This document shows positions 1 to 64,000 of a DNA stretch of 64,000 bases, piece after piece. Source of the DNA: an uncultured Chloroflexia bacterium (lineage in GTDB: Bacteria > Chloroflexota > Limnocylindria > Limnocylindrales > CSP1-4); assembly GCA_963725875.1 (NCBI GenBank), contig CAVRZZ010000003.1, positions 731,843-795,842 of the forward strand, given 5' to 3'. How positions within the stretch are numbered: position 1 is the stretch's first letter; the number at the start of each line of letters is the position of its first letter. Made by a program: the position numbers and the translations under genes. The notes under the pieces are model-generated. The model saw nothing but the letters and a program-made list of their open reading frames with translations. It did not search any database and was not told the origin of the DNA.

Positions 1-1670
1 GCGACGAGACTGCGGCGCGCGCCGCCCTGGAACGGCTGGGGGAGGAGACCTGGCGGGCCGCCCTCGACTACCTCTACGAGCACGGCGTCCGGCGCAGCGT
101 CGCCCCGATCACGTACCCGGCACTTCGCGAGCAGCAGTTCGCCCCGAGCGGCGGCCGGCCTTCCCCCGCCCCCACCGACCCGACCCCCTCGACCGAGATC
201 CTCGCCGAGTTCCGCGATCGGCTGGCGCCCTACCTCCTCAACGCCTACCACCCGGGGACGCTGAGCTACTTCACGCCGGCGCCCCTGCCGATGTCGATCG
301 CCGGCGAGGTGCTCGCCCAGTGGGCCAACCAGGGGATCGACGTGTGGGCCTGTGGTCCGGCCGGCGCCTTCGTCGAGGAGGAGGTCATTCGCTGGCTGTG
401 CGACCTCGTGGGCTACGCCGACGAGCGTCCCGCGCGCGGGGAGGAGCCCGGCACGGACGTGGGCGCCGCGCACGGAGGCGAGGACGGCGCCGCACCGCCC
501 GAGAGCTTCGGCGTCCTCGCGTCCGGCGGGACCATGGCCAACATCATGGGCCTCCTCGTCGCCCGCGAGGTCCACCTCCCCCGGCGGCATGAGGTCGCCG
601 ATGCCGGCCTGTCACCGGCCGCGGCGCTCGACCCCGGCGCGATGGCCGCCGCCGGCCTGCGGGCATACCCGCCGCCGCCGCGCGGGGCCGCCCTCGAGGG
701 GTGGCGCGTCTACGCCTCCGACCAGGCCCACTTCTCGATCGCAAAGGCGCTCGACGTCCTCGGGTTCCCTGAGGAAACCCTCGTCGTCGTCCCGTCCGAC
801 GAGCACTTCAGGCTGCGCGGCGAGGCGGTGAGGATGCGCGTCGAGGCCGACCTCGCGGCCGGCCTGCGACCCCTGGCCATCTCCGCCGTCGCCGGCACGA
901 CGAACACCGGGAGCGTCGACGCCACCGGGGAGCTCGCCGACGTCGCCGCCCTCCACGGGCTCTGGCTGCACGTCGACGCGGCCTACGGCGGCGCCGCGCT
1001 CCTCTCGCGTCGCGACGCTCGCCGCGTCCCCGACCTCGCGCGTGCCGACTCCATCACGATCGACCCGCACAAGTGGTTCTTCCAGGCCTACGACATCGGC
1101 GGGCTCCTCGTCCGGCGGCGGACCGACCTCGAGCAGACGTTCCACCGCCGGCCGGAGTATTACCGCACGGCGCACCACGAGCAGGATCCCCTCAACTGGT
1201 ACGAGCTGTCCCTGGAGGGAACCCGCCGCTGGCGCGCCCTGAAGCTCTGGATGAGCTGGAAGCACCTCGGGACACCAGGCTTCGGGCGGCTCGTGGAGGC
1301 GAACGACGACCTCGCCGCCTACCTGGCCGAACGAATCGCGGCCGCCGACGACCTCGAGGCGATCCCCGACGGCCCGCCCGATCTCTCCGTGGTCTGCTTC
1401 CGGCACCTCCCGGGAGGCGCGTCGCGTGCCGCAGCGATCGACCGAGCCGCCCCGGGCGCCCTCGACCGCTACACCGACCGCCTCGCGTCGCTGCTCCAGC
1501 ACTCCGGCGACGGCTGGCTCTCCACGACGGTGCTCCGCGGACGGACCTACCTGCGGGCGGGGATTGTGAACATCCTCAGCTCGCCCGACGCGGTGGATGC
1601 CATCCTCGACCGGCTGCGCGCTCTCGCGCCGGACGCCGCCCGGGAGGCCCGGCTGCCGGACATCGACTGA
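1..1670 (+). CDS. PLP-dependent group II amino-acid decarboxylase (glutamate/tyrosine/diaminobutyrate decarboxylase family); 5' end lies outside the window
   Basis: Frame is open from nt 3 (…SYFTPAPLPMSIAGE…). Motifs GGTMANIMGLLVARE and the PLP-lysine motif SITIDPHKWFF are present. ORF 291..1670 is the in-window Met-initiated part. Confidence 0.85.
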   Translation, partial: DETAARAALERLGEETWRAALDYLYEHGVRRSVAPITYPALREQQFAPSGGRPSPAPTDPTPSTEILAEFRDRLAPYLLNAYHPGTLSYFTPAPLPMSIAGEVLAQWANQGIDVWACGPAGAFVEEEVIRWLCDLVGYADERPARGEEPGTDVGAAHGGEDGAAPPESFGVLASGGTMANIMGLLVAREVHLPRRHEVADAGLSPAAALDPGAMAAAGLRAYPPPPRGAALEGWRVYASDQAHFSIAKALDVLGFPEETLVVVPSDEHFRLRGEAVRMRVEADLAAGLRPLAISAVAGTTNTGSVDATGELADVAALHGLWLHVDAAYGGAALLSRRDARRVPDLARADSITIDPHKWFFQAYDIGGLLVRRRTDLEQTFHRRPEYYRTAHHEQDPLNWYELSLEGTRRWRALKLWMSWKHLGTPGFGRLVEANDDLAAYLAERIAAADDLEAIPDGPPDLSVVCFRHLPGGASRAAAIDRAAPGALDRYTDRLASLLQHSGDGWLSTTVLRGRTYLRAGIVNILSSPDAVDAILDRLRALAPDAAREARLPDID

Positions 1671-1872
1671 CCGGCTCGACCGGTCGACGCCGATCGGCAG
1701 CTCCGACCGGGCGCGCGGAGCGGGGCACGTCGGCGTCGCCCGTCTCGCGAGCTTCCGCCGTGGACTTGAGCCGACCGACAGGCCGGACGGCCCTCGACGC
1801 GGCGACGCAACCGGGGGATGCTTCGACGACCGGAAGGAGCGCCGGGAGGCTCGCGTCGTGGAGGGCGCGGCC

Positions 1873-2556
1873 ATGGGGGTCTCGATCGTCGCAAGCGCCC
1901 GCCGGGCGATGCCCGGTGGAGTTCGTGCGCGCTCCCTGGTGCGCTCCCTCGCTGTTGCCGCATTCTCGGCGGCGCTCGCGCTCGTCGCCCTCCCGACGGG
2001 GGCGTCCGCCGATCCACGCGTCCCGCCGCCGGCGTGCCCGCCCGACGTCTCCCTCCAGGGGGTCGAGCGGGCACCCGGCGGAGTGATCCTCCTCGGGGCG
2101 GTGACGTCGGTCACGCCCGAGGTCGGCCGCGTCCGGCTGGAGGTCTTGAGCTGGTACCACCGGGGCGTGATCCCGGGACTCGCAGCCGGCCAGCACCCTG
2201 CCGCGATCGACGTCATGCTCGGGCCGCGCCTCTCGGCGTCCGGCCGCGTGGCCGTCGCCCACCTGCCGCAGGTCGGGTCGCGGTTCCTGGTCGCGGGGAC
2301 GTGGCCCGTGCCGACCCGCGGCGTGAGCGTCGCCTGCGGGATCTTCGCCAACACCGCCATGCCGGTCGGGGAGGCCTGGCTGGAGCGCGCCGACGCGATC
2401 TACGCGGCCGTGGCACCGTCGACGAGCCGGGGCACGTCGGCCGTCCCCCTCGACGCGCCGTGGTTCCTCCTCGGGATGGCCGCCGCCGCCGCGTTCCTCG
2501 TGGCGATGGTCCTCGGCGCGATGGCTGAGGCGCGCGAGCCGGCGCCGGCCGTCTGA
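1873..2556 (+). CDS. hypothetical secreted or membrane-anchored protein
   Basis: Internal ATG of ORF 1597..2556. Signal-peptide-like N-terminus (…SLAVAAFSAALALVALPTGASA) and a C-terminal hydrophobic helix (WFLLGMAAAAAFLVAMVLGA). No recognisable domain. Confidence 0.45.
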   Translation: MGVSIVASARRAMPGGVRARSLVRSLAVAAFSAALALVALPTGASADPRVPPPACPPDVSLQGVERAPGGVILLGAVTSVTPEVGRVRLEVLSWYHRGVIPGLAAGQHPAAIDVMLGPRLSASGRVAVAHLPQVGSRFLVAGTWPVPTRGVSVACGIFANTAMPVGEAWLERADAIYAAVAPSTSRGTSAVPLDAPWFLLGMAAAAAFLVAMVLGAMAEAREPAPAV

Positions 2557-2573
2557 CCGAGGGGGACGCAGGC

Positions 2574-2596
2574 GCGCACCGCGGCTCCAGGTGCGC
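2574..2596. terminator. GC hairpin between convergent genes (GCGCACC-N9-GGTGCGC)
   Basis: Perfect 7-bp inverted repeat lying between the hypothetical gene's stop (2556) and the pyrC stop (2612). Confidence 0.3.
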
Positions 2597-2611
2597 CCCG
2601 GCGCGTCCTGC

Positions 2612-4078
2612 TCAGAACGCCGGGTCGCGGTAGGCCAGGCGCCCCTCGGCGACCGTCACGAGGACGCGGCCCGGGAGCGCGCGCCCGAGGAGCGGCGAGC
2701 TCTTGCCGCGCGACAGCAGGCTGTCGGCCGTAACCGTCCATGTGTCGCCGGCATCGAAGACGACGAGGTCCGCGGCGGCGCCCTCGACCAGCCCGCGGCC
2801 GCCTCCGCGCCGCCCGGCGCGTCCGCCGAGCACCCGCGCGGGGCCCGTCGTGAGCACCTCGATCGCGCGCCCCAGAGTAAGGCGTTGCGCACCGACCGCG
2901 GCGAGCAGGACGCCCAGCGCCGTCTCGACCCCGCTGATCCCGTTCGCCGCCAGGCCGAACTCGGCCTCCTTGTCCACCTGCGTGTGCGGGGCATGGTCCG
3001 TGGCAACCGCGTCGGCCGTGCCGCCGACGAGCGCCGCCAGCACCGCGGCCGCGTCCCCGGCCGAGCGCAGCGGCGGGTTGACCTTGCACGCGGTCGCGTA
3101 CGGGTGGGCCACCAGCGCGCCGTCGGCCCACGGGTCGCGCGCGGCGCCGTCCTCCCCGATCGCCTCCCAGGCCCAGCGACGCGCACCCGCCAGCCACTCG
3201 TCCGTGAAGCCCAGGTGGTGCGGGGTGACGTCGCAGGTCACGGGCAGACCGGCCACCCTGGCCCGGCGCACCGCGTCGAGCGCCCCGGCGGTGGAGAGGT
3301 GGGTGAGGTGGAGCCGCGCTTCCGGGGCGTCGGGCAGGACCGCACCGAGCACGGCGATGGCCCGCTCCGCCGCCACGACCTCGCCGGCGACCGGCCAGCC
3401 CTTGAGCCCGAGCACCGTTGCCACGTAGCCCTCGTTGGCCTCGGCACCGGCGGTGAGGACGCGGTCCTCGGGGTGCTCGAACAGCGGGACGCCGAGCATC
3501 CCCGCGTACAGGAGGGCGTTCCGCAGGATGAGCGGGCCCTGCACCGGCGAGCCGTCGTCGGAGAAGCCGACCGCGCCGGCATCCGCCAGCTCGCCGAGGG
3601 CCGCCAGCCGCTCCCCTCCCCGCCCGACGGTGACCGCCCCGTGGAGGAGCAGCTCCACGGGCGAGCCGGAGGCGGTCGCGGCACCTTGCACCCGGGCGAA
3701 GACCCCGGGCTCGTCGGCCGCGGGCGTCGTGTTGGGCATGGCGCAGACGGTCGTGAAGCCCCCGTGCGCGGCGGCGGCGAGGCCCGACGCCACCGTCTCC
3801 GCGTCCTCGTTGCCCGGCTCGCGGAGGTGGACGTGAAGGTCGAGGAGCCCGGGGGCGACCACGACGCCGTCCGGCCCGATCCCCTTCGCGTCGGCGCCCT
3901 CCAGCCAGGTGACGGCCTCCAGGATGCCGTCCCGGACGACGATCTCGCCCGGGCCCTCGCGCCCCGCGACCGGGTCGACCAGCCACGCCCGGCTGATCTC
4001 CAGCAGCTCCACCCGTTCGCCGACGCGCATCCCGACCGCCTCCGCGGCACCGTCGCCCGAACCCATCGCCTCAGCCAC
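2612..4078 (-). CDS. pyrC: dihydroorotase
   Basis: Amidohydrolase metal-binding motifs (LLDLHVHLREPG, …ATDHAPH…). Overlaps pyrB by 8 nt, in the canonical pyr operon order. Confidence 0.9.
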   Translation of the reverse strand: MAEAMGSGDGAAEAVGMRVGERVELLEISRAWLVDPVAGREGPGEIVVRDGILEAVTWLEGADAKGIGPDGVVVAPGLLDLHVHLREPGNEDAETVASGLAAAAHGGFTTVCAMPNTTPAADEPGVFARVQGAATASGSPVELLLHGAVTVGRGGERLAALGELADAGAVGFSDDGSPVQGPLILRNALLYAGMLGVPLFEHPEDRVLTAGAEANEGYVATVLGLKGWPVAGEVVAAERAIAVLGAVLPDAPEARLHLTHLSTAGALDAVRRARVAGLPVTCDVTPHHLGFTDEWLAGARRWAWEAIGEDGAARDPWADGALVAHPYATACKVNPPLRSAGDAAAVLAALVGGTADAVATDHAPHTQVDKEAEFGLAANGISGVETALGVLLAAVGAQRLTLGRAIEVLTTGPARVLGGRAGRRGGGRGLVEGAAADLVVFDAGDTWTVTADSLLSRGKSSPLLGRALPGRVLVTVAEGRLAYRDPAF

Positions 4079-5105
4079 CGATCGAGCCCTCCGGTGCCGC
4101 GCCGTGGACGCCCGCGAGGAGGTACAGCAGCGCCATGCGCACCGCGACCCCGTTGGTCACCTGCTCCGTGATCACGCTCCGGTCGAGGACCGCCACGTCG
4201 GGTGCGATCTCGACGCCCTCGTTCATCGGGCCCGGGTGCATCACCAGCGCGTCGGGCTGCGCCGCGGCCAGCCGCTCCCGCGTCAGCCCGAAGCGAGCGG
4301 CGTACTCCCGGAGCGACGGCAGCAGCCCGGCATCCATCCGCTCGCGCTGGAGCCGCAGCGCCATCACGACGTCGGCATCCGCCAGCGCGGCGTCGACGTC
4401 GGACGTGACCGTGAATCCGACGTGCCCGCCGGGTCCCCGCCCGTTGGCCCAGCACCCGGCCCAGGCATCGAAGCCGCGCAGGATCGGCGTGGGACCGCAG
4501 ATCCAGAGGTCGGCGCCCATCGCGGTGAGGGTCCACACGTTGCTCCGAGCCACCCGCGAGTGGAGCACGTCGCCGAGGATCACGACCTTCTTCCCGCGCA
4601 GGTCGCCGAGGTGGGCCCGCATGGTGTACAGGTCGAGGAGCGCCTGGGACGGGTGAGCGTGCCAGCCGTCGCCCCCGTTGAGGACGCTGCCCGAGAAGAC
4701 CTCGGCCGCGAGGTAGGGGGCGCCGGACGTGCCGTGGCGCATGACGATCATGTGGGCCCCCAGCGCCTCGATCGTGCGGATCGTGTCCACCAGGGACTCG
4801 CCCTTCGTCACCGATGAGGCGCTCGCCGCGATGTTCACGACGTCGGCCGAGAGGTTCTTGGCCGCCACCTCGAAGGAGACCCGGGTCCGGGTCGAGGCCT
4901 CGTAGAAGATGATCGTCACGTTGCGGCCGCGCAGGGCCGGCACCTTCGTGATGGGCCGGGCGAGGACCTCCTTCATGGCGTCGGTCGTCTTCATGACCAG
5001 GCCGATGTCGGCGGCCGAGAGCACGTCGACGTCGAGCAGATGCCGGTGGTGCCACGGGTGCTCCGTCGTCGGCTCGACGGGGACGGGCGTCGCGGGGGCG
5101 CTCAC
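4071..5105 (-). CDS. pyrB: aspartate carbamoyltransferase catalytic subunit
   Basis: Carbamoyl-phosphate-binding STRTR motif ([13 protein letters not shown]), HPSQALLD and HPGPMN motifs. There is a 4-nt overlap with the pyrR stop. Confidence 0.9.
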
Positions 5106-5680
5106 GCCTGGCCCTCGCGGCGCTCGATGCGGACGGCGTCCTCGCCGTCGGTCTCGGCCAGGTGCACCTTGACCAGCTCGTCGCGGGCGGTCGGCACATT
5201 CTTGCCGACGTGGTCGGCGCGGATCGGCAGCTCGCGGTGGCCCCGGTCGACGAGGACGGCGAGGCGGATCGCCCGTGGCCGCCCGAAGTCGACGAGGGCG
5301 TCCATCGCGGCGCGGATCGTCCGGCCCGTGAACAGGACGTCGTCGACGAGGACGACCGTCTTCGCGTTGAGGTCGACGGGGATCGCCGTCCCCTTGACGA
5401 TCGGCTGCTGGGCGACGAGCGACAGGTCGTCGCGGTAGAACGTGATGTCGAGGGCGCCCACCGGGAGCGTCACGCCCTCGTGCTCGGCGATCGCGAGGCC
5501 GATCCGCTCGGCGAGGGGGACGCCCCGGCGCTGGATGCCGACGAGGACGAGACCCTCGGTCCCGGCCTGGCGCTCGACGATCTCGTGGGAGATGCGGACG
5601 ATCGCCCGGCGGATCTCGTCCGCCGTCATGATCTGGCGACCGTCCATCAGGCGACCGGCCCGGCCCAGGGCCCGGTGCAC
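5102..5680 (-). CDS. pyrR: bifunctional pyrimidine operon regulator / uracil phosphoribosyltransferase PyrR
   Basis: PRTase PRPP-binding loop ([18 protein letters not shown]). Sits first in a pyrR-pyrB-pyrC arrangement. Start is either the GTG at 5680 or the internal ATG (MDGRQIM). Confidence 0.9.
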
Positions 5681-5694
5681 CCGCCGCGACGTGG

Positions 5695-5745
5695 CACGTG
5701 CGTCCTCCTTCCCGGCCTCGCTGGACCGGTCGTTAAAGGGTCGCG
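5695..5745 (-). promoter_or_regulatory. PyrR-box-like RNA element overlapping the pyrR ribosome-binding site
   Basis: The minus-strand leader reads …GGUCCAGCGAGGCCGGGAAGGAGG…, resembling the PyrR-binding loop consensus UCCAGAGAGGCU, followed by GGAGGA upstream of the GTG. Confidence 0.35.
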
Positions 5746-5838
5746 CGCAGTCTACCGCGTGTCACGGGCGCGGGGGGGTCGCGCCGGCGACCAGGGTCTC
5801 GCCGGCGACGACGGTCGCGCGGGCGGGCGCGCGCCGGG

Positions 5839-7809
5839 TCAGTTGGCGACGACGACGGGCTCGTCGCCGCCGTTGGGCAGGCTGCGCAGCTGGCCGGCGG
5901 CATCGCCCCGCCAGGCGTACACCGTGACGAGACTGCCCTCGCCGTTGCGGCCGGGCGGCGTCGACCAGGCCAGCCGGTCGGCATCGAGCGAGAACCCGGG
6001 CAGCGCGGCAGCATCGGCGAGGACGACCGCGCCGAGCTTCCCGTTGTCATCGACGTCGACCAGCGCCAGTCGCCCGGTTCCCGGTTCGGCGGAGTCGGCG
6101 ACCCAGACGCCGAGCCGGCGGCCGGCGGGATCGAACCGGACCTCCCAGTCGACGACCGACTCGCCGGCAGCCCGGCTCGGAAGCGGCCGGGACGCCGTGT
6201 CGCCGGCGCCGTCGAGAAGGGATCTCCAGCTGGCCGCCACGAGGCGACCCTGCGCCGGGATCCAGGCCTGCTGGGCGTCGCTCCAGGCCAGGGAGCCGGT
6301 CCAGTAGACGACCACCCGGTCCGTGGCGTCGATGACCGGCCGCCAGACGCCGTCTCGCGGGAGCTCCGTCGCGGTGCCAGCCGCGGGATCGAGGAGGTAG
6401 GAGCGGGCGACCACGGTGGACGGGTCGGCGCCGGCCGGTGGTGCGGCATTGGCGGTCCCGCCCTCCGCGGTCGCGACGACGCGGGCCGAGCTCGCGACGA
6501 CCCGGCCGTCCACCCAGCCGGAGAAGACCGAGTTGTGGTCGTCGGTGAGCGCGACCGCCCGCTTCTCGCCGACGCGCCAGGCGAAGATGTCGGGGCCGTG
6601 CGACCCGTCGACCGGACGGGCGGAGAAGGCCACCCACAGGCCGTCGGGGCTGTAGGCCGGCGACGCGCCGACCAGCACGACCTTCTCCGCGATCTTGACC
6701 GCCACGGCCGGGGTGGGCGCCGGGGTGGCCGGCGGCATCGTCGGGAGCGGCGTGGCCGGCACCGGCGTGGCCTCGGGAGACGGCTCGGGGGTCTCGGCGG
6801 TCGTGTCCCCCCCGGCGACTCCCGACGTGGGCACGGGCGTCGCAACGGGCTCGCTCGGCGCGGCCGTCGGCGTGGCCTCGGGCGTCGGCTCCGGGCTGCC
6901 GGCCGGCTCCGTGGGCGACGGCGTCGCGAGCTCCGTGGGGATCGGAGAGGCGGGAACGTCCGACGGCGCGGGAGAGTCGGCCGGAGGAGAAGCCGGCTCC
7001 CCCGACGCCGCGGGCGTTTGGACAGGCTGGCTGGTTGGACCGGAAGACGCGCCGGGCTCCGGCGATGTGACGGGCTGCGCGAGATCGACCGCCACGGCGT
7101 ACACGGAGTCCTGGCCGACGATCACAGCGGGGCTCCCGTCGCGGGAGAGGGTGATCGACGACGGCTTCATGTCGAGCGAGCCGACGGTCCGCGCGCTGCC
7201 GTCGAGCGTCCCGCAGCCCGTGGCATCGACCCCCGGGCAGACCTGGTCCACGTCCGCGCTCGAGATCACGTAGCTGCCATCCGCGGCCTTGGCCACCCAG
7301 GCCACGGTCTGGGCATCGACCGTGATGGGCGTGGCTGCCGGTGCCAGGCTCGCGAGGGCCGGGACCGCGGTGCCGGGCGGCGTTCCCGAAGGCGCTGCGA
7401 GCGGCCCGACGACGAGCGCCACGACGGCGACGGCGGCGAGGCCGGCGAAGGCAAGGCTGGGAGTGCGCGCGACGCGCGGTCGCCCCGTTGCGGAGCCGGG
7501 GGCAGCGCGGCCGGCACGGCGACGCGTGGCACGGCGGACCTCGTCGTCGAGGGCCAGCGAGACGCGAGCCCCCAGGTCTCGGGGCACCGACGGCGCGTCG
7601 GCCCGGAGGCCCTGCAGGAGCGTGGCGTCGGCCGCGAACGCGTCGGCGGTCGCAAGGCATGCGCCGCAGCCGGCGAGGTGCTCGTCGAGCCAGGCGGCGT
7701 CGGCCTCGTCGAGGGGGACCAGCAGCGACTCGGACACAAGCTCGCGCGCCCGCGCATGCGGGTCGTTGAGGCGATCCGGGTGACGGATGATGCGCTGCAG
7801 GCCGCTCAT
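5839..7809 (-). CDS. ECF anti-sigma factor: zinc-finger (ZAS) N-domain, one TM helix, Pro/Thr-rich linker and a C-terminal PD40/TolB-like beta-propeller
   Basis: ATG at 7809 overlaps the sigma stop (ATGA). HLAGCGAC fits the H-x3-C-x2-C anti-sigma signature. TM segment LAFAGLAAVAVVALVVGPL. The C-terminus is WD40-like repeat-rich. The listed ORF 5839..8586 reads through the sigma gene in another frame. Confidence 0.7.
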   Translation of the reverse strand: MSGLQRIIRHPDRLNDPHARARELVSESLLVPLDEADAAWLDEHLAGCGACLATADAFAADATLLQGLRADAPSVPRDLGARVSLALDDEVRRATRRRAGRAAPGSATGRPRVARTPSLAFAGLAAVAVVALVVGPLAAPSGTPPGTAVPALASLAPAATPITVDAQTVAWVAKAADGSYVISSADVDQVCPGVDATGCGTLDGSARTVGSLDMKPSSITLSRDGSPAVIVGQDSVYAVAVDLAQPVTSPEPGASSGPTSQPVQTPAASGEPASPPADSPAPSDVPASPIPTELATPSPTEPAGSPEPTPEATPTAAPSEPVATPVPTSGVAGGDTTAETPEPSPEATPVPATPLPTMPPATPAPTPAVAVKIAEKVVLVGASPAYSPDGLWVAFSARPVDGSHGPDIFAWRVGEKRAVALTDDHNSVFSGWVDGRVVASSARVVATAEGGTANAAPPAGADPSTVVARSYLLDPAAGTATELPRDGVWRPVIDATDRVVVYWTGSLAWSDAQQAWIPAQGRLVAASWRSLLDGAGDTASRPLPSRAAGESVVDWEVRFDPAGRRLGVWVADSAEPGTGRLALVDVDDNGKLGAVVLADAAALPGFSLDADRLAWSTPPGRNGEGSLVTVYAWRGDAAGQLRSLPNGGDEPVVVAN

Positions 7810-8480
7810 CGCCGGGTCCCGTGCGACGTGTCCGGCCGGCTTCCCCTCGCCGCCGCGGCCTCGCGCTCGGCGGTGGCGGCGACCTCGCGCTCGGCGCTTG
7901 CCGCATGCTCCTCGGCCAGGGCGCGCCGAAGGCTCTCGCGGGCGCGGGTGAGGAGCGCGCGCGCGGCCACGTGCGACGTGCCGAGCGCCGCCGCGAGCTC
8001 GAGCCCGGTCATCTCGTGGACCTCGGCCAGCAGAAGGGCGGAGCGCTGGCGCTCGGGGATCCGCTTGAGGGCGCGCTCCAGGTCGCCCGAGAGGCGCAGG
8101 TCCATCGCCGTGCGCTCCGCCGAGGGGACGGCACCGCGCGATTCGCCGGTCCACGGGACGAAGCGGATGATCTTCCGCCGCCGGATCTCGTCGAGGGCGA
8201 CGCGGTGGGCGATCTGGTAGAGCCACGCCCGTGCCTTCGATGCGTCCTCCAGGTCCGCGTGAGCCCGGTAGGCCCGGATGAAGGCGTCCTGGGTCAGGTC
8301 GGCGGCCAGCTCCGGGTCGCGCAGCATCCGCACGAGGTAGGAGTAGATCTCGCCCTGGTGGCGGGCAAAGAGCTCCTCGATGAAGCCGCGCGCGGCGATG
8401 GGGTCGGCCGGGTGGGTCACGGCGCGCGCCGGCGCTGCGGGGCTCGCCGGCGTCTCGTCCGGCTCCGCGGGCGGGACGTC
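7806..8480 (-). CDS. ECF (sigma-70 family) RNA polymerase sigma factor
   Basis: Region 2 (…EIYSYLVRMLRDPELAADLTQDAFIRAYRA…) and region 4 HTH (…RSALLLAEVHEMTGLELAAALGTSHVAARALLTRARESLRRAL). True start is downstream of the ORF's first Met at 8669, and its exact position is uncertain. Confidence 0.8.
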   Translation of the reverse strand, partial: DVPPAEPDETPASPAAPARAVTHPADPIAARGFIEELFARHQGEIYSYLVRMLRDPELAADLTQDAFIRAYRAHADLEDASKARAWLYQIAHRVALDEIRRRKIIRFVPWTGESRGAVPSAERTAMDLRLSGDLERALKRIPERQRSALLLAEVHEMTGLELAAALGTSHVAARALLTRARESLRRALAEEHAASAEREVAATAEREAAAARGSRPDTSHGTRR

Positions 8481-8640
8481 GCGACCCGGGATCACCGGGC
8501 GACCTCCCCAGCGGAGCGAGAGATCGGCGAGCACGAGTCCTCCGGGCTGGCGGCGCGGCGCGGGCAGATCCCACGCTCCGGCCCAAAGACGACGGGCGAG
8601 AGGGCCGTGTGACGCGTGCCGCCGAGGTTCGGGAAGCGTC

Positions 8641-9669
8641 TCACGGTCGCCCGCCCCGTCGTTCGGCACGTGGGTCCACCCGGTCCGCGTCCCCGTCCGG
8701 TCCCAGCCGGCGAACCAGCTGGTCTGCCGCCTCCTCGGGGCTCACCGAGTTCACCGGCAGCCCGGTCCCCAGCTCCAGCCCGGCGATCTCGCGGAGCCGC
8801 GGGTGGATCTCCCAGTGCCAGTGGTACGTGGTGTCGACCTGGGCCGCGACGGGCGCGGTGTGGAGGACCAGGTTGTACGGCGGCCCGCCCAGGTGGTCGA
8901 GGCGGCCGAGCACCTGCCGCAGCCCCTCGGCGGTCGACGCGATGTCGGCATCCGTCGCGCGCCCGAAGTCGGCCGCGTGCCGCCGCGGCACGATCCAGGC
9001 CTCGAACGGCGAGCGCGAGGCGAACGGCGCGAAGGCGATCGACGCGGCGTCCTCCCAGATGAAGCGGGTGCCGCGCTCCCGTTCGACGCGTACCGCCCGG
9101 CAGTAGGGGCACTCGCTCTCGCGGATGACGAACCGGGCCGCGCCGCCGATCTCCTCGGCGACCTCGTGGGGGATCTGGGGCAGGTCGTACAGGTCGAGAC
9201 AGAGGTGGTTCGTCCGCGCGCCCGCCTGGCGGCCCCAGTTCTGGAGGACCTGGAGGTAGGCCGTCTGGCCCGATCGCTCGGCCTCGCGGAGGGCGTCGCG
9301 CGCGGCGGCCAGGAGCTCCGAGATCAGCTCGGTGCCGACCGAGTGCAGCGCCCGGTGCTCGCCGGGTGGGGCGACGATGGTCCGCCAGCTCCCTGCCGCC
9401 CGGGCCTGGGAGAGGGCGATCTGCGCGACGCTCTTCTCCAGCGCGCGCGCCTCGGCCTCGGTGCCGACGGTGCGGAACGCGAAGTCCTTCAGGATCCGCG
9501 TGCGGACCCCGTCGCCGGGGGGGATCCGGCAGTTGAAGCAGTCGCCGTGGTCGTCGACGGGCTCGGCGTGGGTGACGAACCGCTCGCGCTCGAACTCGCG
9601 GTCCACGAGGGTCGCCACCCACCAGCCGGTGATCGCGTCGCGGCGCAGCTCGAAGAGCCCGGCGGCCAT
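8641..9669 (-). CDS. HIT-superfamily galactose-1-phosphate uridylyltransferase (GalT)-like nucleotidyltransferase
   Basis: GalT-type zinc/His motifs (CFNCRIP…, CPYC, HWHWEIHP). ATG at 9669 overlaps the lipB stop. Confidence 0.75.
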   Translation of the reverse strand: MAAGLFELRRDAITGWWVATLVDREFERERFVTHAEPVDDHGDCFNCRIPPGDGVRTRILKDFAFRTVGTEAEARALEKSVAQIALSQARAAGSWRTIVAPPGEHRALHSVGTELISELLAAARDALREAERSGQTAYLQVLQNWGRQAGARTNHLCLDLYDLPQIPHEVAEEIGGAARFVIRESECPYCRAVRVERERGTRFIWEDAASIAFAPFASRSPFEAWIVPRRHAADFGRATDADIASTAEGLRQVLGRLDHLGGPPYNLVLHTAPVAAQVDTTYHWHWEIHPRLREIAGLELGTGLPVNSVSPEEAADQLVRRLGPDGDADRVDPRAERRGGRP

Positions 9670-10547
9670 CAGCGTCCCCCGCCGGGGGCACCGGCCGCGA
9701 CCGGGGCGAGGCGGGCGACCAGGCGACCGAGCGCCAGGCGCTCCTCCCCGGCGTCCGCGGCCGGGGGCAGGTCGCCGGCCAGCTCGAAGCCCAGGCGCCG
9801 GGCGAGGGACGGGGCGAACGCGTGGGCCGCCCGCGCCACGCTCTCCGTCGTCGGCGCGGCGTCGGCGTCGGCGCGCGGGAGGCCGGCCCGCGCACGCTCG
9901 CGGTCGAGGGAGGTCGAGCGGAGGCCCGGCATGCCGCACGGGTCGATGAGATCGAAGTCGGCCAGGTTCGTGGTGACGTTGAGGGCGATGCCGTGGAAGC
10001 TGACACCACGGGCGACCCGGATCCCGAGCGCCCCGACCTTCCGGGGCAGCGGCGTGTCGGCGCCGACCCAGCATCCCGGGTGGCCGGGGCGCGCTCCGGC
10101 GACGACGCCGGCGGAGGCGCAGGTGTCGGCCATGGCGCCCTCGAGGGCCTCGACGAAGGGCCGGACGCCGAGGGGCCGCGATCCCGGTGGCCAGGGCCGC
10201 CCGCCGGACGGCCCGGGCCCGGGGCCCGGCGCCGCGAGCGTAACGATGGGGTACGCAACCAGCTGGCCCGGACCGTGGTAGGTGACCTCGCCCCCGCGCT
10301 CCACGCGGACGACCTCGATCCCCCGGCCGGCGAGCAGCCCGGGCAGGGCCAGCACGTGCGCCTCGCTGGCGTTGCGGCCGAGGGTGAGGACGGCGTCGTG
10401 CTCGAGGAGCAGCAGCTGGTCCTCGTCCAGGGTCCCGTCGGCGCGCGCGGCGGCGAGGGCCTGCTGCCAGGCCCACGCGTCGCGGTATGCGACCCGGCCC
10501 AGCCAGCGGGCGCGCAGGCGCCGGGGCGGCGGGTGCTCCTCCATCGT
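9669..10547 (-). CDS. lipB: lipoyl(octanoyl) transferase
   Basis: LipB core motifs (GGEVTYHGPGQLVAYPI, GIRVARGVSFHGIALNV). Start taken at MEEHPPPRR…. Confidence 0.85.
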   Translation of the reverse strand, partial: TMEEHPPPRRLRARWLGRVAYRDAWAWQQALAAARADGTLDEDQLLLLEHDAVLTLGRNASEAHVLALPGLLAGRGIEVVRVERGGEVTYHGPGQLVAYPIVTLAAPGPGPGPSGGRPWPPGSRPLGVRPFVEALEGAMADTCASAGVVAGARPGHPGCWVGADTPLPRKVGALGIRVARGVSFHGIALNVTTNLADFDLIDPCGMPGLRSTSLDRERARAGLPRADADAAPTTESVARAAHAFAPSLARRLGFELAGDLPPAADAGEERLALGRLVARLAPVAAGAPGGGR

Positions 10548-10860
10548 CACGCGCTCCACCTGCGCACGATACCAGCGCCGGCTGCACGGGCGGCCCACCG
10601 GCGCGCCGCGCGGGCTGGCCGTGCTCGGTCGGGCCGCGCGCGGCCGGCGGCATGCGGCCGGCTGATCGAGGACGGGCCTCGCGCGCTTTCAGGATTGCTT
10701 CAGCCGAGCGTGGCTGAATCTGCAACAGCTCGGATCCCTCCCCGAGCCACCACCGCCGGACGACCGCCCTCCTCCCGGTCACCCGGCAGCGAAACCGGAC
10801 CCGCGCCGCCTTCTCCCTTTCTCGGGCGGCCCGGGTCCATTTCGCGTCCCGGGCACGCGG

Positions 10861-10887
10861 GTGGGGCGGGCCGGAGGCCCGCCCCAC
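10861..10887. terminator. perfect 12-bp-stem hairpin (GTGGGGCGGGCC-gga-GGCCCGCCCCAC) 3' of the phosphoesterase gene
   Basis: Lies 30 nt beyond the stop of the minus-strand gene 10915..14655. Confidence 0.35.
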
Positions 10888-10914
10888 CCGGAGCGGCGAT
10901 GCGCGAAACGCTGG

Positions 10915-13900
10915 CTACGGACCGACGATCCGGCGCTCCACCACCGGACCGACCGGCGAGTGGGCCGTGACGGATTCGATGGCGACCTGCAGCAGGTCGT
11001 CGCCGGGCTGGGCCACGTTCGTGCCCTGGGACAGCACCGTGTACCCGTCGCCACCGGTGAACATGAAGTCGTTGATGACCAGGCGGACGGTGTCGGCCGG
11101 GCCGATCGGGGTCGCCGGACCGGCGATCCCGCCCGGGGTCTTCCACATGCCGGTGACCACCGGGCTCGTCCCGTTGCAGGCGAACGTGACCTTGAGGCCG
11201 GAGATCTGCGGGAAGCGGCCCGTGGCGATCGCCGGGTTGCAGCTCGGCGAGAAGCCGTTCATGAACGCCTGCTCCAGCTGGGCCCCGGTGTAGGTCGCGA
11301 TCACCGTCCGGTTGCCGAACGGCAGGACCGAGAACATCTCGCCCCACGTGATCTCGCAGGGCTGCTCGCCCGCCGTGGGCGGCGAGCAGTTGACGTCGGC
11401 ACGCAGGCCGCCCGAGTTCGTGTACGCGGCGTCGGTGCCCGGGTACTTCTCGCGCATCGCGTCGGCGACGAGGTTGCCCATCGCCGACTCGAAGAGGCGG
11501 GTCGGGGCGCGCTTGATGTCGAACTGCTGGGTGCCGATGACCTTGTTGCGGAGGACCGCCGTCTTGGCGTTCGCGTCGTCGACGATCGCCTGCACGTCCG
11601 CCCGCTTCGCGACGCCGAGGTTCTTCGCCACCCGGGTGGCCCCGCCGGCCCAGGCGACGTCGCCGCCCTGGATCATCAGCTGGAGCACCGAGTAGCTGGC
11701 GCCGGCGTTGAGCCCCTCGGCGACGAGGATGTGGCCGCGCATCAGGTTGGAGACGCGGTGCGTGTGGCCGACGAGCATGACGTCGACCGTGGTGCCCTGC
11801 AGCTGGTCGGCGATGTCGAGAATCGGGCCTTCCCACGGGACGGCGGGCGTCGTCCCCACGGCGTTGCTGCCCAGCGCCGTCCCCTGGTGGATGACGACGA
11901 CCTGGACCCTCACCCCGAGGGCCCGCAGGCGCTGCGACTCGGCCTTGATCCGCGGCCCCTCGTCGAGGAACCTGAGGCCCGCCGTCGAGCCGGCCGACAC
12001 GAGCTCGGGCGTCTCCTCGAGCTCGGCGCCGATCACGCCGACCCGGACGCCGTTGACGGTGAAGACCTTCGAGGGCGTGACCCAGGAGGGCCGCTTGCCC
12101 GTGGTCGCGTCCACGATGTTGGTGGCGAGGAACGGGAAGCTGGCGCGCGCCTGCTGGGCGAGCAGGCGCGCGACGCCGTAGTCGAACTCGTGGTTGCCGT
12201 ACGCGGTGGCGTCGAGGCCCCAGGCATTCTCGACGTCGATGGCGGGCATGTCCTCGAGCAGGCCGGAGTTCGCGGGCGAGGCGCCCACGTTGTCGCCGGA
12301 GGCGAGCAGCAGGCCCGGGCCCGGCAGCCCCGCGAAGTCCTCGTCGAACATCGTCGCAAGCTGGGCGGAGCCACCCACCGGGACGTTGATCGCGTTGTCG
12401 CCGGCCGTCGTCGTCTGCTCGAGCTGGCCGTGGAAGTCTGTGAGGCCGATGATCGAGACCGGCTTGTAGCGCTCGCCGCCGGAGACGACGTCGAGCAGCA
12501 CCCGGCCCTGGCTGTGCTGGGGCTCGGGGATGCCGAGGAGGAAGGCGAGGGTCGGCGCGAGATCGATCGTGCGGGCCGTCACCCGGGACCGGGCAATGCC
12601 CTGCCCGCCGGCGAGGAAGGTGGCCCGCATGTTGACATTGGCGGCGAGGTCCTGCACGTCCGGCACGTAGCCGTGCTGGCCGAAGAAGTGCGACGGTGCG
12701 ACGAGCGTCCCCGGCGTCTCGGCATCGAACTGGTATGGCGGGTACGAGAAGACGACGAGGTCTCCGGTACGGGTCGGGTGGGCCATGTCGGCGGTGGAGC
12801 CGGGGCCATTGGGGATGTAGCGCGATTCCGCCTTGGTGAACGCGCGGTCGATGACCTTCCAGCCCTCGGGGTTGCCGTCGCGCGTCCAGTCGTTGGGATC
12901 GGCAAGGGCGAGGAAGGCGGCCTTGACCTGGGCGACGGTGGCGGCCTCCTCAGCCGCCGGGACCTGCTGGAACGCGGCGTTGACTGGGTCGCGTCCGGCG
13001 AGGTTCAGGTAGACCTGGACGGTGCCGCCGGCCCAGCACGCCTTCGCCTTGCCGATCGTCTCGCCCGTGGCCGGACGGCAGTTGGACGTCTGGGGCTTGC
13101 TCAGCAGCCCCAGGTCGACGAGGACCTTGCTGGCATCGACGGCCAGGAACTGGGGGGCGAACCCGTGGTCCGAGGCGACGAAGGTGGTCGGGTCGCGGCC
13201 CACGAGCGAGCGGGCGAGCGCCAGGGTCGCGTCGGCGCCCTGGTAGGCCGTGCGGAGGAAGCCCTCGCGGGCGGCGACCCGCCCGTCGGCAACGCCGTTC
13301 AGGTCGACGTCGTCGTAGGCCGGGTTGGCGGCGCCGTTCGGGAGCGTCTTCGACACGAGCCCGAGGAACTGGTGCTGGAACTCGTCGGTCGTCGGGTACC
13401 CGGCGAGGAGCAGGTCGGGCCGGTAGGTCCGGGCGACGTACGTGAGCATCGGCGTGTGACCGGTCGACCAGTAGAGGCCCTGCTGGACATAGGTCTCCTC
13501 GCTGGTGATGCCGGCCTCGAGGATCGCGAAGTCGGCGGCCGTCGAGGTGGGGAACGTCCGCGCCAGGTACTCGTCGAAGGCGCCGGTGAAGCCCGGCTCG
13601 CCGGGCCACGTGGGCCAGCTGGCGATCGCGCGGCTGACCGACGTGTGGAACAGGCGCACCCGCGAGAGATCGGGCGTGAGCTCCTCGACCTTCAGCAGCA
13701 TGCCGGCGGTCTTGCCGTCGAGCGCGCCGCCCGCCAGGGTGACCTTGACGTCGGCCCACTGGCCCTTCGCCAGCGTCCCGACGGCATCGCCCCCGCTCTT
13801 CGTCCGCGAGAAGAGCACCTTGTCGTAGTTGACGGTCGCGTCGTTCGTGCTGTCGAAGAGGTAGGCGTTGAGGCCGTACTTGTCGACGCCCGCGTCGAGC

Positions 13901-14655
13901 ACGCGGAGGCGCATCTCCCTGGGCGTCGAGTAGCTCGTCGGGACGTTGGACCACCCGACGGCGTCCACCGGCGCCGCGCCGGGGAACGGCGCCTGGCCGG
14001 CGTAGCCGGCCGGATGGTCGAACTGGAGCCCGAAGCTGCCGATGAAGGTGGCGTCATCGAAGAGGACGTCGCCGGGCCCGCCGATGAAGTTGGTGGCGAC
14101 CCCGCGGCCGGAGTGGAAGGTCTGGTAGTCGATCGTCGGACCGGCGATCGTCGCGTTGCGGCCCCCGGCCCACTCCACCTGGGCGACCTTGAGCCCGTCG
14201 CGCTCGGCGGCCTGGGCGATCGACTCGGCCTGCAGGACACCCGGGTCGAAGGCGGCTGTACGGCCGGTGAACGCGTCGCCGTTCCTGTGGAACGTGTTGT
14301 TCGTCGAGCCGGTCACGCCGGCCCACGCGCCGGTCGCCAGGCTGTACCAGCCGGCCCCGGTGTTGGGGGGCGCCTGCGTGAGGAGACCGCCGCCCGCGGC
14401 CTGGGTCCCGTTCCGCAGGAAGCGGGCCATCGTGGGCATCTGCCCCTTCGCGGCGTACGTCGCAACGAGGTCCTGGCGGAGGCCGTCTGCGACGAAGAAG
14501 ACCGCCCGGTCGGTGTCACGGCGGCCGTCGGTGTCACGGCCGGCGATCGAGACAGCTCCGGCCCCGGCGGCCGAGCCGGGGAGGAGGCCGGCCAGCAGGG
14601 CAAGCAGGCCGAGCACGAGGGGCATGCGGGATGCGCGGGAATGGCGGGACGCCAC
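10915..14655 (-). CDS. secreted multi-domain phosphoesterase: type I phosphodiesterase/nucleotide pyrophosphatase (AP superfamily) fused to a calcineurin-like metallophosphatase and a 5'-nucleotidase C-terminal domain
   Basis: Signal peptide ([32 protein letters not shown]). NPP-family motifs ([39 protein letters not shown]). Metallophosphatase motifs ([19 protein letters not shown]). 5'-NT C-domain (…NSGGLRADV…). Confidence 0.8.
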
Positions 14656-14783
14656 GACGGAACCTCCTCCGGACCACTGGGCACTGCGGTTGCGGGGCGG
14701 TGAGACCGGCGCTCCGGCTGAGCGACCGGTGCTACCCGTGAGGTGGAACAGGCTAGCGCACCATCCGCGATGGTCAAGCCCTA

Positions 14784-14801
14784 AATGCGCATGTGCGCAT
14801 T
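14784..14801. promoter_or_regulatory. 18-bp perfect palindrome AATGCGCA-tg-TGCGCATT in the phosphoesterase promoter region
   Basis: Local AT-rich palindrome about 130 nt upstream of the phosphoesterase start (14655) and just downstream of the neighbouring gene's stop. Confidence 0.35.
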
Positions 14802-14841
14802 CCCGGGCCCGACGTCGGTCACCTGCGGCTCGGTGGCGCGG

Positions 14842-16317
14842 TCAGGGGACGGGGGGCGTGCCGCCTGCAGCCCGGTGGAGCGCGCGTCCCGCGAGGATTC
14901 GCACCGATCCCCGGAAGATCAGCCCGTGGACCGGGTAGAGGACGTACCAGTAGGCCAGGCCCGGGAGCCCCTTCGGCTCGAAGAAGGCGGTCTGGACCAG
15001 CCGGCTGCGCGCGCCGTCCGCGAGCGGCGTCACCTCGTACTGGAGCCAGGCCCGGCCGGGAACCTTCATCTCGGCCCGCAGGCGGAGGAGGTTCGGCCGG
15101 CGGACCTCCTCGACCCGCCAGAAGTCGAGCGCGTCGCCCACCCGCACGTGGTCCGGGTCCCGGCGCCCCAGGCGCATCCCGACGCCGCCGACGGCCCGGT
15201 CCATCAGGCCACGGATCCGCCACAGGAGGTTTGCGTAGGGCCAGCCGGCGTCGCCGCCCAGGCGCTCCACCTCGGCGAAGACCCGCTCCGGGGACGCGGC
15301 CACCACCCGCTGGCGACGCTCCACGATCATCCCCTCGCGGCTCGTCACGGACGAGAGGCTCGCCTTGTCGGGGGCGGCGAGGGCGTCGAACCAGGTCGAC
15401 TCCACGTCGTGCCGGTCGGTCCGGTCGATCGCCCGCTGCAGCGCCTCCGCGTAGGGCAGCGGGGCCACGTCGAAGGCCGCGGCTGGGCCCGGGTGGTGAA
15501 CGATCACCTCGTTTCTGAGGCCCTCGATCAGCGGCCGGGCGATCCCCGACGGGACCGGCGAGACCAGGCTCACCCAGTACGAGCTGAGCCGCGGCGTGAG
15601 GACCGGGACCGGGATCATGAGGCGGCGCAGGCCGCGCAGGCGGGCGTAGGTGCGCATCATGTCGCCGTAGGAGAGGACGTCCGGGCCGCCGACCTCGACG
15701 GTCCCCGTCACGTCCGGGTGGTCGAGCGCGCCGGCCAGGTAGTCGAGGATGTCGCGGATGCCGATCGGCTGGCAGCGGGTGCCGACCCAGCGCGGCGTGA
15801 TCATGACCGGCAGGCGCTCGGTCAGGTGGCGCAGGATCTCGAACGACGCGCTGCCCGAGCCGATGATCACCGCCGCCCGGAACTCGGTCACGGCGACGCC
15901 GTGGGCCGCCAGCTCGGCGCCGGTCTCGTGGCGGCTCGCCAGGTGGTGGGACAGGTCGGCCGCGTCGTCGCCCAGACCGCCCAGGTAGACGATCCGCGCG
16001 ACGCCGGCACGCTTCGCCGCTTGCGCGAAGTTGCGCGCGGCCCGGCGATCCCGCTCGGCGAACCCGTGCTCGCCGCCCCCCATCGAGTGGGCCAGGTAGT
16101 AGGCGACGTCCACGCCCTCGAGGACCTGCGGCAGGGTCGCCGGGTCGAGCAGGTCGGCGGCGACGACCTCCGCGTCCGGGAACCGCGCGGCGAGCGGTCG
16201 CGTGTCGCGGCTCGTGAGGACGAGGTGCTCCCCGCGGGCCCGCAGGAGCGCGGCGAGACGCCCACCGATGTACCCGCTGGCGCCGACGATGAGGATCCTC
16301 ACAACCCAGTTTCGCAC
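14842..16317 (-). CDS. NAD(P)-binding NmrA/atypical-SDR domain fused to a DUF2867/SRPBCC-like C-terminal domain
   Basis: Rossmann motif [17 protein letters not shown] at the N-terminus. The C-terminal ~150 aa has lipid-binding SRPBCC-like composition. Confidence 0.7.
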
Positions 16318-16455
16318 GCGGTCGGGGGGCGGATGTCGTCCGGCCGCAGATGCTGCTGAGGTCGCGCGCGATCCCGCGGGGCGCCTGCAGCGAAGAAGGG
16401 GCGACGGCCCTCAGGGCCGCCGACCGACATCCGCCATCGCGACTCGAGGCTCCGC

Positions 16456-17115
16456 ATGCTCCCCCGCCTTCCGTCTGGCACGGCTCCCGGCCCAACGCCC
16501 GCCTGGCGCATCCGCTTCGACCGGCTCGACCGGCGCATCACGATCGCCCTGGCGACGGCCGCGATCCCGCTGCTGCGGATCGCCCTCGGCGTCGTCTTCC
16601 TGTGGTTCGGCGCCCTCAAGCTCTTCCCGGGCCTCAGCCCGGCGCAGGACCTGGCGGCGCGGACGATCGAGCAGCTCACCCTCGGGATCGTCCCGCCGGT
16701 GGTCGCCCTGCCCGTGCTGGCCGCGTGGGAGGTCGTGATCGGCATCGGGCTCCTCTCCGGGCGCTTCCTGCGAGGGACGCTGCTGCTGCTCGCCGTCCAG
16801 ATGCTGGGCACGCTGACTCCGCTCCTCCTGTTCCCGGCCGAGACGTTCACGGTCTTCCCGATTGCGCCGACGCTCGAGGGGCAGTACATCCTCAAGAACC
16901 TCGTGCTCGTGGCGGCCGCCACGGTCGTCGGCGCGACGGTCCGCGGCGGCCAGCTGCAGGCCGAGCCGGCGGGCGTCGGAGGGCCGCCGGCAGCCCCCGG
17001 CCCGGCGATCGACCCCGGGCCGCGGACCGTCCCCGGGCCGTCTGCCTTCCCCGCCCCGACGCCCTCGTCCATCCCGACCGCCTCCTCCGCCGAACCCACC
17101 GAGGTGCCCTCGTGA
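16456..17115 (+). CDS. DoxX-family integral membrane protein with a Pro-rich C-terminal tail
   Basis: Four predicted TM helices ([19 protein letters not shown]…, [13 protein letters not shown]…). Transcribed divergently from the NmrA gene. Confidence 0.6.
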
Positions 17116-17333
17116 CCGACGCGCTCCACGCCCCGGTCCCGGTCGCCGTCATCACCGGCGCGACCGGCGCAATCGGCTCGGTCGCGATGCACCGGCTTGG
17201 CCGCGTCGGTGAGCCGGACGACGTCGCCGGGCTGGCGGCCTTCCTGCTCTCCCCGGACGCCGCCTGGATCACCGGCCAGGTGGTCGCGGTGGACGGCGGG
17301 CTCTCCGGGGTGAAGCTGCCGCCGAAGCTGTAG
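17112..17333 (+). pseudogene. short-chain dehydrogenase/reductase remnant: N-terminal TGxxxGIG motif fused in-frame to the last ~45 aa of an SDR
   Basis: [12 protein letters not shown] is followed directly by [34 protein letters not shown] (the classic SDR C-terminus). Only 73 aa in total, and the catalytic YxxxK region is absent. GTG overlaps the DoxX stop (GTGA). Confidence 0.5.
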
Positions 17334-17469
17334 GCGGCGGGACCGCGCGCCCCGTGACTCGGCGAGCACCGCGCGCCGGGCACGGGCTGGCCCGGCGTCC
17401 GCGCGCAGCTCGTCGCCGAGCGCGGCAGCCGTCCCCGGCAGGGAGCCCGCAAGGACGCCGAGGACGGCG

Positions 17470-18672
17470 TCACGGATGTCGGCCGTCCGTCGCCCGGTTC
17501 GGGTCGAGCGCCCGGCCCAGGCCGGTCCGCTCCAGGTCCGCGGCCACGGCGAACTGGTCGGTCGAGAACGGGAGGACGACGAGCGGCACGCCGGCCGCGA
17601 GCGCCTCGGTGACGCCGTTGTTGCCCGCGTGGGTGATCGCGAGCGCGGCACGCTGCACCAGCGCGACCTGGGGCAGGAACGGCCGGACCAGCCACTCCCC
17701 GGGGAGGGGGCCGAGCGACGCCGGATCGGCCGAGCCCGTGGCGAGGGCGACACGCAGGCGGACGCCGCGCGACTCCGCGCCCCGAAGTGCCGCCGCCACC
17801 CGCGCCAGCACGTCGTCGCGGGCCGAGAGGAAGCTGCCGAACGAGACGACGACGAACGGGCGGTCGCCGCCGCCCGCCACCCACGCCGCCGCCTCCGCAT
17901 CCAGCGTCTCGTCGCGCACCGACGAGCCGAGGAAGGCGTGGGCGGCCGGCAGGCGGGAGGCCCGTTCCGGGTCGTGGAGCGCCTCCGGGTAGCTGTACAG
18001 GACGACGTCGCCGTGGACGCGGAACGCGTCGGCGACCGGCGCCGCCCCTGGATCGAGCACGCGCAGCGTCGTGTTCCAGTCCTCCGTGAAGCGCCGGGCC
18101 ACCTCGCCGCCGAGCCGGCGCAGGTCGGCCAGCCCGGCCGGGTCGGGGTCGAACGTGGCCGGCCAGGCCGCCGGGACCCCGTAGACCTCGTCGCCGACCG
18201 GAAGCGCCGTCGGATGCCCCAGGACGACGTCCGCAAACGGGATCCCAGCGGCCCGCAGGCCCAGCACCGCCCCGAAGGCGAGGTGGTCGACCAGGATCGC
18301 GTCGGGACCGACGGTGCGCACGGCGTCGATCGTCGCCCGGGCCGCCTCGAGCGGTTGCCAGAGCAGGTCGTTGCGGCGCAGCTCCGCCTGCAGCCGGAGC
18401 GTCGGGATCATCCCCGCCCGGGTCGCGGCGAAGAACGCCCGTAGGTTCTCGTTCTCGCCGGACGGCTGGTCGTCCGGCCGCGCGGTCCCGGCATTCGAGC
18501 CGCGCCCGAGCACGAGCGGGACCCGCTCGAAGCCGGCCCGCTCGACGTGCGGCGCAACGGCCGGCCCGGTCGCCACCACGACCCGCTCGCCGTTCGCCGC
18601 CCATGCCCCGGCGAGCGCCAGCAGCGGGAACAAGTGCGAGGCGTAGTCCGGGCTGACGACGAGGAGGGTCAC
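17470..18672 (-). CDS. GT1-family UDP-glycosyltransferase (MGT/OleD-like); 3' end shifted out of frame by a 4-nt tandem duplication
   Basis: HAGNNGVTEALAAGVPLVVLPFSTDQ signature. The conserved C-terminus (…ADIRDAVLGVLAGSLPGTAAALGDELRADAGPARARRAVLAE) continues in the -1 frame beyond 17470, after the sequence acggacgg. Confidence 0.6.
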   Translation of the reverse strand: MTLLVVSPDYASHLFPLLALAGAWAANGERVVVATGPAVAPHVERAGFERVPLVLGRGSNAGTARPDDQPSGENENLRAFFAATRAGMIPTLRLQAELRRNDLLWQPLEAARATIDAVRTVGPDAILVDHLAFGAVLGLRAAGIPFADVVLGHPTALPVGDEVYGVPAAWPATFDPDPAGLADLRRLGGEVARRFTEDWNTTLRVLDPGAAPVADAFRVHGDVVLYSYPEALHDPERASRLPAAHAFLGSSVRDETLDAEAAAWVAGGGDRPFVVVSFGSFLSARDDVLARVAAALRGAESRGVRLRVALATGSADPASLGPLPGEWLVRPFLPQVALVQRAALAITHAGNNGVTEALAAGVPLVVLPFSTDQFAVAADLERTGLGRALDPNRATDGRHP

Positions 18673-20796
18673 GCGGGAATCGCGACGGACGACCGGCTCG
18701 CCGCCGCGTAGACCGGGACGAGCGTCTCCGCCATCGCCCGGATCGTGAAACGCTCCTCGACGAGGGCGCGCGCTCGCTCCGCCCGGCCCGGCTCCCCGGC
18801 GAGGTCCAGGGCGTCGGCGATCGCGGAGGCCAGGGCGCGCTGGTCGATGGTGTCCACCAGCCGCCCGGTCATCCCGTCCTCCACGTAGGACGATGGGCCT
18901 CCAGCCCGCGGAGCGACCACCGGGAGCCCGGCCGCGAGCGCCTCGACGATCGCGAGCCCGAACTCCTCCTTGCGACTGGCACAGGCGTACGCGCCGCCCG
19001 GCGCGATCGTGGACCCGAGCCCCGCCTCGGCGACCGCCAGGACCCGCAGGACGTCGTCGTGGGGCCGGTGGCCCAGCAGCACGAGCGCCTGCGCCGTCTC
19101 CGGGTGGCGCGCGAGGACCGCCTCGATGCGGTCCATCTCGGCCCGCTCCTCGGGCGTCGGGATCGGCGAGATCACCGCCGACGATCACGAGGTTGGCCCG
19201 CCGGCGCAGGCCGGGGTCAACCGCGAACGCCTCGACGAGGCGCGCCATCCCCTTCACGTCCGCCAGCCGGCCCACGCTGACCACGAGCGGAAGGCCGCGC
19301 CGGCCGGCCCCGAGCGCCTCGACGGCGGCGCGAAGGACGTCAACCACCGCCGGCGGGACGGTGGCGGTGCGCGCGATCTCCCGACGGGCTTCGCGCACCG
19401 GCTGCGGATCGATTCCTTCCGGGACGACGTGATAGCGAGTGGGATCCGCCGAGACGTCGATCCGCAGGAGGCCGCGGATCCGTACGGCCAGGTTGGACCT
19501 CGGGAACAGGGCGACCTGACGGGCGGAATCCGCGAGGTGGCCCACGAGGCGTGCGCGGAACCACAGCGCGCCGGCCGCGTCGGCCGGGCCGAACGAGGCG
19601 CGGTCGAGCTCGCCGGAGCGCTCCATCTCGGCGATGACGGCGTGCGGGTCGGGGGCCAGCGTGAAGACCGTGGGCACGCCCCGGCGGCGCGCGATCCGGG
19701 ACGCGGCCAGGCTGCCGACGTCGGCCATCCGGAGGTGAAGCAGCGTCGGCGGCCGGCGGGCGAGGATACGCCGGATCGCGCGCTCGGCGGCGACCAGGGC
19801 GGGCCAGCCGCCGGCGAACGCTGCATCTTCGTGGACGCCGAGCGGCGCGGCGAGCACGGCATGCGAGTCCACGGCGAGGCCGAGCGAGGCGACAGCGTCG
19901 CGGGCTGAGCCGCGCCCGATCGTGGTGACCGTCTCGACCCGCCCGTCGGCGGCAAGCGCATCGCCCAGCTGGACGAGGAGCGTGGCGATGCCGCCGGTGC
20001 TGCCCCGGCCCCCATGCCCCAGCGCCCGGTCCAGGTGACCACCGAGGTGAACCTGGGCGAGGTGCAGGCCCGCGCCGGGCCTCGCCGCCGGCTCCTCCGC
20101 GACGCGATGATCGAGGATCGCGAGGCGGGCGATGGCGGCGAGCGGACCGTCGGTGACCGCGAGCGCCTCCAGGGCTCGGTCACCCGCTCCGGGTCGATCC
20201 CCGAGGGCGGCGATGGCGGCCGCGCGCGCCTCGAGCCACTCCTCCGCATCGAGCGCGACGCGGAGGAGCAGCCGTTCCGCGGCTTCGGACGCCCTCGCGG
20301 GCGTGACGAGGCCGAGCGTCTCCACGAGACGCCCCCGGGCTCCCGCGGAGTCGGCCCGCGAGAGCCGCCGCTCGAGGGCCGTGGCGACGGCGTGGGGCTC
20401 GACCGCGGCCCACCGGGCCAGCGTCAGCTGGGCCAGCATGCCGGCCAGCCTGCCGTCCTCCAGCAGCCCGATCAGCGGGTCGACGAGCTGCGCCGCGGGC
20501 GAGCGATCCGCCAGCGACCACGCGGCATGGGGTGCGAGCCAGCCCCTGCCCGCCACGATGCCGGCGAGGGCGTCGTCGATGGCGGCACCCGGCAGGCGGG
20601 CCAGGGCGTGGACCGCGGCGATCGCGGTCGGCGCGTCGGTCTCGTCGCCGGCCGCCTCGAGGAGCTCGTCGCCGCACGGTGGCGGCCCGCCCTTCCCGGC
20701 GGAAGCCGCGGCCGCCTCGGCGGCGAGCAGGCCGGCAAGCGGGATGACGTCGAGCACCGACGACGCCCGGCGGATGCGGTCGAGGGTGGCTTCCAT
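18669..20796 (-). pseudogene. GT4-family glycosyltransferase with an Ala-rich (HEAT-like) N-terminal extension, split by a frameshift near 19170-19185
   Basis: N-part (…TGGIATLLVQLGDALAADGRVETVTTIG…, RRGLPLVVSVGRLADVKG, LVIVGGDLADPD) is in the frame of ORF 17470..20796. C-part (…EEFGLAIVEALAAGLPVVAPRAGGPSSYV…) is in the frame of ORF 18669..19175. The two frames overlap at GGTGATCTCGCCGATCCCGAC. Confidence 0.6.
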
Positions 20797-20993
20797 GCTC
20801 CCGGTTCGGGCGGCGCCCCCTCGCGGTTTGGCCCTCCGGTCGCGATCGCTTCGGCCGGTCGGCCGTCCCGGGGGACGCGAGGACGCGGCGCCGTGTGGCG
20901 CGGTGGGGCGCGGGCCCGCCGGCGGGCGACGGCGCGGCGTGGTGCGTGGTGGCGATGAGCGGCGCGGCGTCGTGAGGAGCGCCGCCCAGACCG

Positions 20994-21353
20994 TCAGCAG
21001 GTGACGTGAAGGATCGCGTTCGTCGACCGGAGGTCGGCGTCAGGGGCCGAGAGCAGGGCGCAGGCCTCCTCGGTGGGGACCGCCACGAGCTCCACGCCCC
21101 GGCGCCGCGCCTCGGCGAGCACCTCTGAAGCGATCGGCAGGGCCCCGTCCGCTCCCGTGCCGACGACCAGCCGGCGGCAGTCCCAGGGGATGGGCTCGAG
21201 CAGGCTGAGCGGCGTGTGGCCGTAGCGGTCCCGCAGCGGCTTCGAAGCCTTCTTCTCCCGCTTGCCGACCCGTCCGCCCTCGATGACCACGTCGCGCTCG
21301 AACCGTTGGCCGTCGATCTCGATGACCCCGAAGGCGAGGAGCGACGCACGCAT
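20994..21353 (-). CDS. Mth938-like domain protein (DUF498 family)
   Basis: VVIEGGRVGKREKK…HTPLSLLEPIPWDCRRLVVGTGADGALPI matches the conserved Mth938 fold signature. Confidence 0.7.
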   Translation of the reverse strand: MRASLLAFGVIEIDGQRFERDVVIEGGRVGKREKKASKPLRDRYGHTPLSLLEPIPWDCRRLVVGTGADGALPIASEVLAEARRRGVELVAVPTEEACALLSAPDADLRSTNAILHVTC

Positions 21354-21428
21354 GGCTGCCTCCTCTGAGCTGCCCGCTACCGTGCTCGTCAGCTACTACG
21401 CTACCGCGCTGCCTACGACGCTGCCGCG

Positions 21429-22739
21429 CTACCCGACGATGACCGGATCGATGGGGTACGGCACGAGGATGTCGCCACCGGCGGGCGTGACCCGGTAGAC
21501 GTCCTCGTGGCGAACGCCGCCGAATCCCGGGATCGCGAGGACCGTGTGGCCGATCGTCATCGTCATCCCCTCGCGGAGCGGCACGTTCTTGTGCGGCGGG
21601 ATGATCGTGGAGGCCGGCGTCTCCTCGAATCGCAGGCCCAGGCCGTGGCCGATGCCGTGGACATGGTGCTGCTCCAGCCCGCGGCGGGCGAGGACCCCGC
21701 CGACGACGTGGTCGAGGTCGGCCACCGTCACCCCCGGGCGCATCGCGTCGCGCACGGCGGGGATCACGTCCGCGTACGCGTCGAGCAGGCCCTGCTGGCG
21801 CGCGTCCGGCTGCCCGACGACGAACGTCCGGGCCAGGTTCGCGCAGTAGCCTTCGACCTGCGGGGTGAGGTCGATAACCGCAAGGTCGCCGGCCTGCAGC
21901 GGGTTCGGGCTGAGGCGGCCGTGGAGCATGCACGTCTCGATGCCGAAGGTCACATAGATCGGCGTGCTCGTGCGCTCAGCGCCCGCGCGCATGAGCGCGT
22001 ACATCACCTCGGTCGCGATCTCATGGGCCGTGACGCCGGGCCGCAAAAGCTCGCGCGCGCGATCCATCCCGATGCCGGCCACGCGCTGGGCCTCGGCCAT
22101 CAGGGCCAGCTCGCCGTCGTCCTTGACCATCCGGAGCGGGTCCATCACGGGGTCGGACGAGACCAGCTCGATCGTGGGGTTGACCTTGCGGAACAGCTCG
22201 ACGAGGAAGGCGGGCGTCTCGAACCACATCTGCATGCCGACCTTCGGGCGGCCGGTCGCGGGCACACCGACGCGCTCGACGACCTCGCGCAGGAGCCCGA
22301 CCACCTCGTGGATCTGGCCGCCGACGGAGCCGAAGACGTGGACGTCGCCGCCGGCGCCCGCGAGCCCGGGGCCGGAGGCGTCCCCGACGGCACGGTCGCC
22401 GGCCTCCGCGGTGGCGTGAGCCTCGGCCGCAGCATGGGCCTCGGCCGCCGCGTGGGCCTCGGCCGCCAGGCTCGCCCGGATCTCGGGCTCCTCACCGGCG
22501 AAGGCGATGATCGTCGGCGGGCCCTCGACGGGGATGATGGCCCGCGGCTGGACGCGGTCGGTGCCGAAGACGTACCGGTAGTCGTCGTGGTTCATGACCA
22601 TGATCGCGACGAGGCCCTCCGCGCGCATGCGGGCCTGGACGCGGGCGATGCGGTCATGGCGAACGATCACGAGGCTCTCCTGCTGGCTGGCGTCATCGTG
22701 CCACGCCTCGGCAGGACGGGCGCTCGCAGCCGGTTCCAA
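21429..22739 (-). CDS. M24-family Xaa-Pro aminopeptidase / creatinase-like metallopeptidase
   Basis: M24 metal ligands (…DLAVIDL…, HGIGHGLGLRFEE, …TMTIGHTV…). Contains an in-frame (AAEAHA)x3 repeat encoded by an 18-nt tandem repeat at about 22420-22480. Confidence 0.8.
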   Translation of the reverse strand: MEPAASARPAEAWHDDASQQESLVIVRHDRIARVQARMRAEGLVAIMVMNHDDYRYVFGTDRVQPRAIIPVEGPPTIIAFAGEEPEIRASLAAEAHAAAEAHAAAEAHATAEAGDRAVGDASGPGLAGAGGDVHVFGSVGGQIHEVVGLLREVVERVGVPATGRPKVGMQMWFETPAFLVELFRKVNPTIELVSSDPVMDPLRMVKDDGELALMAEAQRVAGIGMDRARELLRPGVTAHEIATEVMYALMRAGAERTSTPIYVTFGIETCMLHGRLSPNPLQAGDLAVIDLTPQVEGYCANLARTFVVGQPDARQQGLLDAYADVIPAVRDAMRPGVTVADLDHVVGGVLARRGLEQHHVHGIGHGLGLRFEETPASTIIPPHKNVPLREGMTMTIGHTVLAIPGFGGVRHEDVYRVTPAGGDILVPYPIDPVIVG

Positions 22740-22783
22740 GGGAGCCAGCCGTCGCGTTCACCAGCCGTCGCGTTCACCAGGCG

Positions 22784-23012
22784 CGTGGAGGCCGGGGAGA
22801 CGCTCGAGGTGACCGAGCACGGCCGGCCGGTCGCGCGCCTGGGTCCTCTCCCGCCGCAGCGGATGGGCGCGCTCGAGCGCCTCGTGGCCGAGGGCCGGGC
22901 GACGGCGGGGACGGGCGGCACCCTCGCGGACCTCGGGCCGCCACCGGCGATCGGGCCCGGCCCGGCGCTCTCGAAGGTGCTGGCGCAGATGCGGAGCGAG
23001 GACGACCGGTGA
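22784..23012 (+). pseudogene. Phd/YefM-type antitoxin lacking its N-terminal ~20 aa
   Basis: …RRVEAGETLEVTEHGRPVARLGPLPPQ…LSKVLAQMRSEDDR matches the antitoxin family from the RVEAGE motif onward. The region upstream is occupied by the divergent peptidase start and a 17-bp tandem duplication (agccgtcgcgttcacc x2, 22746-22778). Confidence 0.45.
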
Positions 23013-23402
23013 CCGTGTACCTCGATGCCTCAGCGCTCGTGAAGCTGGTCGCACCAGAGGCGGAGACGGAGGCGCTGCTCGCGTTCCTCGTGGGCCACGC
23101 ATCGCAGGCGACGAGCGTGGTCGGGCTCGTCGAGGTCCGTCGCGCTGCCGCCCGCCGACCGGGAGTTCCGGCCGAACGCGTCGAGGCCGTCCTGGCGAGG
23201 CTCGCGTCGATCGCGCTCGAGATCCCCGCGTGGGCAGCATCGCCGGCACCGTGGAGCCGCCGTCGCGCCGCACGCTCGACGCCATCCACCTGGCGTCCGC
23301 AGCGGTGCTGGCTGACGATCTCGACGCTCTCGTGACGTACGACCGGCGCCTCGCCGAGGCCGCGAACGCGCTGGGCCTGCCGACCGCCTCGCCGGAAGCC
23401 TG
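23009..23402 (+). pseudogene. PIN-domain VapC-type toxin interrupted by a frameshift near 23215-23230
   Basis: N-part VYLDASALVKLVAPEAETEALLAFL… is in the frame of ORF 23009..23335. The conserved C-part …RTLDAIHLASAAVLADDLDALVTYDRRLAEAANALGLPTASPEA* lies in the +1 frame and ends at about 23402. Confidence 0.5.
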
Positions 23403-23474
23403 ACGCGAAGCAGGCGCGCCGACGCGGGACGGGCGCGCCGACCAGGTCCAGCCCACGCCGGCGGCGAAGGGTGC

Positions 23475-23897
23475 ATGCTGTCCCGCATGGCAGTGAACTC
23501 GAAGCTCGTGCGCATCTACCTGCTCACGGACCCGGTGGAAGGGCGGCCGGACGGCGCCTGGATGATCGAGTACCGCGGCCAGGCCTTCGTCACCGACCCG
23601 GGCGGCGGCAACCCCGAGTCCTTCGCCTGGAGCGGCCAGGCGCGGGAGCCGGTCGAGAGCCGGGTGCGAGCCAAGGCGCCCGCCACGGGCTTCGACGCGA
23701 TGAGTCGGGAGGACATCGCCCGTGCGCTGCGAATCAACCCGGCGCTCCTGACCTTCGTCGAGCACGGCGAGCCGGGCTTCCCCGGGCCGATCCTCGAGTT
23801 CCGCGACGGACCCATCTGGGATGCCGAGGCGGTGGAGCGGTGGATCCCGACGCGCCAACCCCAGGACTCGCGCCGCACGAGCGTGCCGCGGACCTGA
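23475..23897 (+). CDS. hypothetical protein
   Basis: Balanced amino-acid composition (K, N, I, F, Y, W present), unlike the GC-driven artefact ORFs. No recognisable domain. Confidence 0.35.
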   Translation: MLSRMAVNSKLVRIYLLTDPVEGRPDGAWMIEYRGQAFVTDPGGGNPESFAWSGQAREPVESRVRAKAPATGFDAMSREDIARALRINPALLTFVEHGEPGFPGPILEFRDGPIWDAEAVERWIPTRQPQDSRRTSVPRT

Positions 23898-24480
23898 TCT
23901 GCCAGGCTGGGGGTCTCCGGCGCCGAAGACGATAGAGCCGGCGTTTCGTCCTGTTTCCCGTCAGGGAGGCGAGACTGCCGGCTCATGGTTCGAATTGCGA
24001 GCGGACGGACGGCCCCAGGCCTCCGACCGCCCGGGGAAGCCGGCGCGGGTGTCGCTCGAGATGTTCCCGGCGCGGGGTCTGGTCACGAGGTTTGCAGCGC
24101 CACGCGATGCGTCAGCCGTGGACGTGAGCGCCAGGCCTGTTGACCTGCGCCGCCGCGGAACGGGCTCGATGGCCCAGGGCATCGCCACTGCCGTACCTCC
24201 GAGACGTCCTCCCGGCTGCCCGGGAAATGGAGGTCGATAGGTGGATTGTCCCACTCGGATGCAAGCCCGGCCATACCCCATGTCGCTGCTCGGGGAATCC
24301 CTCAGGGCCGACTGCTCCGCGACGTTGTCAGTCTCCAACCGATGAGGGCTGCGGCACGGGTTGGGGGTCGTCGGCCGCTGCCGCGCCGCAGTCGCTGCCG
24401 TGCCGCGGCCGCGGTCGCCGCCGCCGTGCCGCCGCCGCGATCGCCGCCGGCCGTGCCGGCCGTACCGGCGACCCCTTCTG

Positions 24481-24597
24481 AGCAGACTATCTGCTCACTG
24501 ACGGGCCTCTTGAGCACGGCGGTCACCCCCGAAGTGCGGATTCGGCGTGAGCTCCACGCTCACGCCCCCGAATCCTGAACAGACTATCTGCTCTGAC
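24481..24597. promoter_or_regulatory. two copies of a 13-bp palindrome GCAGA-cta-TCTGC flanking a 15-bp-stem hairpin
   Basis: agcagactatctgctc at 24481 and acagactatctgctc at 24582. Between them lies GGATTCGGCGTGAGC-tccac-GCTCACGCCCCCGAATCC. This segment is the only AT-richer part of a 900-bp intergenic tract. Confidence 0.3.
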
Positions 24598-24604
24598 CGG
24601 CCAG

Positions 24605-24790
24605 GCCGATCGCGCAGCCTGGCGCGGGGAGCCGAGCCCGGGAATGAGGCTGACGGCGAGAACGAGGCTCCCCCCCCGGGGGGGGGACGAAGCGCGCGGC
24701 GGGAACGAGGCTCCCGCCGGGAGCCGAGCCCGGCGGACCAGGCTCCCGGCGGGGCAGAGGCGCCCGGCGGGACCCGCCCCCCCGCTCGAT
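24605..24790. repeat. degenerate tandem ~20-nt units (…gaggctcccgccggg…) including a C8-G9 homopolymer palindrome
   Basis: aacgaggctccccccccggggggggg, aacgaggctcccgccggg, accaggctcccggcgggg and agaggcgcccggcggg lie immediately 3' of the AKR stop. Confidence 0.3.
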
Positions 24791-25833
24791 TACACCCGCT
24801 GGTCGGTGCTGGGCTTCTCCCAGAGGTTGACGCCGCCCTCCACGGCGTAGCGGTCGATCTCGGCCAGCTCCTCGGGCGTGAACGAGAGGTTGGCCAGCGC
24901 CCCGACGTTCTCGCGGATCTGCTCGGGTGAGCTGGCCCCGATCAGGCTGGTGGTGACCCGCGGGTCGCGGAGCACCCAGGCCAGCGCCATCTGGGCCAAC
25001 GACTGGCCGCGACGCCGGGCGATCCCGTTGAGACCCCGGACTCGGGCGAGGTTCCCCTCGGAGAGCATGTCGCGCTGGAACGAGTCGCCGCCCGGGCGAT
25101 TGATCCGCGCGTCGGCCGGGATCCCGTCGAGGTACTTGTCGGTGAGGAGCCCCTGGGCGAGGGCCGTGAAGGCGATCATCCCGACGCCGAGCTCGCCGAT
25201 GGCGTCGAGCAGGTCGGGCTCCACCCACCGGTTGAACAGGTTGTAGCTCGGTTGGTGGATGAGGAGCGGCACGCCCTCCGCACGCAGGATCGCGGCCGCC
25301 TCGCGTGTCTTCCCCGCCGAGTACGACGAGATCCCGACGTACAGCGCCTTGCCCGCGCGGACCGCCGTGGCGAGCGCGCCCATCGTCTCCTCGAGCGGGG
25401 TATCCGCGTCGAAGCGGTGCGAGTAGAAGATGTCGAAGTAGTCGACGCCGACCCGCCGCAGGCTCTGGTCCAGGCTCGCCAGCACGTACTTGCGGGAGCC
25501 ACCACCCTGGCCATACGGGCCCGGCCACATGTCCCAGCCGGCCTTGCTGGAGATGATCAGCTCGTCGCGGTGGGCCGCCAGATCCTTGCGCAGGATCCGC
25601 CCGAAGTTGATCTCGGCGCTGCCGTACGGCGGGCCGTAGTTGTTGGCCAGGTCGAAGTGGGTGATGCCGAGGTCGAAGGCGGTGTGGACCATCGCCCGCT
25701 GCTTCGCGAGCGCCGTCGTGTCGCCGAAGTTGTGCCACAGCCCCAGCGAGAGCGGGGGGAGCTGCAGGCCGCTGCGCCCGCAGAAGCGGTAGGTCATCGC
25801 CGAGTAGCGGTCGGCTGCGGGCTCGTAGGTCAC
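24790..25833 (-). CDS. aldo-keto reductase, YghZ/Gpr (L-glyceraldehyde 3-phosphate reductase)-like
   Basis: Near-colinear with the YghZ family from VTYEPAADRYSAMTYRFCGRSGLQLPPLSLGLWHNFG through …NLSFTPEELAEID. GTG start chosen by that alignment. The listed ORF extends to 26010 through a PLSA-repeat leader. Confidence 0.9.
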   Translation of the reverse strand: MTYEPAADRYSAMTYRFCGRSGLQLPPLSLGLWHNFGDTTALAKQRAMVHTAFDLGITHFDLANNYGPPYGSAEINFGRILRKDLAAHRDELIISSKAGWDMWPGPYGQGGGSRKYVLASLDQSLRRVGVDYFDIFYSHRFDADTPLEETMGALATAVRAGKALYVGISSYSAGKTREAAAILRAEGVPLLIHQPSYNLFNRWVEPDLLDAIGELGVGMIAFTALAQGLLTDKYLDGIPADARINRPGGDSFQRDMLSEGNLARVRGLNGIARRRGQSLAQMALAWVLRDPRVTTSLIGASSPEQIRENVGALANLSFTPEELAEIDRYAVEGGVNLWEKPSTDQRV

Positions 25834-26013
25834 CGTGGCGCCTCCGGGGATAGGTTCGTGGCGGGGAGCGTGTTCATGATGGCGCCGCGGAGCCCCGGAT
25901 GCCGGGTCGGAGCGGCGCCAGCGGCCGGCGGGAGCACGGGCCGCGAGCGCGGCCGACAGGGGCACGGCCGACGGGAGCACGGCCGACAGGGGCTCGGCCG
26001 GCCGGCGCACTCC

Positions 26014-27236
26014 TCAGATGGCGACCCCGGCGCCGCCGGCGTCCGGCGCCCCCAGGTCCTCCACGGTCATGTCGAAGGGCCGGACGAGCCGCGTCAGCGC
26101 CAGCACGACCAGGACGATTGCGGCGAAGACCAGGAAGCCGGCGGCAAAGTCGCCGGTCGCGTCGAGGAGGGTCCCGAACAGGGGCGGGCCGACGACGGCC
26201 GTGAGCAGGCCGCCCCAGCCGACGATCGCCTGGGCCGACGCGGGGCTGCTCGGCGCGCTCGCCGCGGCACCGTTGAAGACGGCTGCGTACGGCAGGCCGA
26301 CGCCGAGACCCGTCACGACGAGCCCGGCGATCGCCAGCGGGAGCACGGGCGCCAGCGCCAGCGCCACGAGCCCGACGATCGCGAGGGCGAGCCCGGCCCG
26401 GATGAGCAGAATCGGCCGGATGCCGCCCTCCAGGATCGCGCCGCCCGACGCGCGGGCGGCGATGCCGGTGACGAGGGTCAGCGAGCCGATCAGCCCCGCG
26501 GCCGCGAGGGGCAGCCCGAAGGCGTCCGCCAGGTAGAGGGTGACCCATGTGCCGACGACGATCGCCATCCCGAAGCCGCACATGTGGCACAGCGCCAGCA
26601 GCCACGTGTTCCGCTCGCGGAGAGCGTCGAGGAGCGCGGCCCGCGCCCGCGACGCGGAGGGGACCCGGGGCTCGCCCGGGGCGAGGAGCGTCCAGGCGAC
26701 CCAGACCGCGGCCACGCCGAGGGCGGAGAGCGTGAACGCGAGCCGCCAGTCGCCGGACGGACCCGCCAGGACCGGGATGTACATCAGCGTGATCCCCGAC
26801 CCCAGCAGGAACGCGGCCCCGTAGAGGCCCTGGGCGAGATGGCGGCCCCGGTCGTCGTAGATCGACGTCGTGTAGGCCGCGCCGGCGGCGAACCCGAAGC
26901 CGGATCCGAGACCGCCCAGGACGCGCCACGCGAGCAGGGCGGGGAAGGTCGGGGCCAGCAGCCCGGCACCGAGACCGCCGACCGTCACGAGCAAGAACCC
27001 GAGCGTGACCGCGGGCCGCGGGCCGATCCGATCGGCGATGGCACCGCCCGCCAACATCGTGGTCGCCGCGCCCGCGAAGAACGCCGTGGCGATCATGCCG
27101 GCGTCGGCCGACGACAGCGCGAACTCCGCCCGAACGAACCCGAGCACGGGGCCCTGGATCGTGTAGTTGGTGGCCACGGCGACCGCGACCGCGCAGACCA
27201 GGAGGAGCGCCCTGCGGCGCGATGAAGGGGGCACCC
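26014..27236 (-). CDS. MFS transporter
   Basis: Twelve hydrophobic helices, with an MFS-like GRHLAQGLYGAAFLLG loop. Start taken at VPPSSRRRALLLV. Confidence 0.8.
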
Positions 27237-27372
27237 GCGAACTGTAGCGATCCGGGCGGCCGGGCGATGCCGGCGCCTCCCGGTGCGTCCGCGCGTCAGA
27301 GCCGGGGTCGCCGCGCCCGGGTCGGCGGCGCGCGGTCAATCCGGGTCCCCCCGTCGGGCCACTGTGTGGGGC

Positions 27373-27765
27373 ATGCACGCCAAGGCTCGGTCGTCCGCCG
27401 TGAACGTGATCGTCGTCGGGGGCGGGATCGTCGCCACGGCGGCGCCGCGTTCCTACCCGGCGGGCTGGATGGAGCCGATCCTGGTCCGTGCGGCGCGGTT
27501 CATCCCGAGCGTGGCCGACGCGCCGATCCGGGGCACGCGGGCCTGCGCCCGACCGCAGAGCGCAGACGGGCGGCCGCTGATCGGGCGCGTGCCCGACCGC
27601 CGGAACCTGTACGTCTGCTCGGGGCACGGGCCGTGGGGCATCTCGACCAGCCCGGCGTCGGCACGCCTCGCCGCGGACCTCGTCCTCGGGCGCGAGCGGT
27701 CCATCCCGGTCGAGCTCGACCCCGCGCGCTTCGACCCGCTCCAGGCCCCGCGTCTCCCCGAGTGA
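27373..27765 (+). pseudogene. FAD-dependent (DadA/ThiO-type) amino-acid oxidase remnant: GxGxxG motif fused in-frame to the C-terminal ~110 aa
   Basis: VNVIVVGGGIVATAA is followed directly by the C-terminal region (…GRPLIGRVPDRRNLYVCSGHGPWGISTSPASARLAADLVLG…). About 250 aa of the middle are missing. Confidence 0.5.
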
Positions 27766-27804
27766 CCTGTGCCGGTCTCGGGACCGTGTGGCCGGGCGGG
27801 GCCG

Positions 27805-28704
27805 TCACGCCCAGTGGGCTGGACGACGCAGGGACACGGGAACCCGGGTCCGCCGATCTCCCCGCGCGGAATCGACCTGGGACTGGACCAGGAACAGGGC
27901 GTCCCGCAGGTCGGAGCCGGAGAGGTCCGCACCCCGGAGATCCGCCCCGGTGAGGTCGGCCAGCGCGAGATCGACGCCGCGCAGGTCGGCGGCGATCAGG
28001 GACGCGCCCCGCAGGAGGGAGCCGCGGAGGTCAATGGCGCGCAGGTCCGCACCGATGAGGTCCGCCCCCCGCCGATTGAGCGCCGGACCGGGGGAGGTTG
28101 CGCGCGCGAGCGCGCTCGCGCGGGACAGCAGGGCGTTCACCGCCTGCCGGTAGGCCGCCACGTCGAGCGCTTCCAGCGCCGCAGCGTCACCATCCGCGAG
28201 GCCGTCGGTCTCGTCGTGGGCCGCCCGGAGCTCGGGGTGGAGCGGGCGCGTCGCAGCGAGCTCGAGTGCCTCGACCAGGTACCACAGCAGCTCGTGGAGC
28301 TGGCGCACGGTCCAGAAGGCGGCAGCCAGCCCGGGCGCGATGTCGGGATCCGCCCGCCAGCCGGCCCCGGCGAACACCGCCTGCGAGACGCGCTGTCCCG
28401 CGCCGAAGCAGTCGTAGGCGGCGCATCCCGGGAACCCCTGGTCCCGCAGGCCCGCGTGGATCCCGCACCGGAAGTCGGCCTGGAGATTCGGACACGGCTG
28501 GCCAGCAGCCTTGTCGATCGCGAAGTCCGCCGAGGCGGCGAAGGCGGGCACGACGCAGCACAGGCCGAAGCACTTCTCGCAGTCGGCGCGGAGAGCGGGT
28601 CGCGGTCCTGCCCGGTCGGGCGCCGGGCAATTGTCCATGGCCGCATTCTCGGTCGCCTGACGGGGTCTCGCCAGCTCCGCGGCGACGGGACGCCCGCCGG
28701 TCAT
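27805..28704 (-). CDS. pentapeptide-repeat protein with a Cys-rich N-terminal domain
   Basis: C-terminal A(D/N)LxG pentapeptide tract (ADLIGADLRAIDLRGSLLRGASLIAADLRGVDLALADLTGADLRGADLSGSDL). N-terminal cysteines: CEKCFGLCC…CPNLQADFRCGIHAG…GCAAYDCFGAG. Confidence 0.7.
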   Translation of the reverse strand: MTGGRPVAAELARPRQATENAAMDNCPAPDRAGPRPALRADCEKCFGLCCVVPAFAASADFAIDKAAGQPCPNLQADFRCGIHAGLRDQGFPGCAAYDCFGAGQRVSQAVFAGAGWRADPDIAPGLAAAFWTVRQLHELLWYLVEALELAATRPLHPELRAAHDETDGLADGDAAALEALDVAAYRQAVNALLSRASALARATSPGPALNRRGADLIGADLRAIDLRGSLLRGASLIAADLRGVDLALADLTGADLRGADLSGSDLRDALFLVQSQVDSARGDRRTRVPVSLRRPAHWA

Positions 28705-29905
28705 GCGCGGGTCAGCGGATCAGGCCGTGTCCTTGTCCTTGGCCTTGGCCCATCATCGTGCCGTGTCGAAGCCTCGCCGCCCGCTGCATTCACCGTCCGT
28801 TCCGGTGGACGAAACGACCGATCCGCCGTCCCGAGCCTCGGAGTCCCCGCGGGGGGCACCCGGCCCCGACGGCGAGACTCCGCAGGCAGCCGAAGGATCG
28901 AGCACCGGGATCACCGAGGCAGTCGAGCCCTCGCGCAGCTATCGCATCCGCCTCTTCGACGCCGACCGGACGGACCGGGAGGTCACGTTCGAGGAGGCGC
29001 TCGGCATGGAGCCCGGCAAGCGCCAGCTGCTGTGGATCGACATCGTGGCGCCGATGCACGAGGCGGACGCGGCCGCCCTCGCCGAGAGGCTCCAGCTGAA
29101 ACCCGCCACTCGCGCCTGGCTCGAAGCGGTCGAATCACGTCCCCTGCTCGCGCTTCACGGCTCCTACTTCACGCTGCGGGTCGGCACGATCCACGCCGAG
29201 GACGGCCGCGAGGAGGTGCGCTGGCTGGTCATCATCGCAGCCATCAACACCGTCGTGACGGTCCACGCCGAGCCGATCGAGCTCCTCGACGACCTGAACA
29301 CCCGGATCCAGGCGGACACGCTCGTCGGCCTTATCGACGCCGCCTCGTTCGTGTCGGTGCTCGTCGACTCCGCCCTGACCTCCTACCTGACGGCCGCCGA
29401 CGCGATCGAGGACGCGGTCGACCGGCTAGATGCGCAGTCGCTGCGGAGCGACGTCGGGGACGATCGCCTGGGCCAGCTCGTCGCGCTCCGCGGGAGGATC
29501 ACCCGCCTTCGCCGGAGTCTCGCATCTCACCGTGAGATGTTCGCCGCCCTCGGCAGGGCCGACTTTGCGACGATCGTGGAGGGGGATGTCGGCGCGCCAT
29601 TCGCCGCGGTGGCCGAGCACTACGACCGCGCCCTGCGGGCAGTTGAGAACGCCCGTGATCACCTGCTCGGGTCCTTCGACGTGTACATGACGCGCACCGC
29701 GCAGCGCACGAATGAGATCGTGAAGGTCCTCACGATCGTGTCCATCTTCCTGCTGCCGGGCGCCCTCATCGTCGGCTTCATGGGCATGAATCAGAAGGCG
29801 CCATACTCGATCGATGACCCGCGGGTGTTCTGGCTCGTCGTGGCACTCATCGCGGCGATCGCCGTCGGAACGTTCGTCGTCCTTCGCCTGCGCCGCTGGT
29901 TCTAG
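28703..29905 (+). CDS. corA: CorA-family Mg2+/Co2+ transporter
   Basis: GFMGMN signature plus two C-terminal TM helices. Start position uncertain: the first ~100 aa of the ORF may be leader. Confidence 0.8.
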   Translation: MRGSADQAVSLSLALAHHRAVSKPRRPLHSPSVPVDETTDPPSRASESPRGAPGPDGETPQAAEGSSTGITEAVEPSRSYRIRLFDADRTDREVTFEEALGMEPGKRQLLWIDIVAPMHEADAAALAERLQLKPATRAWLEAVESRPLLALHGSYFTLRVGTIHAEDGREEVRWLVIIAAINTVVTVHAEPIELLDDLNTRIQADTLVGLIDAASFVSVLVDSALTSYLTAADAIEDAVDRLDAQSLRSDVGDDRLGQLVALRGRITRLRRSLASHREMFAALGRADFATIVEGDVGAPFAAVAEHYDRALRAVENARDHLLGSFDVYMTRTAQRTNEIVKVLTIVSIFLLPGALIVGFMGMNQKAPYSIDDPRVFWLVVALIAAIAVGTFVVLRLRRWF

Positions 29906-29998
29906 GCGGTGATCGACCGCTGACGTTCGTGTTCAGGCATGCGCCGTGGCGTCAATCCGATCACGGCCCGCGCCCGCCCGTGCCCGCGACGACGGTGG

Positions 29999-30424
29999 CT
30001 ACTGCGACGCGCTCCGGCTCGCCTCCTCTGGTGACGGCGAATCGATCGCTGATCCCATCCCGTCGTCGGTGGCCCGGTCGAGCAGCTCTCGATCAAGGGC
30101 CTCGTTTTCGACCACGACGTCCATCGCGTGTCGGCGACGCCACCAGGCGGCGAGCACGATCACACCGATGATCCCGAGGGTGAGCCCGATCAGCGCCGGT
30201 CGACGCCGGGACCGACGTTGGCTCCGACCCTGCATTCGCGCGACAGCCACGCCCAGCGACTCGGCGGCATCGCCGACCAGCTCTCGACCGACCTCGACTC
30301 GCTCGCCGACGTCAGTCCGGATCGCGTCGAGTGAGTCGGAGAGGTCGACGTTCCGCGCCGTGCGGACCGCTGCCGCGAGGCCGCTGGAGAGATCCGATGT
30401 GAGGAGACTACCTGGTCCTGCCAT
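29999..30424 (-). CDS. hypothetical membrane-anchored protein
   Basis: Single TM helix (LIGLTLGIIGVIVLAAWW) with an acidic C-terminus. Realistic composition. Confidence 0.4.
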   Translation of the reverse strand: MAGPGSLLTSDLSSGLAAAVRTARNVDLSDSLDAIRTDVGERVEVGRELVGDAAESLGVAVARMQGRSQRRSRRRPALIGLTLGIIGVIVLAAWWRRRHAMDVVVENEALDRELLDRATDDGMGSAIDSPSPEEASRSASQ

Positions 30425-30693
30425 GCTTGGGCTCCTTTCGAGTCCGTCGTGTCGCCGTCCGCCCTCCGCGCGACCGACCGAGGTTGCATTGCGACCGAGG
30501 ATCAGTGCGGCGACGGCCTTCGCGGAGCGAGGATCGCCGCAACGATCATCCCAGGGGCGCCCGGGATCACCCGAGTCTGCCGCCCCGGGCGCGAGTAGTC
30601 ATGAAGGCCCGTCATCACGTCGGGACGCGTGGCTGGAGCGACGAACCTGGCAGAGACTCGGACGGACCGACGAAGGGGACCGCCGTCGCGTGG

Positions 30694-30906
30694 CTAGGCG
30701 CCCGCCGGCGGGGCCGGCGTGTACTCGCCGGGATGGTCGCGCCGATCCTGCTCGCCCGTCCTGGCGATCATCGCGAGCGTCGCCTCGACCGTCATGTCGT
30801 TGCCCACGGCCGCGCGCTTGACGTCCTCGTAGGTGATGTTGATCTCGGGCTTGCCCATGTCGTCATGCGCTCGCATGCAGCCACAGTTCAGGCACATCGC
30901 TGGCAA
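30694..30906 (-). CDS. small Cys-rich hypothetical protein
   Basis: CLNCGC motif and K/E/I-containing composition (…GKPEINITYEDVKRAAVGNDMTVEATLAMIARTGEQDR). Lies directly downstream of the flavoprotein gene on the same strand. Confidence 0.35.
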   Translation of the reverse strand: MPAMCLNCGCMRAHDDMGKPEINITYEDVKRAAVGNDMTVEATLAMIARTGEQDRRDHPGEYTPAPPAGA

Positions 30907-30979
30907 CTCCTGCTCGTTTGGCCACCCAAGAGGGGAGCTGAAGTGTCTCGGTGCCGCGCGGTGGTGTCATGAAGGTTCG

Positions 30980-32377
30980 TCATCCGCGCCGGGAGAGGCG
31001 CCGTCTCCGTACGGCTGGCAATCGGAGGTCCGCGACCACCTGTGCGAACAGGTCGCCCATGACGCGGGCGAGGGTGGGGAAGGCGTGGATGGTGTCGGCG
31101 AGAACGTCCAGCGTCGTGCGGGTCCGGATGGCCAGCACCGCCTCGTGGATCGCCTCGGTGGCCGCGGGGCCGGCGATGAACGCGCCAAGGAGGGTCCGCG
31201 TCCCGCGGTCGACCACGATGGTGACGTGCCCGGTCGACTCGGCAGCGATGCCCTTTGCGGTGTCCGCAAGATCGACCACCGCCTCGATCGCATCGTAGCC
31301 GGCAGCGCGGGCGGCCTCCAGCTCAAGGCCGACACCGGCGACCTCCGGATCGGTGTAGACGGCGCGTGGGATGGCGCGGTAGTCCGGGCGGACGTCGTCG
31401 CCCAGGGCGATCCGGACAGCCATCCGGCCCTGGTAGTCGGCGAGATGGGTGTGCATCTCCGGGCCCGCCACGTCGCCGGCGACGAAGACCGCGTCCGCGA
31501 TCCGCAGGTCCGGTCCCACCGCAAGCTGGCCCGCCGCCATGTCGATCCCCAGGGTCTCCAGGCCCAGCCCGGCCAGCGGCAGCGTGCGGCCGACGGCGAG
31601 CAGGACTGCGTGGCCTTCCGCCGTCGAACCATCTGACAGGTCGATGACGTGCGAGCCGGAAGCTCCCGCGCCGGCGCGCACGCGGGTCGCTCGGACCCGC
31701 GTCCTGATCTCGACGCCGTCGGCGCGCAGGGTCGCATCGAGCGCGGCCGAGTTGCGGGGATGTCCCCTCGGGTAGATCCGGGACCCGGACGCGACGAGCG
31801 TCGTCCGCACGCCGTTCCGCGCAAAGACCTGCGCCAGCTCCACGCCGGTTGCGCCGGCCCCCAGGATCACCAGGCTGTCGGGGAGCGCACGGGTCGTGGT
31901 CGCCTCGCGACTCGTCCAAGCCTCGATCGTGTCCAGCCCGTCGATGATCGGGATGGCCGGCGCCGATCCCACCGCGACGACGATGAACTTCGCCTCCAGC
32001 ATTCGGGGCGGGCGGTCGGACGTCACCGTGACACGGCCCGGACCCGCGATTGTTCCGGTGCCTCGAAAGAGCGCCGCGCCAGCCCTATCAAGGTCCCGGA
32101 CGTGGCCAGCGTCGCTCGGACGTTCCGCCCCGTCGCGCTCGATGACCTCGTCCCGCCACCTGGAGGCGGCCACCCAGTCGAAGTCGCCGCCCCTCGCGTG
32201 GATCGCGGCTGCATGGAGGAGCGCCTTGGAGGGCATGCATGACCAGAATGGGCACTCGCCGCCCACCAGCGCGCGCTCGATCACGGCGACCGACGCGCCG
32301 CGCGCCCGCGCCAGGCTCGCCGCGGCCTCGCCGGCCGATCCGGCCCCGATGATCACGAAGTCGAACCGGTCGTCCAT
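30980..32377 (-). CDS. class I pyridine nucleotide-disulfide oxidoreductase (dihydrolipoamide dehydrogenase / mercuric-reductase-like flavoprotein)
   Basis: FAD GxGxxG (FVIIGAGSAGEAAA). Redox-active disulfide GGECPFWSCMPSK. NAD GxGxxG (LVILGAGATGVELA). Dimerisation-domain HAFPT. Confidence 0.85.
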   Translation of the reverse strand: MDDRFDFVIIGAGSAGEAAASLARARGASVAVIERALVGGECPFWSCMPSKALLHAAAIHARGGDFDWVAASRWRDEVIERDGAERPSDAGHVRDLDRAGAALFRGTGTIAGPGRVTVTSDRPPRMLEAKFIVVAVGSAPAIPIIDGLDTIEAWTSREATTTRALPDSLVILGAGATGVELAQVFARNGVRTTLVASGSRIYPRGHPRNSAALDATLRADGVEIRTRVRATRVRAGAGASGSHVIDLSDGSTAEGHAVLLAVGRTLPLAGLGLETLGIDMAAGQLAVGPDLRIADAVFVAGDVAGPEMHTHLADYQGRMAVRIALGDDVRPDYRAIPRAVYTDPEVAGVGLELEAARAAGYDAIEAVVDLADTAKGIAAESTGHVTIVVDRGTRTLLGAFIAGPAATEAIHEAVLAIRTRTTLDVLADTIHAFPTLARVMGDLFAQVVADLRLPAVRRRRLSRRG

Positions 32378-32761
32378 TCGTAACCCGCCTCCTACTTGAC
32401 GGCCGCGGCCGCCGTCTCCGCGGGTTGGCCGCCGCGATGCCGTCCGCTCGACGGGTGGTCAGCAGCGGCGTCGAGTCGGGAGCGTCGCGTGCCGCGATCG
32501 CGGTGTCATGACGCCACGTCACACGTTGGGCTTCGCGGCGCGACGACCGCCCGGATCGTGAGGGGTCGTCATGACGGCCGGGGGGCCACGCTTGTTCTGC
32601 GCCGCACCGTCGAGATCGGGGCCGCCGACCTGCTGGGTCGCGGGAATCGCCGTCTGGACGGCCCACATAGGCGAACACCAGGACGTCACGACGAGCTGAG
32701 GCAGAGCGGCCGCGAGGACCACCGTGCGAGCACGAAGCAACGCACGGCCAAGGGGTCGCCG

Positions 32762-32860
32762 CGAAGACACCCGGTCGTCCTTCCTGAGCGACCCGACGTC
32801 CTTGCCTGCCGACTCGACGGCACCGGCGAGCTCCTGGCCGAGCACGGGTCTGGAGAACAT
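32762..32860 (-). pseudogene. N-terminal fragment of a Zn-dependent alcohol dehydrogenase (GroES-like domain) with GHE changed to GQE
   Basis: …PVLGQELAGAVESAGKDVGSLRKDDRVSS… resembles PVLGHEAAGVVEAVG…GDRV. The reading frame then decays. Confidence 0.3.
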
Positions 32861-32942
32861 TTGATGGCCCGTCGTCCGTGCACGCGACTGCTCTCATGGG
32901 TCTCCAGTTCGCGCGCCGGTACTTGTTCTCCTTCTCCGTGGC

Positions 32943-33203
32943 GTGGTCGACGCTGCCGTCGACGAGCCGCCCACGCCAACGTTCAACTTGACATCTGACA
33001 CACCTGCCAGACCTGTCCCCAAGCTTGAGCTCCTTGAGCTCCTCGCGGAGGGGCGCTCGAATCAAGACATCGCCGAACGGCTGTTCCTCTCGCCGCACAC
33101 CGTGAAGGCCCACGTCCGCAACATCTACTCGAAGCTGGACGTGAGCAGCCGCACCCAGGCGGTCGCTCGGGCAAGAATGCTCGGCATCCTGTCGACCGAG
33201 TAG
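32943..33203 (+). pseudogene. LuxR/NarL-type HTH DNA-binding domain without a receiver domain (likely response-regulator remnant)
   Basis: …LELLELLAEGRSNQDIAERLFLSPHTVKAHVRNIYSKLDVSSRTQAVARA… is the C-terminal effector domain only. The upstream frame is artefact-like. Confidence 0.45.
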
Positions 33204-33327
33204 GCGATCGCCTTCTCGATGGGCGGCCAGCAACCGTGAGCGCCTTACCTGCCCCAGGGCTCAGTGACCTGGCCGGTGGAAGGCGTCCCTGGTAGCACCC
33301 TGGTCGATTCCACCGCCCGCCCGACCG

Positions 33328-33534
33328 TCATGGGTACCAGTCCGACCAGCCGGCCTCCAGGCTCGGCACGACCAGCCACCCAGCAGCATGCCCGACGTAG
33401 ATCAGCTGCTCGATCGTCAGGCCCGAACGCGCGCGCAGGTCGGCGAGGTGGCGCTTCACGGTGCTTCGCCGGACCCCAGTGTCGCCCTTGCCATTGGGGC
33501 GGCACAAGAGCCTGAGGTGCCACCGAGCCATCAA
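33328..33534 (-). pseudogene. truncated member of the small LuxR-type HTH paralogue family (see 43571, 60148)
   Basis: …RRSTVKRHLADLRARSGLTIEQLIYVGHAAGWLVVPSLEAGW is near-identical to the C-terminal half of ORF 60148..60462. The N-terminal half is replaced by unrelated sequence. Confidence 0.4.
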
Positions 33535-33698
33535 GAAGGGGGCTGGCGCGAGGAAGGGCCGGAGCGCCCGGAGCCTCAGTGCACCCGGCCCCGGTGGCCA
33601 GGTCCAGTGGCGACCGTCACGGTCTGACCCCGGCGGGCCCGCCGCGCGGCCGTCGGTGACGCGCCTCGACGTTGTCGACGCACCGAAGCTGCCGCCCC

Positions 33699-34427
33699 CT
33701 ACACCAGCGTCAGAAGCGCTCCGATTGCATAACCGAGGACCGTCGCCAGGCCGACGGTGGCGCCCGCTTCGTCAAACGCCTCCGGCATCATCGTGTCGGC
33801 AAGCATCGTAAGGACGGCGCCAGCGGCGAACGCCTGGATCGTCGCCGCAATCTCCGCCGGTGCCCCGGCGAGGAGTCCGTAGCCCGCCCCCGCCGCCACG
33901 GCGCTCAGGACCGCGACGATGGCCCAGAGGCCGAGGACCCCCCGCGTCGACCACCCGGTCTGACGCAGGCCCGTCGTCGCCGAGATCGCCTCCGGCACGT
34001 TGGAGATCGCGACGGCCGCCAGGAACGCCAGGCCAACGCCCTCTCCCGCAAGGAGCGAGATCCCGATGACGACCGACTCCGGGATCCCGTCGAGGACCGT
34101 TCCCAGCACGATCCCGAGCGGGTCTGCACCGGCCTGCTGGCCTGCCGACCGCTTGCGATGGCGCACTGGCCCCCCGCGGTGGAGCGCCCAGTTGCCGGCC
34201 GAGAAGGCGAGCGCGCCCGCGCCCAGCCCGGCCACGACCACGGGAACGGGGGCCGCCTCAAACGCCGACTTCGTCAAGTCCAGAGTCACCGCCGAGATCA
34301 GCGCGCCCGCCCCGAACCCGGCGGCAAGGCCGATCATCCTCCGCCGCCACGGTAGGGCGATCGCCAGGATGGCACCGACGATCAGCGTCGAAGCCGCCAC
34401 CAGACCCCAGAACGCCGCCTCGAGCAC
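33699..34427 (-). CDS. ZIP-family divalent metal (Zn/Fe) permease
   Basis: Eight TM helices with ZIP-like motifs (…VLDGIPESVVIG…, …VAISNVPEAIS…). Confidence 0.75.
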   Translation of the reverse strand: MLEAAFWGLVAASTLIVGAILAIALPWRRRMIGLAAGFGAGALISAVTLDLTKSAFEAAPVPVVVAGLGAGALAFSAGNWALHRGGPVRHRKRSAGQQAGADPLGIVLGTVLDGIPESVVIGISLLAGEGVGLAFLAAVAISNVPEAISATTGLRQTGWSTRGVLGLWAIVAVLSAVAAGAGYGLLAGAPAEIAATIQAFAAGAVLTMLADTMMPEAFDEAGATVGLATVLGYAIGALLTLV

Positions 34428-34503
34428 CGAGGATCCTCCAGCAGGCGTCGTCGCGCCGGAGGCTGCCCGACGCTAGGCGTAAGGATGCCACTGGCGGTAG
34501 GGC

Positions 34504-34886
34504 GTGGAGCCGACGTCGCTGCGCCCGGGCACTCGTGGGCGACGTCGGCCTGGCCGGAACGACGCAGTCGACCTCGGCCTGGGCGACTACATCGAGTACA
34601 CGGCAGGTTGGTCCGGGACCGCGGGCACGGTGGAGGCGTGGGTAAACCCGCGCAGCTACGGCTGGTGGCTATTGACTCTGCCGTGGGTGGACAGCCCGAC
34701 ACATCCTCCGTGTGGATACGTCGGGCAGCTCGTCCTCGACGCGAATGGGCACCTGGTCTGGTCCGCGTGGCCGGGCGCCCCGGGATCCAACCCAACGGGC
34801 ACACCAGTGTCATCCAGCTCGATGAATGGACACACGTGGCGGTGACACGGGGCCCCGCCGGGACGAGCCTCTGCGTGGCACGCTAG
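34504..34886 (+). pseudogene. LamG/concanavalin-A-like lectin domain fragment with an internal frameshift (~34800)
   Basis: …TAGWSGTAGTVEAWVNPRSYGWW…GQLVLDANGHLVWSAW… continues in the other frame as …PNGHTSVIQLDEWTHVAVTRGPAGTSLCV. Confidence 0.3.
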
Positions 34887-34917
34887 CGCTACCCGACCAA
34901 GCCTGAGTGTATCGGCT

Positions 34918-35343
34918 ATGAACGTGCCGACTCCTCGCGGCAGGCGTAGCGTGCGCCCACCGGACGAGGGGCATCGAGGGACACCATCGACGGACTTGCG
35001 GACCGGGGCCGGGCAGGCCATGCTCCTACCGGGCGGAACCTGGGCACCCGTAGGGAGCAGCGGTGTGGCGACGTGGGACGCCCGGGCCTGGGTCGCGGGC
35101 CTGGTCGGATGCGATCCAAGCGAGCTCAGGATCCGGAGTGCCGACACATACGGTGTGATCGAGACCCAGACCCGCTACGAGCGGGGTGGTGCGCCGGTGG
35201 CTCGCCTGACCGTCGCCGGACCGGTTCGGACCTCCTTCGACGGAGCCGGCCAGGGCCACTGGGCGGTCACCGCACAGCTCGGCGCCGGGACGTACAAGGT
35301 CCGCAGCCTGGAGGTGCCGGAGACGGACGAGATCCTGTACTAG
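34918..35343 (+). CDS. hypothetical protein
   Basis: C-terminal half has realistic composition (…HWAVTAQLGAGTYKVRSLEVPETDEILY). No recognisable domain. Confidence 0.3.
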   Translation: MNVPTPRGRRSVRPPDEGHRGTPSTDLRTGAGQAMLLPGGTWAPVGSSGVATWDARAWVAGLVGCDPSELRIRSADTYGVIETQTRYERGGAPVARLTVAGPVRTSFDGAGQGHWAVTAQLGAGTYKVRSLEVPETDEILY

Positions 35344-35490
35344 GTCAGCCGGGCCGCGGCATGTCGCCGGCTCGGCCCCGGCGATCACTGGGGCCGCGGA
35401 GCCCGATTGACGACCTGAGGCGCCGCGCGGCCTGGAGTAGAAGCAGGAGGTTGCCGACTCGACAACCGCCCTGGGAAAGGAGGGACTGCG

Positions 35491-35907
35491 ATGACCGGTC
35501 CCCGCACCACCGGTGTCTGGATCTCCGCCAGCTCGGCCACGCTCTTGCGCTGGAGCCCTGAGCTCACCGTGCGCCACCGCATCGACTCCACAGTCCCCGG
35601 CCGTCACCGCTCGACCGGACGGCCACCTACCGAGACGCACCCGTCCGGCGAGGGCCATCGCGACGAGCACATGCGGGCTTTCTTCGTCCAGGTCGCCCTG
35701 GTGCTGCCCGTCGACGATGAGTTGCTGCTGGTAGGTGACGGCGAAGTGGTCGAGCACTTCGCCGAGCAGGTCCGCAGGGATGACGACAGCCACGGCCGCA
35801 CGCGACGCATCGAGGTCGAGAAGAGCGGGCCACTCACCGAGCGCCAGTTGCTTGCCCGGATCCGCACCTTCGCCGGATCGCCGGCCAAACGCACCCTGCC
35901 GCGCTGA
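35491..35907 (+). CDS. hypothetical protein
   Basis: …HMRAFFVQVALVLPVDDELLLVGDGEVVEHFAEQVRRDD…RIEVEKSGPLTERQLLARIRTF… No recognisable domain. Confidence 0.3.
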   Translation: MTGPRTTGVWISASSATLLRWSPELTVRHRIDSTVPGRHRSTGRPPTETHPSGEGHRDEHMRAFFVQVALVLPVDDELLLVGDGEVVEHFAEQVRRDDDSHGRTRRIEVEKSGPLTERQLLARIRTFAGSPAKRTLPR

Positions 35908-36173
35908 CCGCTTGGGTGTTCGGGGGGGGCGACCGCTGACCCGCCGCTACACGATGCGCCTCCGCCGTCCGCGGTTCCGGGGGATCGGGACGCCGGTCGT
36001 GATCGCGGGCCAGAGCGCCCGAGAGCAAGCCTGATCACGGAGGGCAATCGGACTGTTTCGCGGGGCGGGTCTGGACTTCGACCCTAGCACCGCCGGTCGA
36101 TCCCTCCGCCCGCCGTGGCGACGCCCCCGCCGATCAGAACACTCGCGGCGCATGGGAACCCGTCCGCCGACGC

Positions 36174-36941
36174 TCAGCGGCGCGGACCTTCGCCCGGGTC
36201 CTGATCGGCGCCCCAGCCCGCATTCGAGAAGGTGGGGACGAACCGGTAGCCCTGGCCGGGGACCGTGGCGATGAAGCGCGGGTGGCGATAGTCGTTCTGG
36301 AGCTTGATGCGCAGGCTCCGGATGTGGCGATCCACGATGTTGCTTTCGGTCACGAAGTCGGTGCCCCAGATGGCATCCAGGATCTCCTCGCGCGTGACGA
36401 CGCGTCCGCCGCGACTGGCGAGGAGGTACAGCAGGCTCTGCTCGATGCCGGACAGGTGCACGACCGAGTCACCGGCACGCACCTGGCGACTCAGGATGTC
36501 GATCTCGATCTCGCCGAGCCGGATCGTGGGCACGATCGGGCGGTCGGTTCCCGTCGCGCGGCGGGTGAGGACGATGGACCGGGCGAGGAGCTCCTCGGGC
36601 GAGAAGGGCACGGTCAGGATGTCGTCGACGCCGAGCTCGAAAGCCCGCAGCTTCGTCTTGAGGTCGCCACGTCGGGTCAGGCCCAGGGCCGGTGTCACGC
36701 TCCGCGTCAGGGAGTTCGAGGCGCCGATCGTCTGGAGCAGGGCGGTGCTGTCGTCGTGGTCCATGTCGATCACCGCCAGGTGCGGGTGCCACTCGGACAG
36801 GATCTGCTCGGCCTCCGCCAGGCTGCCAGCGGCGCGAACGACGAAGGTGCCGTGTTTCAGCGTCAGCTCGATGAGATCCACGACGAGCGGGCGATCGTGG
36901 AGCACGAGCGTACGGCCTGCTTCGAGTGGTGGTGCGTCCAC
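36174..36941 (-). CDS. OmpR/PhoB-family response regulator (orphan: no adjacent histidine kinase)
   Basis: Receiver domain (…HLAVIDMDHDD…, …LTRRGDLKTKLRAFELGVDDILTVPFSPEEL). Winged-helix domain (…RLGEIEIDILSRQVRAGDSVVHLSGIEQSLLYLLASRGGRVVTREEILDAIWG…GQGYRF). Confidence 0.8.
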   Translation of the reverse strand: MDAPPLEAGRTLVLHDRPLVVDLIELTLKHGTFVVRAAGSLAEAEQILSEWHPHLAVIDMDHDDSTALLQTIGASNSLTRSVTPALGLTRRGDLKTKLRAFELGVDDILTVPFSPEELLARSIVLTRRATGTDRPIVPTIRLGEIEIDILSRQVRAGDSVVHLSGIEQSLLYLLASRGGRVVTREEILDAIWGTDFVTESNIVDRHIRSLRIKLQNDYRHPRFIATVPGQGYRFVPTFSNAGWGADQDPGEGPRR

Positions 36942-37044
36942 AGGCCCGTCGATGGCAGCTCCTCCTCGTTGCGCCCCCGAATGCCAGCACTATCTCATCC
37001 GCGACTACGCCGATCTCTCGTGCGTCTTGTGGAAGCGACTGGCC

Positions 37045-37125
37045 CCGGCTCCGCACCGGACCCACCGCTCCGTTCCGGGGGGCGGGATGGGATGCGCGCC
37101 GGGCGTCCGGGGGCCGTCCTCCTTG
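37045..37125 (+). repeat. copy 1 of a ~80-nt leader repeat (ggctccgcaccgg…ggg(a/g)cgc…ccgg(g/a)ggccgt)
   Basis: Shares its core with copies at 37553, 37893 and 38817. Lies ~55 nt upstream of the gene at 37181. Confidence 0.5.
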
Positions 37126-37180
37126 TGGCCAGGTTCGCTCGCGCCCATGATTGGTGGCCCCTGCAGGAGCGACGAGCACC

Positions 37181-37414
37181 ATGAGCGACGAGCGCACATC
37201 GGCCCCGGAGCCGGCGCCATCCACGGCGGAGAGGCGGTGGCGCCGCGCCAAGCGGACGGCAGTCGATGACTTGAGGAGCCGGGAGGATGAGATGACCGAC
37301 GCCGAGATCATCGAGGCCTTCCGCGAGATCGCGATCCTCCCTCCCGACGAAGGGGAGGAGGAGGACGAGGAAGAGATGAGCGACGAGGCGATCATCAACC
37401 TCGTCCGTGGGTAG
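37181..37414 (+). CDS. small acidic hypothetical protein
   Basis: MSDERTSAPEP…EDEMTDAEIIEAFREIAILPPDEGEEEDEEEMSDEAIINLVRG. Realistic and highly acidic. Confidence 0.4.
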   Translation: MSDERTSAPEPAPSTAERRWRRAKRTAVDDLRSREDEMTDAEIIEAFREIAILPPDEGEEEDEEEMSDEAIINLVRG

Positions 37415-37552
37415 TATCCCGGGGCGCTCCGCTCTCCTCGAAGGAGTGTGGAGCTCAAGGGCCGTGCCGAAGCGCCAGTCGGCGGCATCCCCGTCAACGC
37501 GAGCGCGACCATTGGCCTCTCGGCAAAGCACGCGATCTTCATGAACCTGGCT

Positions 37553-37630
37553 GGCTGCCGCACCGGGCGTTCCGATCTCTTCGGAGGACGGGACGCTCAC
37601 CGGGTGTCCGGAGGCCGTTCGCCTCTCGTG
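37553..37630 (+). repeat. copy 2 of the ~80-nt leader repeat
   Basis: gctgccgcaccgggcgttccgatctcttcggaggacgggacgctcaccgggtgtccggaggccgttcgcctctcg. Lies ~69 nt upstream of the gene at 37699. Confidence 0.5.
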
Positions 37631-37698
37631 AAGCGCGATGCCGGGAGGCGATCATCCGTCGCAATGTCTCCGCCGCTCCCTGGACAGTGAGGCCGACG

Positions 37699-37875
37699 AT
37701 GTTGAACCTTGGTCAGATAGGGCACGCCGTTCTCTATGCCGCCATCCCGATCGTCGTCTGCGCCGGCGCGATCTACGCTCAGCGCCGGCGCCGGCGCCCC
37801 TTCTCGAACGCGATGTGGGCGGTCATCGGCGGTGGCGCGGTCGCGCTGGCGCTGGTTGCCGGTGAGGTGTTCTAA
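37699..37875 (+). CDS. small membrane protein (~58 aa, two hydrophobic segments)
   Basis: MLNLGQIGHAVLYAAIPIVVCAGAIYAQRRRRRPFSNAMWAVIGGGAVALALVAGEVF. Confidence 0.35.
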   Translation: MLNLGQIGHAVLYAAIPIVVCAGAIYAQRRRRRPFSNAMWAVIGGGAVALALVAGEVF

Positions 37876-37892
37876 CTGACCTACGCTAGCCG

Positions 37893-37962
37893 CCGGCTCC
37901 GCACCGGGCCCTCCGCTCTCTTCGTGGGATGGGACGCGCACCGGGTGTCCGGGGGCCGTCCA
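37893..37962 (+). repeat. copy 3 of the ~80-nt leader repeat
   Basis: ccggctccgcaccgggccctccgctctcttcgtgggatgggacgcgcaccgggtgtccgggggccgtcc. Lies ~123 nt upstream of the gene at 38085. Confidence 0.5.
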
Positions 37963-38084
37963 GAACCCTGGGGCCGGCGGCGGCGCACCAGACTGCCCGC
38001 CGGAGCCGGCCGGCCCATTCGACGCAAACCGTCGGGACCATCGAGTGATGCCCACGCAGGCCTGGTGGGCCTACGGTCGAGCGC

Positions 38085-38777
38085 ATGTCGATGCGCACCA
38101 AGCTGACGGCGCCGCGGCGGGTCTTCCTCCGGCACACGCCGCCCGATCCGCCGTCGGTGCACGTCGTGAGGCTGACCCTGTACACCTGCGATGCGCTCGC
38201 ATTCGGCTACTTGGCGCTCTCGGCCGGACGGGTGACCGATCTCATGAACGAGCATGACGCCCTCGAGTTCGTCGATACGTACCTCCAGAACATCGCCGGT
38301 GGGCATGGCCTCGCGCTCCGCGCGGCCGTCATCGCGCGCGAGGAGATCTGCGCCGTGGGCGTCGCGGGTCCCCGGGGCGATCCGAAACGCCGGACCCGGA
38401 CGCTCCCGATCCCGGTCGAGCTGCGGCTCGGGCCTTACGACGTCTGGGGCAACATCCATGTGGTCCCGGGCACCGACCCGCTCGCCAGCTTTCGGAGTCA
38501 GCAGACCATGGTTCCGCTCACCGAAGCCGCGATCGGATGGGACGTGCCCGACGGCCGGAAGATCACCCGGTGGGACACCGTGCTCGTCAACCGGCTGCTG
38601 ACCGACTGGATCGCGCCCGCCTCGCGCGACGTCCGGCCTCCCGAGGTGCGGCTCGTTCCCGAGGCCGACGGCACCGGACTCGCCAAGGACGGCACCTCGC
38701 AGCTCGTCAGGCGTGGTGATCCCGACGGCGGTGAGCGTCGAGCGCTGGCAGGTCGTGGCCGGCACCGTGCCATCTGA
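38085..38777 (+). CDS. hypothetical protein
   Basis: …LYTCDALAFGYLALSAGRVTDLMNEHDALEFVDTYLQNIAGGHGL…PYDVWGNIHVVPGTDPLASFRSQQTMVPLTEAAIGWDVPDGRKITRWDTVLVNRLLTDWIAP… Realistic composition. Confidence 0.45.
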   Translation: MSMRTKLTAPRRVFLRHTPPDPPSVHVVRLTLYTCDALAFGYLALSAGRVTDLMNEHDALEFVDTYLQNIAGGHGLALRAAVIAREEICAVGVAGPRGDPKRRTRTLPIPVELRLGPYDVWGNIHVVPGTDPLASFRSQQTMVPLTEAAIGWDVPDGRKITRWDTVLVNRLLTDWIAPASRDVRPPEVRLVPEADGTGLAKDGTSQLVRRGDPDGGERRALAGRGRHRAI

Positions 38778-38816
38778 CCGGGCGCATCCGTCGTTGGCAT
38801 AGCCTTCACCGCGACC

Positions 38817-38892
38817 GATTCCGCACCAGGCGCTCCGCTCCTCGGAGGTGGGACGGGCAGCGGGAGCCGGGGGGCCGTTTGCCTCTCGCCAG
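38817..38892 (+). repeat. copy 4 of the ~80-nt leader repeat (most diverged)
   Basis: gattccgcaccaggcgctccgctcctcggaggtgggacgggcagcgggagccggggggccgtttgcctctcgcc. Lies ~130 nt upstream of the gene at 39022. Confidence 0.45.
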
Positions 38893-39021
38893 ATGCCCGG
38901 TCCCCGCCCACGGTGACCGCCAGCGGGAGGCTCAGGCGCGCGGCCCACACGCCGGCAGCCGGGACCGCGCCGAGCCACTGGGGAGACCGACCCACCTCGG
39001 CCCTTCTGGGGAGGCGCAGTC

Positions 39022-39577
39022 ATGGGTCACATCAGCAGGACGATCCACGTCGAGGCGACGCCGGAGCAGGTGTTCGATCTCTGCACGAACCCCGAGAGGT
39101 TCCAGGAGTGGATGGTGCCGGCGAGCGAAGTGAAGGACATCACGGGCACGCCCGGCACCGTCGGCCTCGGCTGGACCACCGGCTCGACGTTCGCCGGGCG
39201 CAAGATGGAGAACCACATGAGCGTCACCGCGGTCGAGCGGCCGCGGCCTTTCGAGGTGAAGGGCACCGGCGCCTTTGCCGCGACGTTGCGCGGGCGCTTC
39301 GAGCCGGCGGCGGGCGGCACGGAGGTCACCATCGAGAACGAACACGAGATGCCGCTCGGCTTCATCGGTGACGCCGCGAACACGCTCTTCGTCGAGAAGT
39401 CGTTCGCGGTGGGCCCGACCGCGCACGCAGGTCCGCGAGGTGACGCTCGCCGTGCTGGGCCGGATGCTGACCCGCGCCACCGCCTCGGGAACAGAGCCGC
39501 CGGCGGCGGCGAAGGCAGCGAGGACGTCGACCTGGCGGGCGGTTGGCGTCCGCGGCAATCAGGAGCAGCGCAGGTAG
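39022..39577 (+). CDS. SRPBCC-superfamily (Aha1/polyketide-cyclase-like) protein; 3' end possibly frameshifted
   Basis: MGHISRTIHVEATPEQVFDLCTNPERFQEWM… The C-terminus may continue in the frame of ORF 39275..39577 (…VREVTLAVLGRMLTRA…). The opposite strand (39558 down to ~39440) carries a 40-aa fragment of the small LuxR-like family. Confidence 0.55.
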
Positions 39578-39794
39578 CCGTCTCTCATCGAGGGCGGCTC
39601 ACGCTGGGCTCACCCGGCTGCGCGTGATGAGCGCCAAGACCACCGCCGTGACGGCGAGGATCGCGCCGATCTGGTCCGGCGCGAGGTTGAGCCCGAACGC
39701 ACGACCAGGGCGATCAACGCATGGGCGAGGGCGAGCACCATGACCGGTTCGCGACCCCAGATCGTGCCGGGCTGGGTGTCCATGGCTCCTCCGG

Positions 39795-40040
39795 TCACTT
39801 CACGCGGACGATGTCGCCCGGGTGGATGAGCCCCGGGTCGGCGCGGTACACGGCGTTCTCCGTGAAGGCCAGGAGGGTGACCGTGAGGCCGTGCGAGGAG
39901 GCGATCTCGCTGAGCGTCTCGCCTGACTTCACGGTGACCGTCACGATCGGCGGCCGCAGGATCGCGTTCGCCCGGGCGATCACGCGCTTGACCCGGGCCT
40001 CGCGGGTGGTCGGCGGCCACGGGTCGCTGCGCCGGCTCAC
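39795..40040 (-). CDS. LysM peptidoglycan-binding domain protein
   Basis: VKSGETLSEIASSHGLTVTLLAFTENAVYRADPGLIHPGDIVRV matches the LysM consensus. Confidence 0.65.
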   Translation of the reverse strand: MSRRSDPWPPTTREARVKRVIARANAILRPPIVTVTVKSGETLSEIASSHGLTVTLLAFTENAVYRADPGLIHPGDIVRVK

Positions 40041-40269
40041 GCTGTTGGGGTCGGCGTGGACGACGACGGTGCTGCGGGTGCGGGCCTTGGTCGGTGATTG
40101 CTATTCGGCCGTTTGGGCCATGGGGCGTGCGGACAGCGCAAGATGGACGCGCGCGGGAGTCGCGAGCATGCAGGGGTTGCCGCTCAACCCTGTCGATGGC
40201 GACGCAGCTCCGCACCGACGTTTTTCGCGCCGGCGTGAACCTCGATGATGGGCGCGGCATCTAACCTGT

Positions 40270-40842
40270 ATGGACATGACGGCAGCGACCCGCGAAGCCG
40301 AGCCCGCAGCGGAGCAGATCCGCTCCTTGCCCGACGTCGAGTCAGCGCTCCGCGGTGATCTCCAGGCATTCGACCGCCTCGTTCTGGTCCACCTTCCCAG
40401 GACCTATCGGATCGCGCTGGCGATCCTCGGGTCGGAGGCCGACGCTGGCGATGCCGTCCAAGAGGCATGGCTCGCAGCCTGGCGGCAGCTTCCGACCCTA
40501 CGCGACCCCGCACGGTTTGACGGGTGGCTCGATCAGATCCTTGTGAACGCCTGTCGCATGAGCATTCGCAGGCGAAGCCGCGTGCGCGAGATCCGGATGC
40601 CAGACGGCTTCGATGCCGAGGCTCCGCAGGCAGCGCTCAACCAGGTCGCGGAGCGCGACGCGCTCGATCGCGCCTTTGGCCGGCTGACCGTCGAACAGCG
40701 GACCATTCTGGTGCTCCATCACCTCGAGCGGCGGCCGCTGTCGGCGATCGCGGCCGCGCTCGTGATCCCCGTTGGTACGGCGAAGTCCAGGTTGCACGCC
40801 GCTCGAGCGGCGCTGGAGCGCGTCTTGGAGACCGAGCGATGA
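40270..40842 (+). CDS. ECF sigma factor
   Basis: Region 2 ([19 protein letters not shown]…[20 protein letters not shown]) and region 4 ([40 protein letters not shown]). Confidence 0.85.
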
Positions 40843-42356
40843 ACGAGCCTTCGCGGCTGTCTGACAGGGAGATCACCGACATGCTCCGCCGGCGATCGGC
40901 GCGGCCTGCGCCGGACGGGCTGGCGTCGGCAGTCCTGGAGTCCTTGGCCTCGGAGCGCGCGCGTCACTCCGTTCGGACCGCGGGCCGGCCCGCGAAGCGT
41001 CCGCTGGTGCTCCTCGCGGCCGCCGCCCTGCTGCTCGTCGGCGGCGCGATGGCGGTGGGCTCGGGCCTGGTGCGGCTGCCGTCGGTGGTGCCGCCGGTGC
41101 CGGTGCCTTCGCTGGCCGCCGTTGTCACGGATCCCACGGCCGTCCCAACGGCGATCTCCCCGTCGCCGTCCGCCGCCCCGACCTCGTCCGCCGCCCCGAT
41201 CTCGTCCGCCGTCCCGGCGAGGGCGCCCTCGTGGATCGCCACCGGAAGCATGGTCACCCCGCGCGAGGGACACACGGCCACGCTGCTGCCAGATGGCAAG
41301 GTGCTCGTGGCCGGCGGCCTCAACAGGACGAGCGGTAGGCCCAATGGCTCCACCCTGGATGGCGCCATCCTGGCCTCCGCCGAGCTGTACGACCCGCGCA
41401 GCGGGACCTGGAGTGCGACCGGGACCATGGGCACGGCACGTGAGAATCACACCGCGACCCTGCTGCCCGATGGCAAGGTGCTCGTGGTCGGCGGCTTCAC
41501 CGTGACGAGCGGCAACCCCAATGGCACGACGCTGACCTCCGCCCAGCTGTACGACCCGGCGACCGGGACCTGGAGTGCGACCGGGAGCATGAGCACGGCC
41601 CGTGAGAGCCACAGCGCGACGCTGCTGCCCGATGGCAGGGTGCTCGTCGTCGGCGGCTACACCGTGACGGTGAGCGTCGACGGCGGCTCCACCGTGATGA
41701 CATCCCTGGCCTCGGCGGAACTGTACGACCCGGCCAGCGGGAGGTGGACCGCCACCGGCAAGCTGGTCTACGAAGGGGGAACGGCCACGCTCCTGCCCGA
41801 CGGCAAGGTGCTCGTGGCGGGCGGCAACTGGAGCGGCGGATCGTTCGGAGGCGGTGGGTATTCCCCAGCCACCGCCGAGCTGTACGACCCGGGCAGCGGG
41901 ACCTGGACCGCCACCGGGAACATGGCCGCGGGGCGCTACAGCTCCACGGCCACGCTCCTGCCCGGGCGCAAGGTGCTGGTCGCATGCGGCTGCGACCATG
42001 CCGGCCGTGCCTCCGAGCTGTACGACCCGACAACCGGGTCGTGGACCGCCACCGGGACGATGGTCGCGGATCACTGGAGAGATACCGCCACGATGCTGCC
42101 CGATGGCAAGGTGACGGCCACGTTGTTGGCAGATGGGAAGGTGCTCGTCGCGGGTGGCGGGACGCCGACGCTGCCTGCCGCCGAGCTGTACGACCCGGGC
42201 ACCGGGAGCTGGGCTGCCACTGCCAAGATGCTCGCGGTGCGGGTGGACCAGACAGCCACGCTGCTGCCAGATGGGAAGGTGCTCGTGGCGGGCGGCGAAG
42301 GCCCCAGCGGCACGCTGGCCTCCGCCGAGCTGTACGACCCGGGCACCGGACAGTGA
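40839..42356 (+). CDS. anti-sigma factor with one TM helix and an extracellular Kelch-repeat beta-propeller
   Basis: ATG overlaps the sigma stop (ATGA). TM segment [19 protein letters not shown]. At least 8 Kelch-like repeats (…[39 protein letters not shown]…). Confidence 0.75.
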
Positions 42357-42383
42357 CCCGGCACACATCTGAGGAACGCCCAA

Positions 42384-43531
42384 TGCTCGACCGACGCTTC
42401 GCCGGCATGATCGCGGTAGTTGCGCTTCTCGGGGCTGCCTGCGGCAGCGCGGCCACCGCGCCCGCAACAACGGCGCCGACCGCTTCGCCGACCGCGGCAA
42501 CAACGGCGCCGACCGCTTCGCCGACCGCGGCACCGACGGCCGCTCCGACCGCCACGCCCGCGCCGACCGTGGTGGCCACGCCCGCCCCTACCCGTACAGC
42601 GGCCCCCACACCGGCCGGCAAGCCGACGATCGGCGTTCCCGCCGACGACGGTGCCCGGATCATCGCGGTCGAGGCGAACACCCTCGGCGGTACCGTTCCC
42701 GCCACCCGCATCAAGGACCTCACGATCGACTCGCCGGCCGTCGGCCGCACCGTGCAGGTCCAGCTTCTGATCCCGACCGGGTTCGACGCGCATCCAGAGA
42801 CCCGCTGGCCTGTGCTGTATCTGCTCCCCGGTCAGAGCGGGGGCCACCTGGACTGGACGAACTGGAGTGACGTCGAGAAGGTGACCGCACCGACGGACCT
42901 GCTCGTCGTGATCCCGGATGCGGGTGCGGACGACCCTGGTGGCTCGTCGTACACGGACTGGTGGAACGGGGGCGCCGGCGGCCTGCGGCAGTGGGAGACC
43001 TTCCACCTCGTGGAGCTGCGCCAATTGCTGGAGCGGAACTGGAACGCCGGGGACAAGCGTGCGATCGCCGGGGTGTCTGCCGGCGGCTACGGGGCGATCG
43101 AGTACGCGGCACGACAGCCCGGGTTGTTCCGCTTCGCCGCGTCCTATAGCGGGGTCTCCGACCCCGTCGGCAACGTGGCCTTCTGGAATCCGCCCCGCGA
43201 CGTCTGGGGCGACCCGGTTGCACAGGCCGACATCTGGAAGGCGCACGACCCGCTTCTCAACGCCGAGGCCCTCAAGGGCACCGGGCTGTACGTCGCCTAC
43301 GGCAACGGGAAGCCCGGACCGTTCGACAACGGCCAGCCGTCCGACTTCGACCCGTCGGGCGCCGTGGAACGGGAGGTTGCCCGCCAGAGCGCCGCCCTCG
43401 TGGCACGGCTCCACGAACTGAAGATCCCTGTGACCGTCTACGCCTATGGGAACGGCACCCACTTCGGGCCGTATATCGAGCGCGACTTCGAGCGCTCGCT
43501 CCCGCTCATCCTCAAGGCGCTCGGGGAGTAG
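42384..43531 (+). CDS. lipoprotein esterase (Ag85/esterase-D-type alpha/beta hydrolase)
   Basis: RBS gaggaa. Lipobox LLGAAC. A (TAPTASPTAA)x2 linker encoded by a 30-nt tandem repeat. Esterase motifs PVLYLLPGQSGG and AIAGVSAGGYGA. Confidence 0.8.
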
Positions 43532-43570
43532 CGCGACCGCCTCGCGGGTCGAGCCCGGGGCCGGCGGTGT

Positions 43571-43885
43571 CTACATCGGGTCCCGTCGATCTACGTCCGG
43601 TTCGGGTCCCAGTAGCCCCACGACCTCGTCAAGCACCTCCCTATTCGTCCATTGGAACCATGCCCTCGGGTTCAGGCAGCCGCGGGGCCAGGTCCACACG
43701 AGCTGCGCCGTCGTCGCCGCCCCCACCTTGGAGCGCGCGTTCGCCAGGTGGTGCTTCACGGTCGCGTGCGACAGGCCGAGTCGGTGGGCGGCCGCCTTCT
43801 CGGACCCAGCCGCGAGGACCGCGGCGACCACGACGACCTCTCGGTCGGTGGCGCGTCCGGCTGGGCGGGACGGCCGTCTGGTCAT
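43571..43885 (-). CDS. small (~104 aa) LuxR/GerE-type HTH regulator, paralogue family member
   Basis: …REVVVVAAVLAAGSEKAAAHRLGLSHATVKHHLANARSKVGAATTAQL. Same architecture as ORF 60148..60462. Confidence 0.6.
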   Translation of the reverse strand: MTRRPSRPAGRATDREVVVVAAVLAAGSEKAAAHRLGLSHATVKHHLANARSKVGAATTAQLVWTWPRGCLNPRAWFQWTNREVLDEVVGLLGPEPDVDRRDPM

Positions 43886-43982
43886 GCGCTCTGGAGCCAG
43901 TAGGAAGGCCCTGGCGGCTCGGCGAGGCGCATCGTGATCGGAAGGTCGTTGGTGGCGGGGCTATCCCGCTCGCCCCGACCAC

Positions 43983-45044
43983 CTAGGCCTGGCCCATGCC
44001 GTTCACCGTCCTCCAGGCACGACCGAACTGAACCGCGCCGCTTCCAGATGCTGTCGAGGAACTGCGCGTCTGGCGCGTCGTGCCGGACAAGTCGGCGTCC
44101 GGCATCCAGCCCGAGCGGCGACTGCAGTCGCCGGGTCTCCGCGCACGTGCGCTCCTGGTCGGCCCACGCTCGTGGTCTGGTCGCGAGGCCAGGATCTCCG
44201 CGCGCGGCAGCATCAATCGGGCTCGAGCGATGCGTTGCTGACGATCCGCCAGCGCGGATTGCGGATGCCGGCCCGGCCGGCCCCCCGGCACGAGCGGCAC
44301 CCAGCGCTCCGGGCGCGCCTCGATCCAACGGTGGAGCGGTGCGGCGATGGCGGGGGCCTCGAGCCACTCCAGCAGGTAGCCGAGCCGCGCGACATCGGCA
44401 ACCGCAGCTTCTGTCGCGAGGACGGGCCGGAAGCGACGCGGGCGGAGCGCCGGCGCAAGGTCGCGCAGGACGCTGACGACGTTCCCCCACCCGCCCGCGC
44501 GGGCGCTGTAGCGGACAAGATCGAGGGCCGTGAGCTCCACCGTCGCGATGCGGTAGCGGCCCGACGGCGCGTTGACCAGCGCGAGGGGCGCCCTCGCGGT
44601 ATCGCGGTTGACGACGAACGCGATCCGACGTCGGCCGACCTCGATCTGCCTGCGCTGGTGCGGCACGACGACCTGCACGACCTTCCCCGCGTGCGGGGAC
44701 GGGCCGTGGTAGGCGGCCGCGGCCAGGAGGCCGACGTAGTACGCGAGCCCGAGGTACTCCATCATCGGGTCGAGGTACAGGCGCCAGGACGGCGCGCCGA
44801 CGCCGCGGTCCTCGAGCGGGACGACGACGTGGAAGCCGCGCACCGGCGTGACGATGAGGCCCGCGGTCGCTGCCCGCGCGAGGGCGGCTGTCGTGCTCGC
44901 TGCGCTGACGGCAGGCTGCTGTCCCCGCGCCTCCACGGTCGTGAAGGTGTACTGCCCACGAGCGGGCAGTCCGAGCAGCCAGGCTCGCAAGTCGCTCATA
45001 TGCTTGATCACACGCTCTTCGTTCGCTTGTGCATATGACCGCAC
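43983..45044 (-). CDS. AbiEi-like (type IV toxin-antitoxin antitoxin / transcriptional regulator) domain protein, apparently without an adjacent AbiEii
   Basis: N-terminal wHTH-like …TFTTVEA…AGLIVTPVRGFHVVVP and a YYVGLLAAAAYHG segment typical of AbiEi. Its first ~20 codons are unusually AT-rich (TAT GCA CAA GCG AAC GAA … AAG CAT). Confidence 0.5.
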   Translation of the reverse strand: MRSYAQANEERVIKHMSDLRAWLLGLPARGQYTFTTVEARGQQPAVSAASTTAALARAATAGLIVTPVRGFHVVVPLEDRGVGAPSWRLYLDPMMEYLGLAYYVGLLAAAAYHGPSPHAGKVVQVVVPHQRRQIEVGRRRIAFVVNRDTARAPLALVNAPSGRYRIATVELTALDLVRYSARAGGWGNVVSVLRDLAPALRPRRFRPVLATEAAVADVARLGYLLEWLEAPAIAAPLHRWIEARPERWVPLVPGGRPGRHPQSALADRQQRIARARLMLPRAEILASRPDHERGPTRSARARRPGDCSRRSGWMPDADLSGTTRQTRSSSTASGSGAVQFGRAWRTVNGMGQA

Positions 45045-45056
45045 CCTCCCCGCGGC

Positions 45057-45375
45057 CTCAGGCAGACGCTGTCGGAGCGCTGTAGGGTTGATCGATGGCC
45101 TAGAATGGCGTTCGCGCTCAGGCAGACGCTGTCCTTGAGCGTGGAACTGAGCGGGAGTAACTCAGCTGGCAGAGTGTCTGCTTCCCAAGCCTGAGCGCCT
45201 CAGCGCTGTGGGCTCCCGTGTGGCGGTACCACCACATCGGCTCAGTTATCCGCTGTAGCTCTCGGGCCCTGCAGGTCGCAGGCGGGGCGCCAACCGGAAC
45301 CTAACAGCCGAGTGGCCCGGCAGCAAGCCCCGACGTGTACACCGGCGTGTAGCGAGCGGCCGTGCCACCCCGATC
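45057..45375 (+). repeat. copy A of a ~330-bp structured repeat element
   Basis: Shares over 85% identity by eye with copies at 52342 and 59075. Contains an internal 17-nt direct repeat ctcaggcagacgctgtc and a tRNA-D-arm-like segment gggagtaactcagctggcagagt. Confidence 0.7.
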
Positions 45376-45486
45376 CTCACGGCAACGCCTGCCCCGGCGG
45401 CAACCTTTGGCTTGAGGTCGAACTCCAGGCGCGGTGCCTGGGCGCTCATGTGGCGTATACGGTATGGCGTGATGTATACTCCACCC

Positions 45487-45699
45487 ATGAAGCGCCTGCA
45501 GATCTACATCGAGGAGGAGCTGGACGACGCCCTGGCTGTTCGAGCGCGTCTGACACACACGTCCAAGGCGGCCCTCATCCGCGAGGCCGTCCGCCGGTCG
45601 ATCGGCGAGCCGGAGCCCACCGTCGATCCGTTCCGCGACTGGATCGGCGGCAGCGACGCCACCCCGGCACCCGTCGACGAGGTCGTCTACGGCTCGTGA
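45487..45699 (+). CDS. vapB: ribbon-helix-helix (CopG/VapB-type) antitoxin
   Basis: MKRLQIYIEEELDDALAVRARLTHTSKAALIREAVRRSIG. Its stop overlaps the vapC GTG. Confidence 0.7.
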   Translation: MKRLQIYIEEELDDALAVRARLTHTSKAALIREAVRRSIGEPEPTVDPFRDWIGGSDATPAPVDEVVYGS

Positions 45700-46097
45700 G
45701 GTTCGTCGATACCTCCTACTGGGTGGCGCTCCGCCTGCGGCGTGATGCCAACCACGGTGTCGCCGTCCGATTGTGGACACCCGGCGCGCCGATCCTGACG
45801 ACGAACCAGGTCGTCGGCGAGACCTGGACGTTCCTGCGCCGTCGCGACGGACACCCATCGGCCGTCGCCTTCCTCGACGCGGTCGAGTCGACCGATTGGC
45901 TCACCCTCGTCCATGTTGACGATGCGATCGAGCGCGAGGCGCGGGCCTGGCTTCGACGCCACGATGAGCGCGTCTACTCGTTCGTCGATGCGACGAGCTT
46001 CGCCGTCATGCGACGAGAGCGCCTCCGGGAGGCGCTGGCGTTCGACGGCGACTTCAGCGCGGCGGGATTCGTCGAGGCGCGACCGGAGACCCGGTGA
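45696..46097 (+). CDS. vapC: PIN-domain ribonuclease toxin
   Basis: VRFVDTSYWVAL… and …SFVDATSFAVMRRERLREALAFDGDFSAAGF carry the PIN acidic residues. Confidence 0.75.
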   Translation: MRFVDTSYWVALRLRRDANHGVAVRLWTPGAPILTTNQVVGETWTFLRRRDGHPSAVAFLDAVESTDWLTLVHVDDAIEREARAWLRRHDERVYSFVDATSFAVMRRERLREALAFDGDFSAAGFVEARPETR

Positions 46098-46194
46098 GAC
46101 AGCGCGTTTCGATGGTCGAGGTCGGCGACACTCGGGTCGACGGCCGCTGCCTGGGTGACGATCTCCCAGAAGTCGGCCGTCCGTTCGTGGACTG

Positions 46195-46670
46195 TGGCTG
46201 ACCCGGGCCGAGAACCTGACCCTGTGCGGGCCGTCGGGGACCGGGAAGACCCACTATCTCGAGGGCCTCGCCGCGGCCGCCATCGACACCGGGCGGCGGG
46301 TTGCCTGGTTCAGCCTCGAATCGCTCACCGCGACGATCTGGCGGGCCAAGGTGGACGGCTCGGTGGGGCGGGTCGTGGCCCGCATCTGCCGCGCCGACCT
46401 CGTGGTCGTCGACGACATCGGGATGCTCCCCGCGGGCGCCGAGGCCGCCGAGGCCTTCTACCGGGTCGACGCCGCGTACGAGCGGCGCAGTGTGGCCGTT
46501 ACAGCTCCAACCTCCACCCGTCGGGCTTCGACACCATCATGCCCAAGACCCTCGCCACGGCCACCGTCGACCGGCTCCTCCACCACGCCCACGTCGTCCT
46601 CACCGAGGGCGCCAGCTACCGCCTCGCCGAGCCGACCGTAGCGAAGGGGGTGATGCCGCTCGCCTGACCC
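46195..46670 (+). mobile_element. IS21-family istB (ATP-binding helper) remnant: N-terminally truncated and frameshifted by a 1-nt deletion, with no istA
   Basis: Walker A (NLTLCGPSGTGKTH) and Walker B (DLVVVDDIGM) through …ERRSVAVT lie in one frame. …SNLHPSGFDTIMPKTLATATVDRLLHHAHVVLTEGASYRLAEP continues in the next frame; acagctcc is where acaagctcc would be expected. Confidence 0.65.
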
Positions 46671-46675
46671 AAACG

Positions 46676-46745
46676 GGAGATCTGCTGTCCGTCGGCGTTG
46701 AGATCACGTGTCCGCGGAGATGGAGATCTGCTGTCCGCCCAGGAG
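46676..46745 (+). repeat. two direct copies of ggagatctgctgtccg (plus a third partial copy) immediately after the istB remnant; candidate IS21-type multiple terminal repeats
   Basis: cgggagatctgctgtccgtcgg and atggagatctgctgtccgccc lie 46 nt apart. Confidence 0.3.
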
Positions 46746-46881
46746 GAAGTCCCGCTGTCCCTTGACACCGGGGTAACGGTGGTTCCGGACGAGTACACAC
46801 GCCGCCGGGAGACCGGTTGATATCCGCGCATAGGGCGGTAGACTCGGGGCGTTGATTTCGTCCCCTGGGGGGTGGAGGACG

Positions 46882-48903
46882 ATGTTCCCTCGTCGACTTC
46901 GGGCATTCGCTCCCGTCGCCCTGGCGCTCGTGGTCGTCGCGTGCAGCCCGGCAGAGTTGGCGGAGCCGTCCCGCGCCGCGCCGGTCACGGACCCGCCCCG
47001 GGTCGCGGAGACCCTGATCGTGGGCATGCACGTTCCGGTGGAGATGGCTCCGGAAGACATCGGCGGGCTCACGCCGACCGAGCTGCCGCTCTCCTCGCTC
47101 CACCCCAACGGCAGCCTGCGGGACAGCGTGCTGCAGCGATTCGTCTACAGCGGCGTCTACCGCCTCGACGAGACGCAGTCCCCGGTGCCGGACCTCGCCG
47201 CCGAGCCGTGTGAGGTGAGAGCGGACCTCCTGGTCGTCACCTGCAGCCTGCGCCCGGCGAGCTTCCACGACGGGACGCCGCTGTCGGCGGACGACGTGGC
47301 ATTCGCGTATCAGCTGGGGTTGAGTGAGGCCTGTCGCAGCCAGACGCTGTGCGTAAACGCGGACGAGGGCCGGCTCGTCGCGGCGACGGCGCTTGACGAG
47401 CGGACCGTTGAGTTCCGCCTGTCCCAGCCCGATCCGGCGTTCATCACGGTGGTCCTGTCATCGAGGCTCATCGAACCGCGCGCACGCGTCGAGCGCGCGT
47501 TCGCCGACTTCGTCGAAGCCTCGCGCGGCGCGGACCCCGCGTCGCTGAAGGCGGTCGCGTCCACTTTGGCCGACGAGCTCCGTCCGGGCCGCCCATCCGA
47601 GTGCCGGGCGCCCGCCGACGCGGTGCTCGTGGAGGCCGAGGGGGCGATCGCCGACATCGGCATGGAGCTTCGCGGGCGCGAGGTGTACATGGCAAGTCCC
47701 GATCCCTGCGCGTACGGCGACAGTCTCGTGCGCGTCCTGACGGACGCCACCGACGCGCTGAGCATGACCGGGATCGATGCGATCGCTGCGTCGTATCGCA
47801 TCCTCGAGCCTCCGCTCATCCCGGTGGGCAGCGGCCCCTGGCGGGTCGTGTCGATCGATGCGGGCGTGAGCATGGAGCTCGAGGCGTTCGGAGCGTTCCA
47901 CGGTGGCGCCCCCGCCACCGCGAGGGTGGAGGTCCGGCTGATCCGGACCATCGCGGAGGCGATCGAGGCAGTCCGCAGCGGCGCCATCCACTGGCTCGTG
48001 CAGCCGTTCTCGACGGAGGAGAACCTCATCGCCGACGGCATCGGCGATGCTCCGGGGGTGGCCTGGGCGGAGTACAACCGCCTCAGCTTCACCGCCCTCC
48101 ACTACAACCTGCGCGACGGCCGCCTCTTCGCCGATCGGAACCTGCGCGCCGCGATCGAGCTCTGCCTGGACAAGGACGAGACAGTGGCAGCAGCAACGGG
48201 CGGCAGGGGCGTCCCGGTCTACTCCCCCATCAGCCCGTCGGTATGGGCGTTCGAGGCCGACCTGCCGCGCCCGGCGCGCGACACCGGCAAGAGCCGGGAG
48301 TTGATCGAGGCGTCCGGCTGGACGCCCGGCGACGACGGCATCTACCGCAAGGGAGACCAGCGGCTGACGGCCGTGGTCCCCGTGCGGGAGGATCGGCCGG
48401 CGAACGTCCGCTTCCTCGAGCTGCTGGCATTCCAGGTCGCCGAGTGCGGCATCGAGATGGTGCCTGAGCCGATAGCAGGGGACGACTTCTTGGCGGCGCT
48501 GGACTGGCCGTACATCCCACCGGGTGGTGACCAGCCATGGGATGCCGTCTTCTCCGGATGGATCACGACTCCAGACCCGGACTTCCTCCCGATCTTCCAC
48601 TCGAGCGTGATCGGGACGCCATTGAATCCCAAGGGCAACAACATGATGGGCTACGCCAGCCCGGAGAGTGACGCACTGCTCGAACAGGGGCGTGCGACCT
48701 ACGATCCGCGCGAGCGAGCGCGGCTCTACCGCCAGCACCAGCAGATTCTCGCCGAGGACCGACCGCTGCTGTTCGCCTGGAGCCCGCGCATCCGCGAAGC
48801 CCGGAGCGACCGCCTGGAGTCGACACGAGGCCAACTCGCGACCGATACGAGCACGTGGTGGTGGCAGCTCGAGAACTTGGTCCTTCGGTCGCCCGAGCCG
48901 TAG
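46882..48903 (+). CDS. ABC transporter substrate-binding lipoprotein, family 5 (peptide/nickel/opine type)
   Basis: Signal peptide plus lipobox (ALALVVVACS). Size and internal motifs are typical of SBP_bac_5. Confidence 0.8.
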   Translation: MFPRRLRAFAPVALALVVVACSPAELAEPSRAAPVTDPPRVAETLIVGMHVPVEMAPEDIGGLTPTELPLSSLHPNGSLRDSVLQRFVYSGVYRLDETQSPVPDLAAEPCEVRADLLVVTCSLRPASFHDGTPLSADDVAFAYQLGLSEACRSQTLCVNADEGRLVAATALDERTVEFRLSQPDPAFITVVLSSRLIEPRARVERAFADFVEASRGADPASLKAVASTLADELRPGRPSECRAPADAVLVEAEGAIADIGMELRGREVYMASPDPCAYGDSLVRVLTDATDALSMTGIDAIAASYRILEPPLIPVGSGPWRVVSIDAGVSMELEAFGAFHGGAPATARVEVRLIRTIAEAIEAVRSGAIHWLVQPFSTEENLIADGIGDAPGVAWAEYNRLSFTALHYNLRDGRLFADRNLRAAIELCLDKDETVAAATGGRGVPVYSPISPSVWAFEADLPRPARDTGKSRELIEASGWTPGDDGIYRKGDQRLTAVVPVREDRPANVRFLELLAFQVAECGIEMVPEPIAGDDFLAALDWPYIPPGGDQPWDAVFSGWITTPDPDFLPIFHSSVIGTPLNPKGNNMMGYASPESDALLEQGRATYDPRERARLYRQHQQILAEDRPLLFAWSPRIREARSDRLESTRGQLATDTSTWWWQLENLVLRSPEP

Positions 48904-48915
48904 CTCGGCGCAGGG

Positions 48916-50109
48916 CTACTGGCGGAGAAAGATCGCGGTCTGGCGCCACCATTCGTACAGTTGCTCCCAGTCGTTGTCGCCGCGCCGCGCCCTGGCCAGG
49001 ATTCGCTCGTCGACATAGGTCCAGACGAGCCACGCGGCGCCCTTCTCCTGGTAGCAGAGCAGGCGTCCGGCGTGAACGTTCCGGACCTCCCAGGGGCCGA
49101 CGGCATGCGGCACGGACTCGCACGAGCCGGCCGATGCACCGGTGCGGGCGACGGCCTCGGCGAGTGCTCCCGCGAGGGAGGCTGACGTCGGGAACTGGTC
49201 GACCCAGACCTCGTCCGCGGCCGCGCTGAGCGGGAGCCGGCAATGCAGGCTCACGGAACCGCCGGCCGATCCATCGGCGGCTGTCGCCGGTAGGCAGTCC
49301 TCCCTGACCGCCGCGGGCAGCCGGGCGCGGAGCGTCGCCTCGTCGGCCGTGAGCAGCGAACTTGGCGAGGCCCCGGTGCCTCCGGAGGGCCGCGGCGTCG
49401 CGCCCGACGGAGCACCCGACGCCGGGGAAGCCGCCGGTCCGCTGGGACCGCCGCCGGGCACTGCGACGAGGAGGGCGGCTCCTCCGATCAGCGCGACCGG
49501 GAGCCCGATGGCGGCCGCCAACACGATGACTCTGCGGGGCCACGATCGCCCGCCGGTTCCGGGTGCGGCGGCACGGGCCGCGGCGGTCGAAGGCAGGACC
49601 CCGTAGACGAGGACGGGCTCGGCGATCCCCTTGAGCCGGCGCCGGCCACGCGGCACGAACCGGACCGCCAGAAACGTACGCGTCAGGCCGCGGACGGTGT
49701 CGCTCACCAGCAGCTCGCCGGGACCCGCCAGCGCGCAGATCCGTGCCGCGATGTTGACCGCACTGCCAACGAATCCCTCGGCGGTGTCCGCGGTCTCGCC
49801 CGCGTGCACTCCGACGCCAACCCGGATCGCAGCTGCCCGGGGTTCATCACCGGCCGCCGCGGCGGCCTCGAGGATCGCGAGGCCACCCTGGACAGCGGCG
49901 CTGGCCGACGAGAACACCACGTAGAAGCTGTCGCCCTCTGTCCGGATCTCGGCACCGCCGAACTGCGCGATGACTTCCCGGACGAGCACGCGGTAGCGCG
50001 CGAGGAGCTCCGCGGCCGCCTGGTCGCCGTGGGATTCGACGAACCGCGTGTAGTCGCGCAGGTCCGCGAACAGGAAGCCCCGGGTCTGACTCGCGGGTAG
50101 CTCGCTCAT
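48916..50109 (-). CDS. class III adenylate/guanylate cyclase with a C-terminal TM segment and extracytoplasmic domain
   Basis: CHD motifs (FLFADLRDYTRF, …EIRTEGDSFYVVF…, GVHAGE…VGSAVNIAARI). ATG overlaps the upstream gene's stop. Confidence 0.8.
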   Translation of the reverse strand: MSELPASQTRGFLFADLRDYTRFVESHGDQAAAELLARYRVLVREVIAQFGGAEIRTEGDSFYVVFSSASAAVQGGLAILEAAAAAGDEPRAAAIRVGVGVHAGETADTAEGFVGSAVNIAARICALAGPGELLVSDTVRGLTRTFLAVRFVPRGRRRLKGIAEPVLVYGVLPSTAAARAAAPGTGGRSWPRRVIVLAAAIGLPVALIGGAALLVAVPGGGPSGPAASPASGAPSGATPRPSGGTGASPSSLLTADEATLRARLPAAVREDCLPATAADGSAGGSVSLHCRLPLSAAADEVWVDQFPTSASLAGALAEAVARTGASAGSCESVPHAVGPWEVRNVHAGRLLCYQEKGAAWLVWTYVDERILARARRGDNDWEQLYEWWRQTAIFLRQ

Positions 50110-50876
50110 CCAGTGAGATCCTGGTTCGATGGCGCCAGGTGGAGGCCCCTCGCCATCGCGTCAGGATGCATGCGCACGGGGCACTTGACCAGAGGTGAAG
50201 GCGCGCCGCACGCGGTAGCCGTCTGCCCACCCGTCGAACCCGGCGTGTCAGCCCTCGGTGCCCTGCTCCGCCTCCCACTCGTCCGGGTCAGCGCGTACTC
50301 GACGTCCCCGTGCTCCTCGCCCTCGACGCGCTCGGGCCAGGGCTGGTGGAAGACCCGCACGCGGCGAAGCCCGGCCTTCTCCATGACGCGCCAGGACGCC
50401 TGGTTCACGACCATTGTCGTGGCATAGACGCGGCTGGCCCCCAGCTCCTCGAAGGCCTTCCGGATCAGCGCCCGGCTCCCCTCGGTCGCGAAGCCTCTCC
50501 CCCAGGCATCCGCGACCAGGCGATAGCCGAGCTCAGGCTCGTCGTCCGGATCGCCCTTCTGCGGGCGGAGGTGGAACCAGCCGCGGAACGCCTCGGTGCC
50601 CTTCTCGATCGCCGCCCAGAAGCCGTAGCCGTCGCCCCTGGCGTAGTAGGCCATCCAGGCAGGCAGGTACTCATCGCGAATCTCGTCGCGTGGCGTCGGG
50701 CGGCCGCCGTTGATGTAGCGCATCACCGCGGGATCGGAGTCCAGCGCGGTCGCAAGGTCGACGTCAGCGGGCGTGAACCGACGCAGGACCAGGCGCTCGG
50801 TCTCGAGATAGACGTGCACCGCGGGGATGGTACCGCCGTCAGGCCGAGGGATCCGCCGATGCTCGAGCGCACGCAA
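50106..50876 (-). CDS. GNAT-family N-acetyltransferase (RimL-like) with a C-terminal extension
   Basis: …LVLRRFTPADVDLATALDSDP…GYRLVADAWGRGFATEGSRALIRKAFEELGASRVYATT… The tail after about aa 200 is low-complexity. Confidence 0.7.
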   Translation of the reverse strand: MRALEHRRIPRPDGGTIPAVHVYLETERLVLRRFTPADVDLATALDSDPAVMRYINGGRPTPRDEIRDEYLPAWMAYYARGDGYGFWAAIEKGTEAFRGWFHLRPQKGDPDDEPELGYRLVADAWGRGFATEGSRALIRKAFEELGASRVYATTMVVNQASWRVMEKAGLRRVRVFHQPWPERVEGEEHGDVEYALTRTSGRRSRAPRADTPGSTGGQTATACGAPSPLVKCPVRMHPDAMARGLHLAPSNQDLTG

Positions 50877-51055
50877 CGCACGTGATCCATCGGTTCGGCG
50901 TTCCTGCTCAGCCGCGAGTGGCGCCCGTGGCGCGTGCCGTGTCCGACTCCCGACCGAACCGGGGTCGCGCCCGCCATTGGCCCGTGCCGCCGCCGCGTGG
51001 TCAGATTCCCCCAGTGATCCGCCATGGTCCGGCGGGTCCGGAGGGGGGAAGCGAG

Positions 51056-51883
51056 ATGACGCAGCTCACTGCCCGGAGGCGCCAGATGAAGCACCTTTTC
51101 GGCACCGTCGTCGTCGTGTTCGCCATCGCCGGTTGTGCGACCGGGCAAGGCGTCGCCACCGGGGCCGCTACCTCGCCGAGTCCCGTCGGCGGAGCCGGTG
51201 GCGAGCAATCAGATACGCCGAGTCCCACGCCGACATCGACTCCCACGCCGACAGCCGCCGCCTCGGCTGGGGTAACCGAATTCCCGGGGTACAGTGACCA
51301 GGTGGCTCCAGGCACCTACTTGTGGCCTGCGGGTGGTGCGGCGCCGGCCGATATCACCTTCACGATCCCGTCGGGATGGATCAGTCGGTATGGCATTCCC
51401 CACAAGGACCGCGATGGTCCGGCCGAGATGGCGGTCGGCAGCTGGATCATCGCCAATGTCTACGCTGATCCGTGCCAGTGGCAGGGGTCCGCGCTCGATC
51501 CAGCCGTCGGGCCGACGGTCGACGATCTGGCGTCTGCGCTGATGGCCCAGAAGGGTCGCGCCGCATCGCCACCGACCGACGTCACGCTGGGCGGCTACCC
51601 GGCAAAGCGGATCGAGGTATCGGTCCCCGCGGATCTCGACCCCGCTACGTGTGACGAGGGGGTCATGCGGACCTGGGTCGGACCAGGTGAGCGTGTCGAC
51701 ACGTGGTACTCAGATGATCCGGAGGCTCGTTCCCCCTTGCGCAGCGGCCAGCTGAACGTCGTGTACATCGTTGACGTCAATGGCGAGAGGCTCGTCATCG
51801 ATACGTGGCACATGCCAGGGACGTCAGCTGCGGACTTGGCGGAGCTGGATGCCATTTTGGCGTCGATGCGCATCGAGCCCTGA
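51056..51883 (+). CDS. lipoprotein of unknown function
   Basis: Lipobox FAIAGCATG followed by a PT-rich linker (PSPTPTSTPTPTAAAS). Start taken at MTQLTARRRQMKHLFG. Confidence 0.55.
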   Translation: MTQLTARRRQMKHLFGTVVVVFAIAGCATGQGVATGAATSPSPVGGAGGEQSDTPSPTPTSTPTPTAAASAGVTEFPGYSDQVAPGTYLWPAGGAAPADITFTIPSGWISRYGIPHKDRDGPAEMAVGSWIIANVYADPCQWQGSALDPAVGPTVDDLASALMAQKGRAASPPTDVTLGGYPAKRIEVSVPADLDPATCDEGVMRTWVGPGERVDTWYSDDPEARSPLRSGQLNVVYIVDVNGERLVIDTWHMPGTSAADLAELDAILASMRIEP

Positions 51884-52341
51884 CGGTACAGCGGGTCCCC
51901 CATCCTCTGCACGGCGTGTCGCTGCGCTCACCGACCGTCAAGCCGAACAGGCCGAGGACGCTGACATCGCCCGGTGGCCGGACGGCCATGGTCGCCATTG
52001 CGCTTGCTCGGAGTCGACCGCCGGCCAGACGCGGGCCGAGGTGGTCGTCCCGTCGTTCTCGATGCGGATGAACCACGCTGCGGCACCCAAGTGGCCGGGT
52101 GACCGGGGATCTCGGGATCCTCGTGGACCCGTGAAGTCCGGGACCGTCGCCGCGATCCTCAGGCGTGAGTAGGTGATCATCCACACACGGATGAAGTACA
52201 AGGACGCCAGGTCGTCGATCTCGCAGGACCGCCGTTCCATCCCGACTTGCTGCTGAGCCCGTTCTCCCACCGCACGGCGCAGACGTCGTCACGCCCGCCG
52301 GAAAGCGACCGGAAGAGCGCGATCCTGGCCTACCGTCAGGT

Positions 52342-52680
52342 CTCAGGCAGACGCTGTCGGAGCGCTGTAGGGTTCATCGATGGTCTAGAATGGCCTTCGC
52401 GCTCAGGCAGACGCTGTCCCCGAGCGTGACTCCCGAGCGGGAGTAACTCAGCTGGCAGAGTGTCTGCTTCCCAAGCCTGAGCGGCTCAGCGCTGTGGGCT
52501 CCCGTGTGGCGGTTCCGCCAAATCGCCTCAGTTATCCGCTGTAGCTTCCGGCCTCTGGAGGTCGCGGACGGGGCGCCAACCGGAACCTAGCAGCCGATCG
52601 GCCCGGCAGAAATCCCTGATGTGTACACCGGTGTGCAGCGAGCGGCCGTGCCCGATCTATTGCCCTTGTCGAGCAGTCTC
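52342..52680 (+). repeat. copy B of the ~330-bp structured repeat element
   Basis: See copy A. Shares an additional ~35-nt 3' extension with copy C. Confidence 0.7.
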
Positions 52681-53030
52681 CGCAAGGCCAAGTCGTCGCT
52701 CGAGATCATTCCGGGGCCATAGGATCGCCCCGCCGTGGAGCCTCAAACCTCCGCTCCAGGTGATCGTCCTGGCGCTCCCGGTTATCGAGTCGCCAGATAC
52801 CCAGCGACGGCGCACCGCGAACCTCTCGAGCTTGGTCGATGCTTCGACTGCTCGGCGGTGTGGAACAGCCGTTCCCTCGACCCGAATCGTGGTCCCTGGC
52901 CGGCTCGCCGATGCGCTCGCCCGGGTCGCGAAGATCGTCGGCTCGACCGGAGTCGCGACGACGATATCGATGCTGGCCCGCTCGCGGGACGAAGGCGCCG
53001 ATTGCAGCGACCGCTGACGCGTCTGACCCC

Positions 53031-54251
53031 CTACCGCGCGACCCACCGCTCCGCGGGCTCGAGCAGGAACCGCTCGAGCGGGATTCCCTCGCCGCCCACG
53101 AGGAGCGATCGGATCGGGCCGAGCCCAGAGAACGCGGTTGTGAACGCGGCGATCCCCGACAGCGAGGCGCCTGCCCGCCCGCTCTTGACCTCGATCGCGG
53201 CAAGGCCACCGGCTCCCGACAGCACGAAGTCAACCTCGCGTTCCCCGTCACGCCACCACGACAGCTCCAGCTCGCCCGTGGCCGCGGCGTTGGCAAGGTG
53301 CGCGCCGACCGCGGACTCCACCAACCGCCCCCAGGTCTCGCCGTCGGCCCGGGCATCGGCGAACGAGCGGGCGGACTGCGCCGTTGCGAGCGCCGTGTTG
53401 AGGACCTGGAGCTTGGGGCTCGACGCGCGTCGGCGAATGACGTTGCCCGAGAACTTGGGCAGGCCCGTGAGCAGGCCGGCGCCCGCGAGCAGCTCAAGGT
53501 AGTGGGCGAGGGTCGTCGTATTCCCCGCGTCATGGAGCTGGCCGAGCATCTTCGTGTAGCTGAGTTCCTGCCCGCTGTACCGGCAGCCGAGCTCGAACAG
53601 CCGCCGCAGGAGCGCCGGCTTGTCGACCCGCGTCAGCAGCAGCACATCGCGGCTGATGGTGGTCTCGACGAGCGCATCGAGGATGTACCGGCGCCAGCGG
53701 GTCTCGTCACCGATCAGCGTCGCGGCCCCCGGGTAGCCGCCGAAGTAGACGTACTCGTCGAGGGTGGTCCCGAACGCGGCCCGCATCTCCCCGAGCGACC
53801 AGTGCGGGACGCGGATGACCTCGAACCGGCCGGCCACGCTTTCGGTGAGCCCCTGCTCAACGAGCAGGGGTGCCGATCCGAGCAGGACGACCCGGAGCGG
53901 CGAACCCGAGCGCGTGTCCTCGTCCCACAGGCGCTTGACCGACTCCGACCAACCGGCGGCCTTCTGGACCTCATCGATCACGAGGACGGCGCCATCGGGG
54001 CCCGCCTCGAGCCGCGCCGCCTCCCATTGAGCCGCGATCCACTCGGGGCCACGGAGCGCGGGCTCGTCGGCGCTCACGACGCGGACCGGGACCGGCAGGG
54101 CTTCGACCGCCTGGGCGACGAGCGTCGACTTGCCCACCTGCCGTGGCCCTGCGATCACCTGGATGAACCGCCGGGGCTCGGCCAGCCGTCGGGCCAGCTC
54201 GGCGGCCTGTGGTCGGCGATACGGAGATGCGGGATCTGGACTACTCACCAT
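53031..54251 (-). CDS. AAA-superfamily ATPase with DUF4143 (COG1373-type)
   Basis: Walker A (GPRQVGKST) and Walker B (VLVIDEVQ). The C-terminal DUF4143 region resembles restriction-endonuclease-like folds. Confidence 0.8.
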   Translation of the reverse strand: MVSSPDPASPYRRPQAAELARRLAEPRRFIQVIAGPRQVGKSTLVAQAVEALPVPVRVVSADEPALRGPEWIAAQWEAARLEAGPDGAVLVIDEVQKAAGWSESVKRLWDEDTRSGSPLRVVLLGSAPLLVEQGLTESVAGRFEVIRVPHWSLGEMRAAFGTTLDEYVYFGGYPGAATLIGDETRWRRYILDALVETTISRDVLLLTRVDKPALLRRLFELGCRYSGQELSYTKMLGQLHDAGNTTTLAHYLELLAGAGLLTGLPKFSGNVIRRRASSPKLQVLNTALATAQSARSFADARADGETWGRLVESAVGAHLANAAATGELELSWWRDGEREVDFVLSGAGGLAAIEVKSGRAGASLSGIAAFTTAFSGLGPIRSLLVGGEGIPLERFLLEPAERWVAR

Positions 54252-54580
54252 GTTGAGTAGTCTTGCTCAGGATCGTGCGGAGTGCAAGACCCCGCTGCAC
54301 CCACACTCCACGAGCGGCTCGGCACCTGGGCGATCAAATCATGCAGTCGTCGCCAGATCCCGGTGGAGCAGTCGACCCGACGGCCTCCGACCGCGAGCTC
54401 GGGCGTGCCCGGCGTGCGGTTCGGGCTCGCCCGGCCCGCGCGACCCGCGCGATCGTGACCAACGTCTCTGGACGCACCAGCCGGCCAACCCGGAGACTCT
54501 GCCCAGACGTCGCGCCGCGGACCCAGGCCCGCGTCCCAGGATCGGCGCCCGGCGCTGCATGGGAGCCTGGAGGAAGCGCC

Positions 54581-55495
54581 ATGGCTGAGCCGCGGGTCCT
54601 GCTGTGCGGTGCCACAGGCGAGCTGGGAGGCGAGATCGCGAGGCGACTCGCGGCGGCCGGAGTGCCCTTCCGAGCACTCGTGCGGAAGGGGCGGCCGACC
54701 GCGCCGCTCGAGGCGCCGGGCGCCGAAATCGTGCACGGGGACCTCCGCGACGAGGCGTCGCTCGTCCCTGCCGTTCGCGGCGTGACGACGGTCATCAGCA
54801 CGGTCAACACCATGGCCCGGCTGCTGGCCGGCGACCACGACCTCAGCATTCGCGACGTCGACGATCGCGGCTACGCGCACTTGATCGCGGCCTGCGAGAA
54901 GGCTGCCGTGCAGCGCTTCGTCTTCGCCACTGCGCTGGGGGACCTCGCGGCGGTGCACACGCCGTTCACCGACGCCAAGGTTGCGACCGAGGCCAGGCTT
55001 CGCGCTTCCTCCATGGGCGAGGTGATCGTCCGCAGCGACATGTTCCAGGAGGCCTGGTTCACGCCCACCGTCGGCTTCGACTGGACGCACGGCAAGGTGA
55101 CCGTGTACGGCAAGGGTGCGACGCGCCACGCGTACGTGGCCATCGCCGACGTGGCCGAGGCGATGGTCCGCCTGGCGCTGACCCCGGACCCGCCTCGCGA
55201 GGTCGAGATCGCGGGTCCTGAAGCGATCTCCCGGACGGAGGCCGTCGAGGCGTTCGAGAAGGCCCTCGGGCGGCCCATCCGCACGCGCCATGTGCCCCGG
55301 ATCGCGATGCGCCTCGGCAGCGTTCTCATGCGCCGGCCGCGTCCGGCCCTGGCCTCGGTCATGGGCATGGCCCTCTTCGACGACCTCACCGAGACGAAGG
55401 TCCGCGACGATGCCCTTCGCGCTCTCGGGATCACCGCGCGGCCGGTCGGGGCGTACATCGCCGACGTCGCCGGCAGGCAGGCCGCGGCAGGGTAG
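54581..55495 (+). CDS. NmrA-like / atypical SDR NAD(P)-binding protein
   Basis: MAEPRVLLCGATGELGGEIARRLAAAG… Rossmann fold with no catalytic Tyr-Lys pair visible. Confidence 0.75.
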   Translation: MAEPRVLLCGATGELGGEIARRLAAAGVPFRALVRKGRPTAPLEAPGAEIVHGDLRDEASLVPAVRGVTTVISTVNTMARLLAGDHDLSIRDVDDRGYAHLIAACEKAAVQRFVFATALGDLAAVHTPFTDAKVATEARLRASSMGEVIVRSDMFQEAWFTPTVGFDWTHGKVTVYGKGATRHAYVAIADVAEAMVRLALTPDPPREVEIAGPEAISRTEAVEAFEKALGRPIRTRHVPRIAMRLGSVLMRRPRPALASVMGMALFDDLTETKVRDDALRALGITARPVGAYIADVAGRQAAAG

Positions 55496-55679
55496 TGCCC
55501 GCCTGAGGGCGGCGACCCGCTTCGGACCAGCGGGAACCGGGACGATGGACCTTCCGGGGGAGCCCGCGCTCGAGCATCGCAGTGAGGCAGCGAGCCCATG
55601 ACGCCGGGTGCCTGCACGGGCTGTGGCGCAGACCTCGAGCATTCCGCTTTGTCCCTTTTCGCAACGCCGCCCCGCCCGT

Positions 55680-58600
55680 ATGCTCCCGTCCATGACGGCG
55701 TGCCCGGCCTGCGGCAGCGAGAACCCCGACGGGGCGCGGTTCTGCAACGGCTGCGGTGCGAGGCTCGCTTCGACGGCCGAGCCGGCGGCCCGCGAGGAGC
55801 GCAAGGTCGTCACGGTCCTCTTCGCCGACCTGGCCGGGTTCACCGCCCGCGCCGAGACGCTGGACCCCGAGGACGTGCGGGCGTTCCTCCTCCCGTACTA
55901 CGACGTCCTCACCTCCGAGATCGAGCGCCACGGGGGCCGGGTCGACCGCTTCCTGGGCGACGGGGTGATGGCCCTCTTCGGGGCGCCGACGGCCCACGAG
56001 GACGATCCCGAGCGCTCCGTGCGGGCGGCTCTCCGCATCCTCGAGCGGATCCCGGGCCTGGGCCTCGACCTCCACGTGCGCCTCGGCGTCAACACCGGGC
56101 CCGTCCTCTTCGCCGCCGGCAGCGGGGGCGAGCGCGACGATGCGGTGACCGGGGACGCCGTGAACACCGCGGCCCGGCTCCAGGCCCTGGCGCCGACGGA
56201 CGGGGTCGTCGTCGGCGAGGCGACGTACCGAGCCACCTCGCACCTCTTCGCCTACGAGGCGCTCGCGCCCGCGCTCGTGAAGGGCAAGGCCGAGCCGGTA
56301 CCGGCCTTCCGGCCCACGGCGCCGCTCGCGAGGCCACCGGGTGCGCTCCGCGCCGAGACGACGCCGTTCGTGGGCCGCGACCTCGAGCTCGCGCTCCTGG
56401 GCGGCCTCTTCGAGCGGGCCCGGTCCACCCCCTCGGTCGAGCTGGTCACGATCGTGGCCGAGCCGGGCCTGGGCAAGTCCCGCCTGGTCCGGGAGCTCGC
56501 CCGCCACGTCGATGCCCTCCCCGACCTCGTCACCTGGCGGGTCGGTCGCTGCCTTCCGTACGGGGACGGGATCAGCCTGTGGGCCCTGGGCGAGATCGTG
56601 AAGAGCCATGCCGGCATCCTCGACACCGACGACCAGGCGACGCTGGCGGCGAAGCTCGAGGCCGTCCTCGTGGAACCCGACCCCTCGACGCGCACCTGGA
56701 TGAAGGACCGCCTCGCGCCGCTCGTCGGCCTCGAGATCACGGCCCAGCCGCCCGTCCAGGAGGAGGCCTTCACCGCCTGGCGTCGCTTCCTCGAGCAGGT
56801 TGCGCAGGGAGGTCCGACGGTCCTCGTCGTCGAGGACCTCCACTGGGCCGACGACACCCTGGTCGCCTTCCTCGCCCACCTCGGCGACCGCGCCGCCGGC
56901 CTCCCGCTCCTCCTCGTGACCACCGCCCGCCCCGAGCTCGAGGAGCGCCACCCCGCCTGGCTGTCGCGGACGAGGCGCTCGACCGTCCTGTCCCTCGCCG
57001 CCCTCCCCGACCGGGCGATGACGACCCTCGTGACGGCGTCGATCCCCGGCGCCTCGCCCGAGCTGCTCGCGTCGGTCCTCGAGCGCGCGGCCGGCTCCCC
57101 CCTCTACGCCGAGCAGCTCGCCGCGATGCTTCGCGACCGGGTCCTCCCGATCGCCGGCGGAGCGCTGGACGAGGATGCCATCCCGGCCTCGATCGCGGCG
57201 CTCCTGGCCGCCCGGATCGACGCCCTGCCGCCCGCGACGAAGGGCGTCCTCCTCGACGCGGCGGTCGTGGGCAGGACGTTCTGGTCGGGGGCGGTCGCCG
57301 CCCTCGCGGGACGCGGGCGGACCGAGGTCGAGGCCCACCTGGCAGAGCTCGTGCGGCGGGAGCTCGTCCGCCCCGTCCTCCCGTCCACGATGGTCGGCGA
57401 GGCCGAGTACACGTTCTGGCACGCCCTCCTCCGCGACGTCGCCTACGGGGAGCTGACGCGGCAGGCCCGCCTGGCGAAGCACCGGGCCACGGCGGCCTGG
57501 ATCACCGCGAGGGCGGGAGCCGCCCGCGGCGAGGACGCCGAGATCGTCGTCGCCCACCTCGACCGGGCCCTCGAGCTGGCGGCCACGACGGGAACGACGG
57601 CGATCGTGACGGAGCTCAGGGAGAGCCTGGTGCGGTACGGCCGACTCGCCGCCGAGCGGGCGACGGCGACGTTCGCGGTCGAGAAGGCGGACGCGATGTA
57701 CGCTGCGGCCATCGCCGCCGCACGGGCCATCGTGGAGTCCGACGACGCCGAGGAGCACCTGGTTGCGCTGGCGGAGCTGCTGGCCGGCGACGGCGCCCTG
57801 CTCGCCCGGATCGGCAGGTCCGACGCGGCCGTCGCGGCCTGGGGCGATGCTCTCGCGGCGATGCCGCCCGGTCGCCCGGTGTGGCGGGCGCGGGTCCACA
57901 TGATGTGGGGCGACGTCGAGATGGACCGGCGCGCATTCGAGGCCGCCGACGAGCAATTCGCGGCGGGCGCCGCGCTCCTGGGCAACGAGCCGCCCGCGGA
58001 TCCGTCCGAGGCATCGGCATGGTGGGCAGCGTGGCTCGACCTGAAGAGCCGGGCCGTCGAGCGGGCCTACTGGCGCGGCGACCCGGTCCTGATGCAGGCC
58101 GTCATCGAGGAGCTCCAGGAGCCGCTGGTGACACATGGGACGGCAGCCCAGCAGGCCCAGCACTACCACCTTCGAGCGGACCAGCTGCTCCTCCGGGACC
58201 GGTTTGCGCCGTCGGACGAGACGCTGGCCCTCATGGAGCGCGCCCTTGAGGCGAACCGGCGAGGTGGCGACCGCCGGGCGCTTGCCTACGACCGCTTCTG
58301 GCTCGGCTTCACCTGCCTCTGGCGCCGCGAGGAGGCTCGGTCAGAGACCGAGCTGCGGGCTGCCGTTGTCGAGGCAGGCCAGATCGGCGACGCCATGGTC
58401 GAGTTGCGCTCGCTCGCGTATCTGGGGCTTCTCCTGCGCCGGCAGCGCCGAACGGCGGAAGCGGCTCCCGTCGCGGAGCGCACGACGCTGCTGGCCGGTC
58501 GGCTCGGCCAGGCCGTGTATCGCGCCTACGGGCTGTCGACGCTGGCCTGGCTGGCACTGGAGAAGGGCGATCTAGAAGCGGCCCGCCGCGACGCGGCCGT

Positions 58601-58883
58601 CGCGGACGACCTGTTCACCCACGACGGTGCGGTGTTCCCCTTTCGCTGGCTCTCCCTGTGGCCGCTCCTGGCGTGCGATGTCGAGGACGGGCGGATGCGG
58701 GAGGCCGCCAGCCGATTGCCGCCGCTCCTCGACGCGACGGCCCAGCCCCTGCCGGATCAGCTGGCGCACGAGGTTCGAGCCGTGCTGGCAGCGGCCGCGC
58801 GTGACGCAGTGGGCGACGGCAGCGATCTGCGGCGGGCCTTGGATCGCGCCCTTCGAGCCGCTCGGCGCCATGGGTACCTGTAG
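55680..58883 (+). CDS. STAND-type signalling ATPase: double zinc-ribbon, class III nucleotidyl cyclase domain, AAA/NB-ARC ATPase and TPR-like helical repeats (LuxR-less LAL-type architecture)
   Basis: CPACGSENPDGARFCNGCGA zinc ribbon. Cyclase motifs (VTVLFADLAGFT, …FLGDGVMALFGAP…). P-loop (EPGLGKSRL). A long TPR/helical C-terminal region. Confidence 0.8.
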   Translation: MLPSMTACPACGSENPDGARFCNGCGARLASTAEPAAREERKVVTVLFADLAGFTARAETLDPEDVRAFLLPYYDVLTSEIERHGGRVDRFLGDGVMALFGAPTAHEDDPERSVRAALRILERIPGLGLDLHVRLGVNTGPVLFAAGSGGERDDAVTGDAVNTAARLQALAPTDGVVVGEATYRATSHLFAYEALAPALVKGKAEPVPAFRPTAPLARPPGALRAETTPFVGRDLELALLGGLFERARSTPSVELVTIVAEPGLGKSRLVRELARHVDALPDLVTWRVGRCLPYGDGISLWALGEIVKSHAGILDTDDQATLAAKLEAVLVEPDPSTRTWMKDRLAPLVGLEITAQPPVQEEAFTAWRRFLEQVAQGGPTVLVVEDLHWADDTLVAFLAHLGDRAAGLPLLLVTTARPELEERHPAWLSRTRRSTVLSLAALPDRAMTTLVTASIPGASPELLASVLERAAGSPLYAEQLAAMLRDRVLPIAGGALDEDAIPASIAALLAARIDALPPATKGVLLDAAVVGRTFWSGAVAALAGRGRTEVEAHLAELVRRELVRPVLPSTMVGEAEYTFWHALLRDVAYGELTRQARLAKHRATAAWITARAGAARGEDAEIVVAHLDRALELAATTGTTAIVTELRESLVRYGRLAAERATATFAVEKADAMYAAAIAAARAIVESDDAEEHLVALAELLAGDGALLARIGRSDAAVAAWGDALAAMPPGRPVWRARVHMMWGDVEMDRRAFEAADEQFAAGAALLGNEPPADPSEASAWWAAWLDLKSRAVERAYWRGDPVLMQAVIEELQEPLVTHGTAAQQAQHYHLRADQLLLRDRFAPSDETLALMERALEANRRGGDRRALAYDRFWLGFTCLWRREEARSETELRAAVVEAGQIGDAMVELRSLAYLGLLLRRQRRTAEAAPVAERTTLLAGRLGQAVYRAYGLSTLAWLALEKGDLEAARRDAAVADDLFTHDGAVFPFRWLSLWPLLACDVEDGRMREAASRLPPLLDATAQPLPDQLAHEVRAVLAAAARDAVGDGSDLRRALDRALRAARRHGYL

Positions 58884-59074
58884 CGATCGGAGACCGGGTG
58901 GCCCCAGACGGAATCGTCGGCGGCCCATTCCGCGCCTCCCCGGTTCCCGTCGGTCGGGTCGCGCTCCCGGCCGGCTGGACTCCAGCAGCGGGCGCCTCGC
59001 CGGTGCAGACAAGGTCCCGATGCAGTCATGCGATCACGCTGTCCCCGAAGCGGCGGATCCGGGAGATCGTCGTC

Positions 59075-59415
59075 AAGCAGACGCTGTCGGAGCGCTGTAG
59101 GGTTGATCGATGGCCTAGAATGGCCTTCGCGCTCAGGCAGACGCTGTCCTCGAGCGTGACTCCCGAGCGGGAGTAACTCAGCTGGCAGAGTGTCTGCTTC
59201 CCAAGCCTGAGCGGCTCAGCGCTGTGGGCTCCCGTGTGGCGGTTCCGCCAAATCGCCTCAGTTATCCGCTGTAGCTTCCGGCCTCTGGAGGTCGCGGACG
59301 GGGCGCCAACCGGAACCTAGCAGCCGATCGGCCCGGCAGAAATCCCTGATGTGTACACCGGTGTGCAGCGTGCGGCCGTGTCCCGAGCTTCTCGCTCTCG
59401 TCGAGCGGTCGCCCT
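59075..59415 (+). repeat. copy C of the ~330-bp structured repeat element
   Basis: See copy A. Its first internal direct repeat is caagcagacgctgtc (a-for-g variant). Confidence 0.7.
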
Positions 59416-59667
59416 GGTGCCGAAGTGGTGAACGGGCGGAAGAAGGATCCAGGACGTTCCCGTCTATCGGAGGCTTCGGCGCCCAGCCACGACCAGGGCC
59501 ACGCTGACCGGCACGCCCGCCAGCAGGAACGGCAGCTCGAACCCGGCGCCAAGGGCGAGTGCCGCTGGGCTGGGAGTCAGGGTTGCGGCCGATGATGAGC
59601 ACCGGCGTCCCAATCGCGTGCTCCACCCGACCGTCAAAGGCCCCATCGGCGAGCTTCCGATCGCGGG

Positions 59668-60209
59668 TTGGGCATCGTGTTGACGCTCGGGTTCCTCCCG
59701 ACGGGGATCGCGACCTTCCAGGTGGCGTGTTCTCGCGTCAGGCGGCCCTCCTCCCTGGTAGGGGCGATGGCCGGATTCTTCGTCGTCTTCTCCGGTTCCT
59801 TCCTCCGGCTGCGGGGCGGATCGGGACGGCCATCTTCGGTGGGATCGGCCTGTCCATCGCGCTGCTTGACAGCTGGCTGGACCGGCGGCTCCCCCACACG
59901 GTCAAGGGCCAGAAGCGACCAGCAGCGTTCTACGCGATCGTCACGGGGATGGGGGCGGTGCTGGTCCTCCCGTTCGTGCTGCTCGTGTTCTTCACCGCCG
60001 ACGGATACCAGATGCCGCTCCGGGCAGGCTATGCGCTGTTGGTCGTCGGGGTGTGCACGGCCGCCTGGTGGGGGCTTCGCCTCCGGGGGCGCGTGAGGGC
60101 GCCGCGGGGTCTGGTGATCGCGGACCGGGGAGCCACCCTGATCGCCGTCATCCTGGGCGCGTGGACATCACTCCTTCACATCTCCCGCGCGCTTGGGGCA
60201 CCGTCCTGA
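59668..60209 (+). pseudogene. hypothetical polytopic membrane protein with a frameshift near 59812
   Basis: N-part TM helices (GIVLTLGFLPTGIATFQVA, LVGAMAGFFVVFSGSFL) lie in the frame of ORF 59668..60096. C-part (…RIGTAIFGGIGLSIALLDSW…AIVTGMGAVLVLPFVLLVFF…) lies in the frame of ORF 59559..60209. The junction is at a GGGG run. Confidence 0.4.
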
Positions 60210-60462
60210 TCCGCTGACCCGGCTCGAGGCTCGGCACCACCAGCCACCCCTCCGCTCGCCCCCGATAGTTCAGCTGCTCAGTGGTGAGGCCGGAGCGTGC
60301 CCGCAGGTCCGCCAGATGGCGCTTCGCAGTGCTCGGCCGGATGCCCACGACCTCGGCCGCGTCAGCAACGGAACCTCCAGCAGCTACGAACCCTGCGACG
60401 ACGTCGACCTGGCGTACGGTCGGCGCCCGCGGGAGCGAGCCTCGCAGATACCCGTCTCTCAT
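60148..60462 (-). CDS. small (~104 aa) LuxR/GerE-type HTH regulator, paralogue family member (intact)
   Basis: …TVRQVDVVAGFVAAGGSVADAAEVVGIRPSTAKRHLADLRARSGLTTEQL. Confidence 0.6.
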   Translation of the reverse strand: MRDGYLRGSLPRAPTVRQVDVVAGFVAAGGSVADAAEVVGIRPSTAKRHLADLRARSGLTTEQLNYRGRAEGWLVVPSLEPGQRIRTVPQARGRCEGVMSTRPG

Positions 60463-60769
60463 GGAGCCACGGTCTGTGAAGGCCGGGCGGCGGCGGTCAG
60501 ATTCGTCCGCACGCGGGCTGTGAGTATCGGGGCCAGCGGCCCGTTGGGACGAGCAGCACTATTCCGGCGTGCGGGTGACCGGCCGGCAGAGATCGCCGGC
60601 AGCAGCCGCGTTGCCGTCGAGTTGCCGATTAGCCAAGACTTCCAGCTACCGTCGGCCAGAACCGACCCCGGGTCTACCGTCGTCCTGGGGCTATCCGGTG
60701 TCGACCGGGTTGCCCACCACTCGGCCGCGATCTAGACTAGCGTCGCGCGTGCTGTAGGGGGGAGGCAGT

Positions 60770-60939
60770 ATGGATGTCGGCGTGACGGCCATCCGGCCCG
60801 AAAGCCAACCTGTCCTCCGCGACTCGAAGGTGGTCCCCCTCGATCTCGTGACGCCCGAATCGGCCCGCAACGCTGGTGGCGCGTCTGGCCCAGCCGGGAT
60901 TCCCGACAGAGAGCCCCACTCTTCCATGAAGTCGGGCTG
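60770..60939 (+). CDS. 56-codon leader ORF with a strong RBS; possibly the true 5' end of the downstream giant gene, separated by a frameshift
   Basis: gggggaggcagt-ATG… encodes MDVGVTAIRPESQPVLRDSKVVPLDLVTPESARNAGGASGPAGIPDREPHSSMKSG*. Its TGA lies 4 nt before the GTG of the large ORF. Confidence 0.25.
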
Positions 60940-60942
60940 AGG

Positions 60943-63900
60943 GTGAGCGCCCCATACTTCGTTCCCGCGGCCGACCTGCTGCCGTACTGGCCCCATGACC
61001 TGCTCGCCCCGAGCGACGTGCCTATGCTCGGACGGCTCAGCCAGTTCGCCGGCGTCACCGAGTTCGAGCTCGTCGAGTACGAGAGCGAGCTCGCGGTCGT
61101 CGGCACGCTGGCGCTCTGGGACGAGCTGACCCTCGATCTGCCGCTGGTCGATGGCCTCCAACTCGTCTTCGGCCAGCCCGGGCCGAACCTCAGCGCCCTG
61201 CCCTTCGAGCTCGACTTCGGGCCGCCGTCGGGCGGGCCCACCGACAGTGCCGCCGAGATCGCGCTCGATCTGTTCTTGAAGGGCCGCCAGGGTCCGTACG
61301 AGCTCGTCCTGCCGACCGTCGACATCGGCCTCCGCTTCAACCCCGACGACGTCAGGCCGATGCGGCCAAAGGACGCCGCCGACCTCGCAAAGGGCTTCGA
61401 GCCCGATCCCACGAGGACCGCCACGCAGCTCAACTTCCGGGCTGCGATCGCCATAAACACCGATACCGGCATTCGGATGGAAGCGCCGGGCGACCTGGAC
61501 CTGCTTTACAGCCAGATTGGCTCGACGGGGATCGTGTTCTCCGGCCAGGACATCGTCCTGCGCCTGTCGGACGCCCAGCCACAGCCCGAGGGCATCGACC
61601 CCGCGGCCTTCGACCTCGATGACGACTGGAAGGGCGTCTACCTCGGGCACGTCCAGGTCTTCAATCTCAACACCCTGGTCGAGTGGCTGCCCGAACGCCT
61701 CGACCTCGAGAAGTGGTTCATAGGCCGGGGCGGCGTGACCGGCAAGGCGACCGCCATCCTCGACCTCCAGCCGGACATGTCCGACCAGGACTTCGCAGTC
61801 CGGGCGTTCCGCCTCGCACTCCGCCAGAACGCGCTGCTCGAGTCCCTCATCCAGCTCGCTGTCAAGCTGCCGTACTTCGACGACAAGGTCGTCTACCTCG
61901 ACCTCGCCATCACGAACGAGCCCAGCCTCGACTTCCCGGAGTCGATGGGCTTCATGGGCGCCATCGCCGGCGTCCAGCCGCCGGGCGACCTCGAGGACGA
62001 GCCGCCGAGGCAGGACGAGCTGATCGCGCTGCCGGCGGACCCATTCCTGCGGGTCGGTGTCACGAAGCTCGGCGTGCGGGCCGAGCCCGATCCCGGCCGG
62101 GCCGGCTCCGACTACCCGGCCGACACGCGTTTCTGGGACCTGCTGATCGACGGCCGGGTGGAGATCGGCCCCGCGGCGCAGGTCGCGAACACGTTGTTCG
62201 GCGGGGAGTTCACGGAGCTTGTCCTCCAGGTCGCACCGGATTTCGACTACGCGCTGCCGAGCGGCCTGTGGCTCGCCCTCAACGAGGCGGCCCGGACCAG
62301 GCTTGCCGCGTTCCCGCTCCAGATCTCGCGCTTCGGGCTGGGCGAGCAGGGTCCCGAGAAGTGGGTGGGCCTCGACGCCTCGGTCGACCTCGGCAGGAGC
62401 ATCGGAGCGGCCGCGTCGGTCCAGGGCCTGCGCATCTTCTACGGCGGCCCGCCCGGGGTCCACCTCACGTTCGACGGCATCGAGCTCAAGGTCTTCCGGG
62501 AAGGCTTCGCCTTCGAGGGCTTCGTCTCGATGGTGAGCGGCGTCGACCCCGAGGGTATCGCCGATCCGGCCGACCGGACCTTCCGGGGCGATGTGAAGCT
62601 CGCGATCGCGAGCGGCGTCGGCGTCGAGCTCGAAGGCACTGTGCTGTTCGGGACGAAGGGCGGCATGCGGTTCGGCTACGTCGGGCTCGACGCCGAGTTT
62701 GGCGGCGGAATCCCGATCTTCTCCACCGTGTCCTGGTTCGGGGCGGCGTTGCTCGCCGGCGTCAACGTCACGCCGGACAAGACCCTCGCCGGCAACCATG
62801 GCGACGACTTCAACTGGTACCAGCACTGGTACGCTCCGGCGCCCGGTCCGTACTCCGTGCTCAACGCGCGCAAGTGGATCCCGAGGGAGGACGCCTGGGC
62901 GGCGGGTGCCGGCGTCACCGTCGGGTCGAGCGACGGCAAGGCCTGGAGCCTCCGAGCGCTGCTGGCCCTCGTCGCCCCGGGCCCGGTGATCATCATCGAG
63001 GGCCGCCTCCGCGTGCTGAAGACCCGCGAACCGCACAAGGGCCCGCCGCGGTCGACGACGATCCGGGGCCTCACCGTCCTCGATTTCGACCAGGGCGACT
63101 TCCTGCTGGCCCTGGAGGTCGACTACAAGCTCCCGGAATCAGGGCTGCTGCTCGACGTTCATGCGGCCGGCGAGGTGTTCTACGGCCACCGGCCGGGCGA
63201 CTGGCACCTGGCGGTCGGTTGGCCCGAGCCCATCAGCCGGCGCGTCCGGGCGAAGGCCCTGCGCCTGCTCGACTGGGACGCCTACCTCGTCATTACCGGT
63301 CGGGACCTCGAGCTTGCCGAGCGGACGTTCCCCGGCACGGCGCTCGCCGTCGGCTACCGGACCGGCATCGACAAGCGCGGCAAGTGGGGACCGGTCCGCG
63401 GCGTGCTCATCGTCTGGATCGCCGGCGACGTCGCGATGTCGTTCAGCCCGTTCTACATCCTCGCCGAGCTGTCGCTCCACGGCGAGGCGAGCGTCAAGAT
63501 CTTCGGCATCGGCTTCGAGCTCATGCTCGACGCGCTGCTCGCGCTCGAGGCGCCGGTCGGCGACGACGACGAGTACTTCGGCGGCAAGGTCAAGATCAAG
63601 GTGGGGCTGCCGTGGCCGCTGCCGGACGTCAAGAAGGACATCCCGTTCGAGTGGGGCGATGCCACCGGGATGCCGCCGCCGATCACGCCGCTCGTCGACG
63701 GCGCGTCGGTCAGCCCGGGCTACAGCGTGGTGGGGGCGCGGCTGTACGAGCGCGAGACCGGGTCCGTCGCGAGCGTGTCCATGCCGCTCGACGGCCGGGT
63801 GGCGATTACCTTCCAGCGCCCGATGCGGTCCACCTGGGCGGGAGCGCCGACGCCGGTCGACCTGGCCCATCCGGACCGCGTCGGCGACGTCTACTACCGC

Positions 63901-64000
63901 TACACGCTGCTCGCCGTCCGCGTGCGGGTCACGCCTGCCGGCGGCTCGCCCCACGACGCCACCGAGGACCTCTTCGGCCAGTGGATGCTGGGCCACGGCG
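60943..64000 (+). CDS. very large hypothetical protein (more than 1,018 aa, 3' end outside the window); not in the supplied ORF track because it has no in-window stop
   Basis: Continuous open frame with realistic composition and codon usage. Example segment: …VSAPYFVPAADLLPYWPHDLLAPSDVPMLGRLSQFAGVTEFELVEYESELAVVGTLALWDELTLDLPLVDGLQLVFGQPGPNLSALPFELDFGPPSGGPTDSAAEIALDLFLKGRQGPYELVLPTVDIGLRFNPDD… and onward. The antisense ORF 60691..63036 is a GC artefact. Confidence 0.6.
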   Translation, partial: MSAPYFVPAADLLPYWPHDLLAPSDVPMLGRLSQFAGVTEFELVEYESELAVVGTLALWDELTLDLPLVDGLQLVFGQPGPNLSALPFELDFGPPSGGPTDSAAEIALDLFLKGRQGPYELVLPTVDIGLRFNPDDVRPMRPKDAADLAKGFEPDPTRTATQLNFRAAIAINTDTGIRMEAPGDLDLLYSQIGSTGIVFSGQDIVLRLSDAQPQPEGIDPAAFDLDDDWKGVYLGHVQVFNLNTLVEWLPERLDLEKWFIGRGGVTGKATAILDLQPDMSDQDFAVRAFRLALRQNALLESLIQLAVKLPYFDDKVVYLDLAITNEPSLDFPESMGFMGAIAGVQPPGDLEDEPPRQDELIALPADPFLRVGVTKLGVRAEPDPGRAGSDYPADTRFWDLLIDGRVEIGPAAQVANTLFGGEFTELVLQVAPDFDYALPSGLWLALNEAARTRLAAFPLQISRFGLGEQGPEKWVGLDASVDLGRSIGAAASVQGLRIFYGGPPGVHLTFDGIELKVFREGFAFEGFVSMVSGVDPEGIADPADRTFRGDVKLAIASGVGVELEGTVLFGTKGGMRFGYVGLDAEFGGGIPIFSTVSWFGAALLAGVNVTPDKTLAGNHGDDFNWYQHWYAPAPGPYSVLNARKWIPREDAWAAGAGVTVGSSDGKAWSLRALLALVAPGPVIIIEGRLRVLKTREPHKGPPRSTTIRGLTVLDFDQGDFLLALEVDYKLPESGLLLDVHAAGEVFYGHRPGDWHLAVGWPEPISRRVRAKALRLLDWDAYLVITGRDLELAERTFPGTALAVGYRTGIDKRGKWGPVRGVLIVWIAGDVAMSFSPFYILAELSLHGEASVKIFGIGFELMLDALLALEAPVGDDDEYFGGKVKIKVGLPWPLPDVKKDIPFEWGDATGMPPPITPLVDGASVSPGYSVVGARLYERETGSVASVSMPLDGRVAITFQRPMRSTWAGAPTPVDLAHPDRVGDVYYRYTLLAVRVRVTPAGGSPHDATEDLFGQWMLGHG

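Follow-up and report, generated by a model that had tools for sequence, protein, structure and literature searches.

The locus examined here raises the question of why four similar elements of about 75 bp stand on one strand before four successive small genes of an uncultured Chloroflexia bacterium, and whether they work as RNA, as DNA or as mobile repeats. By using an HMM trained on 34 copies from other genomes, with the sequence of the window (the whole stretch of 64,000 nucleotides analysed) excluded, exactly these four copies were recovered in the window, plus one weak relic at 37419-37445. A 29-nt core pattern matched the window three times at up to three mismatches, as compared with no match in 100 shuffles. 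A chance origin of the similarity is excluded, and both tests bear out the original prediction of four same-strand copies at these sites. The gene context is likewise as first described, with a divergently transcribed OmpR-type regulator beside copy 1 and an SRPBCC gene after copy 4.

The unit is bounded by terminal inverted repeats of 9-11 bp (GGCCCCCGG/CCGGGGGCC; 76-97 % conserved per position) and contains two direct 12-bp boxes, A and B, with the core GCACCGGGCG, while its centre is a short palindrome of variable length. The spacing between the boxes varies from 16 to 42 nt, and 36 alignment columns are at least 90 % conserved. The best-conserved part is the promoter-proximal box B together with the right arm (GCGCACCGGGCGTCCGGGGGCCGT), which is kept in truncated copies, and copies reduced to this 3' half still precede promoters and aptamers. 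The copies and genes of the window are arranged as follows:

36174-36941, minus strand: OmpR-type response regulator gene (Response_reg and Trans_reg_C), divergent from copy 1.
37041-37117, plus strand: repeat copy 1 (HMM E 7.6e-14), placed between the gene for the regulator and that for the 77-aa protein, which diverge from each other; left arm GGCCCCGG (37041-37048), box A TCCGCACCGGA (37050-37060), long central palindrome, box B GCGCGCCGGGCG (37094-37105), right arm TCCGGGGGCC(GT) (37106-37117).
37181-37414, plus strand: gene after copy 1, encoding a 77-aa acidic protein of no Pfam family.
37419-37445, plus strand: relic fragment resembling box A and the central palindrome (GGGCGCTCCGCTCTCCTCGAAGGA; E 1.1, weak), directly past the stop codon of the 77-aa gene.
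About 37547-37618, plus strand: repeat copy 2 (HMM E 1.5e-14); degenerate left arm, box A GCCGCACCGGGCG (37557-37569), hairpin TTCCGATCTCTTCGGAGG, box B GCTCACCGGGTG (37595-37606), right arm TCCGGAGGCC(GT) (37607-37618).
37699-37875, plus strand: gene after copy 2, encoding a 58-aa membrane protein (ATG at 37699).
37889-37959, plus strand: repeat copy 3 (HMM E 9.2e-18), nearest to the family consensus and beginning 14 nt past the stop codon of the membrane-protein gene; left arm GCCGCCGG, box A TCCGCACCGGGCC (37898-37910), box B GCGCACCGGGTG (37936-37947), right arm TCCGGGGGCC(GT) (37948-37959).
38085-38777, plus strand: gene after copy 3, encoding a 230-aa protein of no Pfam family; an exact look-up of this protein in the assembly index gave no record.
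About 38810-38878, plus strand: repeat copy 4 (HMM E 1.7e-09), the most diverged; left arm absent, box A TCCGCACCAGGCG (38820-38832), hairpin CTCCGCTCCTCGGAG, box B GGGCAGCGGGAG (38855-38866), right arm CCGGGGGGCC(GT) (38867-38878).
39022-39627, plus strand: gene after copy 4 and a riboswitch-candidate aptamer (see below), encoding an SRPBCC protein (Polyketide_cyc2/AHSA1).

A good left arm is missing from copies 2 and 4, and the homology of copy 4 to two other loci starts within the repeat, for L032 at box A (38820) and for L021 in the central hairpin (38841). The copies are spaced 340-920 nt apart, each in a separate intergenic gap, and their ends lie 63, 80, 125 and 143 nt from the next start codon (copies 1 to 4). 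Orthologues of the SRPBCC protein have 151 aa, and the similarity stops near 39409.

The similarity extends well beyond these four sites. A search for the repeat elsewhere, proposed together with the original prediction, revealed hundreds of copies in MAGs of uncultured Chloroflexota and in sediment and soil metagenomes, all of them confined to intergenic DNA, with sharp ends and unrelated flanks. The repeat is a widespread, undescribed intergenic DNA repeat of uncultured Chloroflexota, adding a large non-coding element family to what is known of these abundant soil and sediment bacteria.

A sigma70-like -35/-10 pair was found 7 nt past the repeat in copies 1, 2 and 4, and only a clear -10 in copy 3:

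37123-37151, plus strand: predicted promoter of copy 1; -35 TTGTGG (37123-37128), 17-nt spacer, -10 CATGAT (37146-37151).
37626-37655, plus strand: predicted promoter of copy 2; -35 TCGTGA (37626-37631), 18-nt spacer, -10 GATCAT (37650-37655).
37989-37994, plus strand: -10-like CAGACT of copy 3, at the canonical +30 offset, with a convincing -35 absent.
38886-38914, plus strand: predicted promoter of copy 4; -35 TCGCCA (38886-38891), 17-nt spacer, -10 CACGGT (38909-38914).

The pair of copy 1 sits at the offset of the family-wide -35/-10 peak and is followed by AGGAG (37165-37169) and the ATG at 37181. The predicted promoter of copy 4 has the consensus layout of 27 aptamer-linked copies, in which the conserved hexamer TCGCCA, an 11-nt variable stretch and (T/C)ACGGT follow one another (-35: T 81, C 81, G 85, C 85, C 88 and A 77 %; -10: A 85 % at position 2 and T 85 % at position 6). 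A second linker class, TCGTGT-17-GAGCGT, is again followed by an aptamer, and some variants drift towards the consensus (TTGACA-17-CATCTT in L005; also TTGCTA, TTGCGA and TCGACG). Across 71 genome copies, [T/C]AnnnT occurs 30-31 nt past the repeat end in 36, versus about one at other offsets. In these genomes, the genes for tRNAs and SRP RNA have a TAnnnT that ends 5-7 nt ahead of the mature 5' terminus, indicating that the local -10 element has this form. A generic scan for promoters and terminators found nothing, its rule being unsuited to hexamers so rich in GC. The promoter stretch of copy 2 could also pair as a 10-bp hairpin (TCGCCTCTCG/CCGGGAGGCGA).

The fixed distance of 7 nt to the -35 holds in the main class. 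In the more diverse metagenome set, it is seen in subfamilies only: a -10-like motif occupies the canonical offset in 16 to 20 of 117 copies and the downstream flanks are heterogeneous, so the fixed promoter is a feature of large subfamilies and is not universal among copies. Some aptamer-free copies look leaderless, such as CATCGT-N7-ATG in L053. Because the -35/-10 pair lies downstream of the repeat, the repeat itself would occupy about -43 to -120 from the predicted start; for copies 1 to 4, the predicted starts are at about 37158, 37662, 38001 and 38920, 6-8 nt past the predicted -10. Within units whose repeat sequence is conserved, the promoter spacer is near-random; with at least 90 % conservation in the columns mentioned above, the repeat is under purifying selection on its sequence. 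ECF-type (GGAT-N15-CGTC) and sigma54 readings of the 3' half were also considered and rejected, as the spacing does not fit and 23 % of 44 copies differ at the key T.

An additional element, absent from the original prediction, was identified between copy 4 and the SRPBCC gene:

38917-39000, plus strand: c-di-GMP-II-GAG riboswitch-candidate aptamer (Rfam RF03169), 84 nt spanning model positions 1-86; 44.7 bits, above the gathering score of 40, E 1.7e-05.

The aptamer starts 2-3 nt past the -10; downstream of it come the Shine-Dalgarno sequence GGGGAGG (about 39009-39015) and then the start codon of the SRPBCC gene. At orthologous sites the scores are 63-72 bits, and in the window the outer P1 pairs are non-canonical, which is expected if transcription starts a few nucleotides inside the Rfam model; the predicted transcript start of copy 4 is about 38920. 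In loci fetched with the repeat as query, the repeat lies 22-55 nt upstream of 35 of 42 aptamers (24 at 35-37 nt), and the 35-37-nt spacing recurs across many gene contexts. The Rfam model begins at P1 and excludes the repeat, which is a neighbour upstream of the aptamer's predicted promoter. Most of the orphan c-di-GMP-II-GAG candidates in the fetched DNA (those 35) have a fixed promoter architecture and a conserved upstream site, and the genes concerned (SRPBCC proteins, methyltransferases and small envelope proteins) offer a gene set for guessing the riboswitch ligand.

These data bear on the initial description of the elements as leaders. A structured RNA might take one of two forms: a 5' leader whose promoter lies just before the left arm, or a hairpin, in the 3' UTR or between cistrons, with a part in the stability or processing of polycistronic mRNA. 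In favour of such an RNA, approximately 78 % of flanking genes are co-oriented with the repeat, and in 7 of 46 copies, copies 3 and 4 among them, a -10-like TAGNCT or TACGCT precedes box A by 22-23 nt. The central region is always hairpin-capable, and insertion variants lengthen it with perfect stems (8 bp in L040; also L079 and L086). The linker GCCTCTCGCC is complementary to GGCGGGAGGC of the aptamer over 10 consensus bases, but variants in the linker and the aptamer 5' strand break this pairing without compensation, and it was rejected. The tested helices show no covariation: paired cells amount to 78.7 % for the long-range helices (terminal arms, box A/box B) versus 78.3 % in shuffles, and to 85.5 % versus 85.8 % for the GGACGC/GCGTCC 3' hairpin, and the GGAC...GTCC stem proposed earlier shows no covariation. 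In 116 unbiased copies, the terminal-arm duplex gave a compensatory z of -0.96, the arm mismatches being uncompensated. The small hairpins noticed at first are present in the copies, although their compensatory preservation holds weakly; for the central hairpin, a permutation test gave p of about 0.0035 in 42 sequences, and covariation was non-significant in 95 independent metagenome variants (z -0.65). Folding energies of the four copies resemble those of shuffled sequence (z-scores +1.0, -1.3, +0.4 and +0.2). No Rfam family overlaps the repeat, either at gathering thresholds or at E up to 10, a check that had been called for; moreover, a predicted promoter separates repeat and aptamer, and some copies lie on the strand opposite to all the genes around them. 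With the predicted -35/-10 downstream and neither covariation nor an Rfam match, the leader description is not sustained: the repeat is probably not a folded leader RNA, and a structured RNA of either kind appears improbable.

A coding role was also rejected. The common peptide reported earlier, GWDAHRxSGGR, does exist, but it is merely the translation of conserved DNA: codon-position GC of the repeat is flat (0.79/0.79/0.83, versus about 0.70/0.50/0.88 in local real genes), and length variants differ by steps that are not multiples of three.

The evidence favours the alternative raised in the original prediction, a repeated cis-regulatory element or operator. The repeats are tentatively read as a sequence-constrained, protein-binding module upstream of promoters that acts at the level of DNA and not RNA, a reading in which our confidence falls somewhat short of an even balance. 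In a family of sigma70-type promoters, the unit would make up the upstream stretch from about -43 to -120, with box B and the right arm as the putative docking site of a DNA-binding protein, an activator or a repressor acting from about -50 to -65, whereas box A and the left arm could provide a second, optional protein site. The varying box spacing (16-42 nt) argues against cooperative binding on one helix face. Genes bearing the unit may constitute one co-regulated set of small secreted or membrane proteins, SRPBCC proteins and methyltransferases, and in about one third of units, the c-di-GMP-II-GAG candidate at the predicted transcript start might add a second layer of control. Copy 1 and others in divergent gaps are able to serve the downstream gene only. 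As a bait for the partner protein, GGGACGCGCACCGGGCGTCCGGGGGCCGT from the repeat could be used (bait size 30-45 bp).

By its position, the OmpR-type regulator of the window is a candidate binder of the repeat. As a conserved partner it was rejected, since in the fetched DNA a homologue occurs in one other locus only (L025), where it is not beside the repeat. The lack of a positionally conserved regulator neighbour was counted against the binding module.

Dispersed repeats of other bacteria provide a further context. MIRUs occur as head-to-tail tandem arrays, whereas the copies described here, first called MIRU-like, are single and dispersed. MIRUs are GC-rich intergenic elements of 40-100 bp, mostly gene-oriented, with imperfect terminal and internal inverted repeats, whose ORF ends overlap the stop or start codons of adjacent genes and which are flanked by tetranucleotide direct repeats (PMC3184786). 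The Chloroflexota repeat shares the GC-richness, the intergenic location, the predominant co-orientation and the inverted repeats; however, its copies are non-coding and 63-143 nt away from the next start codon, and gene-overlapping ORFs and flanking direct repeats are absent, so the MIRU comparison was not upheld. The Neisseria REP2 and Correia elements are dispersed intergenic repeats of about 100-150 bp located 5' of many unrelated genes, which bring or abut a promoter, so that the downstream sequence and not the repeat is transcribed (PMC3184786). The likeness lies in a promoter-bearing dispersed repeat before a gene set, which in the case of REP2 is co-regulated; the promoters of Correia elements point outwards. 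There is no sequence relation, the host phylum differs, the -35/-10 of the Chloroflexota repeat lies just outside the inverted-repeat unit, the TA target duplication is absent from it, and its unit is coupled to a riboswitch candidate.

A selfish or domesticated REP-, REPIN- or MITE-like repeat, with no dedicated regulation or serving as a generic terminator or insulator hairpin, could have acquired its promoter link by co-duplication, in which repeat, promoter and aptamer are copied together. This explanation, which we regard as unlikely yet worth weighing, would account for the sharp ends against unrelated flanks, for the terminal inverted repeats with a palindrome at the centre, for the hundreds of intergenic copies, for the short distance from the upstream stop codon (median 32 nt), for truncated units (L061) and for the synteny between close relatives that breaks at the repeat. 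Twelve copies are found in convergent contexts and some are antisense to all neighbours (L061), where the unit cannot serve a co-oriented gene. The potential hairpin of the repeat reaches -40 to -55 kcal/mol, although no U-tract was seen after it and arm mismatches are uncompensated. REP/REPIN-RAYT systems are similarly abundant, extragenic, GC-rich, palindromic and sequence-conserved, but a REPIN pairs two oppositely oriented REP hairpins and comes with a single-copy RAYT, whereas in the Chloroflexota repeat short inverted arms enclose two direct boxes; the fetched DNA revealed no RAYT. Terminal inverted repeats are shared with MITEs, but target-site duplications were not found (best 2-mer 18 of 131 versus 10.6 expected, and nothing for longer words), nor was a transposase among 115 neighbouring proteins or an enrichment of transposases or recombinases in 926 kb. 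The repeat core is more than 90 % conserved in old units whose promoter spacer has been randomised, which implies host-level selection and not recent copying, and the aptamer spacing is constant over many gene contexts.

The promoter-upstream module does not predict the near-perfect strand agreement of neighbouring copies, which holds for 124 of 125 even though about 20 % of the intervening genes point the other way. To our knowledge, REP2 and Correia elements have not been reported to form such strand-uniform arrays; the agreement would suit strand-specific single-strand transposition of a REP- or MITE-like repeat. It would also suit a recombination site with attC-like logic and an unknown recombinase, in which the unit is the boundary of a small mobile cassette. 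Like integron attC sites, the repeats form same-strand arrays between small, mostly co-oriented ORFs and have inverted arms around a central palindrome of variable length. Their spacing (350-2000 bp, median 855) and cargo (SRPBCC, methyltransferase, lipocalin-like, GYD and small secreted or membrane proteins) are cassette-like, and the same SRPBCC unit has different upstream neighbours in three related genomes. On the other hand, the RYYYAAC/GTTRRRY boxes (R''/R' core sites) are absent and the outermost bases are the least conserved of the repeat, with GTT in about 50-60 % of copies but neither RRRY nor an AAC partner. By eye, the right flanks of the window copies showed no complementarity to the left flanks of the copies that follow them, and a tyrosine-recombinase motif has two matches in 926 kb and none in the window, where no integrase is nearby. 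In addition, each genome has many separate arrays and the units bring their own promoters. The integron reading was rejected, and a cassette site of this kind is considered highly improbable.

A broader possibility, to which only slight credence is given, is that the repeat marks a polarity-bearing boundary of a new gene-cassette or genome-organising system, or chromosome polarity. Replication-strand polarity was rejected, as GC skew showed no association (39 positive versus 45 negative). If the broader possibility were true, the strand-locked sites would allow promoter-riboswitch-gene units to be shuffled or propagated by a putative recombinase or single-strand transposase. The strand-locked arrays constitute a separate oddity of this repeat family.

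The best reading of the repeat in this window is that of a DNA element which makes up the conserved upstream portion of a predicted promoter family, and that promoter would often serve an orphan riboswitch candidate. Its nearest precedents are the Neisseria REP2 and Correia elements, which are promoter-bearing intergenic repeats (PMC3184786). The original prediction of four repeat copies was confirmed: this region of the window carries four GC-rich elements of about 75 nt, all on one strand. A 29-nt core pattern matched three of the four at ≤3 mismatches, compared with none in 100 shuffles, and an HMM built from foreign copies alone recovered precisely these four, with E-values from 9e-18 to 2e-9. 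The sole further match of this HMM in the window was a weak relic, which is probably a decayed fifth copy.

Repeat copies, predicted promoters (-35, spacing, -10) and neighbouring features
37041-37117 (+): copy 1, before a 77-aa acidic protein gene; TTGTGG-17-CATGAT
37419-37445 (+): relic similar to box A and the central palindrome, just 3' of the 77-aa gene stop and ~100 nt before copy 2
~37547-37618 (+): copy 2, before a 58-aa membrane protein gene; TCGTGA-18-GATCAT
37620-37650 (+): TCGCCTCTCG and CCGGGAGGCGA, 3' of copy 2, able to pair as a 10-bp hairpin
37889-37959 (+): copy 3, before a 230-aa protein gene; predicted -10 CAGACT at +30 from the repeat end, no good -35
~38810-38878 (+): copy 4; TCGCCA-17-CACGGT
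38917-39000 (+): c-di-GMP-II-GAG aptamer candidate (RF03169), 44.7 bits, between copy 4 and the SRPBCC gene, directly before the latter
39022-39627 (+): SRPBCC ORF
39795-40040 (-): 81-aa LysM-domain protein
40270-40842 (+): ECF-type sigma factor

A scan for the invariant positions in the repeat's 3' half, run on a single genome for each species, gave 57 loci, approximately 34 of which carry the repeat. The carriers are nearly all MAGs labelled uncultured Chloroflexia, Limnocylindrales (within the phylum Chloroflexota) or Chloroflexota, and the repeat also occurs on two contigs from a Dermatophilaceae-labelled MAG. The finding is real and larger in extent than originally noticed. The GC content of the window is ~70 %, and its SRPBCC locus is ~90 % identical to two of the repeat-bearing MAGs. 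The anatomy of the unit was derived from 79 genome copies, 117 further metagenome copies and a 44-sequence alignment.

Parts of the unit, 5' to 3'
Left arm: (AC)GGCCCCCGG-C
Box A: TCCGCACCGGGCG
Central part: CTCCGC...GGAGGAT, 16-42 nt (modal 25), a short hairpin usually possible
GGGAC, between the central part and box B
Box B: GCGCACCGGGCG
Right arm: TCCGGGGGCC(GT), the 3' end

The two arms are inverted repeats and the two boxes direct repeats; beyond the arms, conservation ends abruptly. Conservation is highest in the 3' half (GGGAC to right arm), which is also found on its own, and rare long central insertions are themselves near-perfect palindromes.

Of the identities proposed for these copies, those of a MIRU and of a structured leader RNA were not borne out. 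The copies are single, one in each intergenic gap, not tandem, and non-coding: GC content is flat across the codon positions and length variants do not come in steps of three, so the peptide noted as shared among them simply follows from the conservation of the DNA. With regard to RNA, the evidence says no. The repeat has no Rfam match even at E up to 10, and none of the four copies folds with an energy unusual for its composition (z +1.0, -1.3, +0.4 and +0.2). Helices between the arms, between boxes A and B and in the small central stem were paired in 78.7 % of cells versus 78.3 % with partners shuffled, and the GGACGC/GCGTCC hairpin in 85.5 % versus 85.8 %. In 116 metagenome copies, whose arms lay outside the search pattern, native arm pairs showed no excess of complementarity over permuted pairs (z -0.96). 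Compensation in the central hairpin, a further part of the original prediction, was weakly indicated in 42 sequences (p ~0.0035), but no longer in 95 independent variants (z -0.65).

Other named classes were also considered. The repeat is not an attC site (no integron core sites were found in it), a classical MITE (no target-site duplication) or a REPIN, its boxes being direct repeats. Only two tyrosine-recombinase signatures occurred in 926 kb, none of them in the window, and 115 neighbouring proteins were ordinary chromosomal genes. The window is homologous to its two nearest relatives from a point inside copy 4 onward (38820 for locus L032 and 38841 for L021), and the gene upstream of this unit differs among the three genomes, indicating rearrangement at repeats.

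Downstream of the right arm, aptamer-linked copies carry TCGCCTC and then TCGCCA (77-88 % conserved per base), followed by 11 nearly random positions and (T/C)ACGGT, with A at position 2 and T at position 6 in 85 % of copies, giving a hexamer spacing of 17 nt. A [T/C]AnnnT motif starts at +30/+31 in 36 of 71 copies, compared with ~1/71 at other offsets. Variants shift toward textbook hexamers (TTGACA-17-CATCTT, TTGCTA, TTGCGA, TCGACG, TGGTCA), and a second linker class, TCGTGT-17-GAGCGT, again has the aptamer. All four window copies are consistent with the pattern. Because it lies downstream of the repeat, the latter would occupy about -43 to -120 relative to the predicted start. A generic promoter scanner found nothing, since it demands AT-richer hexamers. 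Some aptamer-free copies appear leaderless (CATCGT-N7-ATG). In these units 36 columns of the repeat are ≥90 % conserved although the promoter spacer next to them is nearly random, so that a recent origin alone does not explain the likeness of the copies. As changes are uncompensated, the constraint acts on sequence, which fits protein recognition of double-stranded DNA. For calibration of the -10, tRNA and SRP-RNA genes in five loci (L025, L028, L021, L023 and L057) have (TG)CTAnnnT (TATTCT, TAGAAT, TAGACT, TATGAT), whose last base lies 5-7 nt upstream of the mature 5' terminus, with no clear -35. In two metagenome contigs (L060, L104) the repeat is followed at a distance of ~15 nt by GTTGTTACGAATCGTAATGACAAC, an almost perfect AT-containing palindrome that looks like an operator of some other regulator.

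The c-di-GMP-II-GAG aptamer is the only Rfam family across the 64-kb window, and 41 more were found in 38 related loci (~235 kb), where the motif is very dense. The repeat ends 22-55 nt upstream of the aptamer in 35 of 42 cases, window included (24 of those 35 at 35-37 nt), an upper estimate because the repeat itself was the query that retrieved these loci; degenerate remnants were seen by eye at three of the other seven. The aptamer model starts 2-3 nt past the predicted -10, which would place the start a few nucleotides inside P1, in line with the non-canonical outer P1 pairs of the window aptamer. The second arm of the hairpin behind copy 2 resembles the aptamer 5' end, and copy 2 looks as if derived by deletion from an aptamer-bearing unit. 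The Dermatophilaceae-labelled loci (L011 and L045) combine the 3' half and the aptamer with a different linker and an extended -10, TGAGAGAAT, with a tandem duplicate in L011; either these are mis-binned Chloroflexota contigs or the unit has spread beyond the phylum.

A gene caller based on codon bias placed the upstream neighbour on the repeat strand in 123/152 cases and the downstream neighbour in 92/122; ~20 % of flanking genes were on the opposite strand, and 12 placements were convergent and 10 divergent. Flanks in the metagenome set are heterogeneous, and no more than 16 to 20 of its 117 copies have a -10-like motif at the canonical offset. At locus L061, two copies run antisense to each of the three genes around them, and one of these copies is a unit truncated at its -10. 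Neighbouring copies were co-stranded in 124/125 cases (loci L005-L057 and L058-L177), and where one contig (100-475 kb) carried several separate loci without overlap, these agreed in strand (4/4, 4/4, 2/2 and 2/2); on a single 1.56-Mb contig, strands were mixed. The contigs of the strand comparison were CAVPWX010000020.1, CAVPWX010000006.1 and CAVUGM010000006.1. Repeat strand did not track GC skew. A simple site upstream of promoters does not account for the metagenome flanks, the antisense copies or the strand agreement. A recurrent context has a convergent membrane-protein gene stop (...LLLPFVS*) within ~25 nt after the repeat and no co-oriented downstream gene (L055 6326-6408; L041 7775-7855; L012 4749-4827; L063).

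The genes 3' of the repeat vary widely; most frequently they encode SRPBCC proteins (9/114), SAM methyltransferases (5/114), GYD, alpha/beta hydrolases, lipocalin-like proteins and many family-less small secreted or membrane proteins. The window SRPBCC ORF, at 201 aa, is longer than its 151-aa orthologues; it resembles them at both the nucleotide and the protein level up to about 39409 (residue 129) and then continues into a low-complexity C-terminus, suggestive of a frameshift or lost stop codon. The LysM and ECF sigma genes, noted by position only, lie 0.8-1.3 kb downstream of the array, and the LysM gene is kept beside the SRPBCC unit in L032.

Follow-up and report, generated by a model that had tools for sequence, protein, structure and literature searches.

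Islands arranged in tandem at tRNA and tmRNA genes, as known from Islander-type elements, ICESt1/CIME and the ssrA islands of Dehalococcoides, and including 'cis-mobilizable elements' that arise by accretion and lack an integrase, consist of segments delimited by the tDNA and by co-oriented tDNA fragments, and carry accessory, defence and toxin-antitoxin cargo. The Dehalococcoides ssrA islands offer a precedent within the Chloroflexota (PMC3146451). In the 5'-fragment class of tDNA islands, the fragments are required to lie upstream of the intact gene (PMC4383910); this class makes up ~4% of Islander islands, and Islander found only four arrays of at least three units.

The locus described here lies in a 64-kb stretch of DNA (64,000 nt in total, hereafter the window) from an uncultured high-GC Chloroflexota genome. 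In the initial annotation, the block at 43.5-46.8 kb had been read as one horizontally acquired and since decayed island of defence or addiction genes. It did prove to be a mosaic of pieces from toxin-antitoxin modules and mobile elements, several of them decayed, but it is split by a tRNA-Gly junction and is not one island. We are fairly confident that it comprises two adjacent pieces of a plastic region that derives from islands and is anchored on tRNA-Gly(CCC). The locus resembles the tandem islands in having its segments delimited by a tDNA and by tDNA fragments of the same orientation, in its accessory, defence and toxin-antitoxin cargo, and in that close relatives differ by whole units. 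It departs from them in the displaced piece, which is the 5' half of the tRNA gene together with its promoter, in the length of the repeated unit (~320 nt), and in its arrays of three to five or more units.

The tRNA-Gly repeat and its array in related genomes

Self-comparison of the window recovered three copies of a ~320-nt repeat, all in the same orientation on the forward strand: copy A (45057-45377), copy B (52343-52665, with a tRNA-Gly 5' fragment at 52437-52476 followed by the arm described below), which closes the segment begun after copy A, and copy C (59073-59392, with its fragment at 59167-59206 and the same arm). Copies B and C shared ~96% identity over a 342-nt blastn alignment and 98% in an ungapped comparison of 300 nt. 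The left part of copy A (45057-45190) was assigned, by identity to intact genes, to the upstream/promoter region of tRNA-Gly(CCC), with a conserved TAGAAT and two CTCAGGCAGACGCTGTC boxes at a distance of 60 nt, followed by nucleotides 1-40 of the tRNA (45151-45190), which end in the 3' strand of the anticodon stem. These 40 nucleotides were 100% identical to the same positions of the intact tRNA-Gly(CCC) genes in two related loci (L020 7491-7566 and L025 7731-7806), and the whole 134 nt were 93-95% identical to the upstream regions of these two genes. The right part (45191-45377), delimited by alignments of the copies, is a conserved non-tRNA arm that takes the place of the tRNA 3' half; it starts with an imperfect palindrome across the tRNA/arm junction, and its first ~85 nt were conserved in all 17 copies compared. 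The Rfam tRNA model reached only 21 bits at copy A, below its GA of 29, ARAGORN called no tRNA there, and no tRNA 3' half was present anywhere in the 64-kb window. On these alignments, copy A reads as a displaced 5' fragment of a tRNA-Gly gene, fused just past the anticodon loop to an arm of ~185 nt.

The repeat had first been described as structured. The repeat itself was borne out, the structure was not: it folded no more stably than its shuffled versions (z = -0.26 and -0.11), covariation was nearly nil (a term of -1.08 kcal/mol over the 17 copies, with most pairs invariant), and no Rfam family reached threshold. These values bear directly on the idea that the unit encodes a tRNA-derived structured small RNA, or a cis-regulatory leader, that is transcribed from the retained tRNA promoter, is kept by selection rather than being a scar of recombination and, as copy A, drives or regulates vapBC. 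The near-invariance of the TAGAAT box, of tRNA nucleotides 1-40 and of the first ~85 nt of the arm over 17 copies from five genomes and metagenomes would fit such a role, as would the 12-bp hairpin across the tRNA/arm junction and the promoter of copy A, which faces vapBC. Nevertheless, the copies are followed by unrelated genes, often encoded on the other strand, and they bound an indel between genomes, so that together with the fold and covariation results we regard this explanation as unlikely. Less probable still is a MITE-like non-autonomous transposable element that captured part of a tRNA gene, a reading suggested by the multiple copies, by the sharp left border at CTCAGGCAGACGCTGTC, and by the IS110, IS630 and IS481-like (rve-type) transposase genes that adjoin some copies in relatives, as identified by eye from translations. 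Neither terminal inverted repeats nor target-site duplications were found, each genome holds a single cluster of co-oriented copies, placed upstream of the cognate intact tRNA, and the left portion of the unit runs co-linearly with the native region upstream of the tRNA, all of which argue against such an element.

The arrangement of the copies in relatives points instead to displaced tRNA-Gly fragments as segment borders. Three related Chloroflexota MAGs contained three to five copies each and a fourth contained two, and in all five genomes the copies were clustered and co-oriented. In two relatives, CAWHRD (L029 and L020) and CAVZLU (L025), an intact tRNA-Gly(CCC) gene stands at the downstream end of the array, with the fragments upstream of it in the same orientation, as in the 5'-fragment class. 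The intact tRNA-Gly gene of the genome studied here is outside the 64-kb window and, if the array is organised alike, has to be sought past position 64000. The segment between copies B and C has a homologous unit in CAWHRD, where it directly precedes the intact tRNA as the final unit, whereas in the window a further unit follows that segment.

In the MAG CAVZLW, abiEi is followed by a single repeat and then by DNA homologous to positions 52329-56665 of the window, with the counterpart of 45378-52342 missing. Since CAVZLW joins abiEi and the repeat straight to the DNA that follows copy B, the 7.3 kb made up of the A-B segment and one repeat constitute an indel bounded by repeats. The single CAVZLW copy resembled A on the left (45090, 45099) and, from 45110 onward, mostly B. 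The abiEi gene lies with the LuxR-type gene on the upstream side of the junction, and abiEi together with the repeat was 90% conserved in CAVZLW. The segment at 45378-52342 opens with vapBC and the IS21 remnant and also contains ordinary genes (SBP, cyclase, GNAT and lipoprotein), of which the SBP-cyclase pair occurred in other contexts in ~75% relatives; the segments of the arrays carry mostly ordinary metabolic and regulatory genes.

Recombinases were searched by tblastn with three queries (a phage tyrosine integrase, XerC and the gamma-delta resolvase). Within the limited sensitivity of BLAST, no tyrosine or serine recombinase was detected in the 64-kb window, nor in the related arrays, which amounted to ~88 kb; the same queries gave no hit in the metagenome contigs, and Pfam scans of neighbouring ORFs found none. 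The block thus lies across a border between units of a tandem island array, and none of the segments examined contains an integrase; such a configuration is known but uncommon. As no unit examined has an integrase, a search of the Islander type would reject these units.

The LuxR-type gene and the AbiE remnant

At the upstream end of the block, the small LuxR regulator proposed initially was recovered on the reverse strand (43571-43885, 104 aa as read), with a GerE/LuxR-type HTH whose core is intact (PF00196, E 1.7e-6, 28 bits vs a gathering score of 23.5, residues 13-63); no receiver or ligand domain was found in the Pfam scan of this gene. Positions 43664-43981, which cover the LuxR core, were 84% identical to CAVZLU (locus L025, 5062-5382). 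Compared with the CAVZLU homologue, a 1-nt indel after 'AQLVW' alters the C-terminal tail, and in the CAVZLU frame the stop would fall at 43641; this indel could be an assembly error of the MAG rather than decay. The window also holds a LuxR paralogue at 60148-60462. At the DNA level, a 109-nt repeat at 39447-39555 was 74% identical to 60324-60432, inside that paralogue.

Between the LuxR-type gene and the abiEii stub, comparison with related loci delimited a stretch of junction DNA with no assigned strand (43886-44151). CAVZLU shares it up to 43981, where the homology ends, and 43982-44151 had no match in any related locus compared. The stretch marks the rearrangement or deletion that took out abiEii.

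The adjoining ORF, first read as a 353-aa AbiEi-like gene at 43983-45044 on the reverse strand, is indeed an AbiEi homologue (PF09407, E 4e-29), yet its extent had to be redrawn. Based on comparison with the 90%-identical orthologous locus of CAVZLW and on PADLOC and Pfam models, abiEi occupies 44213-44999 (reverse strand) and carries a +1 frameshift. Translation begins from the ATG at 44999, given that in CAVZLW the stretch matching 45000-45044 is interrupted by a stop codon; a GTG at 45011 could extend abiEi by four codons. The first 15 codons of the 353-aa ORF (45000-45044) are therefore non-coding, and fall in an untranslated/promoter region (45000-45056, reverse strand) for which that stop codon and a GC3 of 0.53, vs 0.90 for the gene, are the evidence. 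The run of A/T-ending codons taken at first for foreign coding sequence is the product of a mis-called start. Likewise, the Arg-rich C-terminal tail of the 353-aa ORF is out-of-frame read-through that crosses the abiEii stub after a frameshift in a C6 run (44280-44285, forward strand), in which one extra C is present relative to the C5 of CAVZLW. With this extra C, abiEi is either a pseudogene or affected by a homopolymer assembly error in the MAG. When one base was removed, a product of 261 aa was obtained, of which residues 4-261 matched the PADLOC AbiEi models end to end (E 1e-64), thus over both the N-terminal HTH part and the C-terminal domain, with a match to Pfam AbiEi_1 (PF09407) at E 3e-29.

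The CAVZLW locus has a full, overlapping AbiEii ORF (PF08843, E 5e-13; PADLOC AbiEii, E 3e-46), as expected of an AbiE type IV system. In the window, an abiEii stub of ~20 codons (MLPRAEILASRPDHE...; 44152-44213, reverse strand), recognised by comparison with CAVZLW, starts in overlap with the abiEi stop, and the homology to CAVZLW is lost ~60 nt into abiEii, at ~44152. The lack of an AbiEii nucleotidyltransferase partner noted at the outset was thereby confirmed: beyond this stub, none was present in the 64-kb window. With the toxin cut to ~20 codons, the AbiE module is no longer able to work as a toxin-antitoxin pair; the antitoxin frame as assembled is moreover broken near its 3' end, and what is left is a remnant rather than a system, from which abiEi may possibly function as an orphan repressor.

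The vapBC module and the IS21 remnant

Downstream of copy A, the RHH-PIN pair was intact and coupled through a GTGA overlap, as annotated. On the forward strand, vapB (45487-45699) encodes a ribbon-helix-helix antitoxin of 70 aa (Pfam RHH_1, E 7e-7), which in relatives is called with 75 aa, from the GTG at 45472 (loci L032, L034 and L035), and the GTG start of vapC overlaps the vapB stop at 45696-45699. The intact vapC (45696-46097, forward strand) encodes a PIN-domain toxin of 133 aa (PF01850, E 1.2e-13) whose match spans profile positions 2-119 of 120, with the acidic quartet D5, E42, D98 and D117 present. Just upstream of the vapB start, or overlapping it, lies an inverted repeat (GTGGCGTATAC / GTATACTCCAC, 45450-45484, forward strand), a candidate VapB operator.

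The two genes form a 645-nt module (45451-46095) that was found in copies of ~86% nucleotide identity in three unrelated gene contexts, with the inverted repeat inside the part common to the copies. VapC had 6734 homologues at E<=1e-10, the best of them 93% identical, and the module belongs to a very large soil family. In gene order, 4-nt overlap, protein sizes (70-75 aa and 133 aa), RHH and PIN domains, the four conserved acidic residues, the inverted repeat at the promoter and the many paralogous or xenologous copies in varied contexts, the pair follows the type II VapBC modules; comparing genes only, no structural difference from them was seen.

The truncated and frameshifted istB that had been noted next to vapBC was also recovered. 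Tblastn and Pfam placed residues ~100-256 of an IS21 helper ATPase (256 aa in full) at 46190-46667 (forward strand), in two frames both against the IstB of Rhodococcus (E 1e-61) and against Pfam IstB_IS21. One codon is missing and the frame shifts at ~46510, while the repaired C-terminal fragment of 157 residues was 75% identical to IstB of Rhodococcus plasmids; GPSGTGKT, the Walker A motif, is still present in the remnant. The element's right end follows at 46668-46767 (forward strand), assigned by its layout: three 16-nt subterminal repeats at a spacing of 23 nt, of which two are exact copies of GGAGATCTGCTGTCCG (46676 and 46722) and the third is degenerate (46699), then a terminus ...CTGTCCCTTGACA (...CTTGACA) ending at 46767. 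Just 3' of its istB, a complete IS21-like element of Rhodococcus (L031) has the same repeat order and the same terminal CTGTCCCTTGACA. The direct repeats suspected of being an IS end are thus IS21 subterminal repeats, with the end at 46767 and not at 46750. The right end is the only one present and the left end is absent; no ORF resembling istA, the DDE transposase gene of the family, was found upstream of the istB remnant, where vapBC stands instead. Reduced to its last ~580 nt, with istA and the first ~100 istB codons gone, this IS21 remnant is immobile, a dead fragment of its family.

Composition, synteny and a model of the region

The composition of the islet was compared with the host background (GC3 0.904 ± 0.033, CAI 0.719 ± 0.064). 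Values were close to it for abiEi (GC3 0.90, CAI 0.71), vapB (0.89 and 0.76) and istB (GC3 0.92-0.96), while vapC (0.84 and 0.65) was ~2 sd low on GC3 and within ~1 sd on CAI. Codon usage was host-like throughout; the genes were in or near the host range, and the deviation was confined to the 45 non-coding nt upstream of abiEi. Synteny, the other proposed check, turned out as the initial reading had supposed, in that the block as a whole is not syntenic in relatives.

A single defence or addiction island of foreign composition, acquired horizontally over 43.5-46.8 kb and since decayed, could account for the clustering of toxin-antitoxin genes with an IS fragment, for a slight dip of overall GC to 0.64-0.69 across 44.9-46.1 kb, and for vapBC and the IS remnant being without a DNA match in the related loci. 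The host-like codon usage of abiEi, vapB and istB, from which vapC differs only marginally, and the non-coding nature of the AT-rich stretch do not fit it. Moreover, the tDNA-fragment junction splits the block: abiEi and the repeat are kept in CAVZLW, and vapBC-IS21 lies in the separate 7.3-kb indel unit together with housekeeping-type genes. The single-island reading is already largely refuted, and we consider it improbable.

The two-piece reading can be summarised as a model. In the upstream piece, the small LuxR-type HTH gene is joined through a deletion to the remnant of the AbiE type IV system. The repeat units, separating successive co-oriented DNA segments upstream of the intact tRNA, would be the leftovers of circular DNAs with the same unit that inserted serially at the tRNA; either a site-specific recombinase supplied in trans or homologous recombination of the Campbell type across the 320-nt unit could have brought this about. 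The downstream piece opens with the type II VapBC module, followed by the last ~580 nt of the IS21-family element. Within the block, function is likely to be retained by no more than vapBC, the LuxR-type gene and perhaps abiEi. Judging from family membership, the RHH antitoxin VapB probably acts at the inverted repeat to repress its own promoter and would neutralise the PIN ribonuclease VapC; upon loss of VapB, VapC would arrest growth, and the segment would in this way be stabilised against deletion.

Identity of the ~320-nt repeat

Three copies of a ~320-nt repeat were present in the window, every one on the + strand (A, 45057-45377; B, 52343-52665; C, 59073-59392). Over its left 134 nt, the repeat showed 93-95% identity to the region upstream of the intact tRNA-Gly(CCC) gene plus tRNA nucleotides 1-40; these 40 nucleotides were 100% identical to the intact tRNA, the identity stopping within the 3' strand of the anticodon stem. 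Within the remaining ~185 nt, referred to here as the arm, the first ~85 nt were kept in 17/17 copies, and the sequence beyond them split into two types. The unit bore five CGCTGT-type boxes, and no tRNA gene was called by ARAGORN in the window copies. Judged from sequence, the repeats are probably displaced 5' tDNA fragments, marking inserted segments that are arrayed in tandem upstream of tRNA-Gly(CCC).

The initial annotation had considered this element a "structured repeat", a description that did not hold. Rfam searches (at gathering threshold and at E <= 10) gave a sub-threshold tRNA match only (21 bits), folds of both strands were not better than those of shuffled sequence, and covariation was almost nil in RNAalifold over 17 copies. 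The element should be annotated as a tRNA-Gly 5' fragment rather than as an RNA gene. An intron-split tRNA, or one with a small insertion, was rejected because no 3' half was found in the window (<=3 mismatches, or blastn-short). A phage or plasmid attP was also discarded, given that the junction and arm patterns were not found in IMG/VR and the repeat was unmatched in phage and plasmid collections. The pattern CAGACGCTGTC-N49-CAGACGCTGTC, detected in 13 viral contigs, proved to be 12-nt tandem repeats with no relation to this element.

The sole viral match to the repeat, in a phage-like IMG/VR contig (IMGVR_UViG_3300025739_000069), shared the tRNA 5' half only, beside a tyrosine integrase. 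The tRNA-Gly(CCC)-like sequence of this contig (741-815) was identical to the window fragment in its 5' half, had a defective T-arm without an ARAGORN call, and was followed by the tyrosine integrase gene (1312-2448); this layout resembles an ordinary 3'-type integration, in a related host, at the tRNA considered here. A further match of 94-103 nt (89-93% identity) to the distal arm (window 59290-59392) was located at 338-440 of L015, one of two ~75% relatives, in an intergenic position ~9.5 kb upstream of an SBP-cyclase pair and without an adjacent tRNA fragment.

Distribution and proposed exchange of the units

In a genome scan with a 20-mer spanning the junction between tRNA-like and non-tRNA sequence, the unit was detected in four related MAGs only. 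With extra partial copies recovered by blastn, these genomes carried four (CAWDEW), five (CAWHRD), three (CAVZLW) and two (CAVZLU) repeat copies, clustered and co-oriented inside each genome. The MAGs related at the DNA level belong to the "uncultured Chloroflexia bacterium" MFD series, and the unit was also present in nine short soil metagenome contigs. Intact tRNA-Gly(CCC) was found downstream of the copies in two relatives (7491-7566 of the CAWHRD locus L020; 7731-7806 of the CAVZLU locus L025).

In CAVZLW, abiEii and abiEi were followed by one repeat and then by DNA 91.5% identical to window 52329-56665. Because this order skips the intervening segment, window 45378-52342 plus one repeat represents an indel that has copies A and B at its borders, and its cargo comprises vapBC, an IS21 remnant, and SBP, cyclase, GNAT and lipoprotein genes. 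At positions that distinguish A from B, the CAVZLW repeat was A-like through 45099 and mostly B-like from 45110 onwards, a switch such as would be expected for recombination within the unit. In CAWHRD, the intact tRNA came after a unit homologous to the B-C segment (DUF4143 ATPase and large cyclase/AAA regulator); in the window, the B-C segment was followed by copy C and further DNA. The two ~75% relatives, L015 and L016, shared SBP and cyclase alone (46822-50135) in other surroundings, and this synteny with different neighbours is compatible with islet insertion or with none. Neither tblastn nor Pfam detected a recombinase, whether in the window, in the related arrays or in the metagenome contigs.

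The AAA_14/DUF4143 ATPase gene (53031-54251, - strand), ~370 nt to the right of copy B, matched the PADLOC candidate defence family PDC-S01 (E 1e-170), and in both CAVZLW and CAWHRD an orthologue likewise followed one of the repeat copies.

Genes and remnants of the islet

An esterase gene (to 43531) borders the islet on one side and an SBP_bac_5 gene (46882-48903) on the other, the latter with more distant homologues from Chloroflexota and Candidatus Limnocylindria MAGs. In this window of ~70% G+C, background genes showed GC3 of 0.904 ± 0.033 and CAI of 0.719 ± 0.064. Values for abiEi (0.90 and 0.71, respectively), vapB (0.89 and 0.76), vapC (0.84 and 0.65) and istB (0.92 and 0.71 in frame 1; 0.96 and 0.86 in frame 0) revealed no sign of recent foreign origin relative to this background, and compositional foreignness of the islet was ruled out on these two measures. 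The profile proposed in the initial annotation was therefore host-like for the islet genes, and the A/T-ending codons taken there as foreign at the 5' end of abiEi belonged to an untranslated leader (GC3 0.53 vs. 0.90 for the gene).

The predicted AbiEi-like ORF (43983-45044, - strand) was verified by an AbiEi_1 domain in Pfam, yet the 353-aa frame itself was not a single gene. Translated alignments were based on the CAVZLW locus, ~90% identical to the window abiEi region by blastn. The CAVZLW orthologue carried a stop codon within the 15 "codons" 5' of the ATG at 44999, and the A/T-ending "codons" are thus untranslated leader. At 44280-44285 the window had a C6 homopolymer vs. C5 in CAVZLW, one extra base (a mutation or possibly an assembly error), at which the frame shifted 24 codons ahead of the true stop at 44213; minus this base, the 261-aa product matched PADLOC AbiEi end to end (E 1e-64). 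The AbiEii partner, correctly reported as missing, was complete in CAVZLW, where its start overlapped the abiEi stop (Pfam PF08843, E 5e-13; PADLOC, E 3e-46). In the window ~20 codons were left (MLPRAEILASRPDHE...), homology to CAVZLW stopping at ~44152, and a deletion explains the loss of the toxin gene. Given the frameshift and the truncated abiEii, the long Arg-rich "C-terminus" is an out-of-frame read-through that crosses the abiEii stub and continues into unrelated sequence. The annotated "AbiEi" is a chimera of leader, frameshifted abiEi and abiEii stub.

The small LuxR regulator was recognized by Pfam as a 104-aa GerE/LuxR HTH protein (43571-43885, - strand), in line with its first description. 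Its core plus ~100 nt upstream (43664-43981) was 84% identical to a CAVZLU gene that has a repeat copy on one side and the intact tRNA on the other, and a 1-nt indel past "AQLVW", possibly an assembly error, changed its tail relative to that gene. A paralogous small HTH gene, with weak, sub-gathering Pfam scores, was located ~750 nt to the right of copy C (60148-60462, - strand), and 109 nt at 39447-39555 showed a DNA-level match (74% identity) to 60324-60432 inside it.

Pfam domains, gene overlap and acidic residues showed an intact RHH-PIN vapBC pair, in which VapB (45487-45699, + strand) and VapC (45696-46097, + strand) overlap by GTGA and VapC retains D5, E42, D98 and D117. An 11-nt inverted repeat (arms 45450-45460 and 45474-45484) lies at the vapB start. 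The exact-protein look-up of VapB gave no match. VapC had 6734 homologues (E <= 1e-10; top identity 93%), numerous of them on ~1.3-1.5-kb contigs. In three longer contigs the pair occupied three unrelated gene neighbourhoods, and the DNA match was confined to 45451-46095; vapBC behaves as a compact two-gene module, often relocated. In an unrelated soil metagenome contig (Ga0209540_10018465), a PIN-domain ORF (844-1440) directly adjoined the arm of a repeat copy.

Pfam detected IstB_IS21 within 46155-46667 in two frames, which when joined gave 149 aa with 75% identity to IstB proteins of Rhodococcus plasmids. As anticipated, istB was truncated and frameshifted: compared with a complete Rhodococcus IS21-like element, similarity began at ~residue 100/256, with one codon missing and a frame shift at ~46510. 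Downstream of its istB, that element carries GAGATCNNCTGNCCG three times, and then the terminus CCTGTCCCTTGACA. This order recurs in the window, where the repeats lie 23 nt apart (46676, 46699 and 46722) and CGCTGTCCCTTGACA ends at 46767, and for this reason the direct repeats, suspected earlier to be an IS end, are to be annotated as subterminal repeats of the IS21 right end. The remnant lacked istA, the 5' part of istB and the left end.

Several features were observed elsewhere in the window. A c-di-GMP-II-GAG riboswitch aptamer (38917-39000, + strand; Rfam RF03169, 44.7 bits vs. GA 40) lies at the beginning of an ORF region (38917-39627) encoding a Polyketide_cyc2/SRPBCC-domain product. A Kelch-repeat protein gene (41232-42364, + strand) contains about seven tandem ~160-nt units, and the adjoining esterase gene a perfect 33-nt tandem duplication (42464-42529) in an Ala/Pro/Thr-rich linker. 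Three copies of the G+C-rich direct repeat GGGATGGGAYGCGCRCCGGGYGTCCGGGGGCCGTCC (36-61 nt, spacing 341-501 nt) lie within 37084-37961. A large ORF (60736-63999, + strand; >1087 aa, GC3 0.91) runs past the window end and had no match in Pfam or PADLOC.

A probable tRNA-anchored array of inserted segments

Most of the features first described were borne out. The view of the islet as one foreign, decayed island stood only in part: decayed toxin-antitoxin and IS pieces were present, but the composition was host-like and the A-B indel unit was separate from abiEi. The synteny comparison was divided in the same way, with the vapBC/IS21 segment absent from CAVZLW and the abiEi-repeat arrangement conserved there. 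As toxin-antitoxin and IS pieces go, those found here are ordinary and unsurprising, and the tRNA-fragment array adds a new instance to a kind that is known and uncommon. In the Islander dataset, a 5' fragment was left by a minority class of islands (159 of 3919), and arrays of three or more members numbered only four (PMC4383910).

Since no recombinase was found in any unit examined, the units resemble cis-mobilizable elements, which are likewise integrase-less. As an alternative route, they could be exchanged through Campbell-type homologous recombination across the 320-nt unit. It is also conceivable, though we consider it improbable, that a cassette-like system uses the unit as its site of recombination; segments would then be shuffled upstream of tRNA-Gly(CCC) by a recombinase encoded elsewhere or by plain homologous recombination, and the tRNA promoter would drive the first genes, e.g. 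vapBC. If so, the shuffled cargo would consist of defence, toxin-antitoxin, regulatory and metabolic multi-gene segments in an uncultured Chloroflexota lineage.

The array records a hot-spot of gene flux, anchored on a tRNA, in a little-known soil Chloroflexota lineage. Its units bear the rarer 5' type of tDNA fragment as their mark and, in those examined, are devoid of integrases; the array illustrates how toxin-antitoxin modules and genes with a candidate role in defence (AbiE, VapBC and the PADLOC PDC-S01 ATPase) build up and decay.

Follow-up and report, generated by a model that had tools for sequence, protein, structure and literature searches.

A giant, predicted all-beta protein of the DUF6603 superfamily and its conserved partner genes: a candidate scaffold for the presentation of envelope-degrading enzymes

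Here, we present an analysis of a giant gene, gene A, that enters the last 3 kb of a 64,000-nt stretch of DNA from an uncultured Chloroflexia bacterium (the whole stretch that was analysed, referred to as the window) and runs past its end. This analysis was motivated by a first-pass annotation, which described a plus-strand frame open from GTG 60943 to the window end and of non-artefactual composition. Both observations hold. The frame 60943-63999 comprises 1,019 codons and not a single stop, for which the base composition gives a chance probability of ~6e-9, and its GC content at the three codon positions (GC1/2/3 of 0.71/0.46/0.93) has the signature of coding in a high-GC genome. Gene A is missing from the list of ORFs because that list omits ORFs running off the window end. 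The ORF that is listed here, 60691..63036 on the opposite strand, has GC1/2/3 values of 0.89/0.47/0.71 that mirror those of the sense frame, and we therefore agree with the earlier view that it is an artefact, i.e., a shadow ORF of gene A. The features at the locus are as follows.

60691 to 63036, minus strand: artefactual antisense shadow ORF of 781 aa, due to the GC-rich codon usage of gene A
60736 to 60942, plus strand: in-frame stretch without a start codon, non-coding 5' leader (GC3 0.58 in the gene A frame)
60757 to 60765, plus strand: Shine-Dalgarno-like GGGGGGAGG, 4 nt before ATG 60770
60770 to 60940, plus strand: mini-ORF of 56 codons in a frame other than that of gene A, from ATG 60770 to TGA 60938-60940
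60943 to 64000, plus strand: gene A, 5' 3,057 nt (1,019 codons), encoding a giant, predicted all-beta protein of the DUF6603 superfamily; runs past the window end
60955 to 61002, plus strand: conserved N-terminal motif YFVPAADLLPYWPHDL, from orthologue comparison

In a comparison with the closest relative of gene A (locus L023, 95% identical), the mismatches split 32/13/111 over the three codon positions. The first in-frame stop 5' of GTG 60943 is the TAG at 60733-60735, and between this stop and the conserved N-terminal motif, GTG 60943 is the sole ATG, GTG, or TTG, although a good Shine-Dalgarno sequence is absent in front of it. In almost every full-length orthologue among the about 40 compared, the motif (YFVPxxDLLPYWPHDL; YFVPAADLLPYWPHDL in the window) follows the N-terminus at a distance of 2-6 residues, and a remnant (P..WP..L.P) is visible in distant relatives; the motif anchors the assignment of GTG 60943 as the start codon. 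A database protein from this genome (P0001) is 100% identical, has the same start, and is 1,556 aa long, while the orthologues have 1,668-1,692 aa; thus, as had been anticipated, the frame extends well past 64000. P0001 departs from its relatives past residue 1528, and intact relatives have about 1,675 aa; from this comparison, the copy of A in this genome may be truncated. We conclude that gene A is a real gene under purifying selection, that it starts at GTG 60943 and contains no frameshift, and that the window holds its intact 5' two-thirds.

The mini-ORF is present as first described, except that its TGA is separated from GTG 60943 by 2 nt (GG) rather than by 4 nt. Two interpretations had been offered, i.e., that the large protein starts at ATG 60770 and is frameshifted or depends on +1 recoding, or that the mini-ORF is a translated upstream ORF coupled to the GTG. 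Both draw on the strong Shine-Dalgarno sequence ahead of ATG 60770, on the short distance between the TGA and a GTG that lacks a good Shine-Dalgarno sequence of its own, and on the conservation in L023 of the ATG, the TGA, and the last 40 nt, with two indels (-2 and -1) that sum to -3 and leave the frame open. However, in the comparison with orthologues that the first-pass annotation had itself proposed, the about 40 orthologues start near the equivalent of the GTG, none of them carries the MDVGVTAIRPESQ peptide, all nine orthologous loci have an in-frame stop 12-46 codons 5' of the start, and the DNA 5' of gene A is unrelated among these loci, L023 excepted. Programmed frameshifting or recoding of gene A was ruled out by these unextended orthologues, upstream stops, and unrelated upstream DNA. 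The case for a coupled upstream ORF is weak. In L023, the indels shift the middle 28 of about 56 codons into another frame, scrambling the peptide, and the counterpart of GGGGGGAGG is GGGGCGAGG, a weakened Shine-Dalgarno sequence; the mini-ORF is absent from the orthologous loci other than L023, and its exact peptide has no match in a collection of 15 billion proteins. Moreover, its GC3 of 0.75 resembles that of local non-coding DNA, and an open frame of 56 codons has a probability of ~0.35 at the local composition, placing the mini-ORF alone within chance. GGAGG occurs 134 times on the plus strand of the window, 20 times with an ATG or GTG 3-9 nt downstream. Scans of the leader region (58.8-61.2 kb) with Rfam and for promoters and terminators gave nothing relevant. 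We therefore regard a start at ATG 60770 or a translated, coupled upstream ORF as very unlikely. Rather, the sequence comparisons suggest that the mini-ORF most probably belongs to the untranslated leader and is at most a lineage-specific upstream ORF without a conserved peptide.

The absence of a recognisable domain, as previously noted, was confirmed: Pfam and NCBIfam find none in the 1,019 aa. More broadly, searches of A against Pfam, NCBIfam, PADLOC, and PHROGs were empty, save for a borderline match to DUF6603 (PF20248) in one orthologue (P0007; 28.5 bits, residues 467-702, Pfam gathering cut-off 27); PF20248 is matched neither by the 1,019-aa fragment of the window, even at E<=1, nor by the full-length orthologues P0002, P0030, and P0045. 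Using a profile of the clade to which the window copy belongs (the window clade), we found 1,238 related representative clusters at E<=1e-3, of which 608 were found at <=1e-30, and the homology with DUF6603-type proteins spans query residues ~444-1019. Among 20 sampled distant relatives, 11 pass or approach the Pfam model of PF20248 and 9 have the lectin-type domain 3keto-disac_hyd; many relatives have gained lectin-type domains in the C-terminal half of A. Moreover, the A protein of L001 matches a Mycetohabitans protein named "DUF6603 domain-containing protein" by NCBI with a BLAST E of 2e-69. Based on this homology, A is a divergent member of the DUF6603 superfamily. We found no description of the DUF6603 family (PF20248, IPR046538) in the literature searched; it is a family without an assigned function so far, and membership in it gives no mechanistic explanation.

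An AlphaFold2 model of A from 28 close sequences had a pLDDT of 51, and its Foldseek matches were meaningless, while the use of 60 diverse sequences raised the pLDDT to 79.7. The model from this deeper alignment is all-beta, and nearly the whole of the first ~1,000 residues is predicted as long antiparallel beta-strands. The Foldseek search that had been suggested for such a model returned no structural analogue, as the best matches in the PDB and in BFVD have TM<=0.17, i.e., no solved or viral fold like that of A was found; similarly, no match of a profile of A to PDB sequences rose above noise (E>0.2). Conserved residues of A are nearly all Gly, Pro, Trp, and other aromatics, a make-up that fits a scaffold and not an enzyme.

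It had been proposed that gene A belongs with the regulator gene, the membrane protein gene, and the repeat copy upstream in the window. Because the upstream neighbours of A differ at each locus, we reject this link; rather, the conserved partner genes are located downstream and beyond the window. In the window clade, A heads a tight A-B-C operon, in which -1 to 1 nt separate A and B (1 nt at three of the four loci) and 12-40 nt separate B and C; for this genome, in which the two partners are expected beyond the window end, they are deduced from the 95%-identical relative. B has about 1,220 aa in the window clade (~1,100-1,900 aa across the family) and C-terminal FN3 domains. The C-terminal part of C (about 965 aa in the window clade) is a complete eukaryote-type phospholipase D (PLD), which matches PLDc and PLDc_2 and carries two HKD motifs, HHQKxxVV...GGIDL..GRWD and HAKxxVVDD..IGSSN. 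Among solved proteins, C is closest to a 1,099-aa bacterial PLD (7v53, which we take to be PldA of P. aeruginosa), plant PLD-alpha1, and human PLD1/2, while its N-terminal region of ~450 aa is unrelated. In Microbacterium/Agromyces, the A-B-PLD operon is compact (10.5 kb).

Of 79 metagenomic loci, 59 have B next to A, i.e., almost every locus whose flank is long enough, and BLAST across loci supports the co-conservation of A and B. The two genes stay adjacent throughout the hosts of the superfamily, which include Actinomycetota, plasmids of Mycetohabitans, a Haloferax plasmid, and soil metagenomes, whereas the third position is occupied variously by a PLD, a peptidoglycan amidase, an M15 peptidase, a beta-helix protein, and a protease. 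Among metagenomic third genes, we counted PLD 22 times, Amidase_2 four times, and Beta_helix twice, besides Peptidase_M15_3, Pro-kumamolisin, TIG, and OmpA; because most non-PLD third genes have no Pfam match, the envelope-degrading pattern rests on the PLDs and a handful of others. An HMM of C revealed no common N-terminal adaptor among the third-gene products, which share the PLD domain alone. No immunity gene was identified. The close family of A is found at only nine loci among 185,579 species genomes, and their flanks are unrelated. The Agromyces copy is flanked by DUF4145 and AAA_21+DUF4435, and the Mycetohabitans and L018 copies by toxin-antitoxin systems, IS elements, and integrases.

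None of the A, B, and C proteins of the window clade has a signal peptide or transmembrane segment, as judged from Kyte-Doolittle windows (none >2.0), a heuristic and not a dedicated predictor, and most of their relatives likewise lack both. In a few distant relatives with the A-B order, A has a signal peptide (L079, L100) or B has N-terminal transmembrane helices (L090, L100), a hint of an extracytoplasmic location in these lineages.

The gene content agrees with the earlier suggestion that the giant gene is part of an undescribed system, and hints at a function of the surface or toxin type. Peptidoglycan hydrolases act only outside the membrane. We tentatively favour a model in which A and B assemble into a large structural complex outside the cytoplasm; this complex would be released or surface-exposed, would bind a target surface, and would present or deliver the co-encoded envelope-degrading enzyme. 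The module would then serve in antagonism or as a toxin and work like a polymorphic effector system. We hold this model to be quite possible, if somewhat short of an even chance. Counting against this model are the lack of signal peptides and transmembrane segments in A, B, and C of the window clade and the lack of a structural analogue that ties A to binding or delivery, besides the failure to identify an immunity gene, the small number of recognised envelope-degrading enzymes other than PLDs, the location of B and C beyond the window, and the possible truncation of P0001.

The same lack of a signal peptide in most members would be expected if the module acted inside the cell in anti-phage abortive infection, with A and B sensing the infection and the third gene providing an exchangeable effector of cell suicide (here, a PLD turned against the membrane of its own cell). 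The variation in the effector slot, the mobile or defence-island-like flanks (Agromyces, Mycetohabitans, and L018), and the weak DrmC-type PLD matches of C point in this direction. However, neither A nor B is matched by PADLOC-DB v2, both lack NTPase, nuclease, and other sensor-type domains, and the PLD is of the two-HKD phospholipase type and not the single-HKD nuclease type. Moreover, from the cytoplasm, the peptidoglycan amidase and the M15 peptidase encoded by alternative third genes could not reach their substrate, and the lectin-type domains on A, together with the signal peptide on A and the transmembrane helices on B in some lineages, also count against this reading. We consider abortive infection unlikely.

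A further possibility is that the module stems from a phage tail or tailocin, as a domesticated or degenerate version of the part that forms the baseplate or binds the receptor; A and B would then be wedge- or fibre-like, and the third gene would encode a tail-associated lysin. Domains of the FN3, lectin, beta-helix, amidase, and M15 types are characteristic of such fibres and lysins. In plasmid pHME322 of Haloferax mediterranei, an A-like and a B-like gene precede a third gene with Baseplate_J, and B weakly matches the phrog_31 family of the central tail fibre J (E 0.011). This origin is nonetheless quite improbable, since tblastn against 50,697 phage genomes was empty, IMG/VR holds no relative, A has neither a PHROG match nor a BFVD fold match, and sheath, tube, tape-measure, and capsid genes are near none of the >90 loci examined. 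Finally, the envelope-directed enzymes and the lack of an identified immunity gene would fit a housekeeping function, in which the module remodels the membrane or wall of the producer itself (e.g., in lipid or peptidoglycan turnover) and is not a weapon; the only, very weak, Foldseek likenesses of A are to giant beta-sheet handlers of lipid or LPS such as LptD and ApoB. Yet, a TM of <=0.17 is no evidence of a common fold, effector-type swapping is unexpected for such functions, and the distribution is patchy and suggestive of horizontal transfer (the nine loci, their unrelated flanks, plasmids, and integrative elements), arguing that housekeeping is improbable to much the same degree.

On its own, the sequence observation is ordinary, i.e., a real and already deposited hypothetical gene without recoding. 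Its possible importance lies in the >1,000 clusters of DUF6603-type proteins of 1,500-3,300 aa, with their conserved A-B pair and a slot in which membrane- and wall-degrading enzymes are swapped. Should A and B indeed bring such enzymes to their targets, they would represent a new route of microbial antagonism in Gram-positives, Gram-negatives, and archaea, for which the A-B-PLD operon of Microbacterium/Agromyces offers a tractable experimental entry point.

Compared with other DUF6603 proteins, A shares the homologous core (~444-1019) and, as in Mycetohabitans, the adjacency to B and a PLD; however, those proteins have 2,000-3,300 aa versus ~1,670 aa in the window clade, which also lacks the lectin-type C-terminal domains and has the order A-B-C and not B-C-A. 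C resembles type VI secretion (T6SS) effectors of the Tle5/PldA type and eukaryote-type PLDs in its two HKD motifs and its solved relatives. By contrast, there are no T6SS or vgrG genes near A, we saw no immunity gene of the Tli type, Gram-positives and an archaeon are among the hosts, and the ~450-aa N-terminus of C is unrelated. The mix of lipases and peptidoglycan hydrolases among the third genes parallels T6SS effector repertoires. In the case of DISARM, C matches DrmC weakly over one HKD motif (PADLOC E 2.5e-4; NCBIfam 17 bits versus a cut-off of 133); however, these scores are far under cut-off, the enzyme is of the two-HKD phospholipase type, and genes for DrmA, DrmB, and a methylase are absent. 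The Baseplate_J protein that is third in the Haloferax triad recalls the baseplate wedge of phages and contractile injection systems (CIS; Baseplate J/gp47, gp6-gp7), whereas A and B match baseplate proteins neither by sequence nor by fold; with this Haloferax gene as the sole exception, we found no sheath, tube, baseplate (gp25, gp27, Baseplate J), or tape-measure genes around A in L001, L002, L012-L022, and 80 metagenomic loci. The Tc (ABC) and polymorphic toxins are similar in combining three large co-transcribed proteins that lack signal peptides with a toxic enzyme module that varies, and a swappable effector is a hallmark of polymorphic toxin systems. They differ in that the effector here is a separate gene and not a C-terminal tip; moreover, Pfam finds no VRP1/TcA, SpvB, RHS/YD, or PAAR domains in A, B, and C, and there is no Tc/Rhs cocoon among the best 50 Foldseek PDB matches of A. 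We speculate, while rating it as less likely than not, that A and B could be the scaffold of a new extracellular apparatus for effector presentation or toxin delivery that would be unrelated to T6SS, CIS, Tc, and Rhs, built on a new giant beta-sheet fold, spread horizontally over Actinomycetota, Pseudomonadota, and haloarchaea, and equipped with an exchangeable slot for a phospholipase D, a peptidoglycan amidase or peptidase, a beta-helix protein, or a protease.

Gene A, the giant plus-strand frame that the first-pass annotation found missing from the ORF track, has 1,019 stop-free codons from the GTG at 60943 to 63999; based on base composition, the chance of such a frame is ~6e-9. In a window of 69-77% G+C, its GC1/2/3 values are 0.71/0.46/0.93, as is classic for coding sequence. 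The antisense ORF in the track (60691..63036, minus strand) has the mirror values 0.89/0.47/0.71 and is, therefore, a shadow ORF, in line with its earlier description as a GC artefact. Gene A went unlisted solely because ORFs running off an end are not listed. Coding mismatches between the window and its closest relative, L023 (95% amino acid identity), are split 32/13/111 by codon position, which indicates purifying selection on A.

The database protein P0001 (1,556 aa; encoded on an 814-kb contig and deposited in NCBI/ENA) is 100% identical to A over all 1,019 residues and has the same GTG start. P0001 also aligns gap-free with the 95%-identical P0050 (1,675 aa) as far as residue 1528; beyond residue ~1528 (outside the window, at ~65.5 kb in window coordinates), P0001 has an unrelated Arg/Ser/Cys-rich tail, which is probably a frameshift, i.e., a sequencing error or a real C-terminal truncation.

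Two features precede gene A, and both were confirmed to be present:
60757-65, plus strand: GGGGGGAGG, upstream of the mini-ORF
60770 (ATG) to 60940 (TGA), plus strand: mini-ORF of 56 codons, in a different frame from A

It had been suggested that the large protein starts at 60770 and is frameshifted or recoded. The nearest upstream in-frame stop of A is the TAG at 60733-35, and GTG 60943 is the only possible start between this stop and the conserved N-terminus. Approximately 40 full-length orthologues (1,660-1,692 aa; 84% identity in Microbacterium sp. cf046 and 76% in Agromyces) start 2-6 residues before the motif YFVPxxDLLPYWPHDL, and nine orthologous loci have an in-frame stop 12-46 codons upstream of this motif. 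Thus, the mini-ORF peptide is not part of A's N-terminus, and frameshifting or recoding from ATG 60770 is refuted. Five orthologues (L003, L004, L005, L008, and L009; 76-84% protein identity) are on contigs of 67-72% G+C titled as Chloroflexia, Vicinamibacterales, Gammaproteobacteria, beta proteobacterium, and Limnocylindrales MAGs; the explanation is either wrong naming or binning of actinobacterial contigs, or very recent cross-phylum transfer.

We read the mini-ORF as a leader sequence. The alternative, that it is a lineage-specific upstream ORF coupled to A, in which translation rather than the peptide matters, would fit with the start codon ATG, the TGA stop, and the final 40 nt being conserved in L023. 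However, the leader is common only to L023, where -2 and -1 indels shift the middle 28 codons into another frame and the Shine-Dalgarno sequence is GGGGCGAGG, while the DNA upstream of A is unrelated among the nine orthologous loci. Moreover, the mini-ORF has a GC3 of 0.75, a 56-codon open frame has a P of ~0.35 here, and the exact peptide was not found in a collection of 15 billion proteins. The mini-ORF exists as claimed, but a coupling function is quite unlikely.

As anticipated, no domain is recognizable in the 1,019-aa fragment of A by Pfam or NCBIfam; a single orthologue clears PF20248/DUF6603 by a narrow margin (28.5 bits versus 27, residues 467-702). A word-indexed search with A gave only ~50 clusters and one remote relative, while an exhaustive HMMER search using a profile for A's clade recovered 1,238 representative clusters with E<=1e-3, of which 608 had E<=1e-30; the hits were mostly proteins of 1,500-3,300 aa sharing query residues ~444-1019. 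Among 20 sampled relatives, DUF6603 was present in 11 and the lectin-type 3keto-disac_hyd domain in nine; others had Beta_helix, Tectonin, TSP_C, or a GH59 lectin domain. Because the gene is deposited (as a hypothetical protein) and the superfamily is catalogued as a DUF, A is a divergent new member of a known, functionally uncharacterised superfamily. An AF2 model from a shallow alignment was poor (pLDDT 51); with 60 diverse sequences (pLDDT 79.7, pTM 0.52), A is predicted to consist almost entirely of long antiparallel beta-strands. Foldseek with this model against PDB and BFVD gave generic giant beta-sheet or barrel matches (SlpA, LptD, FimD, ApoB; TM<=0.17) and, thus, no real structural analogue. 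Gly, Pro, Trp, and aromatic residues dominate the conserved positions, joined by a few Asp/Tyr and by two or three Cys, and this conservation fits a scaffold rather than an enzyme.

In every orthologous locus, A is the first gene of a tight A-B-C operon, with B and C outside the window, the first gap being -1 to 1 nt (1 nt at three of four loci) and the second 12-40 nt. B (~1,220 aa) has C-terminal FN3 domains and no Pfam family; the C-terminal half of C (~965 aa) is a complete two-HKD phospholipase D (PLD), with a 1,099-aa bacterial PLD (7v53), plant PLD-alpha1, and human PLD1/2 as nearest solved relatives. B proteins are homologous across orthologous and distant loci, and the usual order in distant relatives is B-x-A. 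B adjoins A in 59 of the 79 metagenomic loci with an A match (80 taken), i.e., nearly all with enough flank. PLD is present in 22 loci of this set; other occupants of the third slot include Amidase_2 (four), Peptidase_M15_3, Beta_helix (two), Pro-kumamolisin, TIG, and OmpA, and many products lack a Pfam match. On Mycetohabitans plasmids, a B-PLD-A triad has toxin-antitoxin systems, IS elements, and an integrase around it. A signal peptide is missing from most A, B, and third-gene products; in a small number of distant relatives with the order A-B, a clear Sec-type signal peptide immediately precedes A's conserved N-terminal motif (L079 9866-14650; L100 9794-14836) or B has two or three TM helices at its N-terminus (L090 2979-6377; L100 14833-18234), features that most members lack.

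Upstream of A, the window carries genes for an AAA_14/DUF4143 ATPase, an NmrA-like protein, and a cyclase-AAA_16 protein, together with small ORFs and repeat copy C. None of these neighbours is kept beside A in the orthologous loci compared, and the link to A's system that had been proposed for the upstream neighbourhood is not supported. The region has further features of its own:
38917-39000, plus strand: c-di-GMP-II-GAG aptamer RF03169 (44.7 bits; gathering score 40), at the start of the plus-strand ORF region 38917-39627
41230-42350, plus strand: six or seven tandem ~160-nt coding repeats inside ORF 40521-42356, with an encoded motif resembling Kelch/RCC1-type beta-propeller blades
48916-50160, minus strand: adenylate/guanylate-cyclase-domain protein
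55602-58883, plus strand: adenylate/guanylate-cyclase-domain protein of 1,093 aa (zinc-ribbon, cyclase, and AAA_16)
45057-45390, 52343-52680, and 59073-59410: ~330-nt intergenic repeat, copies A to C
With the aptamer, the two cyclase proteins make this region rich in nucleotide signalling genes. Over the 300-nt repeat unit, identity is 98% between copies B and C and 67% between A and B. Within the repeat lies a tRNA-like 5' half, GGGAGTAACTCAGCTGGCAGAGTGTCTGCTTCCCAAGC, which scores 19.5 bits for Rfam tRNA (below threshold), although ARAGORN predicts no tRNAs in the whole window. The stability of the repeat's RNA fold is unremarkable (z = -1.1). Candidate identities are a tRNA-derived repeat, an sRNA, and an att-like remnant.

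We tentatively favor an extracytoplasmic antagonism module, based on the giant pair, the lectin and FN3 domains, the swappable envelope enzymes, and the horizontal mobility. In this model, the invariably paired A and B would be giant structural proteins, with lectin and FN3 domains suited to surface binding, and would present or deliver outside the cytoplasm an enzyme from the swappable slot that attacks membrane phospholipid or peptidoglycan, thereby antagonising the target. However, no immunity gene was identified, and A, B, and C of the window's clade are among the members lacking a signal peptide. An abortive-infection defence system is unlikely, and PADLOC gave no match for A or B. We consider it still less likely that the module derives from a phage tail or baseplate: our phage searches found no homologue, although the archaeal plasmid pHME322 of Haloferax mediterranei (L020, 9862-22975) encodes an A-like protein (1,858 aa) and a B-like protein (1,370 aa), followed by a protein of 1,142 aa that has a Baseplate_J domain (residues 955-1048), the only link found between A-B loci and phage-tail-like machinery. 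Self-directed envelope remodelling, in which the enzyme would act on the producer, is given marginally less credence again.

The first-pass annotation had expected an undescribed surface, toxin, or injection system here. The association with the upstream neighbours is not supported; the A-B-effector architecture itself appears undescribed because no description turned up in the literature searched, in which DUF6603, PF20248, and IPR046538 are not mentioned. That antagonism by A-B represents a new class of effector-delivery apparatus is possible but doubtful. While the defining components of polymorphic toxin and type VI secretion system (T6SS) effector systems and of Tc toxins are absent here, the A-B-effector logic is analogous to that of both.
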